Program-made: the position numbers and the translations under genes
Shown: positions 1 through 64,000 of the stretch, in pieces
Layout: every line of letters starts with the position of its first letter
Position numbering within the stretch: the first letter of the stretch is position 1
IMG/VR virus record: IMGVR_UViG_3300046616_000314
Location: 1 to 64,000 of that record
Length of the DNA: 64,000 nt
Direction: 5' to 3' (one strand)
The notes under the pieces: generated by a model
Told to the model about the DNA's origin: nothing
Databases searched by the model: none
What the model saw: the letters and a program-made list of their open reading frames with translations, nothing else

Positions 1-553
1 TCGTCATATCCTTGCCCCAGGTTCCGTTCCGGCGAACCGAAGCCCGATCAACGAGTTTGGCTCCTGTCTTCTTCGCATACTCGCCAAGGTACATTGTCCA
101 CATGACGCTGCTATCGTCGGTAACTTTGCGAAGATACGTTAGGTCGATTTCCTCGTAACCTGAATCGACGGCGATGGCATAAAGATATTTGTGCAATGGC
201 GCAATATCAGCCATCACACGTTCTTCTTGTTCGTTTTCCGGGGACGCCCATTCATGATCTGGATCATCGGCTCTAGCTTGATTGAGAGCCGGGACTTCGA
301 TAGGGCTGTCGCCAAACATCGGGACAATTTTAAATCTTTGAGAGAGCGCAGTTTGATTCAAGATCAGAAGCGCATCGCGATCCCAACGGTTTGAATAAAA
401 TGGTGTTGCGAGATTCCGCGTCAGACTGACGCCGCCTCGCTTGCCTTGCTTCAAGGCATCTTCGGGCAGAATATTTCGGATCAAGAGATTGACCGAAGTG
501 AAATGGAACAGTGGGGCATCGCGCCCTTCGGTGATAATCTCATGAAATCTCAT
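1..553 (-). CDS. ADP-ribosyltransferase-like late/virion protein (runs off the left edge; absent from ORF track)
   Basis: Manual translation MRFHEIITEGRDAPLFHFTS...GVSLTRN...ENEQEERV, open to position 1. It shows an H-x-T / S-L-T-R / E-x-E ART-like pattern, with TAAATA 5 nt upstream of the ATG. Confidence 0.6.
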   Translation of the reverse strand, partial: MRFHEIITEGRDAPLFHFTSVNLLIRNILPEDALKQGKRGGVSLTRNLATPFYSNRWDRDALLILNQTALSQRFKIVPMFGDSPIEVPALNQARADDPDHEWASPENEQEERVMADIAPLHKYLYAIAVDSGYEEIDLTYLRKVTDDSSVMWTMYLGEYAKKTGAKLVDRASVRRNGTWGKDMT

Positions 554-561
554 GAGAATAT

Positions 562-786
562 TTATGACCATTTCAGTTTGAACAACATCAAATGATTTGC
601 TGATCGGAAGTTGATAGCTGATTGATCGCTCAAACCGTTGCCGTCTACTGGGTCAACGATCCGTGGTGCATAACCGATGGTTTGGCGACACCAATCTCTG
701 ATGTCACGACGTAGGCGCCATGCATCTTCGTCGCCGTTGTCGTATTTGCGCATTTCGCGGTCGGAAAGTTGAAGTACGGCTTTCAT
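562..786 (-). CDS. FKLKW-family small protein (subfamily A)
   Basis: W-x-L...DWC...GYAP...DP; ends FRSANHLMLFKLKWS; ATGA overlap with upstream gene. Confidence 0.85.
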   Translation of the reverse strand: MKAVLQLSDREMRKYDNGDEDAWRLRRDIRDWCRQTIGYAPRIVDPVDGNGLSDQSAINFRSANHLMLFKLKWS

Positions 787-1022
787 CCGAATTTCAATTT
801 GAACATAGCGTAGTCATCTTCCGATTGGAATTCCAGAACCATATCACTAGTTGCTCTATGCGGTTTAAAGGTATGGTCGGGGTCAAAAAACTGGGGAATG
901 TAGCCGAATGAATATTCACACCAATCGGCAATGTCCTGACTAAGTTTCCAATCGGAATCTTCGCCATGATCGTATTTGCGCAAGGCGTCAGCCCGATCTC
1001 TAAGATAATAAGTCATAGCCAT
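783..1022 (-). CDS. FKLKW-family small protein (subfamily A)
   Basis: DIADWC...GYIPQFFDPD; ends FQSEDDYAMFKLKFG; alternative start 1016. Confidence 0.85.
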   Translation of the reverse strand: MAMTYYLRDRADALRKYDHGEDSDWKLSQDIADWCEYSFGYIPQFFDPDHTFKPHRATSDMVLEFQSEDDYAMFKLKFG

Positions 1023-1261
1023 TTAATTTTGAAGATGACGAAATCGTCTTCCGATTCAAATCTCAAACCCATGTCATTTGTATATGGCGGGCGTCCGTTG
1101 CTTCTCGGCGGGGCGGTTTCATCTGGATCAAACAATTCGGGGGCATAGCCTAAATTCTCAATACACCAGAACGCAACATTAGGGAGTAATGTCCATGTAG
1201 TCACCATGGAAATCACTTCTATAACATCGACATCTGCGACGTACGAGTATTTCATAGCCAT
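1013..1261 (-). CDS. FKLKW-family small protein (subfamily A)
   Basis: FWC...GYAPELFDPD; ends FESEDDFVIFKIKWL; alternative start 1255. Confidence 0.85.
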   Translation of the reverse strand: MAMKYSYVADVDVIEVISMVTTWTLLPNVAFWCIENLGYAPELFDPDETAPPRSNGRPPYTNDMGLRFESEDDFVIFKIKWL

Positions 1262-1500
1262 TTCATCTTGAACATCACGAAGTCTTCCGCAGATCGGAAG
1301 CTTATTGCCATATCTTGCGTGACTTGTCTAGGTTTATAGCGCAAGTCAGGATCATAGAACCGAGGGATGTATCCAATATATTTTTCGCACCATTTGGCAA
1401 TGTCTGGACGAAGAGACCACTTGCTATTGTGATCAGCATCGATCTTTTTCATTTCGTCTAGATGGTCTCGATAAATGTAAGATTTGCGTGTCATACCCAT
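1252..1500 (-). CDS. FKLKW-family small protein (subfamily A)
   Basis: WSLRPDIAKWC...GYIPRFYDPD; ends FRSAEDFVMFKMKWL. Confidence 0.85.
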   Translation of the reverse strand: MGMTRKSYIYRDHLDEMKKIDADHNSKWSLRPDIAKWCEKYIGYIPRFYDPDLRYKPRQVTQDMAISFRSAEDFVMFKMKWL

Positions 1501-1724
1501 TTCAACTTGAACAGCACTAGATGGTCTTCGGCTTTAAATTCAATCGCCATATCATCCGATCTTTCTCCCGTGATTTTATCGGGATCAAAGATGGGTGGCA
1601 CATAATTCATATTGATTCGGCACCATTCGGCGATATCTGGACGAAGAGTCCAACGTCCAGCGGAAGAATCGTCGTAGCGTGTTTCCATGTCATCGATGTA
1701 TACGCGGAGCCAAATATTAGTCAT
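1491..1724 (-). CDS. FKLKW-family small protein (subfamily A)
   Basis: WTLRPDIAEWC...FDPD; ends FKAEDHLVLFKLKWV. Confidence 0.85.
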   Translation of the reverse strand: MTNIWLRVYIDDMETRYDDSSAGRWTLRPDIAEWCRINMNYVPPIFDPDKITGERSDDMAIEFKAEDHLVLFKLKWV

Positions 1725-1993
1725 AGGTATTTCAGCTTAAAAGTTGCTGCGTCTTCTTCTGATCGAAAGCCCATAATCATATCGTCACTTGGTTCGTGCC
1801 CGTAATAGTCGGGATCGTAAATCAAAGGCACATAGCCAAGTGATTTTTTGCACCACGTCTTAATGTGAGCATACAGATGCCAAGCACCTTCGCTGGTATC
1901 AATTTCCGTATCGTCTAGGTGGCGAAATTTATTCACGTGATCTCTGATGAGAACCGGATATTTCGCCAAGGTTTTGTTGTTTATCATAGCCAC
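1721..1993 (-). CDS. FKLKW-family small protein (subfamily A)
   Basis: IKTWC...GYVPLIYDPD; ends FRSEEDAATFKLKYL. Confidence 0.85.
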   Translation of the reverse strand: MAMINNKTLAKYPVLIRDHVNKFRHLDDTEIDTSEGAWHLYAHIKTWCKKSLGYVPLIYDPDYYGHEPSDDMIMGFRSEEDAATFKLKYL

Positions 1994-2262
1994 TTAACTT
2001 GAAATAGTACGGCGTCATCATCTGATTTGAAAGCTACGATCAAATCATAGCTACAAGCAAAATTCGGAAAGTCTGTTGAAAATTCATCGGGATCAAAGAA
2101 GAGTGGTGCATAGCCGAACTGTTCTTTGCACCATGCTTTGATTTCTGGTTTCAAATGCCAATGCGCGGTTGACGTATTGTCGTCCAGCCCGTTGAGGTAG
2201 CTGAAACCTTTCCGAATGTGAACCGGATAATTTTTAAGGGCGGCGTAGGTAATCATAGCCAC
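1984..2262 (-). CDS. FKLKW-family small protein (subfamily A)
   Basis: IKAWC...GYAPLFFDPD; ends FKSDDDAVLFQVKWL. Confidence 0.85.
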   Translation of the reverse strand: MAMITYAALKNYPVHIRKGFSYLNGLDDNTSTAHWHLKPEIKAWCKEQFGYAPLFFDPDEFSTDFPNFACSYDLIVAFKSDDDAVLFQVKWL

Positions 2263-2516
2263 TTCAATCTAAAAATGGTGGCGTCTTCATCTGACCGAAA
2301 ACACAAAATCATATCTGAGGATTTGGTTTCATGCTGATCGGGATCGTAGAATACGGGTTCGTATCCCAGGTTTGACATTACCCAATCTCTGGACTCTTTG
2401 GTCATCGTCCAGTTCGTGTACTTGCTATCATGAATGTGATGAATCTCGTCGCAAAACATCCGAATTCTAGCCGGGTGCGCGATAAGGACATCATGTGGAA
2501 TAGGAACTAACGTCAT
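2253..2516 (-). CDS. FKLKW-family small protein (subfamily A)
   Basis: GYEPVFYDPD; ends FRSDEDATIFRLKWL; start uncertain (2516-2552). Confidence 0.8.
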   Translation of the reverse strand: MTLVPIPHDVLIAHPARIRMFCDEIHHIHDSKYTNWTMTKESRDWVMSNLGYEPVFYDPDQHETKSSDMILCFRSDEDATIFRLKWL

Positions 2517-2540
2517 AGCCTCTCGCATACCATAATCCGT

Positions 2541-2569
2541 TTGACGATCCAACGAAATTTTCGTATTAA
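2541..2569 (+). promoter_or_regulatory. sigma70-like promoter for the rightward FKLKW array (possibly leaderless)
   Basis: TTGACG-N17-TATTAA with the ATG at 2576 six nt downstream. Confidence 0.5.
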
Positions 2570-2575
2570 AATGCG

Positions 2576-2809
2576 ATGTATGATCTGCGCACCCCTATGA
2601 TGAAGGTTTCCGCATGGCGGCGAGGCGGTTGGGCTCCAATCGCTGACGACGATAACATTATCTATGTGTGGCGTGAGAACATGGCTGAATGGTGTGAACG
2701 CCATTTGAGTGAAGTACCTACGATGATGGCGTCAAACAATCGGGTTAGGTTTTGGATTAGATTTACGAACGAAGACGACTTGCTGATATTCAGGCTCAAA
2801 TGGCTATAG
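2576..2809 (+). CDS. FKLKW-family small protein
   Basis: AEWC; ends FTNEDDLLIFRLKWL. Confidence 0.85.
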   Translation: MYDLRTPMMKVSAWRRGGWAPIADDDNIIYVWRENMAEWCERHLSEVPTMMASNNRVRFWIRFTNEDDLLIFRLKWL

Positions 2810-3081
2810 TTCTTCCCACAACTGCATTAGTTGCACATGATTTTCACGCTTACGCGGCATCCGCGCCCGTGAGAGCGAAAATTTATGCGCTATACGGTGG
2901 TTGGAAATCACATTATTTTTGCTGGACTCTGAAGTCACCTATTGATGATTGGGCTAGGAAACATCTTGGCTATCCAGTCTACATCTTTATGAATTACCAA
3001 TCTGGTGAAAATGCTGCTGCTTCGATAGTCGAATTCGAGACTGAAGAAGACATGATCGCTTTCAAGTTGAAGTGGCTATGA
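2800..3081 (+). CDS. FKLKW-family small protein
   Basis: Start ATG formed by the K-W codons of the previous gene; ends FETEEDMIAFKLKWL. Confidence 0.85.
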   Translation: MAIVLPTTALVAHDFHAYAASAPVRAKIYALYGGWKSHYFCWTLKSPIDDWARKHLGYPVYIFMNYQSGENAAASIVEFETEEDMIAFKLKWL

Positions 3082-3368
3082 TCGAAATCAATCGCGCCCG
3101 CCGCAAGAAAATTTGCTGCAAAAAAGGTATCCCTCCCCGGATAGCACGGCGATGCTATGATATCGTTCTGGCATCGGATATGGGTCGATGCAACGGCGCG
3201 AAGCGGTGTAAGAAAGAAGTAGAAAACTGGTGCGCCCAAAAGTTCGGCGTCATCCCGCTTGTCATGTTTTTCTATTTTGACGATAACGATTATGACTCTG
3301 TGACGCAGTATCTAGTCGGCTTGCCAAATGAAGAAGCTGAAATGATGTTCGCGATGAAGTGGCTATGA
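3072..3368 (+). CDS. FKLKW-family small protein
   Basis: ENWC...FG; ends LPNEEAEMMFAMKWL; alternative start 3078. Confidence 0.8.
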   Translation: MAMIEINRARRKKICCKKGIPPRIARRCYDIVLASDMGRCNGAKRCKKEVENWCAQKFGVIPLVMFFYFDDNDYDSVTQYLVGLPNEEAEMMFAMKWL

Positions 3369-3643
3369 TTAAAATAAGCATTTCACACGGGCTGATACAT
3401 CATTTCGCTAGCATTAGCATACCGGGAGAATGGTTGGATACCACGCCGAGAAGTTATAGCTATAGTGTTTTAGGAAAAATGCACCAATGGTGTATGAAAC
3501 GTCAAATCTGCATCCGGGTAATAGCTGTTCATAAAGGGCTACCACATAATAACTTGATTGCGGATGCCTACCATTTCCATATAGAATTGACCGGAAATAC
3601 CACCGACGAAACCGAAGTAGAATTCAAGTTGAAATGGCTATGA
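3359..3643 (+). CDS. FKLKW-family small protein
   Basis: QWC; ends [12 protein letters not shown]. Confidence 0.8.
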   Translation: MAMIKISISHGLIHHFASISIPGEWLDTTPRSYSYSVLGKMHQWCMKRQICIRVIAVHKGLPHNNLIADAYHFHIELTGNTTDETEVEFKLKWL

Positions 3644-3885
3644 AATTCAAATCTTCTACGACATATCCGATGGTCGTTGCGGCTAATAAAATATCCGGCT
3701 TGTTCTTTGGTCATCGAAACAAGAGCGATATTCTTATTCGTATGCCATCGGCGATGTTTGAATGGTTGGACAATAACGAACCGGATTGGCGGATGAGGTT
3801 AGAATACTTTCCGTTGTCCGATACGGTTGAATTTCAGTTTGAAGACCCAGACAACTTGGCGATGTTCAAATTGAAATTTCTATAA
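3634..3885 (+). CDS. FKLKW-family small protein
   Basis: FEWL; ends [15 protein letters not shown]. Confidence 0.85.
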
Positions 3886-3939
3886 GATAAATATTGATCC
3901 GAACCCATCGGGTCTATATAGTAAGAATAAGAGTTAAGG

Positions 3940-4016
<77 letters not shown>

Positions 4017-4033
4017 ATAATTCTTTTTACGGC

Positions 4034-4108
4034 GCGCGGTTAGCTCAGTGGTAGAGCGTCTCGTTTACACCGAGAGGGTCGGCGGTTCAAGCCCGTCACC
4101 GCGCACCA
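4034..4108 (+). tRNA. tRNA-Val(TAC)
   Basis: GCGCGGT/ACCGCGC acceptor stem, TCTCG-TT-TAC-AC-CGAGA anticodon arm, CCA. Confidence 0.95.
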
Positions 4109-4123
4109 AACATTTCAAAGCAA

Positions 4124-4462
4124 ATGACAGCAACTCTTACATTTCTGTTTAATGATACTCATATTTTCGAACCCGATTATGTTCGTGGTTGGGTTATTAG
4201 TGACGAATACGATACCACGTATCAGTACGATCCCTATAAGAAAACGCGATGTCAAGAACCCCCGATGCGGTCAGAGATCATCGAATGGCTAGATAGTCAT
4301 TACGAAGGCGAATATACTTTCGAAAAATATATGAAGCCGTTAAGCACTAAACGCTTCACACGAGAATTTGGCACGATTGAAATCATGCTGGATAAACCAT
4401 ACGGCTTGCATTGTCATTGCACTGAAGAAATGGCGATGCATTTTCGGTTGAAATTCGGATGA
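4124..4462 (+). CDS. FKLKW-family protein
   Basis: IIEWL; ends TEEMAMHFRLKFG. Confidence 0.8.
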   Translation: MTATLTFLFNDTHIFEPDYVRGWVISDEYDTTYQYDPYKKTRCQEPPMRSEIIEWLDSHYEGEYTFEKYMKPLSTKRFTREFGTIEIMLDKPYGLHCHCTEEMAMHFRLKFG

Positions 4463-4776
4463 CTGGATTTCCTTATGTAGTCGAATACGCGGACTATGCC
4501 CGACAGCACACCGGGTCTTTCCGTATAGAACAGTGTTATCCAATTCATGAATGGTTAGAAGCAAATTATCCTGAGTTGGAATGCGCGTATCATGGCGCCG
4601 GTGGATGGTATGAAAAATACAAGAATTGCCCCGGTAAAAATGCAATTTGTCCCGATAAAGATTTTAGAATTGATATCCTCTATAATCCAAAATACATGGG
4701 CGATACGCGAGATACTTGCCTTGTGAGTTTCAAGGACGAACAGGTTGCCATGCATTTTAAACTAAAATTTGGTTGA
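4459..4776 (+). CDS. FKLKW-family protein
   Basis: IHEWL; ends FKDEQVAMHFKLKFG; ATGA overlap. Confidence 0.85.
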   Translation: MTGFPYVVEYADYARQHTGSFRIEQCYPIHEWLEANYPELECAYHGAGGWYEKYKNCPGKNAICPDKDFRIDILYNPKYMGDTRDTCLVSFKDEQVAMHFKLKFG

Positions 4777-4801
4777 CACGCTCTAGTTCTCAGACTAAGG
4801 T
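4773..4801 (+). promoter_or_regulatory. sigma70-like promoter
   Basis: TTGACA-N17-TAAGGT; the same hexamers occur at 57126-57154. Confidence 0.6.
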
Positions 4802-4932
4802 GTTGTCAGCTAGGGAGTTGAAAGTAATGGGTGTGGGCAACTGCACTTTGCTCCAAGAGGATGAGGGCACACCGGGAGCCCAAATTTCTCCATGGCGGTG
4901 GCGCCGCTAAAGAAGTTTTGAAGACGTAACGT

Positions 4933-5007
4933 GGTGGTATAGCTCAGCGGTAGAGCGTCACACTCATAATGTGAATGTCGGTAGTTCAAGTCTACCTACC
5001 ACTACCA
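4933..5007 (+). tRNA. tRNA with CAT anticodon (elongator Met or Ile2)
   Basis: TCACA-CT-CAT-AA-TGTGA anticodon arm, no initiator GGG/CCC pairs, CCA. Confidence 0.9.
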
Positions 5008-5017
5008 ACGTCTTCAT

Positions 5018-5093
5018 GCTGGGGTAGCTCAGATGGTAGAGCATCGGATTGAAAATCCGAGTGTCACTGGTTCGATCCCAGTTCCTAGCACCA
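5018..5093 (+). tRNA. tRNA-Phe(GAA)
   Basis: TCGGA-TT-GAA-AA-TCCGA anticodon arm, CCA. Confidence 0.95.
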
Positions 5094-5111
5094 ATTTTTC
5101 TGCGAGTGACG

Positions 5112-5330
5112 ATGAGAACCATTGTATTTCGTACCCAGGCTGAACGCATTAAGTTGGCGAATTCAGTCTTGGAAATCGGTAGAGACAAGGTGTTCCAACG
5201 TCAAGTGCGTACGTGGATGCATAAGCGTTTATCGCATCCCGCGTGGTTCTCATTTAGTCGTCAATGGGGCGATATGTTGTGTTTCGCCACGGAAGAAGAC
5301 GCCGCACTCTTCAAGTTGAAATGGCTATGA
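5112..5330 (+). CDS. FKLKW-family small protein
   Basis: VRTWM; ends FATEEDAALFKLKWL; start placed after the tRNA. Confidence 0.85.
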   Translation: MRTIVFRTQAERIKLANSVLEIGRDKVFQRQVRTWMHKRLSHPAWFSFSRQWGDMLCFATEEDAALFKLKWL

Positions 5331-5653
5331 AAAACTACGACCGCAATGCCAGATTGATGTACGATCCCACTCAGTTGAAGGGGTATCGTATTACCCCGGA
5401 TGGGAAGGGGATCGAAGTCAATCGTTTCGGTCTTCGCTACAGTGAATCTTTTGCCATATCAGGCATCCCCCGCGTGGGGCACACAAACGATTTGGTCGTG
5501 ACCAAGCGGCGCCTTCGCGATGATTCTATTGAAGTCTGGGAATGGATGGAGCGCGTAGGCATCGACATTCATTTGTCAGGCGGTCATGGGGCTCACGTTC
5601 TTGTCGGACTGTCCGATGACGATTTCGCTCTGTTCAAGCTCAAGTGGCTCTGA
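5327..5653 (+). CDS. FKLKW-family protein
   Basis: ATGA overlap; VWEWM; ends LSDDDFALFKLKWL. Confidence 0.85.
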   Translation: MKNYDRNARLMYDPTQLKGYRITPDGKGIEVNRFGLRYSESFAISGIPRVGHTNDLVVTKRRLRDDSIEVWEWMERVGIDIHLSGGHGAHVLVGLSDDDFALFKLKWL

Positions 5654-5943
5654 TGCTCGACGCAGTTAGGTTCACTGAGACCGGGGTGATGCTATCCGTC
5701 CCTCGTTCAGAAATGCGATCTGAGTTTCGCTTGGGCTTGCTGCTGTTCATGAAAACTCGTAGCACGCTCATGCGTATCCTTTCTGGGTCGAATGCCCAGT
5801 TCATGTATTTTCTTGAAAAGAATAATATTGAATACGTCATCGGCAACACAGAGCGGTGTAGCATCACCGACTGTTGTTACGTGCCTCTTCATTTCGAAAA
5901 TGTAGATGATCTTGTTTTTGTGAAGATGAAGTTTACCCGATGA
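5644..5943 (+). CDS. FKLKW-family protein
   Basis: Ends FENVDDLVFVKMKFTR; alternative start 5653. Confidence 0.75.
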   Translation: MALMLDAVRFTETGVMLSVPRSEMRSEFRLGLLLFMKTRSTLMRILSGSNAQFMYFLEKNNIEYVIGNTERCSITDCCYVPLHFENVDDLVFVKMKFTR

Positions 5944-6245
5944 GTTATGATCGCGATCAGCCACTCTATTTCGAGGATGAAAGCTGTCATTATTACCGTA
6001 ATGAGGCTGGTAAAGAAATTCAGCTTTATTATGTTGGGTTCAGAATTTCGACAGCCCGATATTACGAACGGCATCGAGCCGGAATGATAGTCGATATCGA
6101 AGACGTTGACACACGGGCTGTCCCGGCATTCTTGTGGTTACAGGAACGCGGTCATCTTAAAACTATTCATGCATTCCGGGGACCGCATATTCTGGTCGAT
6201 CTGGAACTAGACGAATATGTGGAATTCAAACTGAAATTTAAATAA
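5940..6245 (+). CDS. FKLKW-family protein
   Basis: GPHILVDLELDEYVEFKLKFK, resembling the 5327 gene. Confidence 0.8.
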   Translation: MSYDRDQPLYFEDESCHYYRNEAGKEIQLYYVGFRISTARYYERHRAGMIVDIEDVDTRAVPAFLWLQERGHLKTIHAFRGPHILVDLELDEYVEFKLKFK

Positions 6246-6246
6246 C

Positions 6247-6326
6247 GCCACGATAGCTCAGATTTTTGGTAGAGCGTCGGATTGAAAACCCGAAGGTCAC
6301 TGGTTCGATTCCAGTTCGTGGCACCA
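6247..6326 (+). tRNA. tRNA-Phe(GAA), second atypical copy
   Basis: GCCACGA/TCGTGGC acceptor stem, enlarged D-loop (AGATTTTTGGTA), A-C mismatch in the anticodon stem, CCA. Confidence 0.85.
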
Positions 6327-6339
6327 ACCTTGAGATTAT

Positions 6340-6720
6340 ATGTACCACCCCGACTATCATTGTGCGCCATACGCTAAACGCCCGCACCACAATCTAACCA
6401 TGATGACGACTCATCTATGGGACGATTACGATGCCCTGGAATCTAAGAATATGGGCTATCACCCTGCGGTACTGAATGATCAAAAGGCTCGTCTAGCATA
6501 TTTCATGGTCAAGCCTAAATTTATTACGCATCTACCCAACATGGGATCGTTAGATTTCTATCATACTCCGTTCGAAGACATCGATGACTATATCAAACGG
6601 TTGGAACGTTACGAAATCTTCGTAAGACGTTTGCATATTCTGCCAGATGGTATGTTGCTGGCACATGATCATGATGACATGAACGATCAATTCTTAGTTT
6701 TCAAACTGCTAGCCAAATAG
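6340..6720 (+). CDS. divergent FKLKW-family protein
   Basis: Ends DMNDQFLVFKLLAK. Confidence 0.65.
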   Translation: MYHPDYHCAPYAKRPHHNLTMMTTHLWDDYDALESKNMGYHPAVLNDQKARLAYFMVKPKFITHLPNMGSLDFYHTPFEDIDDYIKRLERYEIFVRRLHILPDGMLLAHDHDDMNDQFLVFKLLAK

Positions 6721-6723
6721 AAA

Positions 6724-6750
6724 AAGCCCCGGCTATCTATTCCGGGGCTT
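6724..6750. terminator. intrinsic terminator between convergent genes
   Basis: AAGCCCCGG-loop-CCGGGGCTT hairpin with an A-run on the left (U-tract on the minus strand). Confidence 0.7.
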
Positions 6751-6774
6751 CCTCTGATTGCTGGGATACCTAGA

Positions 6775-6996
6775 TCAAACGGCTTCAGCCGGATCGGTGT
6801 TCCCGTCTTCGATCAGTTTCTTTTGCTCGTTGATCCAGTCGTTGACGACGATGCGAGCCGAGTCGATGTCGGCAAACGATGTCGTACAAGAGATTTCTTC
6901 AAGATCGTGAAGGTTGCGCAAATGGCGTTCAGCTTCATTGATCATATGTTCGCGCGGAAACCCCGCGCTGATTAGTTCGTTCCACGTTTCAATCAT
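6775..6996 (-). CDS. hypothetical protein
   Basis: 73 aa ORF with GGGAGA SD. Confidence 0.7.
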   Translation of the reverse strand: MIETWNELISAGFPREHMINEAERHLRNLHDLEEISCTTSFADIDSARIVVNDWINEQKKLIEDGNTDPAEAV

Positions 6997-7062
6997 CGAA
7001 AATCTCCCTTGAATATATTTTGGTTAGAGTATATAATTTATCAAAATACGTCAAGGTTTTCG

Positions 7063-7473
7063 ATGCGCAAGATTGAAAAGATAACATACTTGGATACTTG
7101 GATTGGTACTTGCCATTACTTGTCCAAGTGGTGTCGCAGTTCAGCCAATTCGACAACCGATGCTAAATCGTCGTATTTTACCGCGAATACCCTCGATACT
7201 ATGTTCGTCTCGCTTCTGCCCTACCCCAAACCTGCATTGTTCATGGTCGTAGAATATATTGACCTTGAGAACATGCAAGGGGGCTCCGATGCATACGAAC
7301 TCAATATCGCACAAGACCAAGAGACCGTGGCACGAGTTGAACGCCTCGGGCATCGTATGAGCTATATGGTCTCGGATGGCATGTCAGGCAAGCGTTTCTT
7401 TCTTGCGGCGTTTCAATTTCACCCTGGCGAACTAGACGAATTTGAAATGGGATTTAGAATATTATGGAAGTAG
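7063..7473 (+). CDS. divergent FKLKW-family protein
   Basis: Ends ELDEFEMGFRILWK. Confidence 0.6.
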   Translation: MRKIEKITYLDTWIGTCHYLSKWCRSSANSTTDAKSSYFTANTLDTMFVSLLPYPKPALFMVVEYIDLENMQGGSDAYELNIAQDQETVARVERLGHRMSYMVSDGMSGKRFFLAAFQFHPGELDEFEMGFRILWK

Positions 7474-7856
7474 TCGTTGATCATTGGTGGAACTATCTTG
7501 CCAAGACGCAAGAGGTAACACAGAAATTTTATAATAAGCATTCCAAAGAATCTAGGATGGCGGATGACTATCGTTCAGTTCACACACTGAACAACAAGTT
7601 GCTGCTTCGCAAAAACGACAAAGGTGAGAACTATTCTCTCGCTGAACCGCTGTATGCAATCGAGTATCAACAAGGCACTCCCTTTGCGCATTTCGATGTA
7701 GCAACGGCAAATGCTCTAGTGGAACGTTTTGGAAGGCTCGGGATCAAGTCTTATCCGATCCACGTGGCAAACTATCGGTTGGTCATCGGAACCCGCCAAT
7801 CTGTAGACCTTTCCGAACTTTCTGTTATTGCGCATTTGGCGTTCAAAAATCAGTAG
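7464..7856 (+). CDS. hypothetical protein, probable paralog of the 7063 gene
   Basis: Start formed by the W codon of the upstream gene; shares VER(F/L)-x-RLG. Confidence 0.65.
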   Translation: MEVVVDHWWNYLAKTQEVTQKFYNKHSKESRMADDYRSVHTLNNKLLLRKNDKGENYSLAEPLYAIEYQQGTPFAHFDVATANALVERFGRLGIKSYPIHVANYRLVIGTRQSVDLSELSVIAHLAFKNQ

Positions 7857-7935
7857 AAAGTTCTTGCAAGATAAATAAAAGTAGGATATAAATAAAAAAT
7901 ACCAACGTTGCTTAGTAATGAGCAACACCCTCGGA

Positions 7936-8011
<76 letters not shown>

Positions 8012-8035
8012 AACCTCTTCCATTTTTCGAAATGG

Positions 8036-8110
8036 GCGTCCATAGCTCAGCGGGAGAGCATCACATTGACATTGTGAGGGTCGCAAGTTCAATCCTTGCT
8101 GGACGCACCA
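8036..8110 (+). tRNA. tRNA-Val(GAC)
   Basis: TCACA-TT-GAC-AT-TGTGA anticodon arm, CCA. Confidence 0.95.
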
Positions 8111-8135
8111 AACCTTTATTTTATCGAGAATTTAA

Positions 8136-8564
8136 TTGACTTATCAAACACCCCCTACCATTGCGGTAGTAACCGCTGACTCGACTAACGAACCGACTAT
8201 TCTACCCATGTGGTCGGACCAAATTAATATCAATACTCCTACCACCGGGAGCCCTGACCCGGATAACATTCCGACGTATGCCGTTTTCCTTGGAAACGGC
8301 AAATTTGTCGGTGAACAGAAGATTATTCATTGGGTCAATCCAAACGGTTTCTCTTATGAGACCACTGTTACTCAAAAACTGCGCGTTATTGCCACTTGTA
8401 TGACTCATGCTGGTAATGGTGGCGTTGGCTTTGCGCTTTATGGTGATCGCCGTGGTGGATATGCGTTCATGACTTGGATCGGTGATCGTTGGCTGGTTAC
8501 TTCGTATTCTGGCTACACCGACAGCGGCAACACGAATAGATTCTTCGCTGGCGTCGGAATTTAA
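8136..8564 (+). CDS. hypothetical beta-rich protein
   Basis: 142 aa ORF with coding-like codon usage. Confidence 0.65.
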   Translation: MTYQTPPTIAVVTADSTNEPTILPMWSDQININTPTTGSPDPDNIPTYAVFLGNGKFVGEQKIIHWVNPNGFSYETTVTQKLRVIATCMTHAGNGGVGFALYGDRRGGYAFMTWIGDRWLVTSYSGYTDSGNTNRFFAGVGI

Positions 8565-8671
8565 CTAACTAATGGCGCGGGGGTCTCTCGGCTTCCACGC
8601 CATACTAAAATCCGTTGAAACTTCGTAAATAATTTGGTATGATGAGCCATTAACGAAATATGGTTATTTTC

Positions 8672-8908
8672 ATGTCCAAACATTTGCGTAACGTAAAGGC
8701 ACTTTTGCTCCAAGAGGCTACGGCTGTCGGAGCGAAGGTCGATTTCGGTTTGAAGTCGAAGCATCACTTTTACGAAGTCACCTACAACGGCGACAGCCGT
8801 CGTCGTCCATTCACGATCAATGACACCAACGGCGCCCATGGGCAACTGAAGCAGATTTATCGTGAATTTCACCGCGCTATCAAAGAACTATCAAGCCCCG
8901 GAGGATAA
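8672..8908 (+). CDS. small protein, possibly HicA-like fold
   Basis: Helix-(GAKV...KSKHH)-beta-beta-helix pattern; weak. Confidence 0.35.
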   Translation: MSKHLRNVKALLLQEATAVGAKVDFGLKSKHHFYEVTYNGDSRRRPFTINDTNGAHGQLKQIYREFHRAIKELSSPGG

Positions 8909-8956
8909 CCAAATGACCCCGCTAAACGCAAGAAACTGAGTAAGAAATTTCTAAAG

Positions 8957-9274
8957 ATGGTTGCCGTGTACCGAATATTCACTCGGGATACGGAGCACGA
9001 ATTAGATTTTAGCGAAGACATGCTGTACGAAATGTACAACGCAGAGTCTTCGGGTGGTACTTGCTCCCACCAGAACGGCTACTACCACGGCAAAAAATGG
9101 ATGGATGTCGCTGTCAAAATGTGGCGCGAAGACCTATCCAAGGGCAACCTGTTCCTCATCGAACTGTACGATGATCCGGTGTTCCCCGATTGGTGGTTAG
9201 ATAAGTTATTTGGAAAGAAGCCGGTGTGGTCAATCCCACAACCGGATCGTGCTGGCGAAAGCGAACCTGAATAG
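8957..9274 (+). CDS. hypothetical protein
   Basis: 105 aa ORF. Confidence 0.65.
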   Translation: MVAVYRIFTRDTEHELDFSEDMLYEMYNAESSGGTCSHQNGYYHGKKWMDVAVKMWREDLSKGNLFLIELYDDPVFPDWWLDKLFGKKPVWSIPQPDRAGESEPE

Positions 9275-9463
9275 GATCACGTCGTCAAAATTTTCAAAAA
9301 TTAAATCGCTGTAGCCGTTGCGTAAGGCGTCACTCAGTTCGTGTCGTTCAAGCCAGTTGACTACGGGTCTATACAAATGAAGACCGACCACGAAAAGTGG
9401 ATCGGTCTTCATGCTAGGCTCATAAAGCCAAATACTATCCCATCTTCCGATTACGGATTCCAT
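9230..9463 (-). CDS. FKLKW-family protein (late promoter)
   Basis: VVNWL; FENFDDVILFRFAF; TAAATA 5 nt before the ATG. Confidence 0.7.
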   Translation of the reverse strand: MESVIGRWDSIWLYEPSMKTDPLFVVGLHLYRPVVNWLERHELSDALRNGYSDLIFENFDDVILFRFAFASTIRLWD

Positions 9464-9487
9464 GATAGTATTTAGAAAAACTGTTTG

Positions 9488-10021
9488 TTATTTCAACCGT
9501 TCAACATTCGTGAGTGTGATCGGCTTTTCGAGGATGCGAATCTCGCGTTCTTCCTCGTAGCTCGGGTTCGCATTCATCAGCAGCGTGGCATCCCAGTCGA
9601 TGTCTTCGCTCTTAACCTGCGTTGTCATGCGCCATTTGACATTCCCCTGTCGGAAGTCGCCCCAGTGGGCTTCAGCGGCGTGCTTGTCCCAGGACCAGTA
9701 GATGCCGGGGTGACGCTCATCCGGCTTCCAATCAACAGGCGCCGTGATCACACGATAGAGAGTGATCACACCATCCTTGAACAGATGTTGGAATTTGTAA
9801 TAGGAATTGTGAAGAGTGTCGCGGCACCAATCCAGCACGAATTCCTTGAAATCCGCTTGATCTTCGTCGCTGATATCGTCGTCTTCGTCTCTGTTGTTTT
9901 CGATATTGTAATCGAATTGACAGGTATCGTAGATGCCATCTTCATGAGACAGCCGCTCGGCTAGGTCATCAAAGTCGATTGTGTTGATGCTTCGTTCAAC
10001 GATATTGAGTAAGTCGCGCAT
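9488..10021 (-). CDS. ADP-ribosyltransferase-like late/virion protein
   Basis: MRDLLNIVE leader; ITLYR...GIYWSW...EEEREI matches an R-S-ExE pattern; TAAATA upstream. Confidence 0.6.
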   Translation of the reverse strand: MRDLLNIVERSINTIDFDDLAERLSHEDGIYDTCQFDYNIENNRDEDDDISDEDQADFKEFVLDWCRDTLHNSYYKFQHLFKDGVITLYRVITAPVDWKPDERHPGIYWSWDKHAAEAHWGDFRQGNVKWRMTTQVKSEDIDWDATLLMNANPSYEEEREIRILEKPITLTNVERLK

Positions 10022-10024
10022 CCA

Positions 10025-10384
10025 TTATTTATTGCGGTTTTCCCACGGCACATAACGGAAGCGGAAATAGACTCGATCATCATGGGTGTTGAAATACACC
10101 CGAAGATCGTTATTCGCGTCGATCTCGTAATCCCAGGTCGTACCCTGGCGATTCATCGCAGCGTCGATTTGATCGAAGATGTACATATAGAATTCGACAA
10201 AACCCGACGTGGATTGTGCGAATTGTCCAGGCAGCGGTATATACTCCATCGACATATCGGGAGCATTGCCTTTGATCTGCGACCTGAAACTAGATGTAGG
10301 AACAACTTTCATGAATGCAGTATAGTCTACAATAATGAAGTTGGCAAGTTCCCATGTACGATTTTTAGAATATTCATATCCCAT
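10025..10384 (-). CDS. FKLKW-family protein
   Basis: VYFNTHDDRVYFRFRY. Confidence 0.7.
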   Translation of the reverse strand: MGYEYSKNRTWELANFIIVDYTAFMKVVPTSSFRSQIKGNAPDMSMEYIPLPGQFAQSTSGFVEFYMYIFDQIDAAMNRQGTTWDYEIDANNDLRVYFNTHDDRVYFRFRYVPWENRNK

Positions 10385-11010
10385 ACTCTTTTGACTATGT
10401 TCATCTTCAATCGAGTATGAACCATGTCTTCTTCAGAACCCCAAAGAGCAACAATGGTTATGTAGTTGTTGTATCCTGCAACCGAACTATCAAGCTCTTG
10501 AAAGATGACGTGTTTTGGTTTCAGGTTGAGTTTGGTTTTGCCGGGCTGGGTACCGCCGATCAACAACCAATCGGGATTGTTTTTTGTTTTCTTGTTGTGG
10601 ATGGCGCGAAGCGTGTTGGCTTCTACCGTTGATCGTAACTCTGGATACTCGTCTAAGAAACGAACGAAGCCGGTCTTCGGGGGCGTGAGCACGCCCAGGT
10701 CAGTGAGGATGACTTGTTTTTCTCTGAAATGAATTTCGACAGGCGGATAATTCGCGGGGTCGATTTGGCGATTTCGGTTGTACCGATATAGGTGATCGAT
10801 AGCCACGATCTCAGTGGACCACGACACACCCTTGGGTTCAAAGATCGGAACCGTCGCTTGTTGATGCGAAGCGGCTAACGAATACCGTGCGGATGCGGGG
10901 TTCGCGGTAATCCACAGGCTTTCGCGAACTAGAAAATCGTTCGTACCAATTTTGCGTAGAGAATAGCTATTAGAAACAGTTTTAGTTGTCGCCACTTGGA
11001 AGCTCACCAT
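10327..11010 (-). CDS. long FKLKW-family protein
   Basis: WGSEEDMVHTRLKM near the C-terminus. Confidence 0.65.
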   Translation of the reverse strand: MVSFQVATTKTVSNSYSLRKIGTNDFLVRESLWITANPASARYSLAASHQQATVPIFEPKGVSWSTEIVAIDHLYRYNRNRQIDPANYPPVEIHFREKQVILTDLGVLTPPKTGFVRFLDEYPELRSTVEANTLRAIHNKKTKNNPDWLLIGGTQPGKTKLNLKPKHVIFQELDSSVAGYNNYITIVALWGSEEDMVHTRLKMNIVKRVWDMNILKIVHGNLPTSLL

Positions 11011-11146
11011 ACAATTGCTTATAGTGGTCTACCTGCCTATTGAGGCGATAGACCTTCAAATCAAGACTGATGTTCTGGTAAACGAGCCATAGGACAAAGC
11101 CCACGCCGATCAGCAGAAGAAAAGCATTCTGGAAATTCATTGGACC

Positions 11147-11464
11147 TCACTCGACATGATATTTGCTCCATTTGAGTTTGAACAAAACCACGTCTTCTTC
11201 GGTGCGAAGCTTGATCCAGTGTTTCCACTCGGCTCCCAAGCTTGAAATTGTGGGCGCACGGGAATGTATAGGAACTGGATAATCGTAGTGGGCGATTAGC
11301 CAATCCGAAATGTCCGTGTTGCGGAACATCACGTCATCAGCCCACGGATTTGCTGAATACCATTTCAGCATGTTTCGATCTACTTCAAGCGTATACCAAA
11401 ACAGTTTGCGCAGGGGATGATGCTTGAGCCAGTGGGATATCCGGCGCCAGAAATACATTACCAC
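11147..11464 (-). CDS. FKLKW-family protein
   Basis: ISDWL; LRTEEDVVLFKLKWS. Confidence 0.85.
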   Translation of the reverse strand: MVMYFWRRISHWLKHHPLRKLFWYTLEVDRNMLKWYSANPWADDVMFRNTDISDWLIAHYDYPVPIHSRAPTISSLGAEWKHWIKLRTEEDVVLFKLKWSKYHVE

Positions 11465-11715
11465 GCTTTCTTCCCCATCGTTGGAATCACGGCGGGGTCA
11501 AGCATTTTCAATTGAAAATATACGCCGTCTTCATCGTTCGGGAAGGTCGCGATGCATTCCTTGCTCTCGTACACGTACGACAACTTCACGTCCCGAAAGC
11601 CATCGGTCAGATTGTCGCGCATCCAATTTTTCAATCGGTAGCTGAAATCCAACACGTATGCTTGGGTATAATTGTCAGGGATGACGCATTTAAAAGCCAT
11701 CCCTGACATTACCAA
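11458..11715 (-). CDS. FKLKW-family protein
   Basis: KNWM; FPNDEDGVYFQLKM. Confidence 0.75.
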   Translation of the reverse strand: MVMSGMAFKCVIPDNYTQAYVLDFSYRLKNWMRDNLTDGFRDVKLSYVYESKECIATFPNDEDGVYFQLKMLDPAVIPTMGKKAW

Positions 11716-11726
11716 AATAATTTCGG

Positions 11727-11834
11727 TTAGTCAATCAAACCGGTGGATCGACAGAGAACCCAACCGATGCCGATCCAGAACAAACCAGTGGCTATCACGA
11801 TAGCCAGACGTTCCCACGCAATGCGTAATTTCAT
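11727..11834 (-). CDS. 35-aa single-TM peptide
   Basis: MKLRIAWERLAIVIATGLFWIGIGWVLCRSTGLID with strong GAGGGAGG SD (manual translation). Confidence 0.6.
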   Translation of the reverse strand: MKLRIAWERLAIVIATGLFWIGIGWVLCRSTGLID

Positions 11835-11927
11835 AGCGTTACCCTCCCTCGGGTGTTTATATTTTTCTCATTGTAACGCTTTTTTAACAGTCATGCTAGA
11901 TTTATTTTCGTTTTAATTTCGTGTGCC

Positions 11928-12470
11928 ATGTGGTATGGAACCACCATGCAATCGTATCAGCAGAATACCCAAACCTTCGTTATTGGTCCGAACCCTCGAC
12001 GCTTGCGCGGTCGCTATGATCAATATCAGTATTGGCTTGATTTCATGCTGGGATTCACGTTTGAGCCGATTGTTAGCCCAATATCGCGTGATCCTAAGCC
12101 TGATTATTGGTATGCGAGAGAAGTCAGAGACCGGCGGGTATGTCGGCATGTTGCTATTGATTCAGAGTTTCGGGCACTCGAATACATCGATAAGGATAGC
12201 CCAGAGCAATACCAGCTTCCGTTCGCAGAAATTAAACGTATAACGGAATCGAAGGTAGATTTTTATCTCGAAAATGAGTGGCCCACTTTCGAACGAGACG
12301 AAGCCGGGTGCATCTACGAGATAAAGGTCAACCGGACTTTGAAGCAATCCAAGGTTTCGGCGATGCTACATCGCATGTGTCGCGGTCGTTTCTATTATAA
12401 TTCCAACACGCGCTATGTGGTTCTGCAATTCGCGGAAGATGCCGTGATGGTCAAGCTGGCTTTGAAATAA
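11928..12470 (+). CDS. long FKLKW-family protein
   Basis: Ends LQFAEDAVMVKLALK. Confidence 0.7.
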   Translation: MWYGTTMQSYQQNTQTFVIGPNPRRLRGRYDQYQYWLDFMLGFTFEPIVSPISRDPKPDYWYAREVRDRRVCRHVAIDSEFRALEYIDKDSPEQYQLPFAEIKRITESKVDFYLENEWPTFERDEAGCIYEIKVNRTLKQSKVSAMLHRMCRGRFYYNSNTRYVVLQFAEDAVMVKLALK

Positions 12471-12912
12471 GCATCGCCACACAATTCCACTTGAGCTTAA
12501 ACAGAGTGGCATCTTCTTCATTCATAAAATAAAAGAAGATGTCACCTTCTCCATATCGAGCCGGATTGTCGCGGGTGGGAAGTGCGAACGACCATTCGCC
12601 AGACGTGTGCTTATCGATCCACGTCAAAACGTCGTTTGAGTTGTCGGGTTCTTCTAGCCGATACAGGAATTTGGAATAGTTGTGGTGTTTCCCAAATATT
12701 CTATAGCGCGAGAACCGTCCTGCGCCCGTTAGGCGCACTCGCTTGGGAATCATTTTAGTCGCAGGGATTACGATGATTTCTTCGCGCGTAAACGACGGAG
12801 AAACAATGTCGCTGTTGCGATCAAGCAAATAGTACGGGTTGTTGGCGGACGCTATGTCCTCAACAATTCGTGCGCCTAGGATATGATGATATGGCGGCAC
12901 GTCTAACCCCAC
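12451..12912 (-). CDS. FKLKW-family protein
   Basis: VLTWI...GEWSF; FMNEEDATLFKLKWN; GTG start formed from the upstream K-W codons. Confidence 0.85.
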   Translation of the reverse strand: MGLDVPPYHHILGARIVEDIASANNPYYLLDRNSDIVSPSFTREEIIVIPATKMIPKRVRLTGAGRFSRYRIFGKHHNYSKFLYRLEEPDNSNDVLTWIDKHTSGEWSFALPTRDNPARYGEGDIFFYFMNEEDATLFKLKWNCVAMLISKPA

Positions 12913-13304
12913 TTCAACTGCATCATTGCTGCGTCTTCTTCGTTTTGGAAGACGTAGACGGGATTGGAATAAATTTGTGGACCATGAACGGAGGCGGGCA
13001 CAACCACCCGCCCCGTCCAGGGCATTTCGATTTTAACATACCGCCAGAAGGCGTGTAGAGCCTCTTCAGGTAGGTCTTCTATCTTGGGGCTAACTCGGTA
13101 CAGACCCTTCAACAAAACCCCCTTGTGGTCTCTAACAGAGGGTAAGTCTTTGGTCTGTAGATAGTTACGCCGCTTGGCTTCTTTACACTCAGCCTCATTG
13201 GCTTGGTACCAAAAATAGTACAAGTGTTCTACGCGGCGATAGCCGTAGGAAGCCGGGTTATAGTACGAAGTCACACGACGCCGCGTGTGCCCCAGTCTAG
13301 CCAT
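12903..13304 (-). CDS. FKLKW-family protein
   Basis: Ends FQNEEDAAMMQLKWG. Confidence 0.8.
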   Translation of the reverse strand: MARLGHTRRRVTSYYNPASYGYRRVEHLYYFWYQANEAECKEAKRRNYLQTKDLPSVRDHKGVLLKGLYRVSPKIEDLPEEALHAFWRYVKIEMPWTGRVVVPASVHGPQIYSNPVYVFQNEEDAAMMQLKWG

Positions 13305-13887
13305 GACGGTGACGGGGATCGGCGTAGAAGGCGGCAATCAGAGCCATGACTTCGGCGTGCGACTCGGGATCGGAATCCAGCATGTTGCCGCCGTCATACA
13401 GTTCCGCCTTTTCGCGAACCCACTTCTTCGCGAACCCGAAGTCCTTAGCCACGATGGACGGGAAGTTGTCAGTAACGTCCGCGTTTTTGACGGACTTCAC
13501 TTTCCAGCATTGCGCGATGGTATGCAGGCGGTCCAATTCCTTCCGTTCACGGCGGTTGCCGTCTTCCGGCTTGGACACGTCGGTCAGACCATCGGTCAGG
13601 CGGGCGACTTCATCGCCGAATTCTTCGCGGATGATCGACAGGGCGACCAGCGTGTCTTCTACAACATCGTGCAGATATGCAGCGGCGACCATTTCCCAGG
13701 TCGCGCCGGGCATCCGGCGAACACGTTCTGCAACGGCGTGCGGATGGACGATATATTCGGAGCCGTCATACTTGCGGACAACGCCATGGGCAGCATAAGC
13801 CGCCCGCGAAAAGACCCGTGCCTTTTCGATCATTGCTTCTTCGCTCGGAGCGAAGACCTTACGTTCTTGTGTGCTTACATTTTTCAT
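13297..13887 (-). CDS. HD-domain (p)ppGpp-hydrolase-like protein (small alarmone hydrolase/Mesh1-like)
   Basis: AH...RKY...EYIVHP, AAYLHDVVEDT, LTD and VKxADxxDN motifs. Confidence 0.85.
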   Translation of the reverse strand: MKNVSTQERKVFAPSEEAMIEKARVFSRAAYAAHGVVRKYDGSEYIVHPHAVAERVRRMPGATWEMVAAAYLHDVVEDTLVALSIIREEFGDEVARLTDGLTDVSKPEDGNRRERKELDRLHTIAQCWKVKSVKNADVTDNFPSIVAKDFGFAKKWVREKAELYDGGNMLDSDPESHAEVMALIAAFYADPRHRHG

Positions 13888-13893
13888 AGTGGA

Positions 13894-13922
13894 ATTCTAA
13901 TACCAAATACGGAATTTGTCAA
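13894..13922 (-). promoter_or_regulatory. sigma70-like promoter, likely leaderless
   Basis: TTGACA-N17-TAGAAT with the ATG at 13887 six nt downstream. Confidence 0.65.
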
Positions 13923-13925
13923 GTA

Positions 13926-14198
13926 TTAGAATAGCCACCATTTCTTCTTTTTCTTGCCAGTAAAGATCGCATCAAGGTCTTCACTAGCCTTGCGAACGGC
14001 ATCCGTGCGGGCGGTTTCCGCCTTACGCTTATTGTCGCGCGCCCAATATAGAGCAACGTTGACTTTGCGCAAAGCTTCAGCAGGGGTCTTACCCTCTCGG
14101 TTCATTTCTGGATAACCGATCACGTAAGCCGTATAGACTTCATCGTCACCTTGTTGGATAACGATGTCGCCGTATTTGTTGTCGCGCATCGGCTTCAT
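13926..14198 (-). CDS. HicB-like antitoxin domain protein
   Basis: IVIQQGDDEVYTAYVIGYPEMNREGKTPAEAL resembles the HicB N-terminal G-x-T-x-x-E-A-L fold. Confidence 0.6.
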   Translation of the reverse strand: MKPMRDNKYGDIVIQQGDDEVYTAYVIGYPEMNREGKTPAEALRKVNVALYWARDNKRKAETARTDAVRKASEDLDAIFTGKKKKKWWLF

Positions 14199-14770
14199 GC
14201 GACCGCACTCTTGCGGATGGCTTCGATCAGCTTGGCGCCCAGGATGTTATTGGGCTCGGGATCGCCGTCCGTGAACACCACCATGTTCGAACGCGATTCA
14301 CGTTCCTCGCGCATGTCTTCGAAGAACATGCGTTCGACGGCATCATCGTCCCGCCGGGCTTGGTCGTCATCATCGTCGTCGTAGCGGAAAGCATGAGGCT
14401 CGTCATATTCAAAAAGGAAATCGAGCGGATCGCGAGCGAAAGGGATGGTCTTCGCCACTTCCAGATAGGCTTCGGCGTGAGCACGCACGGTGAACAGGAA
14501 ATGGTTGTTGTAGTTGTTCAGACCGCCGATGTTGCAGTCACGAAGGCTGAAGTCGGAAGCTTCCCTGCCGTTTTCCAGCATGTGATAGCAGAAATACGAC
14601 GTGCCCGCTCGGTTGAAAACAACCTTGGATCGGGGACCGACCATGTATTCCTGCATGTAGGACTGTTCGCCCAGACCCAGAACTTCCCAGACGATGTTGC
14701 CCGGTTGCAGAAGAACGCTTTCGAATTCTTGCTGGGTCTGAAGGGCACCTTGGGGATACGGCATGAACAA
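14195..14770 (-). CDS. hypothetical protein with acidic C-terminus
   Basis: 191 aa ORF, GGAGA SD, TTGACA promoter near 14822. Confidence 0.75.
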   Translation of the reverse strand: MFMPYPQGALQTQQEFESVLLQPGNIVWEVLGLGEQSYMQEYMVGPRSKVVFNRAGTSYFCYHMLENGREASDFSLRDCNIGGLNNYNNHFLFTVRAHAEAYLEVAKTIPFARDPLDFLFEYDEPHAFRYDDDDDDQARRDDDAVERMFFEDMREERESRSNMVVFTDGDPEPNNILGAKLIEAIRKSAVA

Positions 14771-14934
14771 TCTCCAAAAAGAATTATATGGAGTAATCTA
14801 GCCGAAGAAACACTTTTGTCAAGTATTCTTTTGAATACCCCAAAACCGCTTGAAGGAATCCCAACAACTCGCAATCCAGCCGTTGCCACCAATGATATAG
14901 GCAAGTGCCAGAATGGCTACAGGTACAAAATAAG

Positions 14935-15123
14935 TCATAGGTCCCCCGCCGCAAACCGCAGGGCTTGCATTTCGTTGCTGTCCAATGCAGCGATCAAATC
15001 GTCATAGGCTTTTACCAGAAACGGGAAACCCGTTTCCAGGGCGCGCAGACGCTTCAGCTTAACCTCGATAATGCGGTCAGCGATTACGTCAGCTTCCTTG
15101 AGCCAGTCGCTAGGTCTACGCAT
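14935..15123 (-). CDS. hypothetical protein
   Basis: Coupled to the upstream ORF. Confidence 0.6.
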   Translation of the reverse strand: MRRPSDWLKEADVIADRIIEVKLKRLRALETGFPFLVKAYDDLIAALDSNEMQALRFAAGDL

Positions 15124-15391
15124 CGGGCGTCTTGAAGAAGAAATTCTTCAGGTCCGATTTCAGATCGGAAAAGAATTCGCCGATCTCTACCTTATGTCGG
15201 ATGAACCAGAACTGCCCATGAACCGAATAGCTGACCAGAGTGAGGGCGCCCCCGATCACCGTTGGAGCGATGACTATAAACCACAGACCATGGCTAGCCA
15301 TGACGATAGTCATAACCATCGACCATGCAAAAATCCAGGGCAGGACCAGCAGCATAGCAAGAGCCCGACCTACGTTTTTCCAGTTAATCAT
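15116..15391 (-). CDS. two-TM membrane protein
   Basis: Two hydrophobic segments. Confidence 0.65.
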   Translation of the reverse strand: MINWKNVGRALAMLLVLPWIFAWSMVMTIVMASHGLWFIVIAPTVIGGALTLVSYSVHGQFWFIRHKVEIGEFFSDLKSDLKNFFFKTPDA

Positions 15392-15718
15392 CTAGACCCA
15401 CAACACCAAAATTTTCCCAGATTGGGCAAATTGGTTATAATTGATTTCGGGTTTCGTGCAAACCTTTTCCCGAACCTTGCGGCGCCCACCAACACCCTTC
15501 AGCAGGGCGCGAGCCAGGGAAATTTGTTCATCAGAGCCAGCGGGAACCATGGCGTACACGGTTGCCGACTTGGGGACGACGGCGCACCGACCCGCGTAGG
15601 GGTTTTGCTCGTCGCCTTCGTAATAGCCAGGAACATCCATTCTGTCGAACTGGCGATAGAGATCGGTCACACGTTCGACGGTGACGGTCTTGTTCGCGTT
15701 GTCGATTTGAGGAAGCAT
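15392..15718 (-). CDS. hypothetical protein
   Basis: GGAGAG SD, 108 aa. Confidence 0.7.
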   Translation of the reverse strand: MLPQIDNANKTVTVERVTDLYRQFDRMDVPGYYEGDEQNPYAGRCAVVPKSATVYAMVPAGSDEQISLARALLKGVGGRRKVREKVCTKPEINYNQFAQSGKILVLWV

Positions 15719-15769
15719 TCGTTACTCTCCAAAGAATAACGATAATATATCAAACGAAATTGGTTTTGT

Positions 15770-16045
15770 CTATAGCCATTTCAGTTTGAAAGCTATTGCC
15801 GCATCATCATTCGGAATAGTAATGATGATCTGCCACGCGAAAGCAGTAACGCCATCATCAGACCAACCCGTCTTCATAGGGGGTCCATGTTGAACCGTGT
15901 TGTTGGAATAATAGTAGCCATGAAGCGCGGTGGTGCTCACGTGCTCGCCAACGTGTTCTTCCATCCACGCCCTGAATTCTGGGGTGTAATTGAAGTTGAC
16001 GTAAATGTTGGGATAATTCAGCGTGGAAATGTCAAATTTATTCAT
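15770..16045 (-). CDS. FKLKW-family protein (subfamily FTPEF-x-AWM)
   Basis: YTPEFRAWMEEHVG; IPNDDAAIAFKLKWL. Confidence 0.85.
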   Translation of the reverse strand: MNKFDISTLNYPNIYVNFNYTPEFRAWMEEHVGEHVSTTALHGYYYSNNTVQHGPPMKTGWSDDGVTAFAWQIIITIPNDDAAIAFKLKWL

Positions 16046-16385
16046 CTAGCATACCCCTATGCCAAATTTCACCGCCCCATTTGATTTTGAATAGCGCAGC
16101 GTCTTCCTTGTGAAGGAAAATAATTTCTTCTTTCCAGCCGTCATTGATATGATTCAGTGTGCCCCATCCACGTTCCGGCTTATCGGCTCGAAACACTTTT
16201 CCATCGACGGTTGCGAGACCGCTCAGCGTGTGAAGCATATGCATGGGACCGATGTTTTCCAACATCCATGCCTGAAACTCAGGCGTGAATTCGTCGGCGC
16301 CGACACGCATTTCTTGGTTATAGATGATGGGGTCCAGGCGCGAGACCACGATTCTGTATTCAGACAAAGCCATGGCTACGACCAC
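16038..16385 (-). CDS. FKLKW-family protein (subfamily FTPEF-x-AWM)
   Basis: FTPEFQAWMLENIG; FLHKEDAALFKIKWG. Confidence 0.85.
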   Translation of the reverse strand: MVVAMALSEYRIVVSRLDPIIYNQEMRVGADEFTPEFQAWMLENIGPMHMLHTLSGLATVDGKVFRADKPERGWGTLNHINDGWKEEIIFLHKEDAALFKIKWGGEIWHRGMLDE

Positions 16386-16603
16386 TTCAACTTAATGAAA
16401 GCAGAATGTTCGTCGGATCGAACTACGATTTCGATAACAGTGGAGCGAAAGCAGATGAAGTAATCCCAAGAATCGGGATCAGACATAAAGAGCCCGCGAT
16501 CATAGCACGGTTGGGTGCTGATATTTTCCTTCAAATATTTCATGATGTCGCGATATTTTTCATCACCGCTGTCTGAACGAGGAATGGTAATCATTATCCC
16601 CAC
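16376..16603 (-). CDS. FKLKW-family small protein
   Basis: Ends RSDEHSAFIKLKWS. Confidence 0.75.
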   Translation of the reverse strand: MGIMITIPRSDSGDEKYRDIMKYLKENISTQPCYDRGLFMSDPDSWDYFICFRSTVIEIVVRSDEHSAFIKLKWS

Positions 16604-17154
16604 CTGATCTTAAACATGGTTGCGATCTCTTCATTCAAGAAGAAGAAATTTTGTTCACGCCGCGCGTTTTGGTAATGGGTCCAGAACCCTTCGGTCAGAC
16701 CGGTGTTTTGGCGATTGATGAAAACACTGAGATCGACCAACGATCCCACGTGCTTTTTTGACCATTCCAAAAACTCTTCCGTGTAATGAACATCCGTCCA
16801 GCCACCGCCATTGGGAGCGATGGTTTTCGGCATGACACTCAACGTCACACAGTATTTGTGGAAATGCGGAGCAACCTTCGCCATCACGTCGTTCGGAAAA
16901 TCGATCCGTTCCTTGGAAAAAGTGTTGATGTCATTTTCGCCAAATCTTTTGGCGCGGCGATTGTCCACCCCGGCTCGCCATGCGGCATAGGTAAAGGTCC
17001 CCGCAATTTGTCGCGAGGGAAGATCGGGATACGAGAAACCGGACACGTAAGCCGTCTTGGACGTATTTGCCCCGCCCATAACCGCGCCCTCGCGACACCA
17101 GCGTTCGTATTGGGATTGAAGCATCCGGTTTTTGAAACGCTTCCGTACTTTCAT
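16594..17154 (-). CDS. FKLKW-family protein with extra N-terminal domain
   Basis: YTEEFLEWSKKHVG; FLNEEIATMFKIRWG; N-terminal AYxxG...AAWRAG. Confidence 0.8.
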   Translation of the reverse strand: MKVRKRFKNRMLQSQYERWCREGAVMGGANTSKTAYVSGFSYPDLPSRQIAGTFTYAAWRAGVDNRRAKRFGENDINTFSKERIDFPNDVMAKVAPHFHKYCVTLSVMPKTIAPNGGGWTDVHYTEEFLEWSKKHVGSLVDLSVFINRQNTGLTEGFWTHYQNARREQNFFFLNEEIATMFKIRWG

Positions 17155-17363
17155 CGGAAATTTTTCATGTATTTCGGATTCAGCAGGCTATACGGATTGT
17201 CCATCCGCGTGAAATCCGATGCCTTCAGTTCTTCTTCGGCTTGTTGCCAGCCCTTGTTCCAAGCGGCGATCAGAAATTCCCGCTTGTAGGGATTCTGGGT
17301 CAGCTTACCATTGGCGTACCGGCAATCATAACCTGCCCTGGTGGCGATTTCGACTTGGGTCAT
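17151..17363 (-). CDS. ribosome modulation factor (RMF)-like protein
   Basis: AGYDC...G...NPY...AAWNKGWQQA parallels the RMF GYxAG...CPY...WLGGW pattern. Confidence 0.6.
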   Translation of the reverse strand: MTQVEIATRAGYDCRYANGKLTQNPYKREFLIAAWNKGWQQAEEELKASDFTRMDNPYSLLNPKYMKNFR

Positions 17364-17365
17364 GA

Positions 17366-17557
17366 TTAGGCTCCGAACAAATAAGGACGAACGATGATGG
17401 CGAAACCCACGACGACCACGGCGGCGACGTATCGATAATACGCCCAGAGTTTCCACATGACATCATTCCGAAGAACGAGATCGGACGCAGCCGCCAGCAA
17501 CGCCCAGATGGCATACATGACGATGGCGATCACGCCGATTTGGATGATAATGATCAC
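17366..17557 (-). CDS. small two-TM membrane protein
   Basis: Hydrophobic 63 aa ORF. Confidence 0.6.
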   Translation of the reverse strand: MIIIIQIGVIAIVMYAIWALLAAASDLVLRNDVMWKLWAYYRYVAAVVVVGFAIIVRPYLFGA

Positions 17558-17691
17558 GCCAGCCCCATCGCATAAGCCAGGGTGAAGGGCGGCATACCGA
17601 ACACGTCGGTATAGTTGTCCATATCATCGTAGCCTTCGGTTTCCGAAGGGGCGGTGATTTCGACTTCCGGCTCTTGATTGTCTTGCGGCAT
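17554..17691 (-). CDS. 45-aa acidic peptide
   Basis: MPQDNQEPEVEITAPSET... with GGAGA SD and a TTGACA promoter near 17749 (manual translation). Confidence 0.5.
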   Translation of the reverse strand: MPQDNQEPEVEITAPSETEGYDDMDNYTDVFGMPPFTLAYAMGLA

Positions 17692-17745
17692 GAAAAAATC
17701 TCCAAAACAATTATGTCTTGGAGATTACTACGAAAAACGAAAGTG

Positions 17746-18024
17746 TCAACGAAAATTACACTTGAGTTTGATAAGGACTCTATCTTCGTCGTTCGGAATT
17801 CGAAATATAATATGTCGCAGTTGTGGGTTAACTAGAAGAAACACTTCATAGCCCATTTGCAAAACTTGTCCTGCGAACGCCATTTTTTGTGCTACCATTG
17901 GTATAAGATCAAGGATCAAGTCATCCTCTTGCGCACAATACGGTATTTCGTTCGCGTGCGACCGAACGGCTTTTTGCATTTCTTCATCAAAAATGAGAGG
18001 TTCTATAAGCCAATCCATCATCAC
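17746..18024 (-). CDS. FKLKW-family protein
   Basis: IPNDEDRVLIKLKC. Confidence 0.7.
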   Translation of the reverse strand: MMMDWLIEPLIFDEEMQKAVRSHANEIPYCAQEDDLILDLIPMVAQKMAFAGQVLQMGYEVFLLVNPQLRHIIFRIPNDEDRVLIKLKCNFR

Positions 18025-18326
18025 ATATACTTCAGCTTGAACATAGCCATGTCATCTGCATTCTTGAATTCAATGACATAGCCATCATGACAACCATCAA
18101 GGCTCAATTCGCGGACACAGAAATCTCGCGAAATCGCCTGTTTTACCAGCGCGTGCTTTCGCTCGCGATCTTGTTTGATCCGAATGGTATATGTCTGAGG
18201 CATGTATGGAAGCGGTTCTGACCATTCATAGCGTTCATCACCGGCAACGATGATTTGTGACATGACTCGCGCCATGACCCACAATTTCATTTCGTCTTCG
18301 TCGGGCTCCATTACGTGCGTCCCCAC
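18021..18326 (-). CDS. FKLKW-family protein
   Basis: FKNADDMAMFKLKYM. Confidence 0.85.
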   Translation of the reverse strand: MGTHVMEPDEDEMKLWVMARVMSQIIVAGDERYEWSEPLPYMPQTYTIRIKQDRERKHALVKQAISRDFCVRELSLDGCHDGYVIEFKNADDMAMFKLKYM

Positions 18327-18547
18327 TTGAACGCGAACGCAACGGCGTCTTCCATGGTCAGGAAGTATGCGACGTAGGTGTTTCTCGACATATCGAGCGT
18401 ATCGAAGGTAACGCTCTCGTAGTTCTCTACGTTATCGCGCACCCACGCCCAGGCATCGGGATCATACAATTTATACGGAACAAGCGGATAAGTCGTGTCC
18501 ACACGAAACTTACCCGCGTTGCGTCCTTCCTTAATCTCGCGAATCAT
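18311..18547 (-). CDS. FKLKW-family protein
   Basis: AWAWVRDNV; FLTMEDAVAFAFKWG; TAATG coupling. Confidence 0.8.
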   Translation of the reverse strand: MIREIKEGRNAGKFRVDTTYPLVPYKLYDPDAWAWVRDNVENYESVTFDTLDMSRNTYVAYFLTMEDAVAFAFKWGRT

Positions 18548-18783
18548 TAGGCGCCCAGAGCGAGGGCAACTTCCGACAGCTTGATATTGTGGGTCACGGA
18601 AACTTCCATCGACCACAGATCGCCATCGGGACCGTCGAGCACTTCACGAATAAAATTGTCAACCGACAGCCCTTGCTTTATATTGAGGGTCAGGTTGTGC
18701 GCAGGGTACGAGATCGTGTTAGCTTCGGTGTCGATCACCATGGAAGCCGATGCGTTCAAGCTATTGATCAAATTCACGAGCAT
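18547..18783 (-). CDS. hypothetical protein
   Basis: GGGAGA SD, 78 aa. Confidence 0.65.
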   Translation of the reverse strand: MLVNLINSLNASASMVIDTEANTISYPAHNLTLNIKQGLSVDNFIREVLDGPDGDLWSMEVSVTHNIKLSEVALALGA

Positions 18784-18810
18784 AAAATCTCTCCCTGCTA
18801 AAAATCTTTT

Positions 18811-19518
18811 TTGAATATATATGGAATCTCAGTCTTGTCAACACTATTTGTAGAAGATGTTGCACTAAAACTTTGCGAAATGCGATGGAACGGACCCATC
18901 GCGAGTGCATTGGCATCGGATTCGTGGACCTCACAATTCGTAAACAATATCCACTCTCGACTAGTCGATCAGCGGATTTTGTCTACGGCGCAAGCTGCCC
19001 AACTCCTGAAACTTATTACTCGTTTCCAAAACGAGATCGCTATCACGCATAAATTTGATCTGCGGGATATCAAGGATATGTTGGATCGTCCCATATATCG
19101 TCAGGTTCCGTATGAGACTAAGTTCATTCCGAACGAGGTTCGTTATCTTGGTGATAATGTGTTGGGTTTCCGTTTTAAACGAAATGACACGATCATCGAA
19201 GATTTGAAATACATGAAACCAAAGGTCCGAGACCTTTCGTGGAAAGTAGACCAGTTTCCGACGTTCGATAACGAGAATAAGATTTGGAATGTTCCGGTTC
19301 ATCGGGACAATTACGAAACCGTTGTGGATTTTATTTCAAAACACAATTTCGGATTTGACGATGACGTGGCAGAATATTTGACCCTTTGCGCCAACAGCAA
19401 GGGTAAGCCCTCGGGCGTTGCGTATGATCCTGACTCTGAACAATTTATTTTCAACATTTGTGACAACGAAATTTTGTCCGCGTGGATCAAGAATGTTCTG
19501 TATGGAGAAATCCTGTGA
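18811..19518 (+). CDS. hypothetical phage protein
   Basis: Long ORF; start uncertain. Confidence 0.75.
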   Translation: MNIYGISVLSTLFVEDVALKLCEMRWNGPIASALASDSWTSQFVNNIHSRLVDQRILSTAQAAQLLKLITRFQNEIAITHKFDLRDIKDMLDRPIYRQVPYETKFIPNEVRYLGDNVLGFRFKRNDTIIEDLKYMKPKVRDLSWKVDQFPTFDNENKIWNVPVHRDNYETVVDFISKHNFGFDDDVAEYLTLCANSKGKPSGVAYDPDSEQFIFNICDNEILSAWIKNVLYGEIL

Positions 19519-20249
19519 ACCAAGATTTTACCCTCCCCGCCTCGGGTTCCCTGGCGCGCAAGATCGTCAAGCTATCTAAGATCAATGACATTTTTGTCGA
19601 TCCCGACATCATCGAAATGTCGAACAAGGATTTGATCACGGATTTCCCGGCTGACTTGACTGCCGACGAAAAGCGCATGGTTCAAGAACTGGTGGATTAC
19701 AAGTTGCGCGCGGTCACTGCCGAACAGTTCCCTCGGGCGTTCTATCTCATCATGATAGCAGCCAAGATCGTCGGCGTTCCAAGCATCACGGTCATGGGCT
19801 CACAGAACGCCAACGTTGCGATTTCAAACACCAACTTCAAATTGGTTCGCGAGCATGGTGTGAAATTCGTCTCTAAGGATGACATGACACCTGAATTCAT
19901 TGAACAAACCCGCGCTGGTTTGCTCATCATGGATTATGCAGCCCGTGAACAGTGGACCGCCAATCGCTACGCAGAAGATGACCAATTCCATTCGCATCTT
20001 GCCGGGCATAGCAAGGACTACCCCATGACGGTCCTTATGAGCGGCAACAAGTCTGCGGTCTCTGAGCTATTCCCCAATGGCACGGGAACCATCCTGTCGC
20101 GCTCTTACACACATAGACGCGGGCTAGAAACCCGTGGTTTCAAGTCTAGCAAGTCCGAAGACTTGATGTTTTTGTGCAATATGGTTGCTCCGACAGTAGT
20201 TGTCGAAAACGCTGTTGATCTATACGAGCTTTCCGACGAAAACACTTGA
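19515..20249 (+). CDS. hypothetical protein
   Basis: GTGA overlap with the upstream gene. Confidence 0.75.
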   Translation: MNQDFTLPASGSLARKIVKLSKINDIFVDPDIIEMSNKDLITDFPADLTADEKRMVQELVDYKLRAVTAEQFPRAFYLIMIAAKIVGVPSITVMGSQNANVAISNTNFKLVREHGVKFVSKDDMTPEFIEQTRAGLLIMDYAAREQWTANRYAEDDQFHSHLAGHSKDYPMTVLMSGNKSAVSELFPNGTGTILSRSYTHRRGLETRGFKSSKSEDLMFLCNMVAPTVVVENAVDLYELSDENT

Positions 20250-20303
20250 CACTAAGTACATAAGTGATAGATTAGGTTCATAAGCAACGCGGAGAACTTG
20301 ATT

Positions 20304-20513
20304 ATGGTTTTGGTTTCTAAGATTTTCGAGAACAAGATCGCCAAGATGAGCACCGACGAACTGGCTCGCCATGTCGGCAAGCTGGCTGTTCGTAAGGAAG
20401 CCGCCTACATGACCTTCGCGCGCACTCGTGGCATCAAGAACGGCGAGGACTATCGTCGTATCTCGGCGCAATACGGCTACGCCCGCACCAAGCTCCAACT
20501 GGTGAAGAAGTGA
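20304..20513 (+). CDS. small basic protein
   Basis: Preceded by a TTGACA-N16-TAGATT promoter at 20246. Confidence 0.7.
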   Translation: MVLVSKIFENKIAKMSTDELARHVGKLAVRKEAAYMTFARTRGIKNGEDYRRISAQYGYARTKLQLVKK

Positions 20514-20689
20514 GCTTCTTCGTAGACGACGATTCGGACATCCTTGAGGATGCCGAAGAAGCCGGTCGGTTCCATGCCCGGCGCAATCATCCCCTGGACG
20601 AATGCGCTCCGCAAGGCGGGGGCGAATATGACGTGCGCTGGTATCGCGGTTGGGAAGCGGAAAAGGCTCGCCTGCGGAAGTTCAGCTAA
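20510..20689 (+). CDS. 59-aa RMF-like protein
   Basis: Manual translation AEEAGRFHARRNHPLDECAP...RWYRGWEAE; GTGA overlap. Confidence 0.45.
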   Translation: MSFFVDDDSDILEDAEEAGRFHARRNHPLDECAPQGGGEYDVRWYRGWEAEKARLRKFS

Positions 20690-20775
20690 CGAAAATAGTT
20701 AATTTAAATATTGTAATTGAGCCGTTAACCACGTTAATGTGAGGGATAAATATTTCTCACATTAACGTATTTTAA

Positions 20776-22230
20776 ATGGCATCTTGTAAATTAACCATAC
20801 TAGACGAAGTAAACGTAAAATTCCACGACCTTGATCCACTAACCCGTCGAAAGATCGTAGACGCTTGTAAGTTCTTTGTTCCCTACGCCCGCCACATGCC
20901 AGCATTCAAGCTGGGTCGGTGGGATGGCAAGATTTCATTTGCCACAGTCGGTGGCTCGACTCACCTTCAAATTCTTGATCGGGTTCTACCGATTGTTCTT
21001 GAAGCTGGTTATGAACCAGAGATCGAAGACCTTCGTAAGCCGATCAACGTCAAGTTCCCTGAGATTACTGAGTCTCTTCTTGCGCACAAGAAGTGGCCCG
21101 AAGGGCACCCTGCGGCTGGTCAACCGATTATGCTTCGGGACTATCAAGTCCAAGCGATCAAGAACTATACCGACAACATCCAATCCCTTCAGCAATTGAG
21201 CACGGGCGCCGGTAAGACGATTGTCACGGCTGCGCTGTCCATGCTGGTTGAGGAACAAGGGCGTTCCATCGTCATCGTTCCGTCGAAGACCCTGGTTGAG
21301 CAAACCGAAGAAGATTACAAAAACGTTGGCTTGGATGTCGGTGTGTTCTTCGGTGATCGTAAGGAATGGAATCACAAGCACACCATCTGCACGTGGCAGA
21401 GCCTTTCGGTTTTCGCTAAGAAGACCCGCCGTGGTGAGACGGCGGAAGACGTGTCCATTCATGATTTCTTGAAGGATGTCGTCTGCGTCATGGTGGACGA
21501 ATGCCACACCATTAAAGGTCAAGAGCTACGCGACCTGTTGTGCGGCGACTTCGCGAACATCCCGATTCGTTGGGGTCTAACAGGTACGATCCCGAAGGAA
21601 GAATTTGAATTCCTGAATCTGCTAGTTTCAATCGGTCCAGTGGTCGGCGAAGTCAAGGCGAAGGATTTGCAGGATCAAGGCGTTCTATCGGAATGTCAGA
21701 TTGAAATCATTCAGACCGACGATAGTGATGTCAGCTTCCGTTCGTATCAAGACGAATACAAGTTCCTCGTTTCAAATCCGAGACGTTTGGATTGGGTGTC
21801 TGCCTTCGCGGCTGGTCTGGACGGTAACACACTGATCCTCGTGGATCGGATCGAAACCGGTCAGCACATTCAAGACGCCATCGAAGATTGTGTGTTCATC
21901 AACGGCACGGTTAAGTCAGAAGAACGTAAGAGAGAATTCAAGTCGCTAGGTGCGTCGCATGGTACGATCATGGTGGCGACCTACGGTACGATGTCTACGG
22001 GCGTCAACATTCCGAAGATTCATAATCTGATTTTGATCGAATGCGGTAAGAGCCCCATTCGGACAATTCAGTCGGTGGGTCGTATCTTGCGTAAGGCTCC
22101 TGGCAAGAGCATGGCTTATGTTTATGACGTTTGCTCTAACCTGAAGTATTCGAAGAAGCATTTGACTGAGCGTAAGAAGTCTTATGCTGATGCTCAATAT
22201 CCTTTTACTATCAATAAAGTAAAATATTAA
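20776..22230 (+). CDS. uvsW: UvsW-like superfamily 2 DNA helicase
   Basis: LRDYQ, STGAGKT, DECH, GLTGT and QSVGRILR motifs; N-terminal WDGKI. Confidence 0.9.
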   Translation: MASCKLTILDEVNVKFHDLDPLTRRKIVDACKFFVPYARHMPAFKLGRWDGKISFATVGGSTHLQILDRVLPIVLEAGYEPEIEDLRKPINVKFPEITESLLAHKKWPEGHPAAGQPIMLRDYQVQAIKNYTDNIQSLQQLSTGAGKTIVTAALSMLVEEQGRSIVIVPSKTLVEQTEEDYKNVGLDVGVFFGDRKEWNHKHTICTWQSLSVFAKKTRRGETAEDVSIHDFLKDVVCVMVDECHTIKGQELRDLLCGDFANIPIRWGLTGTIPKEEFEFLNLLVSIGPVVGEVKAKDLQDQGVLSECQIEIIQTDDSDVSFRSYQDEYKFLVSNPRRLDWVSAFAAGLDGNTLILVDRIETGQHIQDAIEDCVFINGTVKSEERKREFKSLGASHGTIMVATYGTMSTGVNIPKIHNLILIECGKSPIRTIQSVGRILRKAPGKSMAYVYDVCSNLKYSKKHLTERKKSYADAQYPFTINKVKY

Positions 22231-22327
22231 TTGCAATACTCCCTAAGTATTTGATATTATAAGCTTAGAAAAAAGCGACAGGTAATGTCGCGGGAGTAGT
22301 AAGATTCGTATTTTAACTAACGAAAAT

Positions 22328-22807
22328 TTGTCATTGAATATGACAAATATTCCTCAACAAATTGATGATGTTCGATATTGCGTTCTAGATTATAGCAATA
22401 GTGCTGACGTAGATTTCTGGTTTCCTCCGCTGATTTTCATTGACGAGTACACCCGACCTTCTGCCGATTTGCAAATTGGTCCGTTTCGTGTACAAATCCC
22501 GATGGATTGGTCTATCGTGATTGCTGACAAGGATTTGGGCAACCTAGAAATTATCGAACTTAAGAAACTGAATGACCGGGAATTCGAGGCGTTCGTTCTC
22601 AATCCGATCAACGGTTACGCCCCTCGGTTCTTGGACATTTCAATCCAGAACACCTTCCCAGATGTTGCGTGGTCAACACCAAAGCTCAAGCGTGGTCATA
22701 TCCTGGCTGTTCCCTTGAACGATGACCCGCAACCCTTGTGTGCGTATTTCGTAAAAGAAACCAACAAGTTACCCGAAGTGCTTGATATTTCAAAGGTGTT
22801 TGCATGA
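22328..22807 (+). CDS. hypothetical protein
   Basis: 159 aa ORF following uvsW. Confidence 0.75.
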   Translation: MSLNMTNIPQQIDDVRYCVLDYSNSADVDFWFPPLIFIDEYTRPSADLQIGPFRVQIPMDWSIVIADKDLGNLEIIELKKLNDREFEAFVLNPINGYAPRFLDISIQNTFPDVAWSTPKLKRGHILAVPLNDDPQPLCAYFVKETNKLPEVLDISKVFA

Positions 22808-22892
22808 TTGAAGAACCCGATTTGGAACCAGAGAGTCAGCCGGAAGCCCCGGAAGACACAGATGATGAAGAACATATTGTACGTGGTGAAGA

Positions 22893-23519
22893 TTGATGAG
22901 TAATAGACAACAAGTAGAACAAAAGCTTCAGAAGTATCTCGCGGCTCTAGGTCGCGGTGATATGAAGTCCTCGGGTCGTTTGGTCGCCGAAATGGTTCAT
23001 GACCTTCTGGCGATGATCGCTCCGGTCAATGGCATCGATCATGCGCTGTTTCCCGAAGAAGAAACCGCGAAACCCGAAGTCGTGGAATCGTTAAAGGACG
23101 CCACTGATTTTTATCGTGGCACGGCTTTCGATCCTGCTGAATTTTATGGCGATAAGACCCCGCCGAATGCAGTACCGCCATGCAAGCCCTGCGATCCTAC
23201 CAACGATAAGGGCATCTTCCGTGATCGCGTAAATGATCCGGTCGTTGCGGCTCTGTTGGATGAAACGATTGGTGATACCGCTACGGGTTTCACAACGGTT
23301 CGACGCCCGGCAAGCATGAAGGTCATCAAGCGTACGAAGCTTGAAGAAACTATTGAAAAGCCGAAGGGGAAGCCCGGTCGTAAGCCGAAGGATTTGACCG
23401 CCCGTGGTGGGTTGTCAAAGCAAGGCGTCAACGATGCGGTGAGTAAGATCAAAGAGCGTCCCGCGCCACCGGCTCCCCTGAAGCCGAGAGCTAAGCCCGG
23501 TCGCAAGCCCAAAGCGTAA
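22893..23519 (+). CDS. hypothetical protein with basic tail (two KPGRKPK AT-hook-like motifs)
   Basis: KPGRKPK occurs twice. Confidence 0.7.
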   Translation: MMSNRQQVEQKLQKYLAALGRGDMKSSGRLVAEMVHDLLAMIAPVNGIDHALFPEEETAKPEVVESLKDATDFYRGTAFDPAEFYGDKTPPNAVPPCKPCDPTNDKGIFRDRVNDPVVAALLDETIGDTATGFTTVRRPASMKVIKRTKLEETIEKPKGKPGRKPKDLTARGGLSKQGVNDAVSKIKERPAPPAPLKPRAKPGRKPKA

Positions 23520-23522
23520 AAT

Positions 23523-23563
23523 CTAAGCCCCGTAAGCAAACAAAACACGCTTACGGGGCTTAG
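23523..23563. terminator. perfect 15-bp inverted repeat (terminator or processing hairpin)
   Basis: CTAAGCCCCGTAAGC-N11-GCTTACGGGGCTTAG just after the stop codon. Confidence 0.7.
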
Positions 23564-23661
23564 GAGCAAACCTTAGTGGGGAGACACTACAGGAAAATTT
23601 TGACTCTCTGTCTACCTGTATTTATAATGGTCTCCATACTATAGACATTTAAGAGCGTATT

Positions 23662-24180
23662 GTGGCTGATTACAAGCTAGACATTTTCGAAACCCTACGG
23701 GCAATCGACAATCGGAATAAAGACTTCTATTCCAACCTGAGTGAAGATGAACAAAAGGGTTTCGCGCCCCCTGTCGTCCTACGATGGGCAAGTTCAACCA
23801 CCAATGAGACGGCGGAATTTTATCTGTCTGTCGTCAACGAGCGGGCGAATATCAATTTCTGGGATATCGCCGGGCACCCTGAACTTCAGTATAAATTACT
23901 AGCAGCCTCCGGTTATGGACGCCGCCAAGGACATCAGTGGATTCCTAATCCGGGTGCTAAACGCAAGTCGGACAAGGTTCGCTCATTCCTGGCAGAGTTT
24001 TGGACGGATGCGAATGATATGGAATTGGACCTGATTTTAGGGCAATATACATATGATACATTTGTTGAATTTGTTGAGTCTAGCGGGTGTACGCCGCAAC
24101 GTGAAAAAGAGATTTTAGAAGCATATGGCAAGCTCGTCGGAAAACCCAAAGGCAAAAGCAAAGGCAAAGCCAAAAAGTAA
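23662..24180 (+). CDS. clamp-loader small subunit (T4 gp62-like)
   Basis: FETLRAID...PVVLRWAS...HPELQYKLL...GRRQGHQWI pattern and size. Confidence 0.55.
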   Translation: MADYKLDIFETLRAIDNRNKDFYSNLSEDEQKGFAPPVVLRWASSTTNETAEFYLSVVNERANINFWDIAGHPELQYKLLAASGYGRRQGHQWIPNPGAKRKSDKVRSFLAEFWTDANDMELDLILGQYTYDTFVEFVESSGCTPQREKEILEAYGKLVGKPKGKSKGKAKK

Positions 24181-24865
24181 GCCTCAGTTCAAATGTGACT
24201 TTTGCGAAAAGAGTTACGTTCAAGAGGCGATCTTTCTGACCCATACCTGTACGCAGAAATTGCGCTACATGGATAAGGATAGCAAAGCTTCGCGATTTGG
24301 TCTGATGACCTTCAAGAAATTCTATGCGTCGAACTATATTCAACGCGAAGAGAAGAATATTTTCGAGTTTGTTAAAAGCAGTTATTACAACGATTTTCTC
24401 AACTTCGGTAAATATCTCTGCGATATCAACGCCGTGAACCCACAAGCTTTTGTCGATCACGTCGTCAAAAGCGGATTGGGCATTAAGAAATGGACTTCAC
24501 CGGCACTCTACGAAACCTATGTTCGGGACTTGAACAAGCGGGAATCGATGGATGCGGCGGTGGAGCGCAACGTTTACTTGATGATGCAATGGGCTGATGA
24601 GAATGGTGAGGAAATGACTGATTTCTTTAAGAAAGTCAGCACCAACCAAGCTGTTCTCTGGATTCGCGCAGGGCGTATCAGCCCGTGGGTTCTTTACACA
24701 ACCCCGGCTGCTGCTGATCTGGTCACTCGGTTCTCTGAAGAACAATTGGACTTGATCAAAGGATACGTTGACCAAGGGTTCTGGCGTCTCAAGTTCGCCC
24801 GAAACCAACAAGACTATAACGTAGCCAAGAATGTGATGGCTGGATTGGGATTTAGGGATGAATGA
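24125..24865 (+). CDS. Zn-finger-containing phage protein
   Basis: FKCDFCEKSY...THTC. Confidence 0.75.
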   Translation: MASSSENPKAKAKAKPKSKPQFKCDFCEKSYVQEAIFLTHTCTQKLRYMDKDSKASRFGLMTFKKFYASNYIQREEKNIFEFVKSSYYNDFLNFGKYLCDINAVNPQAFVDHVVKSGLGIKKWTSPALYETYVRDLNKRESMDAAVERNVYLMMQWADENGEEMTDFFKKVSTNQAVLWIRAGRISPWVLYTTPAAADLVTRFSEEQLDLIKGYVDQGFWRLKFARNQQDYNVAKNVMAGLGFRDE

Positions 24866-25187
24866 TTTTGTTAGTGCGATGTACGCGCACGATGAGGAAG
24901 AGGAAGATTTCAACGAGGACGAGACTTTGGCACCGGTATTGAACCGCAAGCCAGAGCTTGAAATGCGTCAAAAGACTGCGGTGATCCCGGTCGGTGACAA
25001 GCAAGTTGAAGTGCCAAATTTGGCTTATGTTCGCACGCTGGAAATTCAGAACAGTGAGCAAGCCAGAGATATTAAGCGTCTAGAAACACAACTAACTGCT
25101 ATTCGGATCACGCTACGCAACTTGGTCAAGACTGTTGAAAATCAAGGGCGCGAACTAGATAATAAGATGAACATGAGAGACCTATGA
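24858..25187 (+). CDS. coiled-coil hypothetical protein
   Basis: Heptad pattern in the C-terminus. Confidence 0.7.
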   Translation: MNDFVSAMYAHDEEEEDFNEDETLAPVLNRKPELEMRQKTAVIPVGDKQVEVPNLAYVRTLEIQNSEQARDIKRLETQLTAIRITLRNLVKTVENQGRELDNKMNMRDL

Positions 25188-25642
25188 CATCAACTGTTGT
25201 TGTAAATGATTTTGCTTCTGATCGTCAGTTCACATTAATTTTCAACGATACGGACTTCACCCGCGCCAACGAGTTTTGGGATCAAGAAGACAAGTTACTA
25301 AACGATCTTCAATCCGAGCCGTATTTCAAGGGTAAGCTGAAATGGAGCGATCTCGATCCGACCCATTTCCAATTGATGCTCTTGCGTGTGCTGACCAAGG
25401 TCAACAAGCTTCAACCCGATGAACGGGGTGATCTAGATCATCCGGTTATGATGGGTTTGACCTTTCTGCTGACATCTTTGATTAAATGTTTGGAAATGCG
25501 AACGGGCTGTCAAGTCGAACTGCTGAAACTGCAACGACTGTCGGATACTGACATTTTGTATGATTTTGCTGCTAGCTTGAATATGCGTCTGGATAACCCT
25601 TCGGCTCCAACCGGTATTCGGGTTATTGTTGATAACACTTAA
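25184..25642 (+). CDS. hypothetical protein
   Basis: Coupled ORF. Confidence 0.7.
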   Translation: MTSTVVVNDFASDRQFTLIFNDTDFTRANEFWDQEDKLLNDLQSEPYFKGKLKWSDLDPTHFQLMLLRVLTKVNKLQPDERGDLDHPVMMGLTFLLTSLIKCLEMRTGCQVELLKLQRLSDTDILYDFAASLNMRLDNPSAPTGIRVIVDNT

Positions 25643-26100
25643 TGTTCTCGGTAGCCTTTGATCACTATAAAATGCCAGCTACCATGGATTTTCTTCTCAA
25701 ATGGAATGAAGTCTATTGGGGTGAAATCGGCGAGCATTGGGATTATTTCATTGATGAAAAACAAAGTTCATACAGTCCTTTAACGTTTACGGTCTATTCG
25801 CAGCGCGCAGTTTTCCAATTCGATACCCAACGAAAAGCGGAAATTTTCGAGAAAAATTTTGGTTCTCGGCATCCGATTATGCCATACTCGGTGTATGAGG
25901 TTTTCGTAAACCCGGCTCAACGTGCTCGCCTGAACAATCGCTGGCTTGCCAAAAAGTGGCATCCCCAATCGGTGATGCTGGCATGTGTCGATGGAGAATA
26001 CCTCGATAAGATATCGGTAAAGGCATTCGACAGAGTATTAAATGTCGTGTTTCTAAGTACCGAAGAAGACGCCTATTATTTGAAGATGTTACATGGTTGA
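25642..26100 (+). CDS. tandem two-domain FKLKW-family protein
   Basis: Internal FQFDTQRKAEIFEKNFG and terminal FLSTEEDAYYLKMLHG. Confidence 0.65.
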   Translation: MFSVAFDHYKMPATMDFLLKWNEVYWGEIGEHWDYFIDEKQSSYSPLTFTVYSQRAVFQFDTQRKAEIFEKNFGSRHPIMPYSVYEVFVNPAQRARLNNRWLAKKWHPQSVMLACVDGEYLDKISVKAFDRVLNVVFLSTEEDAYYLKMLHG

Positions 26101-26698
26101 CGTTACCACAGATATTGATATCGACTTTCTAGATCGTGAGAAAGCCCTAGAGGGTCTTTCTTACGTATCTGGAACCATCGAACAGCGCGGACATCGGGTC
26201 AAGCACGCCTCGGGTGTGTACTTCCAAGATATCCCAGTTGACCCGATCTCCAAGACGGCTGCTTACCTCTACGAGGAAGCCGAGAGCCTTGGATATTTCA
26301 AGATAGATTTTCTGAACAACAGCATTTACGCGGGCGTTCGGGATGAAGACCATCTTGAACAATTGATGCGTGAGCCGCCGTGGGAGTTATTCGAAAGTCC
26401 CGAAATCGTTTCGATGCTGTCGCAGATTCATAGCAGCTTCAACATCGTCAACACCATCAAGCCCAAGAGCTTCATGGACTTGGCTGTCATCCTGGCATTG
26501 ATCCGCCCTGGTAAACGTCATCTGTTGAGCCATCCGCGTCACGAGATTGACGCGGACATTTGGACCAAGGGTTCGGATGAATATTTCTTCAAAAAATCAC
26601 ACGCCGTCGCGTTCGCCGTATCCATCGGTGTCCAGCTTAATTTAATCATTGAACAAACCGGTCAAGATGTTGACGCGGAGAATATGCTATATGGGTAA
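26093..26698 (+). CDS. miniature DNA polymerase III alpha (DnaE)-like protein
   Basis: TDIDIDF, KHASGV, GYFKIDFL, ALIRPG and FKKSHAVAFA motifs within 201 aa. Confidence 0.85.
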   Translation: MVDVTTDIDIDFLDREKALEGLSYVSGTIEQRGHRVKHASGVYFQDIPVDPISKTAAYLYEEAESLGYFKIDFLNNSIYAGVRDEDHLEQLMREPPWELFESPEIVSMLSQIHSSFNIVNTIKPKSFMDLAVILALIRPGKRHLLSHPRHEIDADIWTKGSDEYFFKKSHAVAFAVSIGVQLNLIIEQTGQDVDAENMLYG

Positions 26699-27320
26699 GC
26701 TAGTTTTCGTAGATAAAGCGCATAGTATTTCCTATATGGAAGATACTAACATGGTGCAAACTGTACCCGTTATGTATCGCAACGTGATTGAACCTCGCCC
26801 CGGAGCGGAAGTGGTGATTCCGAAACTGCAACGCATGTGGCAAGTCGTTGACACCATGCAAACTGTTCACTCCTGGCATCGGATCGGAGCCACGGGAGCC
26901 ATGTCGGCGAATCGGCGCCCGTTGCAAGCCTACCATACGTCGGTCGCGGCATTGAGTACGGTTTTTTGGGACAACTACGAAGCCGAAAAGTTCATTGAAA
27001 TTTCGTGCTCTGATACCGTTTACATTCAAGAAAATGGACATGACCACGGGCGAACAAACCAACCATTGACGATGTATTGTTCGGCACACGATTATTCCAT
27101 CATCGAAAAGCGTTGCCAGATCATGAAGGGATACTCGATATTCTTCAATGACAAGGTTCTTAAGGAAGATAAGGTTGCGGAATGGTGTGCTGCGACCTTG
27201 ACTGGGCGATACGATATTATCGATATGGGCTACAACATGAACCGATTATTCGTTGATAGCGACGAAGATACGGTTCATTGTAAGTTGAAATGGGAAAATC
27301 GTCCCGAAGCTGTTGCTTGA
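26691..27320 (+). CDS. long FKLKW-family protein
   Basis: VAEWC...GRY; FVDSDEDTVHCKLKWE. Confidence 0.8.
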   Translation: MGKLVFVDKAHSISYMEDTNMVQTVPVMYRNVIEPRPGAEVVIPKLQRMWQVVDTMQTVHSWHRIGATGAMSANRRPLQAYHTSVAALSTVFWDNYEAEKFIEISCSDTVYIQENGHDHGRTNQPLTMYCSAHDYSIIEKRCQIMKGYSIFFNDKVLKEDKVAEWCAATLTGRYDIIDMGYNMNRLFVDSDEDTVHCKLKWENRPEAVA

Positions 27321-27370
27321 CAATACTATAAAGTGTGTTATGCTGATCAAGAATTGTTTTGGAGATTTTC

Positions 27371-27934
27371 ATGACGCTTGCGCTGACAACTCTTTCGTAT
27401 AAGTACGAAATGCCGTTCGACGTATTTCAGCGCGTCCTCCGCGAGGAAGTGAATGGAGATCGCAACGTGAAGCTGGCTGACAAGCTTTACGCTATCGAAG
27501 GTGTGTGCGGCGTGGAATTCAATCACGCCACCATGCCCAACGTTTGTTTCTCGGTCAGCGAGCAAGATGACGTTCTGCTGAAGACCATTACCGAAATCAT
27601 CAATCGTCACGTTATCGAAGAACCCAAGGGCGAGAGCTTCGATGCGCTGCTGAAGCGCGCCGGGATGAACGAATATACCGGCACCACCGGCATCACCCGT
27701 TCCACCGACAGCACGTATCGGATCGGCGTTGGTCGTTCGCTTTCGAGCGATTGGAGCGACACCGTTGGAGTCTCGTTCATGGATGAACAAAACCCCAACC
27801 AAGGTTGGCGATACGCGCATTTCTCGCCTGCGCGTGCGCGCGTGATCGCTCACCATTTGATCGCTGCGGCTGAACGCCTGGAACAGAGTGATCCGGGTAT
27901 GCGGTGTATCGATAATGGCGGCGATCCAGCATGA
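27371..27934 (+). CDS. hypothetical protein
   Basis: TTGACA-N16-TATGCT promoter at 27317; GGAGA SD. Confidence 0.75.
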   Translation: MTLALTTLSYKYEMPFDVFQRVLREEVNGDRNVKLADKLYAIEGVCGVEFNHATMPNVCFSVSEQDDVLLKTITEIINRHVIEEPKGESFDALLKRAGMNEYTGTTGITRSTDSTYRIGVGRSLSSDWSDTVGVSFMDEQNPNQGWRYAHFSPARARVIAHHLIAAAERLEQSDPGMRCIDNGGDPA

Positions 27935-28107
27935 GAAAATTTATCGCAAATGTCGTTGGTCTGTGTGCCCTGGCTTGCGTGGGAACCCTGGACTATTTTT
28001 GGTTCAAGCAAGTCGGCGCCGAAGGGCTCGTTAATATCGCCATCGTGACCGCCTTGGCTCTTATGGTGATTTGGAACGTCGTCAGTGACCACAAAAAACA
28101 AGTATAG
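27931..28107 (+). CDS. 58-aa two-TM peptide
   Basis: MRKFIANVVGLCALACVG... (manual translation); ATGA overlap. Confidence 0.55.
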   Translation: MRKFIANVVGLCALACVGTLDYFWFKQVGAEGLVNIAIVTALALMVIWNVVSDHKKQV

Positions 28108-28453
28108 GTTCATCAATCTCTTGGATATTACCAAGCGTAGTGGTGAAATTCACTACACCACGTTCAAGATGATTCCGAACGCTTACCGTTTCAAGTCGAA
28201 CGGGACAAGCGCGGAAATCAATGAACGTATGATCGCCATGGCGGCGTACTGTCGCAAGTTTGAATGCCGATGGGCTTTCTCTCGCGAACAGGAAGAAGGC
28301 AGCACATATACGTTTGCACATATCCGTATGGCGTTGGCTCGTAAGGCTGGCGTCCCGTATGTGCCGCCAAAGACTGATTGGCTATTCTTCGCTTTCGACA
28401 ACGAAGATTATGCCGCGCAATTCAAGCTGCGATTCAGTGATTGGCTTGAATAA
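28085..28453 (+). CDS. FKLKW-family protein
   Basis: AAYC...RW; FDNEDYAAQFKLRFS. Confidence 0.8.
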   Translation: MTTKNKYRFINLLDITKRSGEIHYTTFKMIPNAYRFKSNGTSAEINERMIAMAAYCRKFECRWAFSREQEEGSTYTFAHIRMALARKAGVPYVPPKTDWLFFAFDNEDYAAQFKLRFSDWLE

Positions 28454-28738
28454 TTACTGAACGTATTTCGACAGTTTGAACATCATAGCATTGTCTTCAC
28501 CGACAACAACGATGCCGCGATCAACTTCCTCGCCAAGATCATATCGGCTACCGCTCTTAACGAGCCAACGATTGCCGCCGTAGTACCAATCGTTGCCGCA
28601 AAGATTTTCGAGGAATTCTTCGTGCGGATATACTGTACTGCAATCCCACCGATAGTCTCGGACCCACGACGTATCCATCAAAAAGATGAAGCGTTCACCT
28701 TCTTGCTTATGGAATACGATCTGTTTGGGAGACGCCAT
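28454..28738 (-). CDS. FKLKW-family protein
   Basis: FLENLCGNDW; GEDNAMMFKLSKY. Confidence 0.7.
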   Translation of the reverse strand: MASPKQIVFHKQEGERFIFLMDTSWVRDYRWDCSTVYPHEEFLENLCGNDWYYGGNRWLVKSGSRYDLGEEVDRGIVVVGEDNAMMFKLSKYVQ

Positions 28739-28968
28739 GGGATATCCTTTCAATCAATACTGAAGAATACCACATTTATGCTTGATGTCAAATCTGAACG
28801 AAATTTCATCAAACACGGTTAAAAAATGTACGACGAGATTATTGACATCGGTATAGGGACACCCTATATATACATCATCAGGGAATGAGTGGTGTTCCCG
28901 TTAGTAAATTCTAAGAAGTCATTTGACGCACTACTTTTTGTGTAAAAATAAGAAAGTTACCTCCCTAA

Positions 28969-29499
28969 ATGAAGTCTCTCGCTATTGCCGCTCTCGCGGC
29001 TCTTTCTGTTGCCGCTGTTGCGGCTCCTGCCCTGGCTGCTACCGATTACGTTCAAGCGCAAGCTGGCGTCGGTTTCCAAGCCAACCGTGATAACGGTGAA
29101 GCCTATTCGGTCGCGGTCGGTCACGATTTCGGCACTGTCCGTGCTGAAGCCGAAGTGGTTGCTCTGCGCGGTCTGAACGACCCGAAGTTGGGTGATACCC
29201 AATCGAATCTGGCAAACATCAACGTGTACGTTGAGCCGGTCACTGTCTACGGCGTCACCCCGTTCGTCGGTGCTGGCGTTGGCTACGGTTCGCTGTTCGA
29301 CCGTGGTGTCAAGGGCGACCGTAATGGCGTCGTGTTCAACGCTTCGGCTGGTGCGACTTACCCGCTGACTGACAAGCTGACGCTGGTCGGTACTGCGCGT
29401 TATTTCATCGCCAACGACGTTGATTACGTCAAGACGCGCGGCACGCTGGACAACTACAAGGCTTCGGCTCTGACCGTTGGTCTCCGTTACAACTTCTAA
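28969..29499 (+). CDS. 8-stranded outer-membrane beta-barrel protein (OmpA-TM/Ail/Lom-like)
   Basis: Sec signal peptide ending ALA, TPFVGAGVGY, alternating beta strands and C-terminal GLRYNF BAM signal. Confidence 0.9.
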   Translation: MKSLAIAALAALSVAAVAAPALAATDYVQAQAGVGFQANRDNGEAYSVAVGHDFGTVRAEAEVVALRGLNDPKLGDTQSNLANINVYVEPVTVYGVTPFVGAGVGYGSLFDRGVKGDRNGVVFNASAGATYPLTDKLTLVGTARYFIANDVDYVKTRGTLDNYKASALTVGLRYNF

Positions 29500-29524
29500 T
29501 TCGTCTCCGAATTAGGACCAAGAG

Positions 29525-29556
29525 AAGCGGGGCAGAAATGTCCCGCTTTTTTGTTT
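29525..29556 (+). terminator. intrinsic terminator
   Basis: AAGCGGGGCA-GAAA-TGTCCCGCTT followed by a T-run. Confidence 0.8.
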
Positions 29557-29612
29557 TATTGACAGGAAACTCTTAAATAAGTAAAGTGGAAATTCAATAG
29601 GAGAAAAAGGTT

Positions 29613-29861
29613 ATGAAGTCCAAAATTCCCAAGTCTAGAAATCCTGTGGCGAAAGCTCTGCGGTCTCCGCATCTGGCTCCCAAATCGTTTACCGCCCAAA
29701 AGGGCAAGGGAAGTTATTCCCGCAAGAGCCGGAATGGTGAAAAGCCTTCCGGCTCTTATCATATCTGGGTCCAGTCAAATTTTTGGATGCCATGGGCTTC
29801 GTATATGTCCCGAACCGTAATGATCACGCCATTGTCTTTCGTAACCCATTTCGGATTGTAA
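29613..29861 (+). CDS. arfA: alternative ribosome rescue factor A
   Basis: RNPVAKAL...KGKGSYSRK signature, own TTGACA-N17-TAAAGT promoter at 29559, AGGAG SD. Confidence 0.8.
   Translation: MKSKIPKSRNPVAKALRSPHLAPKSFTAQKGKGSYSRKSRNGEKPSGSYHIWVQSNFWMPWASYMSRTVMITPLSFVTHFGL
29724..29757. terminator. hairpin inside arfA (non-stop mRNA generator and/or terminator for the convergent gene)
   Basis: AAGAGCCGGAA-N12-TTCCGGCTCTT perfect 11-bp arms starting at the end of the KGKGSYSRK codons. Confidence 0.75.
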
Positions 29862-30181
29862 TAAGATTTCGTGAACCAGTCATAGACAGCCGGGCGCATC
29901 GCCGCATTGTCTTGGCTCACATGGGTAAATCCTGGCGCGGCGATTCTGTTGAACGGGATGAAGACAGAAATAGCGGGGCTTTTGTCCTCAAGAGAAAAAG
30001 CATCAAATTTTAATTTAAGCAGAGCAACGTCTTGATCGCTCTCGACGTAAAACAAGCAAGTCATCGTGTGGATATCAAAGCCCACGAATTCCACCAGATC
30101 GACACAGTTTTCCGAGAACCATCCGCGTTGGATGTTGCTGAGTTTGGCTTCACTGATGCCGTAATAGGGAAATGGTGTCAT
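29759..30181 (-). CDS. FKLKW-family protein with internal motif and second partial domain
   Basis: GWFSENC...VESDQDVALLKLKF, followed by AVYDWF. Confidence 0.7.
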   Translation of the reverse strand: MTPFPYYGISEAKLSNIQRGWFSENCVDLVEFVGFDIHTMTCLFYVESDQDVALLKLKFDAFSLEDKSPAISVFIPFNRIAAPGFTHVSQDNAAMRPAVYDWFTKSYYNPKWVTKDNGVIITVRDIYEAHGIQKFDWTQI

Positions 30182-30495
30182 CCGAATTTCATCTTGAAAC
30201 TAAACGCGACATCATCGTTGATGAACGAAAACTCTATGGTATCGCTCATGACACGATAGATATCCCATGTTTGGGCATACGGTCCAGCGTTCAGTGTCAA
30301 CCATTCTTCCGTGGGATTGTTAAGGCACCATGTCATATGGACATAGGACACCTTAATAAATGGAACAGAAACAACCGAACCAAGCCAAAGCGGAATACGT
30401 CTGCTTGCTCTTGTTTTCATGGCAGTTTGGCGAGTTATGTTCGTAAGTATCACGCTCAATTGTTCATCAAGCCATGTTTGTTCGACTTTATCCAT
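30178..30495 (-). CDS. FKLKW-family protein
   Basis: EEWL...NAG; FINDDVAFSFKMKFG. Confidence 0.8.
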   Translation of the reverse strand: MDKVEQTWLDEQLSVILTNITRQTAMKTRASRRIPLWLGSVVSVPFIKVSYVHMTWCLNNPTEEWLTLNAGPYAQTWDIYRVMSDTIEFSFINDDVAFSFKMKFG

Positions 30496-30715
30496 ATTTC
30501 AAAATCGCTTTCACGCAATCCTCATCGGACTTGAATGCGATTATCGAAACATTTTCTGGTTTGAATTCCAGATAGACCCAATTGTCTTGGGTCTCATCGT
30601 TAAGCCATTTGACGATAGCAGAAGTCAGACGCCCTTCAGGACCGACGACGTTGCGCAACGCACCCGTCGAGACACCCGGTTCCAAATACCAAACACTCAC
30701 GTTGCGCCTTTCCAT
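30488..30715 (-). CDS. FKLKW-family small protein
   Basis: IVKWL; FKSDEDCVKAILKYG. Confidence 0.75.
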   Translation of the reverse strand: MERRNVSVWYLEPGVSTGALRNVVGPEGRLTSAIVKWLNDETQDNWVYLEFKPENVSIIAFKSDEDCVKAILKYG

Positions 30716-30921
30716 TTCAATTTTGCTTCGATGGCGTCATTGAGTTTTTTGAACCCGATTACGGCAACGTGCCGGTCAGCATCATAAAATTCATAGAACC
30801 AACGAGAGCCATAGTTCTCGCGGAGAAACTTACCAAGTTGCGTCACCAAATGTCCATTCCGTGTGCCACCGCTCGGAAATTCTACCAGATGAGGCGTGGC
30901 GTGCCATTTAGGACTGTTCAT
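30697..30921 (-). CDS. FKLKW-family small protein
   Basis: FLRENYGSRW; FKKLNDAIEAKLKWK. Confidence 0.75.
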   Translation of the reverse strand: MNSPKWHATPHLVEFPSGGTRNGHLVTQLGKFLRENYGSRWFYEFYDADRHVAVIGFKKLNDAIEAKLKWKGAT

Positions 30922-31205
30922 GCCCCACCCCACTTCAAGAGGAACAATGCCACGTCTTCTTCGGTGTGACAAAACACATGAAGATAATATTTTCTTTTTT
31001 CGGTAGTGTAAGACGCCACTGGTTCGATGAACGGTCCATCAACGAACATTCCAGGGTGATTTTCTAGACACCAATCGTCAATTTTATTACCCCAATTGCC
31101 CGTGAACGGATATTCACTAACCGGGCAATAGAGTTTGATGAAATACAAACCCACGCCAGGAGAGATCGGAGCCTTTCGTTTTTTGACCGTGTACCTCATA
31201 GCCAT
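30918..31205 (-). CDS. FKLKW-family small protein
   Basis: IDDWCLEN; HTEEDVALFLLKWG. Confidence 0.85.
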   Translation of the reverse strand: MAMRYTVKKRKAPISPGVGLYFIKLYCPVSEYPFTGNWGNKIDDWCLENHPGMFVDGPFIEPVASYTTEKRKYYLHVFCHTEEDVALFLLKWGGA

Positions 31206-31504
31206 TTCAACCGAAACAACACGGCGTCTTCATCCGTAGAAAAACGAATGAAAGCCCTCCGGTTAGCGTCGTCCCTTGCCCACGCGAAACACATTTCGGG
31301 AATGTCATTGAGATATTGCCGACACCATTTCCATACCCTGTACTTGGGTGTGGTCTCAATGAGAAGAGTGGGAAAGTCGCTGTAAGCATCGGCGGGAATG
31401 TTGTCCCTGCCAATCACGGAAGAAAGTTTATACACCTTATCGAACGGGAGGTTGATCCAACCCGCCCGTTCCAACTCTCGCTGAGATTTATATTCTTTAT
31501 TCAT
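31196..31504 (-). CDS. FKLKW-family small protein
   Basis: VWKWC; FSTDEDAVLFRLKWL. Confidence 0.85.
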   Translation of the reverse strand: MNKEYKSQRELERAGWINLPFDKVYKLSSVIGRDNIPADAYSDFPTLLIETTPKYRVWKWCRQYLNDIPEMCFAWARDDANRRAFIRFSTDEDAVLFRLKWL

Positions 31505-31833
31505 CAGCGTTGCGCCAGATAGTTATTCAGCAAGCCTTCGATGTTGGCTTTGCCTGCCACATTCTGACTGTGAACGTAGAATGAAAAATCATCAGGGATG
31601 AATTCACCATCCGCGCTCAAATCGACGTTCACTAACCACCACGCGAAATCATAGCCAGACTCTTCAAGGGTCTCGTCTGATTTCAAGCCAAGGTCATGAT
31701 CGAAACTGATGAACGCCGGGCATCCAAATGCGCTCACGGTGGATATGGCTTGATAAACGTTGCGCACGATTTTCCATTCCTCGCCATCGTCGGGCGGGAA
31801 ACGTTCGTCATCGATAAAAAGTTTGTAGGTCAT
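31504..31833 (-). CDS. cyclic-phosphate-processing receiver-like domain protein
   Basis: KLFIDDER, ISFDHDLG, SGYDFAWWL and VHSQNVAG motifs. Confidence 0.75.
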   Translation of the reverse strand: MTYKLFIDDERFPPDDGEEWKIVRNVYQAISTVSAFGCPAFISFDHDLGLKSDETLEESGYDFAWWLVNVDLSADGEFIPDDFSFYVHSQNVAGKANIEGLLNNYLAQR

Positions 31834-32339
31834 CGATTGGGGTCCAACAAAATTGAAACCCATTCACACACGGTATCCCAACAACCCAATTCGTCGCAGG
31901 CGTCTTTGTTCAGGACAATGAAACCCGGTTGGTATCTGCTATTGGTGTGATCGCACGCCAACCAACCAACAGTCGGTTCGTCTTCGCGATAGGAAAACAA
32001 ATCGCCCTTGTTTGCCAATTGGGTTTCGCCAGATGAGCGAAGCAGGAAATCCCCAATATGTTCTTTGATGCCGATCAGAGCCAATAGCATCGGCGGCTTA
32101 TGCGCAGTCGTTGTTTCCATGGTTTGGAAAGGATTGATCATCAAATATGTGTAGATGGCTTCTTCTTTTGCGCGTTCTTGGATATATGCAATCGCACGAT
32201 CTTTCGTGCCGAAATCATATTCGGCATAGTACATTTCATCCAACTGGCATGGGATTGCATAGCTACCACCGCTTTTCAGAGTGGCTACTTTTCTTCTCGT
32301 TTCATCAACGAGCACAATACGGTTCCAATTGGCGTACAA
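31830..32339 (-). CDS. hypothetical protein
   Basis: 169 aa, GGAGA SD. Confidence 0.7.
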   Translation of the reverse strand: MYANWNRIVLVDETRRKVATLKSGGSYAIPCQLDEMYYAEYDFGTKDRAIAYIQERAKEEAIYTYLMINPFQTMETTTAHKPPMLLALIGIKEHIGDFLLRSSGETQLANKGDLFSYREDEPTVGWLACDHTNSRYQPGFIVLNKDACDELGCWDTVCEWVSILLDPNR

Positions 32340-32443
32340 TTAAGTCTCCGAATACTTGCGATTTCACCATATCAAAGGGATAGGAAAAGTCAACGATTTC
32401 CTGACGAAAAATGGTTGACGGATATAATTAATTTTCGTAAGCC

Positions 32444-33460
32444 ATGCCATATATCGTTTTGAGATTGATAATGGCACGCCCAAATTCTCTTCCTAAGAAA
32501 CCCACTCTTTCCAAGCTGACCGATGAAGAACAAATCGCTATCGCGGCGATTCGCTTCAATCCTGCGCTGTTCAAGAAAATCAAGAACCCGACGCAGGCTG
32601 TCTTGGAATATGGGTTGGATTCCTATCCGCAATTGATCAGCAAGATTGATAAACCAACCAACGAAATGTGGCTCCGCGCCATCAAGCGTTCGGATGGTAG
32701 CGTGATCAAATATCATCCAAATCCTTCCGAAGAGTTGCAGTTCGAATCAATTCATCGTTCTCCGATGAATTTGAAGTGCATCAAGGATCACACTCCGCTC
32801 GTTGCCAACTTGGCTATTCGTTACAATGGCTCGGCGTGGCGATATGTGAAGGCGTGCCATAAGACGGATGAGCTTATGGAACTAGCGGCTCGCCAGTATG
32901 GGTTCCAAATACGGCATTGCAAGAACCCAACCGAGAAAACGATCATGTCGGTTTTGCGTCGTGATCCTGGGCAAATTCGTTATCTTAAGAAACCGTCGAT
33001 TAAGGCGCAATGCACGGCATTTGTGACTTCGCCATATCTCATCAATTCGTATTACCAAAACGACTATCGCGAAACGATGCCCGAAGACGTTGCGTTGGCT
33101 GTCATCCGAGAGAACGGCTTAACACACCATTTGGGTCATCGGGCGCGCAACCCGCGCTATATTGCGTATGCCAGAACGACATTGACCGTCGCTCAATATA
33201 GAAAAATTGAAAACAAGATTACTGAATATAATCGCGTTTTGAAAACTTTGACTAAGCAACAATGCGATTGGTTGATTAAGACCAAGACCAAATTTCATTT
33301 AAAATATGAAGATATGTACAAAGTCGAAGTGCCCGTGTCTGCGACGGCGAAGCCATCAATTCGTCGTCGCAAACCGGCTGTACAAACTATTTCATACGCC
33401 TTGCTATTGTCATTCGACAACGCCGACGATCTCATGATGTTCACGCTCAAATTCGGCTAG
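32444..33460 (+). CDS. helical-repeat (DUF4116-like) protein fused to the C-terminal FKLKW motif
   Basis: About 23-aa repeats (AIxxNPxxIKxIKNPT); ends FDNADDLMMFTLKFG. Confidence 0.8.
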   Translation: MPYIVLRLIMARPNSLPKKPTLSKLTDEEQIAIAAIRFNPALFKKIKNPTQAVLEYGLDSYPQLISKIDKPTNEMWLRAIKRSDGSVIKYHPNPSEELQFESIHRSPMNLKCIKDHTPLVANLAIRYNGSAWRYVKACHKTDELMELAARQYGFQIRHCKNPTEKTIMSVLRRDPGQIRYLKKPSIKAQCTAFVTSPYLINSYYQNDYRETMPEDVALAVIRENGLTHHLGHRARNPRYIAYARTTLTVAQYRKIENKITEYNRVLKTLTKQQCDWLIKTKTKFHLKYEDMYKVEVPVSATAKPSIRRRKPAVQTISYALLLSFDNADDLMMFTLKFG

Positions 33461-33910
33461 GTCTCGCATCATATCGCGATGACCCTGGCGACGTGCCGCA
33501 ACACGCATCCGACGCTTTGCGTGTTGCGCGGCATGGACGCGCTGTCGATAGCACGTGCCATTCCGGCGAACCATGTGATGAACTTTTTCCCACATATAAT
33601 GTAGGTCTGCGCCATCGGAATCGTAGTCGGGATTCCACTCGTAGCGGACCTTCTTGACCATCGCCGGGTAATACTCGTAGCGATAGGCTTCCTCATGGTC
33701 GCCTTCACAATTCCGAAAGACGTATGGGACTTTACGATATTTTTCTCCCATTTCCTCGTACTCAATGCGGAAGCGTACCGGTTCGGGAACTGGTGGCTTG
33801 GGAAGTTTTAGATAGTTGTAATCGGATAATTTGAAACGCCCGTCCTTGGCTTTTGCACAATGGGCATGATTATTGCGATGAAGAATCAATTTACGAATGG
33901 TGCGAGACAC
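33410..33910 (-). CDS. basic hypothetical protein (MSRTIRK...)
   Basis: GTG start with GAGGGAG SD. Confidence 0.7.
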   Translation of the reverse strand: MSRTIRKLILHRNNHAHCAKAKDGRFKLSDYNYLKLPKPPVPEPVRFRIEYEEMGEKYRKVPYVFRNCEGDHEEAYRYEYYPAMVKKVRYEWNPDYDSDGADLHYMWEKVHHMVRRNGTCYRQRVHAAQHAKRRMRVAARRQGHRDMMRDLAEFEREHHEIVGVVE

Positions 33911-34423
33911 AGGTTCTCTCCCTCTCAAAAGGTTGCGGTTAGGTCATGGGGATGCCTTTCTAAAACCATGCGGTTTTAGTGCGCGTGAACGTTCGTCATA
34001 AAGCTAATTGCAGTGGCAATAGCTGCGATACGTTCCTATGAGAGAAGGTATAACTGCACCATAATGTCGTACATACGACCAATTATATGTGTCTTGTAAG
34101 CCTTCTTAATATGAAACACTGAGTAAAGTATGTGTTTCGAATCTCATACTACCATCGAACGAATTTTTGTCAAGAAATTTTAGTTCATTAACGAATATGG
34201 TTGAGAAATCGTTAAAATCGTATTCGTAACCTTAATGTCGCAAAAAAATTTACACTCGCTTAACCAGCGAAAAACCCAAGTGAGACGGGGGTTTTTGCCT
34301 CCTCTACGTTCAAATGTGGCGATAGCGTGGTAAAAAAATGATCAGATCATGCTTGACTAATGGCTAACGACCGGTGTTATCTCCGCTCCACCGACTGGGA
34401 CGTTTGGGGACTGGAAAAAACAC

Positions 34424-34900
34424 ATGAAAATCAAGCTCGCACTTATTGGTGCGCTAAGCCTAGCACTTGCCGGGATCGCACATGCCGAGACCGAAAAGAG
34501 TGCTTGGCAATTTCGCACTCCCGCTGAAACTTCTGTAGCGCAAAACAGCGTTGTTTTGATGCAGCAGAAGCAGAACGACTACTACAAGATGTACAAGAAT
34601 GGCGGCTCTGGCGTCATTGGCGGCGGAAGTGGTCTGTTCGGTTCGTCAACTTCGGCGACCAACAACTTCACGCAAATCGTCAACCAGAACACCACCAACA
34701 ACAACTGTTCTGCAACGGGCGCCGGATCGGCTCTGACGTGTGGTTCGTCTTCTACCAATACGAACAACGTCAATCAGACGACCACGGACTCGACCGCTGA
34801 TGCGAACAACACCATCACCGGTAACACCATCACGAACCAGCCCTCGACCACGACGAATTCGGGCAACACCGGTTCGACGGTAACTGGGGGCAACCAATGA
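34424..34900 (+). CDS. secreted N/T/S/G-rich HfaA/curlin-like protein
   Basis: Signal peptide ending AHA; GSSTSATNNFTQIVNQ...NSGN low-complexity region; first gene of the operon before the CsgG/HfaB homolog. Confidence 0.65.
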   Translation: MKIKLALIGALSLALAGIAHAETEKSAWQFRTPAETSVAQNSVVLMQQKQNDYYKMYKNGGSGVIGGGSGLFGSSTSATNNFTQIVNQNTTNNNCSATGAGSALTCGSSSTNTNNVNQTTTDSTADANNTITGNTITNQPSTTTNSGNTGSTVTGGNQ

Positions 34901-35889
34901 ACAAGCGTAACCTTTTCCTGACCGTCGCTCTTATGATGTCGATGGCAATTCCTGCCGTGGCTTCCGCCGGAAGCAAGAAGGCAGTCAACCCGATGAACCC
35001 ACGCAATGCGATGGTTCTGGGATCGGCGCCGGAAAACAACGTGACCGCGACTCAAAACGGTTTCGTCTGTTTCGCCAACTACCTCGCCAAGGACCCGCGC
35101 CGCCCGGTCTTCTCGGTTGGTCGCCTGCGCGATGACTCGGGAAAGTTTTCGAATTTCGCCAATGAGCCGGGTTCGGCTGGCGGCTACGAAATGACCCAAG
35201 GTCTGTCCAACATGGTCTATACGGCTCTGGGCAAGCTGGCTCCTGACTTCGCCATCGTTGAGCGCACGGATACCGCAATCGTGGACTCCGAAATCTCGCT
35301 CGCCAAGGAAAGCCTGTTGGGCGATCCTTCGGAGCAAGGCACGTGGGCTGTCGATAAGAACGGGCAAAAGATTTTGCTCGGCAAAGGTCTTCGGTCCTTG
35401 ACCGGCGGTCAATTCCAGGGTGTTGATTACTACATCACTGGTGCGATCACCGAAATCAACTACAACATTTCGTCGGGCGGCGCCCAACTCAAGGTTCAAG
35501 GGATCGGCGGCGGCAATCGCGTCTATTCCATGAGCATTGCGATGGACCTTCGCATCGTGGATGCCCGCACGCTCCGCGTGGTCAAGACCGTCTCTGAACG
35601 GAAGAAGATCAGCGGTAATGAAACCGAATTTGGTGTCTTTAATTTCCTCGGAGATTATCTGATCGACATCAATGCGGGTCGTAAGCTTCAAGAGCCCATT
35701 CAACTGGGCGTGCGAGCGACTATGGAATCAGCCCTACTCAAGTTGGTCGGGGCTGCATATGGCACGAATTACGGGGAAACTTGTAGCTCGTATGCCGCCA
35801 CTACCTACGGTCAAGTTGTGCCTGTCACGACTCCCGTAGCCGACAACACGGCTGATCCCATCGCGGATAAGCTGTCGGCGTCGAAGTAA
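34897..35889 (+). CDS. hfaB: CsgG/HfaB-family secretion pore protein
   Basis: VGRLRDDSGK, TQG..MVYTALGK, IVERTD, DYYITGAITEINYN, MDLRIVDARTL and EPIQLGVRA motifs. Confidence 0.85.
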   Translation: MNKRNLFLTVALMMSMAIPAVASAGSKKAVNPMNPRNAMVLGSAPENNVTATQNGFVCFANYLAKDPRRPVFSVGRLRDDSGKFSNFANEPGSAGGYEMTQGLSNMVYTALGKLAPDFAIVERTDTAIVDSEISLAKESLLGDPSEQGTWAVDKNGQKILLGKGLRSLTGGQFQGVDYYITGAITEINYNISSGGAQLKVQGIGGGNRVYSMSIAMDLRIVDARTLRVVKTVSERKKISGNETEFGVFNFLGDYLIDINAGRKLQEPIQLGVRATMESALLKLVGAAYGTNYGETCSSYAATTYGQVVPVTTPVADNTADPIADKLSASK

Positions 35890-35947
35890 GACGTACCCTT
35901 TAAAAAGCACGGGCATTCCGCTCGGCATAGGAAAGAGACCCTACAAT

Positions 35948-36811
35948 ATGCGTAATCTTCTCATCGCGGCTTCTGCCGTAGCTCTGTTCGCTGGCATCGC
36001 TACTCAAGCTTCGGCTACGGGCGACTCCTACGGCGTCCAACTGAACCTGGGCACCCTGCAACTGGGTCAGTCGAACGTTCATCGCACGTCGGTTGGCGGC
36101 AAGCTGAACCTCTCGACCGCCGCTGTCGGCACCAACCTGTCGGTCCTGTCGGACATCCCGGCGACGACTGACCACACCAGCAACAGCGGTCGTACCAACG
36201 GCGACGCTCGCGTGGCTTCTCTGCAAGTCAACGCCCTGACCGCCCAAATCGCGACCACCAGCGTCACTCGTTCGTCGGTCGGCGCCGATCTGACCACCAG
36301 CACGCAAGCCATCGGCAACGCTGTTGATGTCGAATCGACCCACAACTACGTGTCGAACGGCTACGTCACCAGCAACACCGATTTCGACAAGTCGATCAGC
36401 CTGCAAGCCAACGTCGGCGCCGTGCAACTCGCCACCACCGACATCGCCCGCGTTTCGGTCGGTGACGATCTGGACGTGAGCACCATCGCTGTCGGCAACA
36501 CTTCGTCGTTCTTCGGCGCCAAGGGCGTTGCGGCTGCGACCGGTCAACTGAACCTGGGTACGGTGCAACTGGCTTCGACCGACTTCACTCGCTCGTCGGT
36601 CGCTGACAACGCTTCGTTCTCGACTTCGGCTTTCGGCAACGTGGCGTCGTACACCGGCAACACCGTCGATCCGCTGACCGTCCAAGTCAACGCTCTGACC
36701 ATCCAAGGCGCCAGCACCAACATCGGTCGCTCGTCCTTCGGCGGTAACGTTTCGGTCGATACCTCGGCGGTCGGTAACGCGATCACCGTCTCGACCAACC
36801 TGAACAACTAA
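35948..36811 (+). CDS. secreted beta-repeat HfaD-like protein
   Basis: Signal peptide; five ~38-aa repeats Q-x-N-x4-Q-x-A...R-x-S-[VF]...S-T-x-A-x-G-N. Confidence 0.75.
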   Translation: MRNLLIAASAVALFAGIATQASATGDSYGVQLNLGTLQLGQSNVHRTSVGGKLNLSTAAVGTNLSVLSDIPATTDHTSNSGRTNGDARVASLQVNALTAQIATTSVTRSSVGADLTTSTQAIGNAVDVESTHNYVSNGYVTSNTDFDKSISLQANVGAVQLATTDIARVSVGDDLDVSTIAVGNTSSFFGAKGVAAATGQLNLGTVQLASTDFTRSSVADNASFSTSAFGNVASYTGNTVDPLTVQVNALTIQGASTNIGRSSFGGNVSVDTSAVGNAITVSTNLNN

Positions 36812-36841
36812 GACCCACACCCAGCCGGTTTGAGTTGTGAG

Positions 36842-36877
36842 AAGAGGGTAGGGGAGAAATCTCCTACCCTCTTTTTT
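36842..36877 (+). terminator. intrinsic terminator of the hfa-like operon
   Basis: AAGAGGGTAGG...CCTACCCTCTT followed by a T-run. Confidence 0.8.
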
Positions 36878-37511
36878 ATTTGCCGTACCGAAGTTTGAAT
36901 TCGATGATGTCATCTTCATTTGAAAAATAAAATACGATCTCGGCTTTTGCATCATCCCTACCGGGATCATCCCATTCAGAAATCGACCAGTAGCCGTTGT
37001 GTGGTTTCTGAATTTCTTTGCGCTTCAGAAGCCGACAATCTTTGACTGTCAGCATCAGCGACACCGGAGAGAACTTGTGACTCGCTGCACGGGCGAAGGT
37101 CACTTCCTCATCGAAGGGCACGAACAGGGTCCTAGGATCGAACCAGAAGCCCTCGGAATTGTGCCAGGGTAGTCCGTTGTCAAAACGGCTCTCCCTAAGC
37201 TGACGGAGGTTCCTACGCACGTTGTGGACTACGGATACGCGGCTGTACATCAGATCATGGACCTGCCGGGCGTTATACATTTGCTTGAGGCGAATGCGAA
37301 TCTGTTCGAAGGTAAAGAACCGGACGGCGGTCATGTGCCGGTTGTTGCTCATCCGGTACAGCCATTGCGCGGCATTCTTATCGCGCTTGTAAGCCCGTGT
37401 GACGGGGTTATCGCAGTGGTGGTGCTGGTTGAACGCGGCGATGCTTTCCGCCTTGCGTGCAGCCTTGGAGGCTCGCCAATCGATGATCTCTTGATATTGA
37501 TGACGTGCCAT
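36876..37511 (-). CDS. long FKLKW-family protein
   Basis: NGYWS...FSNEDDIIEFKLRYG; own TTGACA promoter near 37567. Confidence 0.8.
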   Translation of the reverse strand: MARHQYQEIIDWRASKAARKAESIAAFNQHHHCDNPVTRAYKRDKNAAQWLYRMSNNRHMTAVRFFTFEQIRIRLKQMYNARQVHDLMYSRVSVVHNVRRNLRQLRESRFDNGLPWHNSEGFWFDPRTLFVPFDEEVTFARAASHKFSPVSLMLTVKDCRLLKRKEIQKPHNGYWSISEWDDPGRDDAKAEIVFYFSNEDDIIEFKLRYGK

Positions 37512-37568
37512 AATTCCAAAACCAATTAAAAGATTTTGGTATCTTAGCTTAGATAATTAATTTGTCAA

Positions 37569-37958
37569 CTACATCCGGCGGATGAGCGTGACTTGCTTTG
37601 TGCGAGAGCGTTTAGCGATGGTTTCCGCAAGACTAACGCAAGGACCGGCGACTAAATCAAAGTCTTTTCTACTGAAGTGCTTCAGGCACGGTCGGAAAAT
37701 TTTAAAACGTTCTTTGAGAAAAATATTGATTGGAATCTGGCGGTTAGAACCCCACCACCAATCTTCGCCACAGGCGAGGAAGACGCCACGAAGGTCGTCG
37801 TCAAGGGCATCCAAGACATACATGGATAGCAGTTGGTTATCGGAATTCTGAATGATCCCGATGTATTGCTTCTCGCAATACACACCATAGCTCAAAAAGG
37901 GGAATTTCTGAAGAATCTCAGAAATGCGTGAATCATCGTCCATTATGTCTTTACACAA
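37569..37958 (-). CDS. hypothetical phage protein
   Basis: FPFLSY...YIGIIQN...WWWGSNRQIPINIFL. Confidence 0.75.
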   Translation of the reverse strand: MCKDIMDDDSRISEILQKFPFLSYGVYCEKQYIGIIQNSDNQLLSMYVLDALDDDLRGVFLACGEDWWWGSNRQIPINIFLKERFKIFRPCLKHFSRKDFDLVAGPCVSLAETIAKRSRTKQVTLIRRM

Positions 37959-37973
37959 ACTATTGTTAATTAC

Positions 37974-38162
37974 TTATACTAGTTTTGAAAGGTCCAAAAT
38001 GAGATCGTCATTGTCTTCTGAAACGTCAAGTTCATTCATGAGGATATGAAAATCCCCATTTCTAGTTCGAATTACAACTTCCGAAGAGTTATAATTTACT
38101 AGAATTTGTTTCAACATTGCTGCCGTAAGAACTGTAGTATCGTTTTCTAATGAAATACTCAT
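37974..38162 (-). CDS. small hypothetical protein
   Basis: GGGAG SD before MSISLEND. Confidence 0.55.
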   Translation of the reverse strand: MSISLENDTTVLTAAMLKQILVNYNSSEVVIRTRNGDFHILMNELDVSEDNDDLILDLSKLV

Positions 38163-38238
38163 GGGAACTCCCCAATTATATTGGTATTTAGTATCTATAG
38201 AATGCCAACTATTTGTGAACATTGCAATAAATATATGT

Positions 38239-38544
38239 ATGCGCGAACATATTACTCGGGGCAAGATAATGATTGAAGATGATTACTCTTGCGTAGGCAC
38301 TTGTGTTACTGCTTTTTTAGACGGTCAATGCATTGTCGCTGAACTTCCGTGGCGTGACGAGGAAGATTTTTCCATCGCCGACGCCAATGCTTCCGAACTT
38401 GGTGAAGAAGAATTCTACGCCATCGTTGATCCTGATCCACACGTGGAAGCAGAGATTGACGGTCATGAAGTAGAGTTTCTTCAGGTAGACGGCGTTTATA
38501 TGATCTACGACATCGATACGAATAAACATTATTTCTTCGTCTAA
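38239..38544 (+). CDS. acidic late protein
   Basis: TAAATA 5 nt upstream of the ATG. Confidence 0.7.
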   Translation: MREHITRGKIMIEDDYSCVGTCVTAFLDGQCIVAELPWRDEEDFSIADANASELGEEEFYAIVDPDPHVEAEIDGHEVEFLQVDGVYMIYDIDTNKHYFFV

Positions 38545-38564
38545 GTCTCGGGATAAATATCCCT

Positions 38565-39389
38565 ATGACCGCGACCATCAATGTTTTCAGTATGCCTCAA
38601 GTTGTGACTATGACGTTCGCACCCACGTACGGAGACGGCTTAATGAACTACCCAGTGAATCGGACGGATTTCACAGTACCGAAGGGTCTCACGACCGAAA
38701 TTCATTTCTTCGTCAAAGACGTTGATCGCCGCGCAGTCAACTTAGCAAATTCGAACGCTGTTCCTACCGCCGTCATCGTAGACACGCATCGCCAAAAAAC
38801 GCTTCTAGAGCGCGACATGGACCTTATCAACCCGACCAAGGGTTTGTACATGCTGACCCTGGAACCTAGCGATGTTGTGGATTGGCCACTAGGTCAATTG
38901 GAGTATAGCGTGATCGTAGAGCGCGAAAACGGTACTAAGGTCTTCCTCTACACAGATCGCGATTATGGTCCCTACAGTGCCCTCAAGGTCGTTCACGGAC
39001 CCTATGCGACGCCCAAGGAAGCCATTGAAATTCCGGCTGATCAATTCACGCCGCAATCATTTAATTATATGAACCAGTTTCCCGAATACATTGCTGGCGC
39101 GTTCCAGGGCGCGGCGCAAGTGGGCAACATCAGTGGTATGCAAAGTGCCGTGTTCCACATGACCGGTTTCATCGGCAATCTGTTGATCCAAGGCTCTTTG
39201 GAAGATCAACCTAGCTCCAACGATTCAGATTGGTTCAACGTCAACACCGCGACATTTTCGGAACCGACTGATGGACCGATCTACATGGATGCTATCGGTA
39301 ACTTGGTGTGGGTTCGTTTCCTAGTTCAAGTTTTGGGCTTCGATACATTCGCTAATACTTTCCAAGGTGTTACTTACCGAAACGATTGA
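38565..39389 (+). CDS. virion structural protein (baseplate/Ig-like)
   Basis: TAAATA upstream; beta-rich, GxLLIQGSL...WFNV...WVRF. Confidence 0.65.
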   Translation: MTATINVFSMPQVVTMTFAPTYGDGLMNYPVNRTDFTVPKGLTTEIHFFVKDVDRRAVNLANSNAVPTAVIVDTHRQKTLLERDMDLINPTKGLYMLTLEPSDVVDWPLGQLEYSVIVERENGTKVFLYTDRDYGPYSALKVVHGPYATPKEAIEIPADQFTPQSFNYMNQFPEYIAGAFQGAAQVGNISGMQSAVFHMTGFIGNLLIQGSLEDQPSSNDSDWFNVNTATFSEPTDGPIYMDAIGNLVWVRFLVQVLGFDTFANTFQGVTYRND

Positions 39390-39434
39390 CATCTTTGGTA
39401 ATTAGTGTATGATGTACTTCTTTGCAGGTATATC

Positions 39435-40184
39435 ATGAAGATTCATATCCTCTCTGACGTGCATTTGGAATTCGCTAAGTTCAAATACGAAGTTCCCGAA
39501 TGTGATGTAGTTGTGCTCGCGGGTGATATTCATCCGGGGGTCGCGGGAGTCATGTGGGCTCAAGATACCTTCGGTGATACGCCCGTCCTCTATGTCCCTG
39601 GAAACCATGAGTTTTGGGGCAAGCGTCGCCTGCATCGCCATCTTGAGAAAATGAAAGATAAAGCCAAGGGCTCAAACGTTCAGGTTCTCTACAACGATGC
39701 TGTCGTGCTCGGCGGTGTTCGCTTCATGGGTGCAACCATGTGGACGGATTTCAATCTCTATGGCAACCCGCACAATGCCTGCATTGTTGCTCGGGCGGAC
39801 ATGGGCGATTACGAAGAAATTTGGATGGATGTTCGCCAGCCGATCATCCCTCAAGATTTGATCCGCGAACACAACGTGTCCAAGGTGTTCATGTATACCA
39901 CGACGGCACAACCGTTCGAAGGTAAGACCGTGATGATTTCGCATCATGCCCCTTCGGAACTGTCGTGTGCTGAAAAGTATCGGAATGACAAACTCACGCC
40001 CGCGTATGCGAGTAGGCTTGAGAATGACATGCTGGATATGAACATTGATCTTTGGATTCATGGTCATATCCACGATAGCGCGGATTACATGATTGGAGAC
40101 AGTCGTGTTATTTGTAATCCGCGTGGCTATCACGGACATTACTTGAACCCCGACTTCGATTCCAGTTTGGTTGTCGAAGTTTAG
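39435..40184 (+). CDS. calcineurin-like metallophosphoesterase
   Basis: SDVH, LAGDI, PGNHE, HHAP, HGHIH and NPRGY motifs. Confidence 0.9.
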   Translation: MKIHILSDVHLEFAKFKYEVPECDVVVLAGDIHPGVAGVMWAQDTFGDTPVLYVPGNHEFWGKRRLHRHLEKMKDKAKGSNVQVLYNDAVVLGGVRFMGATMWTDFNLYGNPHNACIVARADMGDYEEIWMDVRQPIIPQDLIREHNVSKVFMYTTTAQPFEGKTVMISHHAPSELSCAEKYRNDKLTPAYASRLENDMLDMNIDLWIHGHIHDSADYMIGDSRVICNPRGYHGHYLNPDFDSSLVVEV

Positions 40185-40238
40185 TCTTGACAGGATTGCG
40201 TAGTCTGATAAAGTACCTTCATTGTTTGGAGGATTTAG

Positions 40239-40526
40239 ATGGCTACGCAATCCGAAGGCTTCGTTCTGTATCAGTCCTATGGTAGCGATGAAGGTACCTT
40301 CATCACCAATCGCGCTATCTATCTGGTGGAAGCCGACGTGATCGCGGTGTGCGAATATTTGAACGCCATCCTCGCCCCCTTCCAACCCCCGGATTTCTAC
40401 AACGAGAAGAACGTCAAGGAACTTGGTTGGGAAGCTCTTGCGCTGATCCGCGAAGTGGACCCGATGCAAACCGAACCGTTCTTTAGCAATATCGAATATT
40501 CCTATGACAAGTTGGTAGTGCGCTAA
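40239..40526 (+). CDS. hypothetical protein
   Basis: TTGACA promoter at 40187, GGAGG SD. Confidence 0.75.
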   Translation: MATQSEGFVLYQSYGSDEGTFITNRAIYLVEADVIAVCEYLNAILAPFQPPDFYNEKNVKELGWEALALIREVDPMQTEPFFSNIEYSYDKLVVR

Positions 40527-41189
40527 ATGAATTCGCCTCCCATTGATCCGCGTTTTGCTCCAAGCCCGGTCTTCGATCAAAGCATGACCGATCTTCAGAC
40601 CATCACCGCGACGTACGACGAACCTTCGCGTCTCGTCACTGTGACGATGGTTGTTCAAGAACTGACGTGGATTCTGACTGCTGCATCGCTGCACAACTAT
40701 GACTCCGAAGATAAGTTGAAGCCCAAGCCAGTCGATCCGACTGACCCGTATGCTTCGATGGCGGAACTGAGCAACTTCGAAGCCAAGGAATATCATTGGC
40801 TGCAACGCGACCGCATTACCTACATGGAAGGGCAAATTCGTCTTGCCATGGGCGGCTATTCCAAGAGCGACGGTCTGAGCAAGATCGAGAGCGTCAAGTC
40901 AGATCGTGGGTTCCGCAAATATAAAATCGCCATGGATGACAAGGATCGCGACGAAGCGAAAGCCAAGGAAGCCAAGACCTTTGCCGATCACGCTGTCATC
41001 ACGGGTACGAAGCCTCTCAACAAGCTTGATGTCGCCGCGATGGAAACCAAGCTGATGACGGGTGAAAAAAGCGGCGGCTTGACCTGGGATGAAGCCATGT
41101 CGCTGATGCTGACCTTGAACCAAGAGCGTGCCGCTCTGGCGAAAGCTGAAGCTCGCATCGCCGCCGCTAAGCAGGCTTTGGGCGGATGA
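40527..41189 (+). CDS. hypothetical protein
   Basis: 220 aa ORF. Confidence 0.75.
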   Translation: MNSPPIDPRFAPSPVFDQSMTDLQTITATYDEPSRLVTVTMVVQELTWILTAASLHNYDSEDKLKPKPVDPTDPYASMAELSNFEAKEYHWLQRDRITYMEGQIRLAMGGYSKSDGLSKIESVKSDRGFRKYKIAMDDKDRDEAKAKEAKTFADHAVITGTKPLNKLDVAAMETKLMTGEKSGGLTWDEAMSLMLTLNQERAALAKAEARIAAAKQALGG

Positions 41190-41461
41190 ATGTGGGTCTT
41201 CCCAAACAAGTAATCCGCGAGACGGGTTACGAATTTACGTTGTACGAAGATCGCATAGTTGAAATAGCCGGGATCGCGGGCGTTGCGACTGATCTAAACA
41301 ACGATTTTTTTCGTGGCGCGGATATTTTGTACGGCTGGTGCGAAGAGAACGCCAAGGGACACTGGGACAGCCAGATACTTTGGAGTAGACCCGACATGGG
41401 CTTGCTATTTTGGATCGCGGGCTCGGAAGCCGCCACGCTTTTCCAACTGAAATTCATGTAA
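41186..41461 (+). CDS. FKLKW-family small protein
   Basis: GWCEENAKGHW; SEAATLFQLKFM. Confidence 0.8.
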   Translation: MNVGLPKQVIRETGYEFTLYEDRIVEIAGIAGVATDLNNDFFRGADILYGWCEENAKGHWDSQILWSRPDMGLLFWIAGSEAATLFQLKFM

Positions 41462-41503
41462 TTTGAATTTTGCATTTCGTGGTTAATTTTCGTATTATCA
41501 GGT

Positions 41504-42583
41504 ATGAATTTGCTTGATAAGATTGTTAACGACGATTTCGTGTGGGATGCCCTGGTTTCAAACATCGGTGGCAAGCGACGCACGTCGCACACTAATTACG
41601 TAAATCTGAACTGCCCGTTGTGTGTATCCCGTGGGGAATCGCGAGATACCAAAGGTCGCCTGGGTCTCAAGCGAGACTCCAAAGGCATCGGCATCTATTG
41701 CTTCAACTGCAACGCACGCGACATCTTCAAGATTGGGCGCAACACATTTAGCCCGACCATGATCCAGTTGTTGGAATTGCTTGGGGTTTCTAGCATCGAA
41801 GTCAAAAAGATGAACATGAAGGCGATGGAACTTCGCCGCATGTTGTCGAACGTTGACACCGAAGCTTTCCCTCAAATGTTTGTCCCAAGCTTCCCGACTG
41901 TCCAGCTTGCCAAGGGTGCGAAGACGATCACGCAATGGGCTACCGAAGGCTGCACCGATCCCAATTTCTATAAAGCTGTTGAATATTTGTATTCCCGTGG
42001 CGACGTAATCGCGGAGACGGGCGACTATTATTGGACGCCCGACCCCGGCACACACGGGCACAAACTGAATGAACGTCTGATCGTCCCTTTCAAATTTGAA
42101 GGTCGTTTGGTCGGTTGGACCGGGCGATACTTCGGTGATGACGAAAAGGTCATGCGCTATCACAACGACACGCCGTCAAATTTAATTTCCAATAGCCGCG
42201 TTCTGAATACGCCTAGAGAGTACGTCGTGGTAGTCGAAGGACCCTTCGACGCCATCGCGATTGATGGTGTTTCGACCCTCGGAGCCAAGCTCTCGGCGGA
42301 ACAAACTCAGTGGTTGAAATCCAGCGGTAAAAAAATTATCGTATTGCCAGACCGTGACAGTGCCGGTGATCGGATGATTGAGCACGCCCTGACCAACGAT
42401 TGGATGGTGAGTTTCCCTCGCCTCAAGGAAGGGCGCGGCTTTGATAATTGGTGGGAACCTGACTTGAAAGACGCTGCCGATGCGGTCAAGCGTTATGGTC
42501 AACTCTATACCGTGCAATCGATTGTTGCGAGCGCGACGGCAAACAAGCTTAAAATTAATATGTACCGAAAGATGCTTTTCTAA
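41504..42583 (+). CDS. DNA primase (T4 gp61/DnaG-like)
   Basis: Zn finger CPLC...CFNC, GWTGR, TOPRIM VEGPFD and DRD. Confidence 0.9.
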   Translation: MNLLDKIVNDDFVWDALVSNIGGKRRTSHTNYVNLNCPLCVSRGESRDTKGRLGLKRDSKGIGIYCFNCNARDIFKIGRNTFSPTMIQLLELLGVSSIEVKKMNMKAMELRRMLSNVDTEAFPQMFVPSFPTVQLAKGAKTITQWATEGCTDPNFYKAVEYLYSRGDVIAETGDYYWTPDPGTHGHKLNERLIVPFKFEGRLVGWTGRYFGDDEKVMRYHNDTPSNLISNSRVLNTPREYVVVVEGPFDAIAIDGVSTLGAKLSAEQTQWLKSSGKKIIVLPDRDSAGDRMIEHALTNDWMVSFPRLKEGRGFDNWWEPDLKDAADAVKRYGQLYTVQSIVASATANKLKINMYRKMLF

Positions 42584-42807
42584 TGGTAACAAACACTGAG
42601 ATACTTGATGCCTTGTGGAAGAAACACATATATGGTAGAACGGGTAACGCTGTAGGGATTAAGGCTTTGACCGATACTCGTTTGACACAGATGCGGAACG
42701 CTGAAGAACGGAAAGCTAAATTTGGTTTCCGTATGGGTGTCACGGTGCTCGGCATTTGGGCGTTCAATATCCTCGTCATCCTGCCCTTCGTTATGCTCGC
42801 AAAGTGA
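42583..42807 (+). CDS. small membrane protein
   Basis: C-terminal TM segment. Confidence 0.65.
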   Translation: MVTNTEILDALWKKHIYGRTGNAVGIKALTDTRLTQMRNAEERKAKFGFRMGVTVLGIWAFNILVILPFVMLAK

Positions 42808-43064
42808 ATCTGCAAATGATGTGGGATGGTCTGACTTCGGCTGGTGATCCTTCCACTGAATACGAGTGGATGCGTCAACGTATGCAACACAATGCGAAGG
42901 ATACACATATCGGGATCGCGATTATCATGATCGTGTCCGTGGGGTTGATTTCGCTAACGTTGTCCTGGCAACTCCGCGAAGGCTTTCACTGGGCGCCTTT
43001 CATGCTTGGTATCATGTGGTCAGGCATCCTCGCACGATGCATCCACAAAAGTTTTCTGACATGA
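42804..43064 (+). CDS. small two-TM membrane protein
   Basis: GTGA overlap. Confidence 0.65.
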   Translation: MNLQMMWDGLTSAGDPSTEYEWMRQRMQHNAKDTHIGIAIIMIVSVGLISLTLSWQLREGFHWAPFMLGIMWSGILARCIHKSFLT

Positions 43065-43336
43065 CTCCTGCACGCGAACTTGATCTGTTTCAACAGCATA
43101 TGCGCGAGCATTATATCGCCCGGCGCAATAAAGAAGCGCGCTCGGCTGTACACCTACATTGGATGATGGCAATTTGCATTGCCATCAATTTCGGTGCGTT
43201 CTCGATGACCTTGCTCAATACAGCATATGGCTCACATATCGGTGTAACGAGTTTCCGAGAAATCTCGAATATGATTTCAATAGTTGTTAATGGTGGTCTC
43301 ACCGTCTTCAACGTTCGTCGGTTGTTCTTCACATGA
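43061..43336 (+). CDS. small two-TM membrane protein
   Basis: ATGA overlap. Confidence 0.65.
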   Translation: MTPARELDLFQQHMREHYIARRNKEARSAVHLHWMMAICIAINFGAFSMTLLNTAYGSHIGVTSFREISNMISIVVNGGLTVFNVRRLFFT

Positions 43337-43914
43337 ATTTCAACATCTATCCAAACATCAGCGATTTTGATTTTTATCCCACGGATAAATTGCGGATCGT
43401 GCTGTTTGGTGGGAAGAAAATCATCTTTGATGAAGATCACGAATATCTTTCGGACATCAAGCAAAAACCCCTCAAGGGTAGCGATGAGCCGATTGCCCAT
43501 GACACCAACAACGGAATGCTGTCGCTAGGCGAAGCCCGTTTCGTTGGTGATTTTACAACCAAGCAAGCCGTTGTTTATGTTGACGATTTGAATCAAACAC
43601 TTGTTTGCCATGTGGATTTGGGTGATCCAAAGCCTCGGAACTATGCGACACTTACGCTGTCTTTCTCTAGTAATCCTGCCCTGGCGGTACCGGAGTACGA
43701 GCATAACAAGCAAATGGTGAAAATTCGCGATGCCGCTCGAAAGCGCGCGAATCGTCAACGATGGCTTCATGTCGGCTTAGTCGCGTTCCAGATTACGAAT
43801 TTCGCGTTCACAACGATGAGCTATGTTCATAAGCCCACGTTTATGAATTTGATTCTGGTCATGTTTACTGGTACTATGGCTTTGTTCAATACGAAACAAG
43901 CTTTAGCCCTGTAG
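43333..43914 (+). CDS. protein with C-terminal two-TM hairpin
   Basis: C-terminus resembles the 43061 protein. Confidence 0.7.
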   Translation: MNFNIYPNISDFDFYPTDKLRIVLFGGKKIIFDEDHEYLSDIKQKPLKGSDEPIAHDTNNGMLSLGEARFVGDFTTKQAVVYVDDLNQTLVCHVDLGDPKPRNYATLTLSFSSNPALAVPEYEHNKQMVKIRDAARKRANRQRWLHVGLVAFQITNFAFTTMSYVHKPTFMNLILVMFTGTMALFNTKQALAL

Positions 43915-43951
43915 GCGCATTTCGCCTACAGAGTTTTCTTGTCCAATTTTG

Positions 43952-43990
43952 TTAACTATATTTTTTAACTACGATTTTTAACTATATTTT
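43952..43990 (+). repeat. three tandem AT-rich 13-mers
   Basis: TTAACTATATTTT / TTAACTACGATTT / TTAACTATATTTT. Confidence 0.85.
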
Positions 43991-44000
43991 TTGGTGAATA

Positions 44001-45521
44001 ATGACGGACGTAAATCAATTTGGAGACAACTACCAGAAGCTATTACTATCATACATGATCAGCGAGCCGACTTCCTTCGCGCTCTGCCGTAGTATTATCA
44101 AGACTGAATACTTTTCGGAAAACCTCAAGCCGACAGCAAAGTACATTTTAGACTTTGCCGAAGACTTCAAAACCCTGCCTACCACTCTTCAAGTTAGTGC
44201 GGTCACTAACACGAAATTGGAACTGTGCGAAACTTCCACTCAACAGAACAAATGGTTTCTGACGGAAGTTGAGAAATTCTGTCGTTTGCGCGCGTTCGAA
44301 TCCGCGATCTTCGACGGAGCCAATGTTCTCGAAAAGAAGGGTCTTGCGGTAGCGGGACCGGAAGTCCAAGCGCGTGTGCAAGAGGCTCTGACTATCAGCC
44401 TCATGACCGACCTGGGCTCATCGTATTTCGAAGACCCTATGGGGCGCCTGGAACGTCTGAAGGACCGTTCCAACATCATCAGCACGTCATGGAAGGTGCT
44501 GGACAAGAAACTTAATGGTGGTTTCACCAAGGGCACGCTGAACATTTTCTGCGGCGGTTCGGGCTCTGGTAAATCATTGTTCCTTCAGAACATCGCTCGT
44601 AACTGGGCGATGGACGGCAAGTATGTCGTCTATATCTCGCTAGAACTGTCGGAAGACCTTGTTAACTTCCGCCTCGACTCGATGACCACGGGTCTAGGCA
44701 CGTCGGGCGTTATGCGCGACTCCACCAAAGCCGCTCTCGTCATCAAGACGATTGGTATGGGTAAGGGCATTGGCGACCTAAAGGTTAAGAAGTTCCCCGA
44801 AGCGGGTACGACTGCCAACGATCTGAAGGCGTACCTCAAGGAATACGAAATCCAGATGGGGCGCGCTCCTGACGCCCTGGTGGTTGACTATCTCGACCTG
44901 ATGCACCCGAACAATGCGAAGATCGACGTTTCTTCGATGTTCACCAAGGACAAGTACGTTTCGGAAGAACTGCGCGCCATTGGTTCAGAATGGCAAATCC
45001 CCGTCGTCTCGGCTTCTCAGTTGAACCGTGGATCGGTTGAAGCAACCGAATACGACCATAGCCACATTGCGGGTGGTATTTCGAAGATCAACACCGCTGA
45101 CAACGTGTTCGCTATCTACACGTCTATGAGCATGAAGGAACGGGGCGTTTATCAACTCCAATTCCTGAAGACTCGTTCTGCATCGGCTGTAGGTCAAAAA
45201 ATCGATCTGGCTTACGATCCGGTGTCCATGGTTATCAAGGACCCAGAAGGTGACGAAGACGATCTGTTGAAGCCGCAAACGGCTCAAGAGTTGCGAGACA
45301 ATTTGCGATTGCGCCAAGCGGTCTCGGGCGGCGACGAAGCTCCAACTATGGAAAAGATCGAGCCGCAAGAGGGGATGTCTATATCGCAAATGGCTCACCC
45401 TCAACACAAGAGCCGCGAGCAAATTGAGGCTGAACAACAGAAGCATCAACCCAAAGCATCGCCCAAAGTTACGGGAATGCTTGATATGATTGCGGCTTCT
45501 CGTAAAAATAATGAAAACTGA
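44001..45521 (+). CDS. replicative DNA helicase (T4 gp41/DnaB-like)
   Basis: GGSGSGKS, YISLEL, VVDYLDL, SASQLNR and KTR motifs. Confidence 0.92.
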   Translation: MTDVNQFGDNYQKLLLSYMISEPTSFALCRSIIKTEYFSENLKPTAKYILDFAEDFKTLPTTLQVSAVTNTKLELCETSTQQNKWFLTEVEKFCRLRAFESAIFDGANVLEKKGLAVAGPEVQARVQEALTISLMTDLGSSYFEDPMGRLERLKDRSNIISTSWKVLDKKLNGGFTKGTLNIFCGGSGSGKSLFLQNIARNWAMDGKYVVYISLELSEDLVNFRLDSMTTGLGTSGVMRDSTKAALVIKTIGMGKGIGDLKVKKFPEAGTTANDLKAYLKEYEIQMGRAPDALVVDYLDLMHPNNAKIDVSSMFTKDKYVSEELRAIGSEWQIPVVSASQLNRGSVEATEYDHSHIAGGISKINTADNVFAIYTSMSMKERGVYQLQFLKTRSASAVGQKIDLAYDPVSMVIKDPEGDEDDLLKPQTAQELRDNLRLRQAVSGGDEAPTMEKIEPQEGMSISQMAHPQHKSREQIEAEQQKHQPKASPKVTGMLDMIAASRKNNEN

Positions 45522-45548
45522 AATACTGTATAGGCTAAATAACCTATC

Positions 45549-45854
45549 ATGGTTGATTCAGTCTATACAGAGCAGATGAAAGCATTCATTCACATTGTGA
45601 GTGAATATGGAGTCCTCGTAGAATCTGAGGGTCAGTATTCAGACCCCCAGATTCTTACGGAGTCTGTAAGCAATAATCCCAATAACCCCTTCCTAGCAGA
45701 GTGTCGGGATATCATCTTCAAACTACGTTCTTTTATGGAGAGCGAGTCTGAGGGCGATCATGCGCTAGGAGTTGAAGAAGGTATGGCGCGAGCCGCTGAT
45801 ATGTTGGAAAACTTAGTGGCGCGTTATGAGAAAGGTGACAATTTTGGATCGTAA
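45549..45854 (+). CDS. late hypothetical/virion protein
   Basis: TAAATA upstream; LVES/LTES motifs. Confidence 0.7.
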   Translation: MVDSVYTEQMKAFIHIVSEYGVLVESEGQYSDPQILTESVSNNPNNPFLAECRDIIFKLRSFMESESEGDHALGVEEGMARAADMLENLVARYEKGDNFGS

Positions 45855-46101
45855 ATTCAAGAGTTTATTGGACGAGCTAGACTATGCGCCTCGCCATAAT
45901 CGCGATCTTTTCATTGAAAGTCGTGCGCAGCAAGTTATTGCGAGCGTAACTCATTTGATGAAACTTATTCGCGAAAGCTACAATGAAGAAGACGCGGATG
46001 ATCTTACTAAGAGACTGTTGAATTCGATCAAGACCGGGGATGAACGTAAGTTCCGCCGTGGCATTAAGACTATAAGGGAATCGCGTGAAGATGGAAAATA
46101 A
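45826..46101 (+). CDS. late phage protein
   Basis: FIESRA...IRES...RLLNSIK. Confidence 0.7.
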   Translation: MRKVTILDRKFKSLLDELDYAPRHNRDLFIESRAQQVIASVTHLMKLIRESYNEEDADDLTKRLLNSIKTGDERKFRRGIKTIRESREDGK

Positions 46102-46978
46102 AACTGTCCTGACCGAAGCCGACTTCATCAAGGGTCTGGGAAACGCCGTTACGAGCAACGTCAAGCGCGCGGGTAATGCTGCTGCTGCACTGGCGGGTAG
46201 CCAACGTGCCGTTGGTCGTATGGACCGCGATAAAGTAGCTCGCGAGTTGAATAACGCTTGGCGCCGCTATGCTGGTCGCCATGGTATTAAGACCGCAACA
46301 CTTGGAACAATGCAAGCTTTCTTGAAGTCTGCTTATGGCATCGTCTTGCCTTCCGCCGCGCTTGGTAAAGTTGAAGACAAGGCTGAAGCCACCGCTGAAA
46401 AGCCAACGGAAAAGCCGACCGAAACCCCGGCTGTTGAAGAACCTAAACCAACTGCTGAATCGGTAAATCTAAACGAATTTGCAGCGGACGACACAATTGA
46501 TCCGGTAAAATTCTTCCCGATCCTGGCAAACATGCTGATCGACCAAGGTCTTGTTGACGTTACTCGTGACGGCAAATTGACTTCGGGTGCTGGTAACGCA
46601 TCTGCTGATGAAAAGAAGAAACCTACTCCTGATAAAAACACCGTTGCCAGCAAGGGCGCGGGAAACGGTTCTGCCAAAAATCAAGCAAGTGCAGGCGAAA
46701 CGCCTGCTGCCGATTCTACCGAAGCTCCCGCTGAAGGTGGTGAAGCAGAGGGCGAAGGCGACGAAAATCAAACTGCCAATCACCGATTTGATTTCAAAGA
46801 TATGAACAATCTTCTTGGTAGAATGCACGTGGATATGCCTGCAATTAATGGCGCCCGCGCATTAGCCCAAGGTGATTGGAACGACTTCATGGCGCGTTAC
46901 AATGCGCTACCGAAGGCGGAAAAGACCAACGCTCAACGCATCATGTTTGCTGCACTGAAGGCAATCAAAGATGTTTGA
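46085..46978 (+). CDS. probable internal head protein
   Basis: Late block; VLTE and LNE putative cleavage motifs. Confidence 0.65.
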   Translation: MKMENKTVLTEADFIKGLGNAVTSNVKRAGNAAAALAGSQRAVGRMDRDKVARELNNAWRRYAGRHGIKTATLGTMQAFLKSAYGIVLPSAALGKVEDKAEATAEKPTEKPTETPAVEEPKPTAESVNLNEFAADDTIDPVKFFPILANMLIDQGLVDVTRDGKLTSGAGNASADEKKKPTPDKNTVASKGAGNGSAKNQASAGETPAADSTEAPAEGGEAEGEGDENQTANHRFDFKDMNNLLGRMHVDMPAINGARALAQGDWNDFMARYNALPKAEKTNAQRIMFAALKAIKDV

Positions 46979-48374
46979 TTTCATTGGCACACTGACAGAA
47001 AGCAAATTGATCTCAACGACTTCGGCGTTGAAGAACTATAGTGCAGCCGATCTCGCTGAGATTGCGGTTCTGAATATTTGTGCCTTGTATATCTTGTCTT
47101 GCGAAAAATCTACACAAAGCTTTGCTGCATCTTATGCAAAGAAAACTGTTCAAAACGGTGACTTCGATCATTGGCGTAGCAATGCCAACGACCTGTACGT
47201 GATCTTGTACAGCTTGATCGCTGAAGATGTTGAGCTACATGACCAAGAGCATAGCGACAGCTTCAAAGCTAATATGCCGATCCACGAAAATCTTTTGATT
47301 CGTTGGTTGCGCGATATTGGCGCGGGTCGCCATTCGGGTGCTCACAAAAATTTCTTCACCAATCTTGATTTCAATTTCAAGATTAAAAATCCATCCTTGC
47401 GTGCTATTCGCCGTCTGGTCATGGAATGGGAAGATTTGGACAAGCATGATCGCGAGCTAGCGATGACACGTATGCTTCAGATGTTTCGTGCTCACGCACG
47501 CCGTTCAGAGTTGCTTGGTCCTTTGACTAAGATTGCTCATGCACATGATTTGGAGTTGGATGACGTTTGTAATCAAGAGACCGGCAAGGGTTGCTCTGCC
47601 CCGTCGCATGGCTATGAAAACGATCCGAACAAGAAGAAGGGCATAAGCCCGGTTGTCGCCGCTGCTGCTGGCTTCGCCACGGGCGTTGGTGCGGCTAAGC
47701 TAGTCCATCATTATACTAAGAAAAAAGTACATGAGGGTTTCGACGGCGACGAATATTTCGACGCAGAGCAAATTCGCCAAGCCGAACGCCAAAATCATAA
47801 GAGCCGAAGCATCCTGATTTGGATGGCTCCTGAAGAATTCTTGGAAGTCGCCCAAGATGGGTTTGACGATCATAAGATGTCTGGCGTCACCGATCTTGTT
47901 CAGAATGGTGTGAAATTTAATTCTGTTCCGCTGCTGTCATTCGACCACACCGGAGAAGGCATTGCCACAGTCGTCGGTCACGAAGGTCGTCACCGTGCGC
48001 GGGCTCTCGCAAAACTCGGCGTTCGTAAGATGCCTGTACTGTTGACCCATCGTTTCGAAGGTAACGGGCAGTCGATGCGTTGGGGTTCAATGAACGACGA
48101 AGATAGCTTTGATCGTTTCGAACAGAAGTGGCCACAAATTTTGTTTGGTCAAAAGCCCGATAACGGCACGATCAATCGCAAGAATATTCCGTTCCCCGTT
48201 CCTGATTTGCGTAATGCTCCAAAAATGGAGAGCGCATCATCGGGTGCAACCGGAGCCGCAAGCATTGCTACGGCGCCAGGGGCAGTTGGTGGAATTGGCG
48301 TTGGCTTCGATCCGAACGGGGATCGGGGTATCTATCAAAGCAAAAAGAAGACTACTCCACTCATTAGGCGTTGA
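46971..48374 (+). CDS. probable virion protein with internal ParB/Srx-like domain
   Basis: VVGHEGRHRARALAKLGVRKMPV motif flanked by VHE|G and KME|S. Confidence 0.7.
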   Translation: MFDFIGTLTESKLISTTSALKNYSAADLAEIAVLNICALYILSCEKSTQSFAASYAKKTVQNGDFDHWRSNANDLYVILYSLIAEDVELHDQEHSDSFKANMPIHENLLIRWLRDIGAGRHSGAHKNFFTNLDFNFKIKNPSLRAIRRLVMEWEDLDKHDRELAMTRMLQMFRAHARRSELLGPLTKIAHAHDLELDDVCNQETGKGCSAPSHGYENDPNKKKGISPVVAAAAGFATGVGAAKLVHHYTKKKVHEGFDGDEYFDAEQIRQAERQNHKSRSILIWMAPEEFLEVAQDGFDDHKMSGVTDLVQNGVKFNSVPLLSFDHTGEGIATVVGHEGRHRARALAKLGVRKMPVLLTHRFEGNGQSMRWGSMNDEDSFDRFEQKWPQILFGQKPDNGTINRKNIPFPVPDLRNAPKMESASSGATGAASIATAPGAVGGIGVGFDPNGDRGIYQSKKKTTPLIRR

Positions 48375-48375
48375 T

Positions 48376-48642
48376 ATGCTTATCACCTATGATTTTAGTG
48401 ACGGGCGAGGAAAAGAAGACGACGACGCGAGACTAGGTTTTCCGCACAAAATTATGGTGCATGGGACTTCTATTCAGCACGGTTCGTCAATGATCCTCTG
48501 GTGTGCAGCCAATTTGAATTCAAATTGGAAGCATACTTGGATTTCTTCGACTAGTCCCGAAGACCCCGAACCTATTTTTTGCTACATCTTTCATTTTTCA
48601 GATGCAGAAGAAGCTTTTTTGTTCCGTTTACGCTGGTCTTAA
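48376..48642 (+). CDS. FKLKW-family small protein inside the structural block
   Basis: ILWCAANL..NW; FSDAEEAFLFRLRWS. Confidence 0.8.
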   Translation: MLITYDFSDGRGKEDDDARLGFPHKIMVHGTSIQHGSSMILWCAANLNSNWKHTWISSTSPEDPEPIFCYIFHFSDAEEAFLFRLRWS

Positions 48643-48708
48643 ACAAACGCATTCAATGCAAAATGATAAATACTTTTACCAAACTTCATTTAGGAAGGAT
48701 ATACAATT

Positions 48709-49083
48709 ATGTATGAGAATAAAGTAAATGGTCACGTCGGCGCGGGCGAAAGCCTGACCGGTAACATGGATTTCTTCACTGCCAACACTTCGGTCATGAT
48801 TCTGACCGCTGCTGACGCAACTCTGGGCGGCGCCAACGCAACTGTTGCTGCTGCTTCGCAAGCTGCGCTGGATAAGCTGGTTGAAGTTATCTCGCTGCGC
48901 GGTCAACCGGTTCTGCTGGGTACCCCGGCTGCTGCTGGTGGTCGTTATCTGCTGTCGTGGGCTTCGGAACACGCTGGCGCATGGGACGCAACACCGACTC
49001 TGGCAAACTCGATTGCCGCTGCTGGTATCGACAACGGTTTCACCGCGTCGAACGTTACCATCACTGTCAAGGGTAGCCTGTAA
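48709..49083 (+). CDS. abundant small virion protein (head decoration-like)
   Basis: TAAATA, strong SD, biased codons and own terminator; Ala/Thr/Gly-rich. Confidence 0.65.
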   Translation: MYENKVNGHVGAGESLTGNMDFFTANTSVMILTAADATLGGANATVAAASQAALDKLVEVISLRGQPVLLGTPAAAGGRYLLSWASEHAGAWDATPTLANSIAAAGIDNGFTASNVTITVKGSL

Positions 49084-49115
49084 TATTACAGACTGATCTT
49101 TAGTGATCTAGATTG

Positions 49116-49146
49116 GGCTCGCTGTTTTTGCAGCGAGCCTTTTCTT
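49116..49146 (+). terminator. intrinsic terminator
   Basis: GGCTCGCTG...CAGCGAGCC followed by a T-run. Confidence 0.8.
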
Positions 49147-49166
49147 TTGTCTTGAATAAATACCTG

Positions 49167-49361
49167 ATGAATAATGCGTTTAAGGAACGGATTAGATATA
49201 CTATGACTATTAGCGAAATGTTCGAAAATGCGAATTGCCATAAAACTGTATGGTCTAAGCGCGGTGACAAGTTGTCAAAGCGTGAAGTCGTTACGGTTGC
49301 ATCGGTGCGTCCGCGTGTGAATGTTGTTCAGGTGAAGGAAAGCCGGAAAAATGAGCACTGA
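49167..49361 (+). CDS. small late protein
   Basis: TAAATA 4 nt before the ATG. Confidence 0.5.
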   Translation: MNNAFKERIRYTMTISEMFENANCHKTVWSKRGDKLSKREVVTVASVRPRVNVVQVKESRKNEH

Positions 49362-51219
49362 TATTCGAGGATATTTGCGTCTTATTGCTGAAGCCGAAGA
49401 TGCTGAAGCTAGAGAAGATTTTGACTTTGTAACTGCTTTGCATGACCTGTTGGGCATGGAAAAAGAAGAAGTCGAAAAAACTATCAAAGAACTAGACATA
49501 GATGATATCGCATCCCTGGTCGATGCTTGCGTTGACGAAGATAAGAGCCGTGTTGAGGAAATCATCGGTAAGACTAAGAATGAGTCTGACGTTGAAGACC
49601 AAGAATTCTCCGATCTGCTGAAGCGTAAATCTGATTTCAAGAAACAAAAGAAAAAGAAACAAAAGGAAAAAACCACCAAGGACGCTGATAGTCTTGGCAT
49701 TGGCGATATCGTCAGTGTCGATGGCGAAGAGGGTACAGTGAAAATTCCTGCTGCCGCTGGTGATTCGGTTGGCGTATCCATTGATGGAGAACTTAAAATG
49801 GTTGATAAAAAAGACGTTAAAGTGACCGAAGGCGTCCTGGGTATGACCGGCGTTAGCGGTCTTGGACGCATCCGTGAACTAGCTGGTATGCCTGACTTTG
49901 GTATTGTTGGCGAAGATGAAGCTCCTGAACCCGAAATGGCTGACGAAGCCCCGGCGGCTTTGGATGTTGGTCTAGATACAGACCTGGGCGATGAAGCTCC
50001 CGAAGCGGATTTGGGTGGCGATAATGCTTTGGACATGAATGCTCCAATTACTCCAACTGATCCGTTGGACATGGACCTTGATCTAGACGGTGCTACTGAT
50101 AATGCAGACTTGGAGCATGAGGATTACACCCCGCATCAAGCTCCGTTGCCGTTCGATGAACCGGCTCCCCCGCCTGCTGCAATGCCGATGCCGACTGATA
50201 GCGCACCGGCTGGTCCCTCAATTTCTCCGGTCGCCCCGGCTCCTTCCACACCGGAACTGCCGGTTGTTGGTGGCATGGATGATGACCACATTGACATGGG
50301 TGGTGCTGATCTAGGTTCTCTGGGTATGGCTCCTGCCCCTGCCCCGACTCCCCTGGACGGTGATGCACAAGCTCTGGAAACAGCGGTTTCGCAAATCGAA
50401 AACCTGATTCCGAATGTGAAGATCAGCCAATTCAAGCCGCTCGTTGCTCGTCTGAAGGCTCTGGTTTCGCAAGCTGAAAACGCTGGTCGTGCTGCTTTGG
50501 CTGAATCGGCTGGTCGCGGTCTGAAGAAGATTACTCTTGCTGACCCGGTTGAACAAACCAAGTGGGAAGCTGGCGAGCGCGATGAAGTCATGGAAGATGA
50601 CGAAGCTGCTGTTATGGCGATGATTGCTCGTATGAGCGGTCGTCCAATTGCCGAAACTGCTACTGTCAAGGAAGACAAGTTTAAGAAGAAGGATGAGGAA
50701 GAAATTCCGGGTCGTAAGACACTTCTTGACTACAAGAACGAAGTTGCAGACGAAGCAAAGACTAAGGCGCCCAAGGGCGCTAGCAAAAAAAAAATAAGTA
50801 ACGAAGCTGTTTCGTCAGGTTCGGTTGGGACTTCGGGAACGTCTGGTGGCACTGCCGCAAAGCCAGTCGTTCCCAACGCCTCTGCTACGTCGGCTAACTC
50901 CACTAGCCAGTCTGGTATGAATACCGGAGCTAAAAACCAAGAAACAATCGGACGTGATCGCATGTCGGCTATTGCCGCGATCAAGAATCGTTTGGGTCCG
51001 AAAGCTACGCCTCAAGACGCAAACAACGCATTCGATGCTTTGAAGCTCTCGGGTAAGATCAAGCAAACCGGTTCTGCGTTTGCAATGGACCCGATGGACG
51101 ATCAAGACTTCATGGGTGCTCTGGATGCTGACCAAAATGGCGGCGTCAAAGAGTCTGCGGTTGAAGAATGTGACGACGATGCCGTTGCAAAAATCAAGAA
51201 AAACGCTGGTTTGAAGTAA
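49351..51219 (+). CDS. large acidic/Pro-rich prohead core-like protein
   Basis: Low-complexity D/E/P regions with many (V/L/I)-x-E sites. Confidence 0.7.
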   Translation: MSTDIRGYLRLIAEAEDAEAREDFDFVTALHDLLGMEKEEVEKTIKELDIDDIASLVDACVDEDKSRVEEIIGKTKNESDVEDQEFSDLLKRKSDFKKQKKKKQKEKTTKDADSLGIGDIVSVDGEEGTVKIPAAAGDSVGVSIDGELKMVDKKDVKVTEGVLGMTGVSGLGRIRELAGMPDFGIVGEDEAPEPEMADEAPAALDVGLDTDLGDEAPEADLGGDNALDMNAPITPTDPLDMDLDLDGATDNADLEHEDYTPHQAPLPFDEPAPPPAAMPMPTDSAPAGPSISPVAPAPSTPELPVVGGMDDDHIDMGGADLGSLGMAPAPAPTPLDGDAQALETAVSQIENLIPNVKISQFKPLVARLKALVSQAENAGRAALAESAGRGLKKITLADPVEQTKWEAGERDEVMEDDEAAVMAMIARMSGRPIAETATVKEDKFKKKDEEEIPGRKTLLDYKNEVADEAKTKAPKGASKKKISNEAVSSGSVGTSGTSGGTAAKPVVPNASATSANSTSQSGMNTGAKNQETIGRDRMSAIAAIKNRLGPKATPQDANNAFDALKLSGKIKQTGSAFAMDPMDDQDFMGALDADQNGGVKESAVEECDDDAVAKIKKNAGLK

Positions 51220-51225
51220 GAAATT

Positions 51226-51256
51226 AGGGCGGGGCTCAAAAGGTCCCGCCCTTCTT
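51226..51256 (+). terminator. intrinsic terminator
   Basis: AGGGCGGG...CCCGCCCT followed by TCTT. Confidence 0.7.
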
Positions 51257-51314
51257 CGATTAATATTGCAAAACCAAGTCACTAAATAGATAATGGGCTT
51301 ATATCGGTACAGTT

Positions 51315-51548
51315 ATGCGTTTTTTTGAAATTGCCAGTGGAATGCGGGTTCCCGTCTCCAAGGAAGAACAAGAAATCATCGATTTGATCAAGTCTAAGGG
51401 CGGATCAATCGAGAAAGCAAGTATTGACGACGAACGTACTAAGGAAGTTGCGCGCAAAATGGTTTCGCGTGGTGTCCTTAAGCGTTCGCGTATCGATGAT
51501 AAAACCATTCTGTCTTTAGACAGTGCATCGGATATTTGGAGATATTAA
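51315..51548 (+). CDS. small late protein (winged-helix-like)
   Basis: MRFFEI...VSKEEQ...ARKMVSRGVL. Confidence 0.7.
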   Translation: MRFFEIASGMRVPVSKEEQEIIDLIKSKGGSIEKASIDDERTKEVARKMVSRGVLKRSRIDDKTILSLDSASDIWRY

Positions 51549-51549
51549 T

Positions 51550-52269
51550 ATGACGCAAGTTAGTAGCGGCGAAAAGACAGCAATGGCTAATCTTATCGCT
51601 CTAATGAACAGCGGTGTTACTTATGACGACGCCCCTGTTATTGAAGAGGCGGCGGGACCAAGCATCCGTTCGCAGTTTACAGAGAGTGTGGATTTCGGTG
51701 GCGCCGATCCTATGCTCAACACAGACGAAGGTCTGGAAATCAAACCGGTTGATATGCCATTGAGTGCAGCCGCCGGAAGCATGAAAAAGTTGCTTGAAGC
51801 TATGTACACCGCTGAAGCGGACGAACCGGTTCAAAAGCTGGTTCAGACTGCTAACGAATCGCCCCGTTTCCGCGAGGCGTTAGGTACACAAAAAACTTCG
51901 ACCGGTACTCGCGTTGGTAGCTGGGAAATCCGCATCAACGAACAAGAAGGTCTGAAAAATTATGACGTTGTGAACGTCAAGACGGGCGAACCGATTGCTT
52001 CGGATTTGAGCCTGTACGATGCGGCTTTCGGTCTGGTTCGTTGTCTCAACGAAGGGATGACCATCAACAACGTGAAGGTCCGCCAAATTCTGTCGATTGA
52101 GGCGGAATACCTGCGTCGTCGTAACGACGCTGCCAACTACAAGATCAACATGCAATTGGCTGAACGTCGCAACGATTCAACTAAGGCTGCGATCATGGAA
52201 GATCGTTTCAGCGAGTGCTTGGCTCAAGCCAAGACGGCTCGTGTCAAGCTGAATAAGTTGGTGAAGTAA
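51550..52269 (+). CDS. late virion-associated protein
   Basis: Late-block ORF. Confidence 0.7.
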   Translation: MTQVSSGEKTAMANLIALMNSGVTYDDAPVIEEAAGPSIRSQFTESVDFGGADPMLNTDEGLEIKPVDMPLSAAAGSMKKLLEAMYTAEADEPVQKLVQTANESPRFREALGTQKTSTGTRVGSWEIRINEQEGLKNYDVVNVKTGEPIASDLSLYDAAFGLVRCLNEGMTINNVKVRQILSIEAEYLRRRNDAANYKINMQLAERRNDSTKAAIMEDRFSECLAQAKTARVKLNKLVK

Positions 52270-52624
52270 ACTCAAACACTTCTAAACGAGACGCGATGCC
52301 ATGTACTTTCATTTTGAAAAGCATGGCGTCGCCGTCGTTTGTGAACGTAACGTCATGATCGGTCCAAATCCCATTAGGATTACTGTTGGTAAGTGGACTA
52401 TGAATAAACCACGGTGATTCGACCGTGGGCATGAAAGCGTTGATGAATTCCCAATAGTCGTGATGCTGAAACTGTCCAACCCGAACAGAAATTTGGCAAA
52501 ATTTCTTAAAGATGTCCGTATCAGAATTCCGCCACGACCATAGCCTATTGAAACTTCGTTTTTCGATTGGAAACGAGAACTCTTCCCAGTGATCGGTGCC
52601 CTTATATTTGGCGTAGATTTGCAT
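52244..52624 (-). CDS. FKLKW-family protein, antisense insertion in the late block
   Basis: FTNDGDAMLFKMKV. Confidence 0.75.
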   Translation of the reverse strand: MQIYAKYKGTDHWEEFSFPIEKRSFNRLWSWRNSDTDIFKKFCQISVRVGQFQHHDYWEFINAFMPTVESPWFIHSPLTNSNPNGIWTDHDVTFTNDGDAMLFKMKVHGIASRLEVFEFTSPTYSA

Positions 52625-52628
52625 TGCT

Positions 52629-52715
52629 TTACGAAATCACCGAGACGACCACGCCACCAGCGAGAACGAGAAACGAAAGACCCAGAACGGCATACAGTCG
52701 AACGGTATCGGTCAT
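52629..52715 (-). CDS. 28-aa hydrophobic peptide
   Basis: MTDTVRLYAVLGLSFLVLAGGVVVSVIS, GGAGA SD, TTGACA promoter at 52764-52769. Confidence 0.5.
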   Translation of the reverse strand: MTDTVRLYAVLGLSFLVLAGGVVVSVIS

Positions 52716-52784
52716 AGAAATCTCCATTAAAATAGAACTACACAGTATCACTTCAAGTACAATTGTCAACCCCTAAATACTCAC

Positions 52785-54668
52785 ATGCGCCACTTAGAGA
52801 TTTTTGAAAAACGTCGTAACCCAACTCTTAACAAGAAAGAGCATGTGCTTGATGTCTTGAAACAATACAAGGGGCGCCAAGATATTTTTGTCAGTTTTAC
52901 ATCTGACGTGGGCAACCTATCGCATCCATTCAGAGCCGATGCATACACGTATGATGACGAAGATTCCATTGGGGCTCCTGTAGCACACGGTTTGAAGTCC
53001 AAGGGCGAACGTCATAATACAAAAGGCGCAAAGATTGGTATCAATCCGAAGAGTGAATTCCACACACCGCTAGGTATCTATACCTATCCTGTCGATTATG
53101 TAATCAATCACCAAATGGAAGTTCCTTACGCGGGTGGCAAACCTTACATTCACGTGCTTCAGGCGCGCGGTAATATTCTCAATCTGTCCACATACGATGG
53201 TGGACAATACGAAGCTGACCTGAAGAAACTTCACAAGATCGGTTGGTTAGACGAAACCACAACAGAATTTGTTATCACACGCGCTGCTGGCGATGCACGC
53301 GATGATGGTCCAGCCTCCAAGATTTGGAACATCACACGCATTTATTCCGACACGTTTGTAACGAACGAAGAGAAGCAAGCTCTGGCGTTTCCGGGTGCAA
53401 GTGACGCAGAAAATTTCATCTATCGTATGATCAAAAACAATTGGGAAACCAAAGTAACTGGTTTTCATGTTTATGATCCTGATGAAATTACTATGCCTAA
53501 AGCCGAGCGAGCATTAGACGATCTGAATAAAGAATACGAAGATACGGTAGTTGGTGATCAATTAAAGCGCGTTACTGCTGAAATGGTCTTCAAGGCATGG
53601 AAGCATTACGCCGAATTTTATCACGAAAAAATCAAGACACCGAAGCGTAAGAGCATGGTTCAGTGGGCTAAGCTATTGCGTCTCCTGGGATATGATGGCG
53701 CGGTTGATTTCGAAGACGATGGTAACATTCACCCTTCGGAACCCACTCAAGCGGTGTTCTTCACTAAGAATGCGATCAAAGAAATCGAATTGTTGCACAA
53801 CAACAAGAAGATGAGACCAGAACCGAAGACCCAAATGCAAATCTGGGGCGATAAACCTGCAATCTTCAAGAACATGGTTGCACAAGGTAAGGTCTCGATT
53901 GCCGATATGAAAGACTATATTGATCAGGTTCCTATTGTCATGAAGTCAATTGACTACACAACCTTGCCTCATGAAGTTCAAGACATGCTGGATATGAACC
54001 CATTCCGTTATCCGATTGGTAGTGTTCCTTTTACGGCTGATCAATTATTTGATCACATTGATGAACAACACTCAAAGCATTACTACGATCCATATTCTGT
54101 TATTTCGGCTATTCCAGAAAAATATTGGGAAGACCCAAATTTTAGTGGTGCATTTATGAAACGGCTGTTGCGCGACCCGGTTCAGTATCAACGTTTCTAC
54201 AAGACTGTGTTGCAATACAAAGTTCCAGATAAAGTGCTGATCAAGTATGTGAAGACAACACACCCGGATTTCATTCAATATTTGTCGGATGAGAACAAGG
54301 TAGAGCTTCTTCATGCTGCGCGAGATCATGCGGGTAAGTATGCTACCCTTTCTCAATACGTTCCGAATAGTTTGTTGCTGTATAGAGTATCATTGCAAGG
54401 CATTTCTCTTGAGAAATTGCAAAATATTATTCGAGCCACAACAAAACTAGCTCCCGATGCGATGAAAATGAACACCGCAAACGAAGTTGGGCTTATGATT
54501 AGAGCCGTGAATACTCTAACATTCGAGCAATTGGAACACCTATTCCATTGGGCAGAAAGCCCCGAAGCGGACATCAAATTCGTGCCTGAGATCAAATATG
54601 AGATCGCAGATGCCATGCATCGCCGCTTCCCCAAAGAATACACAGAGCGTTCCGATCTGCATGTATAA
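52785..54668 (+). CDS. large late protein with ART-like domain (polyvalent-protein type)
   Basis: MRHLEIFE leader; PLGIYTYP...GYDGAVD...SEPTQAVFF; TAAATA 5 nt upstream. Confidence 0.55.
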   Translation: MRHLEIFEKRRNPTLNKKEHVLDVLKQYKGRQDIFVSFTSDVGNLSHPFRADAYTYDDEDSIGAPVAHGLKSKGERHNTKGAKIGINPKSEFHTPLGIYTYPVDYVINHQMEVPYAGGKPYIHVLQARGNILNLSTYDGGQYEADLKKLHKIGWLDETTTEFVITRAAGDARDDGPASKIWNITRIYSDTFVTNEEKQALAFPGASDAENFIYRMIKNNWETKVTGFHVYDPDEITMPKAERALDDLNKEYEDTVVGDQLKRVTAEMVFKAWKHYAEFYHEKIKTPKRKSMVQWAKLLRLLGYDGAVDFEDDGNIHPSEPTQAVFFTKNAIKEIELLHNNKKMRPEPKTQMQIWGDKPAIFKNMVAQGKVSIADMKDYIDQVPIVMKSIDYTTLPHEVQDMLDMNPFRYPIGSVPFTADQLFDHIDEQHSKHYYDPYSVISAIPEKYWEDPNFSGAFMKRLLRDPVQYQRFYKTVLQYKVPDKVLIKYVKTTHPDFIQYLSDENKVELLHAARDHAGKYATLSQYVPNSLLLYRVSLQGISLEKLQNIIRATTKLAPDAMKMNTANEVGLMIRAVNTLTFEQLEHLFHWAESPEADIKFVPEIKYEIADAMHRRFPKEYTERSDLHV

Positions 54669-54677
54669 ATACGTAAT

Positions 54678-54980
54678 ATGCATTTGCTACCGGAGTTTTA
54701 TATGAGTGATAGGGAAAACGCCAAGCGCAAGCTTGCTCCACTACGTGAGCAACTTGAGCGTCGCTATGATTTGTCGCTCGACTTCAATTCCACAGAAGAC
54801 GACTTGAAACGCATATACGAACATTACAAGGCTAAACGTCAAACTATTCTTGTCAAAGAAGGTGAAGCGGCGGCTCTTGGTAATTCCACCTATGCAAAGT
54901 CGGTATTAATCAGCGAAACGGTTCGTTTATATCTGCGCGAAATTGCGCCGAAACGTCCTCGCACGAATAAAAGAAAGTAA
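54678..54980 (+). CDS. late protein
   Basis: TATAAATA upstream. Confidence 0.7.
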   Translation: MHLLPEFYMSDRENAKRKLAPLREQLERRYDLSLDFNSTEDDLKRIYEHYKAKRQTILVKEGEAAALGNSTYAKSVLISETVRLYLREIAPKRPRTNKRK

Positions 54981-54995
54981 TTTAGGAGCCATTAA

Positions 54996-56735
54996 ATGAC
55001 AAAGAAAGTCAATGAAAGCGTTGCTTTCTTAATTGAAAGCGAACTTGAAAAGATGCAAGTCGTGCTTGCTGTTAAGAGCATCGCTGACAAGCTACAAGAC
55101 ATCGCGAAGACCCTCGCCAAGATCGAAGTCGATGACATCATGCCTATCCTCGATAGTATGCGTGTTGAATTCGGTCCTGAAGTTGCTGATCACTTCAACG
55201 AAGCGACCACAAGCAAGATTCGCGAAACCACAGAAGCCATTCAGGCTGCTAAGAACGCCATCACCACCGAAGCTGAACGCCTGGAATCGGGCGCACCCGT
55301 GAACGATATGTCCATGGATAGCGGCATGGGCGATGACGACATGGCTTCGATGGGTGATGAAACTGGTATGGAAGACCCGGCTATGGCTGGTGGCGACGAC
55401 ACCATTGCTCCCGATGCTGCTATGGGCGACGACATGGGCATGGGCGGCGAAGACGATCTGGACGCTGGCTTTGAAGACCCGGCTGCATCTGGTGCGGCTC
55501 AAGGTCGTGCTCGCAAGGAAAGCATTGCCTATTCGGCAAAGGCTCTGCGCGAATCTTCGAACCCTGACCAACTGGTTTATCAAGCATTCTTCGCTAAGCT
55601 GAAGGAAAGCAAGTCGGCTGCTACGGCTGTCAAGGCTGTTGCCGAAGCTTTCTCCATCGACGCCATTGACGTTGTTGAAATCGTCCAAGAGGGTAACACT
55701 TGGAAGGATAACTTCGAAAAGGGTAAGAAGGACAAGCTAGACAAGCGTTCTAAGGATCGTGCCGATTCGAAGAAGAAGAAAGAAATCGAAGAAGGCAAGT
55801 CACACAAGAAGAACGACGAAGATAGCGAAGACAAGTTCGCTAAGTTCAAGAAGCGTTCTGCCGAGCGTGACGCCAAGCCGAAGAAGGTTGAAGAGACTGC
55901 CGCTGTAAAGCTGGCGCCTCACGCCAAGACTGCTGGCAACGTTGCAAAGCCGAAGGTTGTTGGTAAAGTAAAGCCGAAAGCGTCTTTTAAGACCGGCGGC
56001 ACTACGGGTAAGCCGAGTAGTGCAGTCACTAAGACAGTGAAGGAAGACTTCGGAATGCGTGGCGTTCCGAAGTCTGACGCAACCCAGAGCCTTAGCCAAT
56101 TTCAGGTTAAGGTTCTGGATATGCCTACTGTCCAAGACGCTAAAGAACGTGCAAGAGCCGATTATTCGGAGAAGCGCGGTCGCACAATCCAAGTTCCGTA
56201 TTTGTTTGTTTTGAATTCGGAGCAAAATGGTGAGCAATACAATTCACGCGCGGCTGATCCGTTCGTTGTTCGTATTGAGCCTACCGATGATCATTTCTTG
56301 ACTGGTATTTGGGACGGTAACGTTCTGACCCCGCGTTGGAAGATCGTTGTGAAGGATGGCAAGGGTATCGTCCCCGCCAATGCTCGTATTGCCTGGATTG
56401 ATGCCCGTGGTTATCGCGTTCAGAAAAAGCCTAAGCTAGGTGAAGATCATAACGTTGTTGGTATTCTACCTGCGCAATTGGATCGTGCCATCGAAGCCGG
56501 TGATATCGAAACCGCGAAGCGTTTGTTGAATAAAGTGCTTACGGATATCGAAAAAGACCCGGAATCGCGTACCGCGACGATTGCTATGCTGGTTAAGTTG
56601 ATGACCAATGAGAAAAACAAAGGCATCAAGGAAGCCATGGTTGACTATCTAAGCAACGCCGAAAAGCGTTCTGAGAAAGCCAAGGCGGCTCGTGCTGCTA
56701 AAGGTTTCACCGCCATGGATCAGAAAAAGAAGTAA
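54996..56735 (+). CDS. prohead scaffold/core-like protein
   Basis: Coiled-coil N-terminus, D/M/G-rich linker and repeated xES/xEG/xED sites. Confidence 0.7.
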   Translation: MTKKVNESVAFLIESELEKMQVVLAVKSIADKLQDIAKTLAKIEVDDIMPILDSMRVEFGPEVADHFNEATTSKIRETTEAIQAAKNAITTEAERLESGAPVNDMSMDSGMGDDDMASMGDETGMEDPAMAGGDDTIAPDAAMGDDMGMGGEDDLDAGFEDPAASGAAQGRARKESIAYSAKALRESSNPDQLVYQAFFAKLKESKSAATAVKAVAEAFSIDAIDVVEIVQEGNTWKDNFEKGKKDKLDKRSKDRADSKKKKEIEEGKSHKKNDEDSEDKFAKFKKRSAERDAKPKKVEETAAVKLAPHAKTAGNVAKPKVVGKVKPKASFKTGGTTGKPSSAVTKTVKEDFGMRGVPKSDATQSLSQFQVKVLDMPTVQDAKERARADYSEKRGRTIQVPYLFVLNSEQNGEQYNSRAADPFVVRIEPTDDHFLTGIWDGNVLTPRWKIVVKDGKGIVPANARIAWIDARGYRVQKKPKLGEDHNVVGILPAQLDRAIEAGDIETAKRLLNKVLTDIEKDPESRTATIAMLVKLMTNEKNKGIKEAMVDYLSNAEKRSEKAKAARAAKGFTAMDQKKK

Positions 56736-56736
56736 C

Positions 56737-57108
56737 ATGCGTTTATATGAACTATTTGATGATGGCAATGTAACCGATGATTTGAAGAATTCATTGATGG
56801 ATATCTTGACGCCTTTAGTTGCGTCCAAGGTTCCGTTCGTGACTGTTCAGCAAGTTATTGACAAGCTGCGCACGGAACGTACTGGTCTGAGCATTGATCG
56901 TTCTTTGATCATGGATTTGCTGGACCCGGATCAAGTTAAGATCGTCAAAAAGATCGAAGGCGACCGCATTTATCTTGCGCCTCCTGAAGAAGAGGAACGT
57001 TCGGTTACTAAGGATGAAATGGAAAAGGACAAGGAACACGTCGCAGATATGGGCGCGGACCAAGCCAAGAAAAACATTTCCTCTGGTGGTGACGCTGGAC
57101 CTATGTAA
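56737..57108 (+). CDS. late protein
   Basis: MRLYELFDD leader. Confidence 0.7.
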   Translation: MRLYELFDDGNVTDDLKNSLMDILTPLVASKVPFVTVQQVIDKLRTERTGLSIDRSLIMDLLDPDQVKIVKKIEGDRIYLAPPEEEERSVTKDEMEKDKEHVADMGADQAKKNISSGGDAGPM

Positions 57109-57125
57109 TTTAACCAAAAATTTGG

Positions 57126-57179
57126 TTGACACGAAATGACAGCCCCGCTAAGGTATTCAATTATCTTAGCGGGGTTTTT
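57126..57179 (+). promoter_or_regulatory. overlapping terminator hairpin and sigma70 promoter
   Basis: TTGACA-N17-TAAGGT overlapping CCCCGCTAAG...CTTAGCGGGG followed by a T-run. Confidence 0.65.
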
Positions 57180-57180
57180 C

Positions 57181-57420
57181 ATGCGCGAATTCATCAAACC
57201 GTATCTGGCGGTAGCAGTTTTTATCGCGGCTCTCATGTTTATCGTCGTGACCACGTACGGTCTGACCACTGGCATGTCGCTGCCTAAAGCTGTAACTTTT
57301 GGAGCCGCCGAAAGCATTCTGATAGTTGTGGCTGCTGCGCTGGGTTTCGCGCTGTCTCAATTACTCATTGCTGTGATGACCTTCGCCATTAGAAAACTCG
57401 GAGAACGTCGTGAGCACTGA
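57181..57420 (+). CDS. two-TM membrane protein
   Basis: Hydrophobic ORF. Confidence 0.65.
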   Translation: MREFIKPYLAVAVFIAALMFIVVTTYGLTTGMSLPKAVTFGAAESILIVVAAALGFALSQLLIAVMTFAIRKLGERREH

Positions 57421-57613
57421 TAAGGCTTCCATCATTGCGATGCTCAAGGGAGCAACGCTGGCAATCATTCCTCTGACCATCTTCGCCGCGATCCTCGGCT
57501 ATGGTTGGTGGTCGCCCGTGGTTGCTGCGGTTGGTTCCTATGCGGGCATCTTTGCCTTCATCGGAATGCTGTTCATCGCCGAAGGCGTGGCGCATTACGG
57601 CAACCACAAATGA
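57410..57613 (+). CDS. two-TM membrane protein
   Basis: Hydrophobic ORF. Confidence 0.65.
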   Translation: MSTDKASIIAMLKGATLAIIPLTIFAAILGYGWWSPVVAAVGSYAGIFAFIGMLFIAEGVAHYGNHK

Positions 57614-57831
57614 CCCTGGATAAAGCTACCGACATTCAGCCCCGTACAGTGGTCCGCAATCGCCTTCAGAACCTCGTAGGGACCATTACGCGGGTGGGGG
57701 AGACCTACGACCCCATCAACCAAGGAATGACCCCCTGCGTCGATATTTCGTGGCAGGACGGGACGAACATCACTGATCTATACACCCGCTATGGTGTGGA
57801 AATTGAAATGCTTGGAGTCCTTCGGTCGTGA
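57610..57831 (+). CDS. small beta-rich protein
   Basis: ATGA overlap; MTLDKATDIQ... Confidence 0.6.
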   Translation: MTLDKATDIQPRTVVRNRLQNLVGTITRVGETYDPINQGMTPCVDISWQDGTNITDLYTRYGVEIEMLGVLRS

Positions 57832-58223
57832 CCACAGTCAAAGTAAACGAAATGAAACCGGTCAAGGCTGTTCGTACGGCTGGTGGCAAGCTTGTGCCTT
57901 ACGTGGGCGGCGAGATTGTCGAAGCGTATGAATACGAAGGTCAGTTGTTTACCGATCCCAACAAGATCAAACATCTGATGGGTTTGAAGGTTCTGCGTAC
58001 TGATTTCAAGGAACTGTTTGAATTGATGCTTGAGAAAGCATCGTACGGTGCTCCGTCTTCGCCCTTCGACTATACGGATGCGCAACAAAAATATTTTGCC
58101 GAAATGGCAGACCAAATGTCGGACGACATCATTGGTTATTTCAATGTCGCTCCGCTTGAAATGATGCAACGGCTTAAGGCTCTGGTGGATCGTTTCTACG
58201 AGAACAAGTCCCTTGTTGATTGA
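57828..58223 (+). CDS. hypothetical protein
   Basis: GTGA overlap. Confidence 0.7.
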   Translation: MTTVKVNEMKPVKAVRTAGGKLVPYVGGEIVEAYEYEGQLFTDPNKIKHLMGLKVLRTDFKELFELMLEKASYGAPSSPFDYTDAQQKYFAEMADQMSDDIIGYFNVAPLEMMQRLKALVDRFYENKSLVD

Positions 58224-58629
58224 TTTCCCAGTCAAAATCTATCCGTATCAGCCTGGGCGATATGATTACGGATATGTGTCCCGGTTCTGCACTGAACAAG
58301 AACGCCAAGAAATTTTGAATGCGTCACATACGTTCGTGCCCGGTAGATGCTATCTATACTATGAATGGGAACTGGTTCGCCTGATTCGTTTCCATCATGC
58401 GGACGTTAATTTGAACGCACCGCCTGCTTCCGATTATCACATTGAATATTTCTTTCAATGGTCAACGTGGGACGGAAGGTGGTCTGAAGACCGTATTGAA
58501 CCCATCACACCAAAATATCTTGCAAATAAACTGAACTATGATAGAAATACTGTCATGGAGAAATTGATTAGCTACTTTGGTGGCGATGATTTGAAGGCAA
58601 TGTTTAAACTTGGAACCGTTTTCCTCTGA
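58213..58629 (+). CDS. IxFP-family paralog 1
   Basis: IDFPVK...RLIRF...GRWS...DDLKAMFKLG. Confidence 0.75.
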   Translation: MLIDFPVKIYPYQPGRYDYGYVSRFCTEQERQEILNASHTFVPGRCYLYYEWELVRLIRFHHADVNLNAPPASDYHIEYFFQWSTWDGRWSEDRIEPITPKYLANKLNYDRNTVMEKLISYFGGDDLKAMFKLGTVFL

Positions 58630-59053
58630 ACCGATATCATTTCCGATCAAGGTAAAGCCTCCGCGCGATTGGATCGTGTGGAAGTCGAACGACAATCCCA
58701 TGTCTATTCATGAGCCGCCCTATTGCGTGTACGACCGGGGCGACGTGGTTCTGCAAACGCACAACAAATCGGCACGTCTGATTCGTTTCATCGAAATGCG
58801 TGAACATAATCCAGTGGTCGGCAATCGCCTGCTTCCTCCACAAGCACACACGTACAAGACCATCAATGCATTTTTCCAACTGCTGGATAATGCCAAGGGC
58901 GTTTGGTTGCCCGAAGCCGTCATGGTGAGCCCTGGCACGCTGAAGTTCAGCGATACCAGACGCGAGCGTGCGATCAAGAAAATTCCGCTGCGTTTCGATG
59001 ATCCCGAAATGCAAGTCATGGCTAAGCTGGGGATTCGTTATGATCAAATTTGA
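58610..59053 (+). CDS. IxFP-family paralog 2
   Basis: ISFPIK...DRGD...RLIRF...EMQVMAKLG. Confidence 0.75.
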   Translation: MEPFSSEPISFPIKVKPPRDWIVWKSNDNPMSIHEPPYCVYDRGDVVLQTHNKSARLIRFIEMREHNPVVGNRLLPPQAHTYKTINAFFQLLDNAKGVWLPEAVMVSPGTLKFSDTRRERAIKKIPLRFDDPEMQVMAKLGIRYDQI

Positions 59054-59456
59054 ACCAATTGAATTTCCCATGCAACTCGTTATGCCTCGGCAATGCGATA
59101 TGTGGATTAGACCCGAGCATGTTTCTCTACTCAACCATAAAAACTGTCAGCCTTTGGATGAAGGCGACGTTTCGATTTTGTTTAATACCACACAACCTCG
59201 GCTCGTTCGCTATGTCCGAAACGAGTTGGACTACGCCCTACGCGACACTGGTGACGCGGCTGCACGGAAAATAATTCATAAATTCCAAGTCGCCCTTCCG
59301 GGTGGATTTTGGTCTACGCGCTTGGTCAGCGGAGACGCACGGGAAATCCGTATGTACCAAGGTGGAATTTCGTCTATTGTTCGTCAAATCGCCAGTCGGT
59401 TTGAAAGTGAAGAACTTCAGGTCATGTGTCAGCTTGGATTGAAGTTGCCCCAATGA
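59040..59456 (+). CDS. IxFP-family paralog 3
   Basis: IEFPMQ...DEGD...RLVRY...EELQVMCQLG. Confidence 0.75.
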   Translation: MIKFEPIEFPMQLVMPRQCDMWIRPEHVSLLNHKNCQPLDEGDVSILFNTTQPRLVRYVRNELDYALRDTGDAAARKIIHKFQVALPGGFWSTRLVSGDAREIRMYQGGISSIVRQIASRFESEELQVMCQLGLKLPQ

Positions 59457-59872
59457 CGTACGAAGAGATCACGTTTCCGATCCAGTTAATGAAATCGAGG
59501 CGCCTTGTTGGGCGATGGATCAACAAGGAAGATATTCCATGCATAAACGACGCGCGTTTTCAGCCGTTTGACAAAGGCGATTGCGTATTGCTTTTCAAGC
59601 ACGGTCGCCCGCGTTTGGCGCGTTACAGCCACACCGAAGTCAATTCGTCCATGGCGAGCGCGCTCAATGGCGGCACATATAAAGAAATTGAGCATATGTT
59701 TAATACTGCTGCTGCTGACGGATATTGGTCAACAAGCGTAATCTCAGGATTAGTGCGCGAAGTCGATGAATTTCACAAGATTTATCCAGAAGCTATTCGC
59801 ATAGTGTCTCAGAAGTTCAAAACGGAAGAACTTCAGGTCATGGCTCGCATAGGTATCAAACTACCTAATTAA
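59453..59872 (+). CDS. IxFP-family paralog 4
   Basis: ITFPIQ...DKGD...RLARY...EELQVMARIG. Confidence 0.75.
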   Translation: MTYEEITFPIQLMKSRRLVGRWINKEDIPCINDARFQPFDKGDCVLLFKHGRPRLARYSHTEVNSSMASALNGGTYKEIEHMFNTAAADGYWSTSVISGLVREVDEFHKIYPEAIRIVSQKFKTEELQVMARIGIKLPN

Positions 59873-59933
59873 AATATTGCATCTGCCTACCATGAATCGA
59901 TATATTAAGGATATTGATTTATGGATTTTGTAA

Positions 59934-60626
59934 GTGAAGATTACTTCCCCGTACGCCTACCCGAAGCTTGAACGAACGACATTAGCAGACGGCAATCGTT
60001 TCTATCTGTGTCCCGAGACCGGTCAACCGCTTCCGAGCGTTACGACGATCATTTCCAACACCGCTGACAAGTCCGGTCTGAATGAGTGGATTAAGCGCGT
60101 GGGTACCGAGCAAGCCGAATTGATCCGCGATCAGTCGGCGGCGATGGGTACGATCATGCACACCCACTTGGAAAATTATATCCAAGAAATTCCTCGCCCT
60201 GGTGGTACCAATCTTATCTATAAGATGGCGAAGAAGATGGCTGACAACATCATCGAGAATGGCTTGTCCAAGGTCGATGAGGTTTGGGGCATCGAAACGC
60301 CGCTGTACTTCCCTGGCGCCTATGCGGGCACGTGCGACCTTGTTGGAACCTACAAGGGCAAGCCTGCGATCATGGACTACAAGAACGCTCGTTCCAAGCG
60401 CAAGCTGACCGATGAGAGCATGGTAGTCGATTATATGGCTCAACTATGTGCTTATGCCACGGCTCACAACGTAATGTTCGGTACAAATATCGAATGTGGC
60501 GTGATCTTCATGTCTTCGCGAGAGTATGAGTACGCGGAATACGTGATTGAAGGTGATAAGTTCAAGCATTACCAACATGATTTCCTGACCCGCCTTGAGA
60601 AATATTTGGCGGCGAACCCCGTATAA
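59934..60626 (+). CDS. PD-(D/E)xK exonuclease
   Basis: LPSVTTII, GTIMH, E-x-PL, YAGTCD, IMDYK and QLCAY motifs. Confidence 0.88.
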   Translation: MKITSPYAYPKLERTTLADGNRFYLCPETGQPLPSVTTIISNTADKSGLNEWIKRVGTEQAELIRDQSAAMGTIMHTHLENYIQEIPRPGGTNLIYKMAKKMADNIIENGLSKVDEVWGIETPLYFPGAYAGTCDLVGTYKGKPAIMDYKNARSKRKLTDESMVVDYMAQLCAYATAHNVMFGTNIECGVIFMSSREYEYAEYVIEGDKFKHYQHDFLTRLEKYLAANPV

Positions 60627-60656
60627 ATACCCTACACGGTATTTTTGGAAATCATT

Positions 60657-61325
60657 ATGACCATCACAATCATCAGCAAGGTACAACTACGACGCGGTAC
60701 AGACGCCGAGCTTCCTGGCACGCCGATTTCTCTGACCCCATTGAAGTTCAATGACGGTCTGGACCTCGCCGAACTGGGTTACTCGACTGATAGCGGACGT
60801 TTGTTCATTGGTCATAGCCCTTCGGTCGGTAGCCCTAACTATGATCGGGCTCAATTTCCTTATCGTAACGTAGAAATTCTGACAGAGAACAGCCCCCGAG
60901 TTGGTAGCCTGTTCAACCTAAATGTCCGTGAGCAATCTGCTTTCGCATTTTACGTACCTACTGAGATTGCTGGAAACACCACAAGCCCGCTGACCTATGC
61001 TGAATATGATGGAGCCCTGGCTAAGCCAGCAAGCTTCCCGAACGGTTCAAACTGTTCGGCTACGGTCGAATATCATGCATTCGTTAATGGTTTGCCGGTC
61101 AAGCAAGGCGTTCTGCGCATTCTGCTAACTTCTTCGCCTGCCTTTGTGAAATGCGTTGATACCGATGTTGTTGAAAAAGATGTCGATCAAATTGTCTTCA
61201 CTATGCCAGCGGTCGGAAATGGTACCGGTGGTTCCACAAATATTCTTTGCCAAAACAATTACGCCGATCCCGTGAGCATTGTCATTCGCCGGGTCGTCGT
61301 TAACGCATACAACTTAACCACATAA
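60657..61325 (+). CDS. virion structural protein (tail/baseplate, Mtd-N-like N-terminus)
   Basis: KVQLRRGT...LAELGYSTDSGRLFIG; TATAAATA upstream. Confidence 0.7.
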   Translation: MTITIISKVQLRRGTDAELPGTPISLTPLKFNDGLDLAELGYSTDSGRLFIGHSPSVGSPNYDRAQFPYRNVEILTENSPRVGSLFNLNVREQSAFAFYVPTEIAGNTTSPLTYAEYDGALAKPASFPNGSNCSATVEYHAFVNGLPVKQGVLRILLTSSPAFVKCVDTDVVEKDVDQIVFTMPAVGNGTGGSTNILCQNNYADPVSIVIRRVVVNAYNLTT

Positions 61326-61335
61326 AGTGTGAATC

Positions 61336-61779
61336 ATGAATCCTTTCCTGTTGCCAGCCGAAGACCGGCTATCACATTGGAAGAATTTTAGAACCCAACT
61401 TGCGACCATGACGGAAGCTGAACAGCTTGCCGCCGTCGCAACCTATTGGTCATTAGCTCCGCTTTCCACAATTGCTTATGATCCCGAAGCTCTGGACGAA
61501 TGTCCTACAGCCTGGGAAATGATTAAGCACAACGATTGGTGCTCCAACTCTATTGCTGTTGGTATGGAATTCACGCTGCGTCTAAGTGGCTGGGATGCTT
61601 CGCGTCTGATCCTTCGGAATGTCAAGGATTACGATCTTTGTTTGCAGAAAATTGTTCTAGAAATTGACAACGCCCACTTTATTAACTATGATTACAGTGT
61701 GGTGGTTCCTCTCCCTGAAACTCGTTACGATATCCTAGATTCGTGGCAGTTTACAGGCAGACATTACTCAAAAATTTAA
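61336..61779 (+). CDS. hypothetical phage protein
   Basis: RLSHWKNFR...PTAWEMI...WC. Confidence 0.7.
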   Translation: MNPFLLPAEDRLSHWKNFRTQLATMTEAEQLAAVATYWSLAPLSTIAYDPEALDECPTAWEMIKHNDWCSNSIAVGMEFTLRLSGWDASRLILRNVKDYDLCLQKIVLEIDNAHFINYDYSVVVPLPETRYDILDSWQFTGRHYSKI

Positions 61780-61867
61780 GACTAAATATCCACCCTCCGC
61801 GATTTCGGGTCTGGGGTGATTAACTATATTTTTGTATTTTTATATTGTTCGAAAGTGATTGTCGCAT

Positions 61868-64000
61868 ATGTCTGAGAAAAATATCCATGTCGTGAAAAGA
61901 GACGGAACCAAAGTTCCTCTGAACCTCGAAAATATCCAAACTCAAGTGTTCCGAGCGTGTGAAGGGATTTCTGATGTATCCCAATCCATGATTGAACTGA
62001 AAGCCCGTATTCAATTCTACGACGGCATGGCTACCGAGACTATCGACAAGCTATTGCTACGCGCCATGATCGATCTAATCGACGTGTCGGATGACCCGGA
62101 AACTGGTCACACCAACTACCAATACGTTGCCGGTCGCCAACGTCTGTCCATGCTCCGCAAGGAAGTCTACGGACAATACGAGCCGCCGCGCCTTTATGAT
62201 ATCGTCAAGAAGAACGTCAAGGCGAAGCTGTACACCAAGGAACTACTGAACTGGTACAGTGAAGCCGAGTGGGATCAGATCGATTCGTTCATCGATCACA
62301 AGAAAGACCTGAAGTATTCGTACGCTGCTATTGAACAATTGGCAGAAAAGTATCTGGTCAAGAACCGCGCCACTAAGGAAATCTACGAAACTCCGCAAGT
62401 TCGTTACGCGATTGCTGCTGCAACAGCCTTCCATAACGAACCCAAAGAGAGCCGTATGGGCTATGTTAAGGATTACTATGCCTACGGCTCAAACGGCGCC
62501 TTCACCCTGGCTACACCCGTCCTGGCGGGCTTGGGAACCCCCACAAAGCAGTTTTCTTCGTGCGTTCTAATCCGTAGCGATGACGATCTCGATTCCATCT
62601 TCGCTACTGGCGAAATGATGGCGAAGTATGCTGCGAAGCGTGCGGGCATCGGTCTCGAAATTGGTCGCTTGCGTGGTCTAGGTGCGCCTATCCGCTTCGG
62701 CGAGATCATGCACACCGGCTTGGTTCCCTTCCTGAAGAAATGGTTCGGCGATCTGCGTAGCTGTTCGCAAGGCGGCATCCGCAATGCTTCGGCAACGGTT
62801 CACCTTCCGATCTGGCACTACCAGTTTGATGACTATATCGTCCTGAAGAACAATCAGGGCACGGAAGAAAACCGCGTTCGTCACATGGACTATTCGGTTG
62901 TCTTGAGCGCGTTCTTCTGGAACCGTTTCAAGCAAGGCGGCATGATTACGTTCTTCGATCCGAATGACGTGCCCGATTTGTACGAAGCGTTCTATTCGGA
63001 CGTGGAAAAGTTCAACGAACTGTACGTCAAGTACGAAAACTCTCCGTTGCTGCGTAAGAAGCAAGTTCCGGCTGAAACCGTCTTTAAGGATTGGTTGCTC
63101 AAGGAACGTTCGGACACCGGTCGTATCTACATGGTGTTTATCGACAACGTTATTCGTCACTCGCCGTTCGACAGCAAGACGCACCCGATCTATCAATCCA
63201 ACCTCTGCCAAGAAATTCTTCTACCTACGAAGTCTTTCAAGCGCATTGATGACGTTGAAGGTCGTATCGCACTCTGCACCTTGGGTTCGATGAACTGGGG
63301 TAAGTTCAAAGAGCCTGCCGACATGGAACGTGCGGCAAAGGTTCTGGTCCGCGCTCTGTCGAACGTCCTAGGCTATCAGGACTTCTTGAGCGTCCAATCG
63401 AAGCTGGCAAACGATGAGTTTGAACCTCTGGGCGTCGGCATCACCAACCTTGCTTACTGGCACGCTAAGCGTGGCTACAAGTACGGCACGGAAGAGTCGC
63501 TGAAGGAAGTTCGTCGTTGGATGGAACACCAAGCGTTCTATCTGACTGAAGCCACGGTTCAACTGGCTGAAGAACGCGGCGCCTGTAAGCTGTCGCATAC
63601 CACGTCGTACGGTCAGGGCGTCTTCCCTTGGGAAAATCGCGCCAAGGGCGTCAACGAACTGACGGACTTCACGCCTAGCCTGGATTGGGAACCGCTGCGC
63701 ACCCGTATGATCAAGTACGGTGTCCGCAACGCTACCCTGATGGCGATTGCCCCGGTGGAATCATCGTCGGTGGTGGTTGACTCGACCAACGGCATTGAAA
63801 TGCCGATGGATTTGATCTCGACCAAGGAATCCAAGGCTGGTTCGTTTATTCAAGTTGTTCCTGAGTATCTGAAGCTCAAGAACAAGTATCAGCTTATGTG
63901 GGATCAAACAGACTGCATCGAATACTTGAAGGTTGCGGCTGTTCTGTCTGCATTCTGTGATCAGTCTATCTCTACCAACACCTTCTATTCTCCGAAGCAC
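61868..64000 (+). CDS. nrdA: ribonucleotide reductase class Ia alpha subunit (runs off the right edge; absent from ORF track)
   Basis: ATP cone VVKRDG; QFSSCVL, SQGGIR, SNLCQEI, ALCTL, APVESSS and DQSIS motifs. Confidence 0.95.
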   Translation, partial: MSEKNIHVVKRDGTKVPLNLENIQTQVFRACEGISDVSQSMIELKARIQFYDGMATETIDKLLLRAMIDLIDVSDDPETGHTNYQYVAGRQRLSMLRKEVYGQYEPPRLYDIVKKNVKAKLYTKELLNWYSEAEWDQIDSFIDHKKDLKYSYAAIEQLAEKYLVKNRATKEIYETPQVRYAIAAATAFHNEPKESRMGYVKDYYAYGSNGAFTLATPVLAGLGTPTKQFSSCVLIRSDDDLDSIFATGEMMAKYAAKRAGIGLEIGRLRGLGAPIRFGEIMHTGLVPFLKKWFGDLRSCSQGGIRNASATVHLPIWHYQFDDYIVLKNNQGTEENRVRHMDYSVVLSAFFWNRFKQGGMITFFDPNDVPDLYEAFYSDVEKFNELYVKYENSPLLRKKQVPAETVFKDWLLKERSDTGRIYMVFIDNVIRHSPFDSKTHPIYQSNLCQEILLPTKSFKRIDDVEGRIALCTLGSMNWGKFKEPADMERAAKVLVRALSNVLGYQDFLSVQSKLANDEFEPLGVGITNLAYWHAKRGYKYGTEESLKEVRRWMEHQAFYLTEATVQLAEERGACKLSHTTSYGQGVFPWENRAKGVNELTDFTPSLDWEPLRTRMIKYGVRNATLMAIAPVESSSVVVDSTNGIEMPMDLISTKESKAGSFIQVVPEYLKLKNKYQLMWDQTDCIEYLKVAAVLSAFCDQSISTNTFYSPKH

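What the first reader, a model, noticed from the sequence alone, without database searches (positions are those of the whole stretch)
29559..29861. Phage ArfA with an internal hairpin: a sensor of tmRNA failure
Seen: the ArfA signature runs directly into an 11-bp-arm hairpin (29724-29757) about 100 nt before the stop. The distal reading frame overlaps a convergent gene and looks non-functional. Established: bacterial arfA is expressed from a truncated non-stop mRNA, so the protein is tagged and destroyed by trans-translation unless tmRNA is limiting. Inference: the phage keeps this feedback to rescue ribosomes when tmRNA is overloaded or when defence nucleases cleave mRNA or tRNA.
Basis: partly seen in the sequence, partly recalled or inferred. 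Interest (0 to 1): 0.7.

Follow-up and report, generated by a model that had tools for sequence, protein, structure and literature searches.

The report
Jumbo-phage ArfA gene with in-frame hairpin
A 561-kb soil phage carries a small gene related to the bacterial ribosome-rescue factor ArfA, with the same hairpin-before-the-stop-codon layout that bacteria use to make ArfA only when the main rescue system (tmRNA) is overloaded. This is a credible new example of a known design, not a new kind of system.

Summary
ORF 29613-29861 (+) encodes 82 aa. Residues 10-38 carry the ArfA core, including KGKGSYSRK. A perfect 11-bp hairpin (29724-29757, -24.4 kcal/mol) begins at codon 38, and the stop codon lies 102 nt further on. 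The distal 33 codons are hydrophobic and antisense to a convergent ORF.

The single sequence scores just under Pfam's ArfA cut-off (22-23 vs 25.5 bits). A profile of it and 28 relatives matches E. coli ArfA at E=1e-8, gapless over 44 residues.

The window is the first 64 kb of a 561-kb jumbo phage from a rhizosphere metagenome, nearest to Agrobacterium phage Atu_ph07.

Divergent homologues carry a hairpin at the same codon position, with different arm sequences and compensatory changes. These include Atu_ph07, several metagenomic copies and chromosomal copies in Alphaproteobacteria. Their downstream genes are co-directional, so the hairpin belongs to the gene. Most phage copies (e.g. Caulobacter phage Cr30) instead end at an ordinary stop.

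ArfA has already been annotated in two phages, without any note of this regulation. No RNA data exist here, so truncation of the mRNA, tmRNA control and RF2 recruitment are inferred.

Verdict: new member of a known kind, moderate interest.

The parts
29521..29552 (+). Canonical intrinsic terminator (stem plus U-tract) of the upstream outer-membrane beta-barrel gene (28969-29499). It marks the 5' boundary of the arfA-like unit.
   Evidence: terminator scan; PF13505 match for the upstream ORF.
29559..29587 (+). Sigma-70-like promoter, TTGACA-17 nt-TAAAGT (10 of 12 matches).
   Evidence: This is a consensus match only; 1.5 such sites are expected by chance in this 1.6-kb region.
29600..29604 (+). 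Shine-Dalgarno AGGAG, 8 nt upstream of the ATG.
   Evidence: Read directly from the sequence.
29613..29861 (+). Full open frame of the arfA-like gene, 82 codons plus stop.
   Evidence: It is the only copy in the 561-kb genome.
29640..29726 (+). ArfA core (N10-K38): NPVAKALRSPHL...KGKGSYSRK. It aligns without gaps to E. coli ArfA residues 14-42.
29724..29757 (+). In-frame hairpin with 11-bp perfect arms and a 12-nt loop that holds 3 further pairs. No U-tract follows on either strand. It is the predicted site of mRNA 3'-end formation.
   Evidence: Homologous hairpins in relatives.
29613..29759 (+). Predicted active product if the mRNA ends at the hairpin: about 48-50 aa, 13 K/R, GRAVY -1.27.
   Evidence: The length is comparable to E. 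coli ArfA 1-55 and to natural stop-type homologues. The product itself is an inference.
29760..29861 (+). Distal frame (codons 50-82): hydrophobic (GRAVY +0.43), 1 K/R, antisense to the convergent ORF. Probably not part of the functional protein.
   Evidence: No homologue shares this tail.
29759..30181 (-). Convergent ORF, 140 aa, the last gene of a minus-strand array of small paralogues. Its TGA stop lies 1 nt from the hairpin.
   Evidence: Only the N-terminal half shows the paralogue motif, and no homologues exist outside this genome.

Best explanation
This is a phage-borne member of the ArfA family of small, basic ribosome-rescue peptides.

**Proposed mechanism (inferred steps marked)**
1. 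A host-type promoter drives a short transcript.
2. (Inferred) The transcript ends at or in the hairpin at 29724-29757. The cause could be pausing or termination, an endonuclease cut, or 3'-exonuclease trimming back to the stem. The resulting mRNA has no stop codon.
3. (Inferred) Ribosomes reach the 3' end carrying a peptide of about 48-50 residues. While host tmRNA-SmpB is available, the peptide is tagged and degraded.
4. (Inferred) When trans-translation is saturated, as expected during infection with heavy mRNA turnover, the untagged peptide accumulates.
5. (Inferred) Its basic tail (KGKGSYSRK...) probes the empty mRNA channel of other non-stop ribosomes. It recruits a class-I release factor (RF2 in the known cases) to release the nascent chain, which keeps ribosomes available for phage protein synthesis.

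**Shown here:** homology, the hairpin, its position, its conservation in relatives, and the composition of the distal tail.
**Inferred:** the mRNA 3' end, tmRNA control, RF2 recruitment and the benefit to the phage.
For: **Homology**
- The only PDB matches up to E = 10 are four ArfA chains, gapless over residues 10-44.
- A profile of 29 family members matches six ArfA chains at E = 1e-8 to 1e-7.
- 21 of 29 members match Pfam ArfA, best E = 8.8e-9. The Cr30 copy scores 27.2 bits against the 25.5 cut-off.

**Hairpin is real and gene-specific**
- establish the hairpin, its stability, its rarity and its uniqueness in the genome.
- A stable hairpin starts 2-5 codons after the YxRK motif, well before the stop, in Atu_ph07 (12 bp), L016/L017 (13 bp, U-rich tail), L019 (10 bp) and L020 (13 bp, U tail).
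- The same holds for L025/L027/L030, L041 and L065.
- Chromosomal alphaproteobacterial copies L105/L106 and L117/L120 carry terminator-like hairpins inside the ORF.
- Arm sequences differ between lineages. The outer stem shows compensatory pairs among the window, L016, L017 and Atu_ph07.
- The downstream genes of these homologues are co-directional.

**Enrichment**
- In 13 of 84 distinct loci, the 70 nt after the Y codon fold in the most stable 5% of their own locus (binomial P = 2.7e-4).
- For loci with tails of 14 aa or more, the count is 11 of 55 (P = 7.5e-5).

**Parallel with E. coli arfA**
- Basic N-terminal part versus hydrophobic distal tail: GRAVY -1.27 / +0.43 here, -1.45 / +0.47 in E. 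coli.
- E. coli arfA also has an in-ORF hairpin and overlaps a convergent gene, mscL.

**Established biology and dependence on the host**
- The regulatory logic of arfA and brfA is described in PMC8012679.
- The phage has no tmRNA, SmpB or RNase III of its own, so any feedback would read the host's trans-translation capacity.
Against: - The single sequence is below Pfam's ArfA gathering score (22.1-22.9 vs 25.5 bits).
- The hairpin lacks a U-tract on either strand, whereas the neighbouring gene uses a canonical terminator. Its 11+3 bp stem is shorter than the roughly 22-bp RNase III substrate of E. coli arfA.
- The hairpin abuts the stop codon of a convergent operon and could serve that operon.
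- Most phage homologues have ordinary stops and no hairpin, so the feedback is dispensable for phage ArfA in general.
- No RNA run was listed.
- The host is unknown. ArfA was reported absent from 2,376 Alphaproteobacteria (PMC11633108), so compatibility with host RF2 is untested.
- A close relative's contig has a T>C change at 29747 that removes the top pair of the stem.
Confidence: 0.55

Rival explanations
1. The gene is an ArfA homologue, but the hairpin is only a shared 3'-end stabiliser or weak bidirectional terminator between two convergent units. On this reading the peptide is made constitutively, either as the 82-aa form or as a truncated form released by other rescue routes, with no meaningful tmRNA feedback.
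For: - The hairpin lies 1 nt from the stop of the convergent ORF.
- No U-tract follows it.
- Most phage copies are constitutive stop-type genes.
- The + frame stays open downstream simply because its third codon positions coincide with those of the minus-strand ORF.
Against: - Homologues with co-directional downstream genes keep a hairpin at the same codon position, several with the same TTCCGGC core and compensatory outer pairs.
- The distal tail is hydrophobic, lacks charge and is not shared with any homologue.
- The hairpin is unique in the genome, not a generic terminator element.
Confidence: 0.22
2. The peptide is ArfA-derived but has been repurposed. It would bind the empty mRNA channel without productive release, for example to compete with tmRNA-SmpB so that phage products made from truncated mRNAs escape tagging, to block host ribosome rescue, or to counter a defence system.
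For: - The N-terminal half (RNPVAKALRSPHL) differs from E. coli ArfA in the region that contacts RF2.
- Many relatives fall in a separate Pfam family of unknown function, DUF7230.
- Likely hosts are Alphaproteobacteria, where canonical ArfA was not found in a large survey.
- In Cr30 the gene lies two genes from an RNA ligase.
Against: - The alignment to E. coli ArfA is gapless across both the RF2-contacting and the channel-binding parts.
- Chromosomal alphaproteobacterial copies carry the classical non-stop design, as expected of genuine back-up rescue factors.
- Nothing found here points specifically to inhibition.
Confidence: 0.13
3. The ORF is not expressed, and the ArfA-like motif is a chance match in a small lysine/arginine-rich frame.
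For: - The sequence is short and low in complexity.
- The single-sequence E-values are weak.
Against: - Promoter, Shine-Dalgarno sequence and an upstream terminator frame the unit.
- More than 173 viral contigs and 19 metagenomic protein clusters share the same 30-residue core.
- The profile match to ArfA is E = 1e-8.
- The pelagiphage homologue is transcribed (PMC12753301).
Confidence: 0.03

Closest known systems
E. coli ArfA (YhdL; Pfam PF03889) and its non-stop, tmRNA-controlled expression
   Same: - A small basic peptide with the KGKGSYxRK motif at the same spacing from the conserved N/P residues (gapless alignment).
- A stem-loop inside the ORF upstream of the stop.
- A hydrophobic, unconserved distal tail.
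- Overlap with a convergent gene.
   Different: - It is encoded by a jumbo phage.
- The hairpin starts 3 codons after the Y, against 12 in E. coli. It is shorter (11+3 bp against about 22 bp).
- The N-terminal consensus is RNPVAKALRSPHL rather than DNAIEALLHDPLF.
- The single sequence is below Pfam's cut-off.
- The likely host class was reported to lack arfA.
B. subtilis BrfA
   Same: A small RF2-dependent rescue factor whose ORF contains a transcription stop signal before the stop codon, so that trans-translation controls its level (PMC8012679). Several relatives of the window gene (L020, L041, L065, L105/L106, L117/L120) have exactly this terminator-in-ORF form.
   Different: There is no sequence homology to BrfA. 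The window's own hairpin lacks the U-tract of a rho-independent terminator.
Phage genes already annotated as ArfA: pelagiphage HTVC027P gp30 and Citromicrobium phage RXM g10
   Same: ArfA-domain genes in phages of Alphaproteobacteria. HTVC027P gp30 is transcribed early and late in infection (PMC12753301; PMC8953757). HTVC027P appears among the tblastn matches to the family.
   Different: Those papers report annotation only, with no regulation or activity. The marine-phage copies seen here are stop-type, without an in-ORF hairpin. The window's copy is of the hairpin (non-stop) type.
Pfam DUF7230 (PF23876) and PHROGs phrog_20887, phrog_37108 and phrog_2701 (all without assigned function)
   Same: These are relatives of the window peptide. 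Copies from Atu_ph07, ORM_20, L015, P0007 and P0008 match DUF7230. Fifteen, eight and six of the 29 family members match the three PHROGs. They share the RNPVAKALR...KxxYxRK frame and align with ArfA-type members.
   Different: DUF7230 members lack the GKG insert (KKxYxRK instead of KGKGSYxRK). The window peptide has the full ArfA motif and does not match DUF7230.

Membership tests
ArfA (PF03889) | Score at or above Pfam's curated gathering threshold | tested here: not met
   The window scores 22.1 bits (82 aa) and 22.9 bits (residues 1-50), against a cut-off of 25.5. The Cr30 orthologue scores 27.2 bits and passes.
ArfA (PF03889) | Homology to experimentally characterised ArfA at profile level | tested here: met
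   The profile of alignment A1 matches six E. coli ArfA PDB chains at E = 1.1e-8 to 1.2e-7, gapless over 44 residues. With the single sequence, the only PDB hits are ArfA chains.
ArfA (PF03889) | KGKGSYxRK motif followed by a basic tail (the part that occupies the mRNA channel in solved structures) | tested here: met
   Residues 30-38 read KGKGSYSRK, followed by SRNGEK. There are 13 K/R in residues 1-49.
ArfA (PF03889) | Stem-loop inside the ORF upstream of the stop codon | tested here: met
   An 11-bp perfect hairpin at codons 38-49, 102 nt before the stop. It is conserved in position in relatives.
ArfA (PF03889) | Poorly conserved, hydrophobic C-terminal extension that is dispensable for activity | tested here: met
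   GRAVY is +0.43 for residues 50-82, against +0.47 for E. coli residues 56-72. No homologue shares the tail. Dispensability itself was not tested.
ArfA (PF03889) | mRNA truncated in vivo (RNase III cleavage or premature termination), giving a non-stop message | not testable with these tools
   No RNA run holding the sequence was listed. There is no U-tract and no phage RNase III.
ArfA (PF03889) | Product tagged by tmRNA-SmpB and degraded unless trans-translation is limiting | not testable with these tools
   The phage has no tmRNA or SmpB of its own. The host is unknown.
ArfA (PF03889) | Recruits RF2 to non-stop ribosomes and triggers peptidyl-tRNA hydrolysis | not testable with these tools
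   A pairwise fold with Caulobacter RF2 gave no verdict. The interaction forms on the ribosome.
DUF7230 (PF23876) | Match to the family profile | tested here: not met
   The window peptide has no DUF7230 hit at E <= 0.1 or E <= 0.01. Relatives (Atu_ph07 26.4 bits, L015 33.4 bits) do match.
BrfA-type terminator-in-ORF regulation | Rho-independent terminator (GC-rich stem plus U-tract) before the stop codon | tested here: not met
   The window hairpin is followed by ATCATATCTGGG and is not called by the terminator scan. The feature is met in relatives L020, L041, L065, L105/L106 and L117/L120.

The most novel reading that the evidence does not exclude
Jumbo phages of Alphaproteobacteria may bring a self-regulating ArfA into hosts that mostly lack one, and use it as an infection-stage sensor of host trans-translation capacity.

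On this reading, the peptide appears only once phage-induced mRNA decay or RNA-targeting defences have saturated tmRNA. It then keeps ribosomes free for phage protein synthesis.

It might work together with the phage's own domain-1-less, RF1-like release factor (L022 1501-2202). The distal arfA fragment might also act as an antisense RNA on the convergent gene, as arfA does on mscL in E. coli (PMC10070815).
Probability: 0.1. Interest if true: 0.75.

Novelty: new member of a known kind. Interest (0 to 1): 0.5.

Why it matters
- **Regulatory design travels with the gene.** If the inference holds, a phage has taken up both a ribosome-rescue factor and its unusual non-stop feedback. That would tie phage protein synthesis to the state of the host's trans-translation system.
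- **A common, mostly unnamed gene family.** Relatives occur in at least 173 IMG/VR contigs. They also occur in cultured phages of Caulobacter, Agrobacterium, Ochrobactrum, Erythrobacter, Roseobacter and Pelagibacter.
- **Wider bacterial distribution than reported.** ArfA-like genes with in-ORF terminators were found in about 7% of sampled alphaproteobacterial genomes. A published survey had found none in that class.
- **A tractable test system.** Agrobacterium phage Atu_ph07 carries the same hairpin-type gene.

The underlying mechanism is already known from E. coli and B. subtilis, and phage ArfA has been annotated before. The advance is one of scope, not of principle.

Tried and rejected
- **Nucleotide search of the phage collection** with 28000-32000: no match.
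- **Single-sequence search of 5.8 billion proteins:** only one relative. The exhaustive HMMER search found 19 proteins at E <= 0.001, one of them the window's own.
- **NCBIfam:** no family matches.
- **PHROGs:** no hit for the window peptide.
- **Scans of genome contigs:**
  - The single protein found nothing.
  - The narrower alignment A3 found 3 loci.
- **Scan of metagenome contigs:** only distant, mostly stop-type relatives, no close relative of the window gene.
- **Sequencing runs:** only DNA metagenomes hold the sequence, and no RNA run was listed.
- **Contigs laid from four runs:** two short fragments from relatives were recovered. All five changes in the distal region fall on third codon positions shared by both overlapping frames. 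They therefore cannot tell which frame is under selection.
- **Homologues of the convergent 140-aa ORF:** none outside this genome. That its C-terminal half is truly coding rests on weak paralogy.
- **RNAalifold on six unaligned hairpin regions:** a poor consensus, because arm lengths and loops differ. Compensatory pairs were instead read from the gapless alignment of the closest three plus Atu_ph07.
- **Pairwise fold of peptide 1-49 with Caulobacter RF2:** no verdict, score 0.02. This is evidence neither for nor against binding. Agrobacterium and Sinorhizobium RF2 references were not held.
- **tblastn with a high-GC family member** to locate phage RXM: no match.
- **Repeated genomic element:** rejected, because the hairpin is unique in 561 kb.
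- **Genome-wide stop-codon recoding:** rejected. Stop-to-stop frames of at least 100 aa cover 90% of the genome under the standard code.
- **Co-occurrence of the phage release-factor homologue with ArfA:** not supported. Atu_ph07 is not among the 25 best of 54 matching phage records, and 29 further records were not listed.

Full report
**1. What is there**

The window is the first 64 kb of a 561,116-bp IMG/VR virus record (97% complete by CheckV, 48% G+C, 36 tRNA genes). It encodes phage-type helicases, a primase, ribonucleotide reductase and a virion protein. Its nearest cultured relatives are Agrobacterium phage Atu_ph07 (52% identity in the DnaB-like helicase) and Sinorhizobium phage Phosso. 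The only run holding the sequence in full is a rhizosphere metagenome. A rhizobial or other alphaproteobacterial host is therefore likely, but this is inferred.

The locus itself has these parts:
- **Upstream boundary.** The upstream outer-membrane beta-barrel gene ends with a canonical terminator at 29521-29552.
- **Expression signals.** A TTGACA-17-TAAAGT promoter-like site follows at 29559-29587. An AGGAG lies 8 nt before the ATG at 29613.
- **ORF.** It runs to a stop at 29859-29861, giving 82 aa.
- **Hairpin.** A perfect 11-bp inverted repeat occupies 29724-29734 / 29747-29757. It folds at -24.4 kcal/mol with z = -4.15. It covers codons 38-49 and starts at the K of KGKGSYSRK.
- **Chance.** Perfect hairpins of this size occur 8 times in the window, against 0.2 in random sequence. 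This one is unique in the 561-kb genome.
- **Convergent ORF.** ORF 29759-30181 (-) places its TGA one base from the hairpin and overlaps the last 103 nt of the + frame.

**2. Is it ArfA?**

- **Single sequence.** It scores 22.1-22.9 bits on Pfam ArfA, just under the 25.5-bit cut-off.
- **PDB.** The only matches up to E = 10 are four E. coli ArfA chains. The alignment is gapless, residues 10-44 against ArfA 14-48.
- **Exhaustive HMMER search.** Eighteen further clusters of 34-74-residue peptides share RNPVAKALRSPHLxPKxVxPxKGKGSYxRK. Eleven IMG/VR loci and three cultured phages (Cr30, ORM_20, Atu_ph07) carry unannotated copies.
- **Family profile.** A profile of these 29 sequences matches six ArfA chains at E = 1e-8 to 1e-7, over 44 gapless residues.
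- **Pfam across the family.** Twenty-one of 29 members match Pfam ArfA, and nine match DUF7230, a family of unknown function. The Cr30 copy passes the ArfA cut-off at 27.2 bits.

I conclude that the gene is a divergent but genuine member of an ArfA/DUF7230 continuum. Membership by Pfam's own threshold is not met for this one sequence. Membership by profile homology and motif is met.

**3. Does the hairpin belong to the gene?**

Hairpins at the same position in relatives:
- Atu_ph07 has a 12-bp hairpin starting four codons after the Y of YDRK, 14 codons before its stop. Its downstream gene is co-directional.
- Metagenomic homologues L016 and L017 (13 bp, U-rich tails), L019 (10 bp, GAAA loop) and L020 (13 bp, U tail) have hairpins at the same place. 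All have co-directional downstream genes.
- Further viral copies (L025, L027, L030, L041, L065) also have them.
- Chromosomal copies in alphaproteobacterial MAGs (L105/L106, syntenic, and L117/L120) carry terminator-like hairpins inside the ORF.

Evidence for selection on the RNA structure:
- The window, L016, L017 and Atu_ph07 share a TTCCGGC 3'-arm core.
- Their outer stem pairs change in a compensatory way: G:C / A:T / G:C at one pair and A:T / G:C / G:C at the next.
- More distant copies use unrelated arm sequences.

Enrichment across the family:
- In 13 of 84 distinct loci, the 70 nt after the Y codon fold in the most stable 5% of their own locus (P = 2.7e-4).
- For copies whose frame continues at least 14 codons, the count is 11 of 55 (P = 7.5e-5).
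- The window's own value lies in the top 4.4%.

The hairpin is therefore a recurrent feature of a subset of the family. The majority of phage copies, including Cr30 and the abundant marine-phage forms, end with an ordinary stop 4-16 residues after the Y and have no hairpin.

**4. The distal frame**

- Residues 1-49 are strongly basic and hydrophilic (13 K/R, GRAVY -1.27). Residues 50-82 are hydrophobic with one basic residue (GRAVY +0.43).
- E. coli ArfA shows the same contrast: -1.45 for residues 1-55 and +0.47 for 56-72.
- No homologue shares the tail.
- The + frame stays open because its third codon positions coincide with those of the minus-strand ORF. For the same reason, five substitutions in a relative's contig are synonymous in both frames and cannot discriminate between them.
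- The convergent ORF is the last of an array of small paralogues. Only its N-terminal half shows the family motif, and it has no homologues elsewhere.

**5. How it most likely works**

In E. coli, arfA mRNA is cut by RNase III or terminated at an in-ORF stem-loop. The non-stop product is tagged by tmRNA and degraded unless trans-translation is limiting. The truncated peptide lacks 17-18 residues and is fully active. B. subtilis brfA achieves the same with a rho-independent terminator before the stop (PMC8012679).

By analogy, the phage transcript would end at the hairpin and yield a peptide of about 48-50 residues (Y+14). That is close to E. coli's Y+16 and within the natural length range of stop-type homologues.

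The phage has no tmRNA, SmpB or RNase III. Both the sensing and the processing would therefore rely on the host.

How the 3' end forms is the weakest link:
- There is no U-tract on either strand.
- The stem (11 + 3 bp, extendable by 4 pairs across an internal loop) is shorter than E. coli's roughly 22 bp.
- Candidate mechanisms are exonuclease trimming to the stem, cleavage of the sense-antisense duplex formed with the convergent transcript, and pausing. None could be tested.

**6. Comparison with what is known, and novelty**

- **Prior annotation.** ArfA has been annotated in Citromicrobium phage RXM (g10; PMC8953757) and in pelagiphage HTVC027P (gp30). The latter is transcribed early and late in infection (PMC12753301). 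I found no paper that describes an in-ORF hairpin or non-stop design in a phage copy.
- **PHROGs.** The family falls into three PHROGs without assigned function.
- **Spread in phages.** At least 173 IMG/VR contigs carry relatives. The cultured phages carrying them infect Alphaproteobacteria, except one Microcystis phage.
- **Spread in bacteria.** A survey reported arfA in 0 of 2,376 Alphaproteobacteria (PMC11633108). The family profile finds matches in 28 of 401 sampled genomes of the class containing a Hyphomonadaceae MAG. Some of these are prophage-independent by synteny.

This is a new member of a known kind. The new details are the phage carrier, the retained regulatory hairpin, and a wider family distribution than reported.

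**7. Limits**

There are no expression data and no host, and no close relatives are available for a formal covariation test. The pairwise fold with RF2 gave no verdict. ArfA needs an empty mRNA channel, so tRNA cleavage would not itself create a substrate.

Noticed in passing
L022 1501-2202 (G000:C1:104624-105325, outside the window): The phage encodes a class-I release-factor homologue that lacks domain 1. It has a GGQ motif and an RF1-type PxT tripeptide (PET). It also has one in-frame TGA exactly where release factors carry a conserved Trp. An HNH/NUMOD3 homing endonuclease lies beside it. The genome as a whole uses the standard code. Similar release-factor genes occur in other huge phages; Atu_ph07 is not among the 25 records listed of 54 matching.
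   Followed up: partly
window 28454-28753 (-), 29759-31504 (-); also L021 717-1088 (-): An array of overlapping small ORFs (75-140 aa) forms a paralogous family. They end in a shared D/E-D-x-x-x-hydrophobic-x-L-K-W/F motif. They have no Pfam match and no homologues outside this genome.
   Followed up: partly
window 28969-29499 (+) and 34897-35889 (+): The phage encodes an outer-membrane beta-barrel protein (PF13505, E = 1.9e-10, with a signal-peptide-like N-terminus). It also encodes a CsgG-like curli secretion-channel homologue (PF03783, E = 6e-19).
   Followed up: no
L005 2980-3108, L007 2980-3108, L008 2259-2387: In three viral contigs the ArfA-like gene has a 9-11-bp hairpin whose 3' arm contains the stop codon, with compensatory changes between contigs. 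A tRNA gene follows immediately.
   Followed up: no
L085, L088, L042, L050, L091, L036, L037; L043-L098 group: In some viral contigs the ArfA core is fused to other domains. One form has a C-terminal extension ending in a conserved GNYTKP...GGKGG..GQWSARKAQ module. In many marine-phage contigs there is an N-terminal MPGKWDGRSR...IFK module.
   Followed up: no
L105 2459-2656, L106 2432-2653, L117, L120 (bacterial genomes): Alphaproteobacterial chromosomes carry ArfA/DUF7230-like genes with terminator-like hairpins inside the ORF. Twenty-eight of 401 sampled genomes of that class match the family profile. A published survey found arfA in none of 2,376 Alphaproteobacteria.
   Followed up: partly
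window 29548-29562 / 29594-29608: A 15-nt inverted repeat (80% complementary) could pair the U-tract of the upstream terminator with the Shine-Dalgarno region of the arfA-like gene. This might mask the ribosome-binding site in read-through transcripts.
   Followed up: no
window 9377-9412, 11673-11708, 20731-20768, 23523-23563, 33497-33528, 36842-36873, 56045-56075: Seven other perfect hairpins of 11-14 bp occur in the window, against 0.2 expected by chance. Their roles were not examined.
   Followed up: no
L001 1447-1599 (Caulobacter phage Cr30) and L002 1498-1695 (Ochrobactrum phage ORM_20): Both are unannotated ArfA-like ORFs in deposited phage genomes. The Cr30 copy passes Pfam's ArfA cut-off and lies two genes upstream of an RNA ligase. 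The ORM_20 copy reads on into a convergent Rz-like spanin gene.
   Followed up: partly

What the first reader, a model, noticed from the sequence alone, without database searches (positions are those of the whole stretch)
32444..33460. Helical-repeat protein carrying the FKLKW tail, showing the tail is a portable module
Seen: about seven ~23-aa DUF4116-like repeats followed by LLLSFDNADDLMMFTLKFG. Other fusions include a tandem doubled domain (25642), an internal motif (29759) and extra N-terminal domains (10327, 16594, 26691, 36876). Repeat solenoids are typical protein-binding scaffolds, so a repeat region plus constant tail is the architecture expected of a substrate adaptor (inference).
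Basis: partly seen in the sequence, partly recalled or inferred. Interest (0 to 1): 0.65.

Follow-up and report, generated by a model that had tools for sequence, protein, structure and literature searches.

The report
Repeat protein fused to expanded phage domain
A gene in a 561-kb uncultivated phage joins a DUF4116 helical-repeat scaffold to one divergent copy of a small, unnamed domain that this phage carries about 237 times, so the conserved 'tail' is the end of a folded, movable domain and not a loose peptide tag.

Summary
Window 32444..33460 (+) is an intact 338-aa ORF; a public gene call starts at Met10 (32471). AlphaFold2 gives eight helix-pair repeats of about 23 aa (residues 27-206, pLDDT above 90). 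Pfam DUF4116 is sub-threshold, but six of the eight distant homologues carry PF13475.

The C-terminus scores with family HMMs built without it: 13.4 bits for the tail-only model and 17.5 bits for the whole-domain model, against decoy maxima of 8.5 and 9.8. hhalign gives probability 90%. Nine other DUF4116 proteins score 0.9 bits or less.

The 'tail' is not a linear tag. It is the last strand and helix of a 55-85-aa ferredoxin-like domain. In the target, an upstream helix (residues 271-280) and strand (284-290) also belong to that domain.

The domain has about 237 copies in this genome (13% of it). It has 4,441 cluster representatives in metagenomes and no Pfam or PHROG model. It also occurs fused to DUF7448, in tandem copies, and once N-terminally, so portability is supported.

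The substrate-adaptor idea remains untested inference. The conserved positions look more like fold core. My reading, at moderate confidence, is a host-takeover binder with a solenoid specificity module and a shared family domain.

The parts
32401..32428 (+). sigma-70-like promoter match (CTGACG, 16 nt, TATAAT) in the divergent intergenic region upstream of the ORF
   Evidence: 10 of 12 consensus positions. This is a consensus match only, not shown to function.
32444..33460 (+). The ORF: 338 aa from ATG 32444; the likelier start is ATG 32471 (Met10, 329 aa); stop TAG at 33458-33460
   Evidence: The public gene call P0002 is 329 aa and 100% identical.
32522..33061 (+). DUF4116-like alpha-solenoid: eight helix-pair repeats of 22-24 aa (residues 27-206)
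   Evidence: AF2 pLDDT of about 85-98 over this stretch. PHROG 5925 matches at 1.9e-23. Homologues carry PF13475. Pfam itself is sub-threshold at 18.8 versus 24.9 bits. This is the only such domain in the genome.
33083..33241 (+). Helical linker (residues 214-266), modelled with low confidence
   Evidence: AF2 pLDDT 45-78.
33254..33454 (+). Divergent copy of the family's ferredoxin-like domain core: helix 271-280, strand 284-290, strand 318-324, helix 327-337
   Evidence: The whole-domain HMM aligns residues 246-337 at 17.5 bits. MAFFT places the target's Asp-Trp-Leu helix under the family's Trp-Cys helix. AF2 gives the same helix-strand-strand-helix order as in the small paralogue.
33314..33394 (+). 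Basic, Pro-rich, disordered insertion in the beta2-beta3 hairpin (residues 291-317)
   Evidence: AF2 pLDDT below 55. It appears as an insertion relative to the family in the HMM alignment.
33389..33457 (+). The 'FKLKW tail' (residues 316-338): last strand, acidic turn and C-terminal helix. Here the ending reads FTLKFG.
   Evidence: Tail-only HMM 13.4 bits against a decoy maximum of 8.5. hhalign probability 90.4%. AF2 pLDDT 88-92.

Best explanation
The ORF is a real gene of a 561-kb uncultivated myovirus-like jumbo phage. The nearest isolate by DnaB is Agrobacterium phage Atu_ph07. The protein has two modules.

Module 1 is an eight-repeat DUF4116 alpha-solenoid, a surface typical of protein binders.

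Module 2 is a divergent but complete copy of a small ferredoxin-like domain (order beta-alpha-beta-beta-alpha) that ends at the C-terminus with a motif like F-x-S-E-E-D-A-x-x-F-K-L-K-W. The phage has expanded this domain to about 237 mostly single-domain genes of about 94 aa.

The quoted tail is the last strand and helix of that domain. It is mostly fold core, so it is conserved because it holds the domain together. The exposed sheet face, the loops and the N-terminal half vary.

Inferred mechanism: the family is a repertoire of small intracellular binders or effectors made for host takeover or counter-defence. In this one gene, a solenoid has been grafted on in place of the usual variable N-terminal half. 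The solenoid would supply target specificity, and the C-terminal domain would supply whatever activity or contact all family members share.

The architecture is shown by the evidence. The binder role and the host-takeover role are inference.
For: - Intact ORF with an independent public gene call.
- Solenoid modelled at pLDDT above 90, and DUF4116-bearing homologues.
- The family signal in the C-terminus exceeds all decoys. Nine other DUF4116 proteins, including Atu_ph07 AUZ95001.1, score 0.9 bits or less.
- Conservation in the small paralogues extends beyond the tail to a Trp at 104 of 110 in helix alpha1. Conserved and variable positions alternate in the last strand.
- AF2 of a small member gives beta-alpha-beta-beta-alpha. 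The best PDB matches are ACT and RRM folds at Z 4.3-6.1.
- There are 237 ORFs, 13.1% of the genome, and 201 of them carry the domain at the C-terminus.
- Codons of F-K-L-K-W vary synonymously, so selection acts on the protein.
- No paralogue pair exceeds 49% identity, so the expansion is old and maintained.
- The domain also occurs fused to DUF7448, in tandem copies, and N-terminally.
- A sigma-70-like promoter lies just upstream, which would fit early host-RNAP transcription (weak evidence).
Against: - No function is known for DUF4116 or for the family. There is no Pfam or PHROG model and no paper.
- The target's copy is one of the weakest members: 13-17 bits, with Lys replaced by Thr and Trp by Phe in the motif, and a 27-residue disordered insertion.
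- hhalign aligns only the last 23 columns. Support for a complete domain therefore rests on 4 extra HMM bits, on MAFFT, and on an AF2 run that used that same alignment.
- The fusion was not found in four other family-bearing viral contigs, though all four are fragments.
- The two near-invariant lysines of the last helix might be exposed, which would favour a shared contact over pure fold core.
- No expression or interaction data could be obtained.
Confidence: 0.45

Rival explanations
1. The constant C-terminal element is a docking handle, either a linear motif or the helical face of the domain. It ties every family member, including this solenoid protein, to one common machine such as a protease, a packaging or ejection apparatus, or a polymerase. 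The protein would then be a substrate adaptor, analogous to poxvirus ankyrin-PRANC proteins.
For: - The motif is extremely conserved: Phe 109 of 110 and the second Lys 106 of 110. The two basic positions could be solvent-exposed.
- The element sits at the very C-terminus in 201 of 237 members.
- It is joined to unrelated N-terminal parts: DUF4116 here and DUF7448 at G000 285619.
- One relative joins it to a piece of the capsid protein Gp23.
Against: - Conservation is not confined to a tail. It extends to helix alpha1 and follows a core-like alternating pattern.
- The element also occurs internally, N-terminally and in tandem, where a free C-terminus is absent.
- The target itself lacks one of the two lysines and the Trp.
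- No F-box, PRANC or degron-type family matches at E up to 1.
- No partner candidate exists to test.
Confidence: 0.2
2. Fossil fusion. A DUF4116 gene read through into the decaying 3' end of a neighbouring family gene. The C-terminal segment would be a neutral remnant with no role.
For: - The HMM scores are low, and the motif is degraded to FTLKFG.
- There is a long disordered insertion.
- The gene sits alone on the + strand between minus-strand family genes.
- The fusion is absent from the related contigs searched.
Against: - The frame is open over the full 338 codons.
- The core hydrophobic positions and the acidic turn are retained.
- AF2 is confident (pLDDT 82-92) on the domain's first helix (271-280) and on the last strand and helix from residue 321.
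- All 237 paralogues are at most 49% identical to each other, so low similarity is normal for this family.
Confidence: 0.15
3. The family domain is a small nucleic-acid-binding module of RRM or ACT type. The target would tether RNA or DNA, helped by its basic hairpin loop, to whatever the solenoid binds.
For: - The fold matches include RRMs, uL23, KH and ACT domains.
- The last strand plus acidic turn resembles the RNP1-to-alpha2 region of RRMs (my own knowledge, by eye).
- The target's inserted loop is rich in Arg and Lys.
Against: - All fold matches have Z below 8, which the tool itself rates as a common arrangement.
- The exposed sheet positions are variable rather than aromatic and conserved.
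- No RRM, KH or ACT Pfam hit was found in 55 members.
Confidence: 0.1

Closest known systems
DUF4116 repeat proteins (Pfam PF13475), e.g. Atu_ph07 AUZ95001.1
   Same: Repeats of about 23 aa with an Asn-Pro-Ser/Thr start, forming helix pairs stacked into an alpha-solenoid. The homologues found by sequence carry PF13475. A published contact-based model of DUF4116 is also an alpha-solenoid (PMC8078820).
   Different: The target scores below Pfam's gathering threshold. It is the only one of ten DUF4116 proteins examined that carries the family domain at its C-terminus.
The unnamed 'FKLKW' small phage domain family (no Pfam or PHROG model): 237 copies here, 68 in a 415-kb IMG/VR contig, two weak copies in Atu_ph07 (AUZ95014.1, AUZ95037.1)
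   Same: The last strand, acidic turn and amphipathic C-terminal helix, the upstream Trp helix, and the position at the C-terminus.
   Different: The target is the longest protein that scores with the family HMM in this genome (338 aa; it sits just above the 1e-3 cut-off, whose 237 members have a median of 94 aa and a maximum of 231 aa). Its motif is degraded. It has a 27-residue insertion in the hairpin. It lies outside the tandem arrays and lacks their stop/start overlap.
Poxvirus ankyrin-repeat / PRANC (F-box-like) proteins
   Same: By analogy only: a repeat scaffold plus a short conserved C-terminal module in a large viral multigene family (my own knowledge).
   Different: There is no sequence or fold relation. 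The host is a bacterium without SCF ligases. The C-terminal module here is an alpha/beta domain, not a helical F-box.
Lineage-specific expansion of a zinc ribbon in Bacillus phage G (about 35 copies)
   Same: A single small domain amplified within one jumbo phage. The authors called it 'unprecedented' (PMC7824862).
   Different: The expansion here is about seven times larger (237 ORFs, 13% of the genome). The fold is different and there are no metal ligands.
ACT / RRM ferredoxin-like domains
   Same: The beta-alpha-beta-beta-alpha order. The best match is the TyrA ACT domain at Z 6.1, rmsd 2.8 A over 62 residues.
   Different: The fourth strand is missing. Scores lie in the range of chance-level common folds. 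There are no family-defining sequence motifs.

Membership tests
DUF4116 (PF13475) | Score at or above Pfam's gathering threshold (24.9 bits) | tested here: not met
   18.8 bits, E 1.2e-3, best stretch residues 123-159.
DUF4116 (PF13475) | Sequence homologues are themselves PF13475 proteins | tested here: met
   Six of the eight non-self hits (E 5e-14 to 1e-6) carry PF13475. Atu_ph07 and SCTP-2 proteins were hit by tblastn.
DUF4116 (PF13475) | Tandem helix-pair repeats of about 23 aa forming an alpha-solenoid | tested here: met
   Eight repeats with a period of 22-24 aa and pLDDT of about 85-98. This agrees with the published model.
Unnamed FKLKW domain family of this phage | Significant match to a family HMM built without the target | tested here: met
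   13.4 bits (tail-only) and 17.5 bits (whole-domain), against decoy maxima of 8.5 and 9.8. hhalign probability 90.4%.
Unnamed FKLKW domain family of this phage | Upstream Trp-containing helix and a beta hairpin preceding the tail, i.e. the complete domain | tested here: inconclusive
   HMMER and MAFFT align an Asp-Trp-Leu helix (residues 271-280), and AF2 models helix-strand-strand-helix. hhalign aligns only the last 23 columns, and the AF2 run used the same alignment.
Unnamed FKLKW domain family of this phage | Membership of a tandem array with stop/start overlap | tested here: not met
   The gene stands alone on the + strand between minus-strand genes. It ends GGC TAG with no ATGA overlap.
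F-box / PRANC-type substrate adaptors | An F-box-like helical motif recognised by profile, and a cullin-type partner in the host | tested here: not met
   No such Pfam family matches at E up to 1. The C-terminal module is alpha/beta. The partner could not be tested because the host is unknown.
RRM / ACT ferredoxin-like superfolds | A structural match clearly above background, plus the family motifs | tested here: inconclusive
   Best Z 6.1, Foldseek E above 0.5, and no Pfam hit in 55 members.

The most novel reading that the evidence does not exclude
The FKLKW domain is the constant 'handle' of a virus-encoded repertoire of hundreds of variable binders. A huge phage would use it to plug many different specificities into one shared machine or pathway. 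Those specificities would come from variable N-terminal halves, a DUF4116 solenoid or a DUF7448 domain. This would be a prokaryotic-virus counterpart of the ankyrin/F-box or BTB expansions of poxviruses and giant viruses. The fusion studied here would be its clearest adaptor-type member.
Probability: 0.15. Interest if true: 0.85.

Novelty: new variant of a known kind. Interest (0 to 1): 0.5.

Why it matters
The fusion is the clearest evidence that the conserved C-terminal element of this phage's very large gene family is an autonomous, transferable domain. That turns an anonymous motif into a definable domain family. The family has 4,441 metagenomic cluster representatives and no Pfam or PHROG model. 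The definition gives boundaries for constructs and a natural test case with specificity module and constant module on one chain.

The family fills 13% of a 561-kb genome. This is far beyond the roughly 35-copy expansion called 'unprecedented' in phage G. Learning what the domain does would explain a sizeable part of why such phages are so large.

The fusion alone does not reveal a mechanism.

Tried and rejected
- Homodimer test of a small paralogue (complex prediction, alignment A2, two copies): no verdict, score 0.00. It is evidence neither for nor against binding.
- megablast of 30000-36000 against isolated phages found no match.
- tblastn of three small family members against isolated phages found no match.
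I replaced it with a degenerate DNA pattern for the motif plus stop codon, which found 11 IMG/VR contigs.
- A literature search for the motif found 0 papers.
- DUF4116 appears in four papers; I read only PMC8078820, which gives a structure model and no function.
- Foldseek against the PDB and BFVD, for both models, gave only generic hits with E above 0.04.
- dN/dS along the domain was not feasible, because no paralogue pair exceeds 49% identity.
- Conservation caused by nucleotide-level coupling signals is rejected for F-K-L-K-W, whose codons vary synonymously. It probably does constrain the final Leu and the stop codon.
- The end of the Atu_ph07 DUF4116 protein looks faintly like the tail by eye, but it scores below zero bits with the tail HMM.
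- A word search with the alignment found only the phage's own proteins. P0011 on a 13.6-kb Logan contig is identical to the window's protein.

Full report
**Where the window lies.** The window is the first 64 kb of a single 561,116-bp virus record with 48% G+C. It encodes a DnaB-like helicase, a primase, ribonucleotide reductase and a virion structural protein. The DnaB is 52% identical to that of Agrobacterium phage Atu_ph07, and the next-best hits are PA5oct-like and other jumbo myoviruses. No isolated phage matches at the DNA level.

**The ORF.** Window 32444..33460 (+) is an open frame of 338 codons.
- A public gene call for the same contig is 329 aa, so the start is probably Met10 at 32471. 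That start follows a weak GAG-containing spacer.
- The gene stands alone on the + strand. Minus-strand genes lie on both sides.
- A sigma-70-like match (CTGACG, 16 nt, TATAAT) lies at 32401-32428 in the divergent upstream gap.
- A convergent ORF at 33410..33928 overlaps the last 51 nt.

**The repeat region.**
- Pfam DUF4116 is sub-threshold at 18.8 versus 24.9 bits.
- Three PHROGs of unknown function match residues 28-203 at 1e-13 to 2e-23.
- The word-indexed protein search returns eight distant homologues (E 5e-14 to 1e-6), six of them annotated PF13475.
- tblastn finds similar repeats in the jumbo phages SCTP-2, Atu_ph07 and AgentSmith.
- AlphaFold2 on a mixed alignment gives eight helix pairs starting at residues 27, 51, 73, 96, 118, 142, 164 and 186, with pLDDT of about 85-98.
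- A published contact-based model of DUF4116 is likewise an alpha-solenoid (PMC8078820).
- Structure searches return only generic helical repeats.
- jackhmmer with residues 21-215 finds no second DUF4116 protein in the 561-kb genome.

**Does the tail belong to the family?** I built two HMMs from paralogues with the target left out.
- The first was a 27-column tail model from 119 sequences.
- The second was an 85-position whole-protein model from 110 small members.
- The target scores 13.4 bits with the tail model (residues 317-338) and 17.5 bits with the whole-protein model (residues 246-337).
- The best of 4,351 reversed and 21,755 shuffled ORFs reached 8.5 and 9.8 bits respectively. None of 5,000 shuffles of the target's last 100 residues reached the observed values.
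- hhalign of residues 230-338 against the 55-sequence alignment A2 gives probability 90.4% and E 1.4e-6 over the last 23 columns.
- As negative controls, nine other DUF4116 proteins score 0.9 bits or less.

The target is nevertheless a weak, divergent member.

**What the tail is.** In 110 small paralogues, conservation is not limited to the last 19 residues.
- A Trp is present in 104 of 110 members, followed by Cys and Asn, about 40 residues upstream. A Pro and a further Trp/Tyr position are also conserved.
- In the last strand, conserved hydrophobic positions alternate with variable ones.
- AF2 of the neighbouring 101-aa paralogue (31196..31504, minus strand) gives strand, helix, strand, strand, helix. 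Mean pLDDT is 70 overall and 83-91 over the last strand and helix.
- The best solved matches are ACT domains and RRMs at Z 4.3-6.1. The tool rates this range as a common arrangement.
- The ESM Atlas returns three clusters of 66-69-aa viral hypothetical proteins at TM 0.67-0.73.
- In the target, HMMER and an independent MAFFT alignment both put a helix (residues 271-280, containing Asp-Trp-Leu) under the family's Trp helix.
- AF2 models helix 271-280, strand 284-290, a disordered basic loop 291-317, strand 318-324 and helix 327-337.

I conclude that the tail is the C-terminal strand and helix of a folded domain and that the target probably carries the whole domain. The second part is less certain than the first. 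hhalign sees only the tail, and the AF2 run used the alignment that already embodied this placement.

**The family.**
- With the whole-protein HMM, 237 ORFs of the genome score at i-E below 1e-3. The median length is 94 aa, and together they make up 13.1% of the genome.
- In 201 of them the domain ends within six residues of the C-terminus.
- They form long tandem arrays at 0.5-6 kb, 126-130 kb, 363-386 kb, 402-403 kb and 547-550 kb.
- No pair exceeds 49% identity, so this is an old, maintained expansion and not an assembly artefact.
- Codons of the F-K-L-K-W positions vary synonymously.
- The final Leu and the stop codon are often part of a stop/start overlap. The commonest 3' end is AAATGGCTATGA. 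The next gene starts 10 nt before the end of the stop codon in 66 of 201 cases, and starts in an ATGA overlap in 22.
- None of 55 members hits Pfam, and only one hits a PHROG, at E 0.006. No paper contains the motif.

**The family outside this genome.**
- A degenerate DNA pattern for the motif plus stop codon found 11 IMG/VR contigs with arrays of the same small genes.
- A 415-kb contig has 68 matches and a 252-kb contig has 12. Atu_ph07 has two weak matches, both annotated as hypothetical proteins.
- The exhaustive profile search finds 4,441 cluster representatives at E of 1e-3 or better. Most are 60-110 aa, and some have two or three tandem domains. All are unnamed.

**Portability.** Besides this ORF:
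- G000 285619-286242 joins Pfam DUF7448 (E 1.9e-23) to the domain.
- Several members of 150-231 aa have N-terminal extensions with no Pfam match.
- A 171-aa ORF of the 415-kb contig has the domain first, followed by 48 residues that match the N-terminal part of T4 Gp23.
25642 and 10327 do not score.
- The DUF4116 fusion itself was not found in four family-bearing contigs, all of which are fragments. Atu_ph07's three DUF4116 genes lack the domain.

**Mechanism.** Nothing here measures function. Three observations guide my reading:
- the conserved positions follow a core-like pattern;
- the exposed strand positions, the loops and the N-terminal half are variable;
- the genes are small, numerous, old and arrayed.

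I therefore favour a repertoire of small intracellular binders or effectors. In that reading, the target has a solenoid in place of the usual variable part. The docking-handle (adaptor) model remains possible, mainly because of the two near-invariant basic residues of the last helix. A homodimer test gave no verdict. Run metadata could not be obtained.

**Verdict.** The 'portable module' claim is supported, with the module redefined as a domain. The 'adaptor' claim is untested. The single gene is a new variant of a DUF4116 repeat protein. The family behind it is the more remarkable object: the largest comparable case I found in the literature is a roughly 35-copy zinc-ribbon expansion in phage G (PMC7824862).

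Noticed in passing
whole genome G000 (window 562-6245, 15770-18616 and 30178-31504; also 126-130 kb, 363-386 kb, 402-403 kb and 547-550 kb): About 237 ORFs (median 94 aa) carry the same small domain, 13.1% of a 561-kb phage genome. No pair is more than 49% identical. This is far larger than the ~35-copy expansion reported as unprecedented for phage G.
   Followed up: partly
window e.g. 1252-1261, 2253-2262, 3359-3368; genome-wide: Family genes overlap stop-to-start. The commonest 3' end is AAATGGCTATGA (Lys-Trp-Leu-stop). The next gene's ATG or GTG lies inside the Lys-Trp codons in 66 of 201 cases and in the ATGA in 22 of 201. This ties the usual N-terminus (Met-Ala-Met) to the tail of the preceding gene.
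   Followed up: partly
G000:C1:285619-286242 (+), locus L021: A 207-aa protein with Pfam DUF7448 (E 1.9e-23, residues 21-145) followed by the family domain (residues 140-202, 35 bits). This is a second fusion to an independently defined domain.
   Followed up: partly
L035:136-648 (-), in IMGVR_UViG_3300050120_000230 (415 kb): A 171-aa ORF with the family domain at residues 26-85, followed by 48 residues matching the N-terminal part of the T4 major capsid protein Gp23 (PF07068, E 7.5e-18). The sequence then diverges, and another family gene lies downstream. It could be a duplicated capsid fragment or a capsid-directed fusion.
   Followed up: no
window 33410-33928 (-): A 172-aa convergent ORF overlaps the last 51 nt of the target, reading antisense through the tail codons. 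It has no Pfam or PHROG match.
   Followed up: no
Neither scores with the family HMM.
   Followed up: yes
Atu_ph07 MF403008.1 182838-183185 and 199522-199830 (L013, L014): Two annotated hypothetical proteins of an isolated jumbo phage (AUZ95014.1, AUZ95037.1) are weak members of the family (E 3e-4 to 8e-4). They would give a culturable system in which to study the domain.
   Followed up: partly
Logan assembly of run SRR26076614, 13.6-kb contig: A contig with the same gene order as window 0.5-6 kb encodes a protein identical to window 783-1019 (-). The same phage, or a near-identical one, was therefore sequenced in that run. The DNA could not be fetched.
   Followed up: no

What the first reader, a model, noticed from the sequence alone, without database searches (positions are those of the whole stretch)
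34424..36877. Complete phage-encoded holdfast-anchor (hfaA-hfaB-hfaD-like) / curli-type secretion operon
Seen: a promoter, a secreted N/T/G-rich protein, a coupled CsgG/HfaB pore and a secreted five-repeat beta protein, then a terminator. Established: Caulobacterales hfaABD has this order and anchors the holdfast through an amyloid-like HfaA/HfaD complex exported by HfaB. csgG/csgF-like genes occur in some marine myophages, but I do not know of a full hfa-type operon in a phage. Inference: the phage remodels adhesion or the surface of the infected cell (attachment, holdfast shedding, aggregation of new hosts, or receptor masking).
Basis: partly seen in the sequence, partly recalled or inferred. 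Interest (0 to 1): 0.85.

Follow-up and report, generated by a model that had tools for sequence, protein, structure and literature searches.

The report
Phage-borne curli/holdfast-type secretion cassette
A 561-kb uncultivated phage carries a self-contained three-gene unit (an outer-membrane CsgG/HfaB-type channel plus two secreted proteins, one folded like the Caulobacter holdfast anchor HfaD); the same unit turns out to be conserved in several other large phages, so it probably builds a fibre or adhesive layer on infected cells and is not a true holdfast operon.

Summary
The three + strand genes, their signal peptides, the ATGA overlap, the five repeats and the terminator are real. The promoter is not verified.

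- **p2 (34897-35889)** is a CsgG/HfaB-family channel, closest to HfaB. It scores below the curated HfaB cut-off (168 vs 300 bits), lies outside the canonical HfaB clade, and lacks the lipoprotein cysteine.
- **p3 (35948-36811)** is a confident five-repeat beta-solenoid. It is remotely homologous to HfaD: a precomputed Pfam HfaD hit, hhalign probability 84%, and Caulobacter HfaD as the only probability-1.00 fold match in Swiss-Prot.
- **p1 (34424-34900)** is not HfaA. It belongs to an unannotated "WQF" family of 320 clusters that sits upstream of non-canonical HfaB-like genes.

The cassette is not unique. The same order (WQF protein, channel, HfaD-like protein) occurs in CcrColossus, CcrPW, Brevundimonas jumbo phages and other large viral contigs of 38-66% GC. 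In bacteria I found this combination in only two MAG contigs.

Best reading: a portable phage type-VIII-like secretion cassette that exports its own cargo to remodel the infected cell's surface. The biological role is inferred, not shown. I rate it a new variant of a known kind, of moderate interest.

The parts
33929..34423 (.). 495-bp intergenic region between the divergent gene 33410-33928 (-) and p1. It presumably holds the cassette's promoter, which was not identified.
   Evidence: ORF map. No convincing + strand sigma-70-like site near p1. TTGACT at 34353 has a poor -10. No recurrent motif.
34424..34900 (+). p1: a 158-aa secreted protein of the unannotated 'WQF' family. It has a signal peptide (cleavage after AHA21), a conserved N-terminal module (E-x-x-x-W28-Q-F-R-T-P, then a helix at about 33-50 ending in YY), and a disordered N/T/S/G-rich tail with a Cys pair (C95 invariant). 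It is the positional equivalent of hfaA, not a homologue.
   Evidence: alignment A3: W28, Q29 and F30 nearly invariant or invariant, C95 invariant. (AF2 pLDDT 50; only residues ~31-50 reach about 80). (320 clusters). (no HfaA, CsgF or CsgA match).
34897..35889 (+). p2: a 330-aa CsgG/HfaB-family outer-membrane channel. Translation is coupled to p1 (ATGA overlap). It has a plain signal peptide (ASA|GSKKA) with no lipobox cysteine.
   Evidence: Pfam CsgG 6e-19. NCBIfam HfaB 2.3e-49, 168 bits against a cut-off of 300. phrog_20175 1.6e-52. hhalign to E. coli CsgG 98.4%. Tree. Lipobox survey.
35948..36811 (+). p3: a 287-aa secreted HfaD-like protein. Five repeats of about 40-60 residues (Q-x-N ... 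Q-x-A-x-T ... G ... S/T-x-A-V/I-G-N) form a beta-solenoid.
   Evidence: Repeats. AF2 pLDDT 81.6, pTM 0.80. Precomputed Pfam PF27277 = HfaD. hhalign to canonical HfaD 84%, E 7e-6, reversed control 0.1%. Foldseek match to Q45977 HfaD at probability 1.00. VIA-align top hit is the CsgA fibril, Z 9.3.
36839..36881 (+). Intrinsic terminator: a 17-bp stem, GAAA loop and U-run, between the cassette and the convergent gene 36876-37511 (-).
   Evidence: dG -27.8 kcal/mol, z -5.99.

Best explanation
This is a self-contained, horizontally mobile, phage-borne type-VIII-like (CsgG/HfaB-family) secretion cassette with its own cargo.

Proposed mechanism:
1. All three products enter the periplasm through Sec.
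2. p2 oligomerises into a CsgG-fold channel in the host outer membrane.
3. p1 (WQF family) and p3 (HfaD-like, curlin-like beta-solenoid) leave through or at this channel.
4. They assemble into a stable, probably amyloid-like fibre or adhesive layer on the infected cell.
5. Net effect: the phage changes the surface of its host during infection. Candidate roles are adhesion or aggregation that keeps the infected cell next to fresh hosts, or a coat that blocks or traps other phages.

What is shown: the gene content, the family and fold assignments, the signal peptides, the coupling, the operon boundaries, and conservation of the triad across unrelated large phages.

What is inferred: export of p1 and p3 through p2, fibre formation, and the benefit to the phage.

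Its architecture (WQF protein + channel + HfaD-like protein) differs from both the Caulobacterales hfaABD operon and the common bacterial two-gene WQF+channel module.
For: - Channel: Pfam CsgG, NCBIfam HfaB, and hhalign to E. coli CsgG at 98.4%.
- Cargo: p3 is a confident beta-solenoid. Its only probability-1.00 fold match among 550,129 Swiss-Prot models is C. vibrioides HfaD, and its top Foldseek-independent PDB match is the CsgA curli fibril (Z 9.3). Profile homology to canonical HfaD is 84% against 0.1% for the reversed control.
- p1 and p3 both have signal peptides.
- Published work shows that HfaB is needed for surface localisation of HfaA and HfaD, and that these form SDS-resistant multimers (PMC6707917; bioRxiv 10.1101/2022.07.20.500906).
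- Unit character: ATGA coupling, opposite-strand neighbours and a strong terminator; GC 57% against 48% and GC3 65-77% against 44-60% for other window genes.
- Selection on the triad: the same three families in the same order occur in every viral locus examined (window, L094/L008, L009, L095, L097, CcrColossus; CcrPW and Kabachok), spanning 38-66% GC. L099 and L100 show the same three-gene layout by gene size and order.
- Strict positional partnership in bacteria: 44 of 48 non-canonical channels have a WQF gene upstream, and 28 of 30 canonical ones have HfaA and HfaD.
Against: - There is no expression, localisation or phenotype data. No RNA run holds the sequence.
- p2's clade lacks the lipid anchor that CsgG and HfaB carry, so outer-membrane insertion is not assured.
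- p3 misses the curated HfaD cut-off: no NCBIfam hit at E<=1.
- Foldseek against the PDB gives nothing significant.
- The CsgA match has rmsd 7.9 A, and a best Z of 7-8 is common by chance for this tool.
- p1 has no characterised relative, and its model is mostly low-confidence.
- The host is unknown.
Confidence: 0.6

Rival explanations
1. It is a true holdfast-anchor operon. The phage supplies functional HfaA/HfaB/HfaD equivalents that plug into a Caulobacterales host's holdfast machinery, either to keep the holdfast attached or, in dominant-negative fashion, to shed it.
For: - The gene order matches hfaA-hfaB-hfaD.
- p2's best named model is HfaB, and p3 matches HfaD by fold and profile.
- Cultured carriers infect Caulobacter and Brevundimonas.
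- The closest cellular p2 homologue (57%) is in a Caulobacteraceae MAG, next to a giant glycosyltransferase/deacetylase gene.
Against: - p1 is not HfaA.
- p2 scores 168 bits against a cut-off of 300, lies outside the canonical clade and has no lipobox.
- p3 gets no NCBIfam HfaD hit.
- The cassette also occurs in viral contigs of 38-40% GC, which is unlike Caulobacterales hosts.
- The window itself is 48% GC.
- The host is unknown.
Confidence: 0.15
2. It is an outer-membrane pore used for lysis timing or permeabilisation, as proposed for the csgGF genes of Melnitz and the pelagimyophages. On this reading p1 and p3 are accessories or regulators of the pore, not fibre subunits.
For: - There is published speculation for phage CsgG (PMC9004378).
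- p2's clade lost lipidation, which suggests altered behaviour.
- p1's N-terminal motif resembles the CsgF segment that sits in the CsgG lumen.
Against: - The cassette always includes a large repeat protein with the fold of a secreted anchor or fibre subunit.
- It is a stand-alone unit with no lysis genes recognised beside it.
- Bacterial relatives with the same triad are chromosomal.
Confidence: 0.1
3. p1 and p3 are virion parts (for example beta-helical fibres), and the similarity to secretion systems is incidental.
For: - Beta-helical tailspikes appear among the weaker fold matches.
- Proteins with weak matches to PHROG virion structural protein families are encoded at 38565-39389 and 54996-56735.
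Against: - All three proteins carry Sec signal peptides.
- There is obligate pairing with a CsgG-family channel in phages and in bacteria.
- The cassette has its own terminator and opposite-strand neighbours.
- There is no PHROG structural hit for p1 or p3.
Confidence: 0.03
4. It is an assembly chimera or bacterial contamination inside the viral contig.
For: The cassette has higher GC and GC3 than its neighbours.
Against: - A second assembler gives one 63.8-kb contig across both junctions at even depth with no differences.
- Isolated, fully sequenced phages carry the same cassette.
Confidence: 0.01

Closest known systems
Caulobacterales holdfast anchor operon hfaA-hfaB-hfaD (C. crescentus; NCBIfam NF037934/5/6; Pfam HfaD PF27277)
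   Same: - Same order: small secreted protein, CsgG-like channel, large secreted repeat protein.
- p2's best named model is HfaB.
- p3 shares fold and remote sequence homology with HfaD.
   Different: - p1 is unrelated to HfaA.
- p2 is below the equivalog cut-off, lies in a separate clade and is not a lipoprotein.
- p3 is shorter (five repeats) and below the curated cut-off.
- It is carried by phages, including low-GC ones.
The same cassette in published phages: CcrColossus gp241-243, CcrPW gp250-252, and Brevundimonas phage Kabachok 01660-01640 with its relatives (Dolichocephalovirinae)
   Same: - All three families are in the same order, followed by a terminator.
- p1 matches at E 3e-19 and 1e-23, p2 at 44% identity, p3 at E 5e-5 and 3e-10.
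   Different: - The phage lineage is different: the window's DnaB-like helicase has its best phage-collection matches in Atu_ph07 and Phosso, not in Dolichocephalovirinae.
- In the database records only the middle gene is named (CsgG-like / hfaB / curli assembly), and the flanking genes are 'hypothetical' or 'putative lipoprotein'.
- Kabachok's channel keeps a lipobox; the window's does not.
- I found no paper describing the triad.
Enterobacterial curli type VIII secretion (CsgG channel, CsgF adaptor, CsgA/CsgB fibre)
   Same: - CsgG fold (98.4%).
- The secreted solenoid's top PDB match is the CsgA fibril.
- p1 begins with WQFRTP + helix + YYK, resembling FQFRNP ... SYK at the mature N-terminus of CsgF.
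   Different: - There is no significant sequence homology of p1 to CsgF, or of p3 to CsgA/B.
- There is no CsgE, CsgC or CsgD.
- The channel is not lipidated.
- The repeat unit of p3 is about twice as long as a curlin repeat.
csgG/csgF genes of marine myophages (pelagimyophages, Methylophilales phage Melnitz)
   Same: A phage-encoded CsgG-family channel of unknown role. Proposed roles are 'sibling capture' or lysis timing (PMC9004378).
   Different: - Those phages carry only the pore genes and no fibre-subunit genes. Here two secreted candidate substrates always accompany the channel.
- p2 is of HfaB type, not CsgG type.
Bacterial two-gene modules: WQF protein + HfaB-like lipoprotein (Sphingomonadales, Burkholderiales, Rhodospirillales, Thiotrichaceae and others). 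Uncharacterised.
   Same: The same p1 family lies directly upstream of the channel in 44 of 48 loci.
   Different: - No HfaD-like gene follows in any of the 37 loci with enough sequence.
- The channels are lipoproteins, often 450-480 aa long.

Membership tests
Holdfast anchor HfaB (NCBIfam NF037935, equivalog) | Score at or above the curated cut-off (300 bits) | tested here: not met
   168 bits, E 2.3e-49. Brevundimonas HfaB scores 424.5 bits.
Holdfast anchor HfaB | Placement inside the canonical Caulobacterales HfaB clade | tested here: not met
   In a quick ML tree rooted on CsgG, p2 sits in a separate clade (SH-aLRT 100) with phage-like contigs and one MAG. The canonical clade (99) is elsewhere. 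The careful tree search did not finish.
Holdfast anchor HfaB / CsgG | Lipoprotein: lipobox with Cys at the end of the signal peptide (HfaB is described as a lipoprotein) | tested here: not met
   There is no Cys in the first 57 residues, and the ORF start is the first possible start. All 12 members of p2's clade lack a lipobox. The canonical HfaB and CsgG sequences examined have one.
Holdfast anchor HfaA (NCBIfam NF037934; Pfam PF27294) | Sequence match of the upstream small protein to HfaA | tested here: not met
   - No hit at E<=1.
- 0 of 37 p1-family members hit at E<=0.01.
- hhalign of the mature families gives probability 0.3%.
- The only trace is a language-model similarity of 0.78 at rank 21, which the tool rates as a lead only.
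Holdfast anchor HfaD (NCBIfam NF037936; Pfam PF27277) | Sequence and fold match of the downstream protein to HfaD | tested here: inconclusive
   - Curated NCBIfam cut-off (100 bits) not met: no hit at E<=1.
- A precomputed Pfam HfaD hit is on record.
- hhalign gives 84% with E 7e-6, against 0.1% for the reversed control.
- Foldseek gives probability 1.00 and TM 0.47/0.44 to Q45977.
- Conclusion: a remote member of the HfaD superfamily, not an equivalog.
hfa operon | Order: small secreted protein, channel, large secreted protein, on one strand | tested here: met
hfa operon | Anchors a polar holdfast polysaccharide; the host has hfs genes | not testable with these tools
   The host is unknown. 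Carriers with 38-40% GC argue against a general link.
CsgG family (Pfam PF03783), type VIII secretion channel | Domain match above the gathering score; profile match to E. coli CsgG | tested here: met
   68.6 bits against a cut-off of 20.8. hhalign 98.4% over 196 columns.
Curli system | CsgF adaptor (Pfam PF10614) | tested here: not met
   - No Pfam hit for p1 or for 36 relatives.
- The p1 profile finds no CsgF among 177,635 PDB sequences.
- hhalign aligns only the 12-column motif, P 0.042.
Curli system | Curlin-repeat subunit (CsgA/CsgB) | tested here: inconclusive
   There is no sequence match. The top structural match is the CsgA fibril 8enq_A at Z 9.3 but rmsd 7.9 A. By Foldseek it ranks 24th with E 2.1.
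Amyloid-like anchor or fibre proteins | SDS/heat-resistant multimers, dye binding | not testable with these tools
   This needs biochemistry.

The most novel reading that the evidence does not exclude
The WQF protein (p1) is the functional counterpart of CsgF, not of HfaA or CsgA. On this reading its conserved mature N-terminus (W-Q-F-R-T-P followed by a helix) docks inside the barrel of HfaB-like channels, and its disordered N/T/S/G-rich, Cys-bridged tail nucleates or tethers the HfaD-like solenoid outside the cell.

The phage triad would then be a minimal, portable type VIII secretion system (channel + adaptor + fibre subunit). Large phages would move it between very different hosts to build an amyloid-like coat on infected cells.

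It would also predict that canonical HfaA, which starts with a similar x-Q-F-Q motif, works the same way.
Probability: 0.2. Interest if true: 0.75.

Novelty: new variant of a known kind. Interest (0 to 1): 0.58.

Why it matters
Phage-encoded CsgG-type pores have been a puzzle because the marine examples lack any fibre subunit. Here the channel always travels with two secreted candidate substrates. The triad is conserved in large phages of very different hosts, and one of them, CcrColossus, infects the genetically tractable Caulobacter crescentus. That makes it directly testable whether phages build an extracellular fibre or anchor on infected cells, and what they gain from it (adhesion, aggregation, or exclusion of rival phages).

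The work also defines an unannotated protein family (WQF) as the regular partner of non-canonical HfaB-like channels in many Proteobacteria. It separates three architectures of hfa-like loci, which bears on how HfaA/HfaD-type anchors are exported.

Tried and rejected
1. **Near-identical phage in GenBank:** none by megablast. A large window protein (52785-54665) has no tblastn match either.
2. **p1 = HfaA:** rejected. The first hhalign score came from the signal peptides, and it vanished once they were stripped.
3. **p1 = CsgF homologue:**
   - BLASTP gives E 0.003 with three collinear motifs.
   - The p1 profile against all PDB sequences finds no CsgF.
   - hhalign of the mature sequences aligns only 12 columns, P 0.042.
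   - There is no Pfam CsgF hit in the family.
   - I keep this only as a speculative functional analogy.
4. **p3 or p1 = curlin repeats by sequence:** no.
5. **Foldseek of p3 against the PDB:** nothing significant. The top hit is FapC at E 1.8e-3 and probability 0.18.
6. **p1 structure:** low confidence, so no fold search was made.
7. **Word-indexed homologue search for p1:** no hits.
8. **HfaE-like fourth gene:** the fourth ORFs of related cassettes are heterogeneous, show none of the published HfaE motifs to the eye, and have no counterpart in the window.
9. **Promoter:** no consensus site and no recurrent motif.
10. **Expression evidence:** no RNA run holds the sequence.
11. **Functional clues from neighbours:** no informative domains.
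12. **Careful ML tree:** did not finish in the time allowed, so the quick tree was used.
Full report
**What is in the sequence**

The three + strand ORFs are as described: p1 34424-34900 (158 aa), p2 34897-35889 (330 aa) and p3 35948-36811 (287 aa).

- Each begins with a hydrophobic segment ending in an AxA cleavage site (read).
- The p1 stop and the p2 start overlap as ATGA.
- p1 is rich in T, N, G and S and has two cysteines.
- p3 has no cysteine and consists of five repeats, each ending in A-[VIF]-G-[NT].
- A 17-bp hairpin with a U-run follows at 36839-36881: dG -27.8 kcal/mol, z -6.0.
- The neighbours on both sides are on the opposite strand, so this is a stand-alone unit.
- Its GC content is 57% against 48% for the window. 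GC3 is 65-77% against 44-60% for other genes.

**Genome context**

- The window has six tRNA genes, two helicases, a primase, a metallophosphoesterase and weak matches to PHROG virion structural protein families.
- It is part of IMG/VR contig UViG_3300046616_000314, 561,116 bp.
- The DnaB-like helicase is 52% identical to that of Agrobacterium phage Atu_ph07 and 45% to Sinorhizobium phage Phosso. No near-identical phage is in GenBank.
- The sample is a rhizosphere metagenome, and near-identical short pieces occur in three freshwater runs.
- A second assembler's 63.8-kb contig crosses both cassette junctions without a difference, so a chimera is unlikely.

**The channel (p2)**

- It matches Pfam CsgG (6e-19), NCBIfam HfaB (2.3e-49) much better than NCBIfam CsgG (3e-9), and phrog_20175. 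Its family aligns to E. coli CsgG at 98.4% probability.
- It is not a canonical HfaB. It scores 168 bits against a cut-off of 300, where Brevundimonas HfaB scores 424.
- In a quick ML tree rooted on CsgG it falls in a separate, well-supported clade with phage-like contigs and one Caulobacteraceae MAG.
- All 12 members of that clade, and CcrColossus gp242, lack the lipobox. In its place is an AxA site followed by a basic SKKAP-like motif.
- Canonical HfaB, the large Sphingomonadales/Burkholderiales clade, Thiothrix and CsgG all have a lipobox.

**The repeat protein (p3)**

- The local Pfam, NCBIfam and PHROG scans give nothing. However, the protein carries a precomputed hit to PF27277, which is Pfam HfaD.
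- Its phage homologues hit NCBIfam HfaD weakly, at 1.5e-5 and 1.3e-7.
- A profile of the phage family hits the ORF directly downstream of hfaB in about 25 Brevundimonas loci.
- hhalign to canonical HfaD gives 84% and E 7e-6 over 248 columns, against 0.1% for the reversed control.
- AlphaFold gives a confident all-beta solenoid: pLDDT 81.6, pTM 0.80.
- Its only probability-1.00 match in Swiss-Prot models is C. vibrioides HfaD.
- Foldseek against the PDB is not significant; FapC is first.
- A Foldseek-independent search puts the E. coli CsgA fibril first at Z 9.3, the only hit at Z >= 8, but with rmsd 7.9 A.
- Conclusion: p3 is a remote HfaD relative with a curlin-like solenoid architecture.

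**The small protein (p1)**

- It matches no family library. The word-indexed search finds nothing.
- It is clearly homologous to the gene upstream of the channel in CcrColossus (3e-19) and Kabachok (1e-23).
- A family profile hits the ORF directly upstream of HfaB-like genes in many non-Caulobacterales bacteria.
- The family is defined by a mature N-terminus G-E-N-x-x-W-Q-F-x-T, a helix ending in G-Y-Y, an invariant N-C, and a variable N/S/T/G-rich tail.
- An exhaustive search finds only 320 representative clusters. None of 37 diverse members hits HfaA or CsgF.
- With signal peptides removed, hhalign against canonical HfaA gives probability 0.3%.
- Conclusion: p1 occupies hfaA's position but is not HfaA.

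A resemblance to the mature N-terminus of CsgF caught my eye: WQFRTP against FQFRNP, then a helix and YYK against SYK. The FQF phenylalanines of CsgF contact the CsgG lumen (PMC7304575). But profile tests do not support homology, so I keep it only as a hypothesis about function.

**Distribution**

The cassette is not unique.

- tblastn finds the channel in CcrColossus, CcrPW and five Brevundimonas jumbo phages, with the two flanking families present.
- IMG/VR adds a 499.6-kb contig, a 229.5-kb contig and a 61.5-kb contig.
- Assemblies add L009 (contigs of about 125 kb and 32 kb shown), L099 (114.6 kb) and L100 (15.3 kb).
- Every viral locus tested with the three profiles has WQF protein, channel and HfaD-like protein in that order, across 38-66% GC. 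L099 and L100 show the same layout by gene size and order.

Partner genes across the 80 bacterial loci:

| Channel group | Loci | Upstream partner | Downstream partner |
|---|---|---|---|
| Canonical HfaB clade | 30 | HfaA in 28 | HfaD in 28 |
| Other bacterial HfaB-like | 48 | WQF gene in 44 | HfaD-like in 0 of 37 with enough sequence |
| L011 (Caulobacteraceae MAG) and L012 (Stellaceae MAG) | 2 | WQF gene | HfaD-like |

L011 lies next to a giant glycosyltransferase/deacetylase/GH18 gene. The phage triad is therefore a third architecture.

**Literature**

- HfaB is required for surface localisation of HfaA and HfaD, which form SDS-resistant multimers.
- Marine myophages carry csgG and csgF but no fibre genes. 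Their roles are only speculated: sibling capture, or lysis timing.
- I found no paper describing the phage triad. In GenBank only the middle gene is named.

**Interpretation**

- The molecular identities (channel, HfaD-like solenoid, Sec-exported partners, single operon) are well supported.
- Export through p2, polymer formation and the benefit to the phage are inferred from the Hfa and curli paradigms and from conservation of the triad.
- Carriage by low-GC phages, together with the failed HfaA and HfaB criteria, argues against a holdfast-specific function.
- I rate this a new variant of a known kind. It is moderately interesting, mainly because it can be tested in Caulobacter with CcrColossus.

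Noticed in passing
window 3940-8110: Six tRNA genes on the + strand in three pairs: Pro-TGG/Val-TAC, Met-CAT/Phe-GAA, Ala-TGC/Val-GAC.
   Followed up: no
window 32444-33460 (+) and 36876-37511 (-): The two genes that bracket the cassette region end in a similar C-terminal motif (F-x-N-x-D-D-[LI]-x-x-F-x-L-[KR]-[FY]-G; BLASTP E 0.002). The first has a weak DUF4116 hit. They may be a paralogous phage gene family of unknown function.
   Followed up: partly
loci L013-L058 (e.g. L028 3400-5314): An uncharacterised two-gene module, WQF protein + HfaB-like lipoprotein (often 450-480 aa), is widespread in Sphingomonadales, Burkholderiales, Rhodospirillales, Rhodobacterales and Thiotrichaceae. No HfaD-like gene follows it.
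   Followed up: partly
L005 1-8961 / L011 (Caulobacteraceae MAG): The closest cellular relative of the cassette has two HfaD-like genes flanking the WQF and channel genes. It lies directly downstream of a 1145-aa protein that combines GH18, polysaccharide deacetylase and GT2 domains, which suggests a polysaccharide-adhesin locus.
   Followed up: no
L009 9506-10730, L100 6187-8055, L002 693-1277: A UPF0114 membrane-protein gene lies within a few kb of the cassette in three phage contigs or genomes; in L009 and L100 an NT5C-like gene is next to it. This could be shared synteny or a functional link.
   Followed up: no
L009 8309-8680 and L011 6542-6967: A small secreted two-Cys protein follows the HfaD-like gene in one phage contig and in the Caulobacteraceae MAG (27% identity, E 2e-4). 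It shows none of the published HfaE motifs to the eye and is absent from the window.
   Followed up: partly
L001 3402-4247 (CcrPW gp251): The GenBank product name 'putative transcription activator protein hfaB' looks like a legacy name. The protein is a CsgG/HfaB-family channel.
   Followed up: no
window 34348-37291: Short pieces (151-271 nt), mostly 99-100% identical to the cassette and its right flank, occur at low depth in three freshwater metagenome runs from other studies. The phage or a close relative is therefore not confined to the rhizosphere sample.
   Followed up: partly
window 34255-34300: A hairpin with flanking A- and T-runs (aaaaaccc...gggggttttt) lies in the upstream intergenic region. 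It may be a terminator for transcription entering from the left.
   Followed up: no
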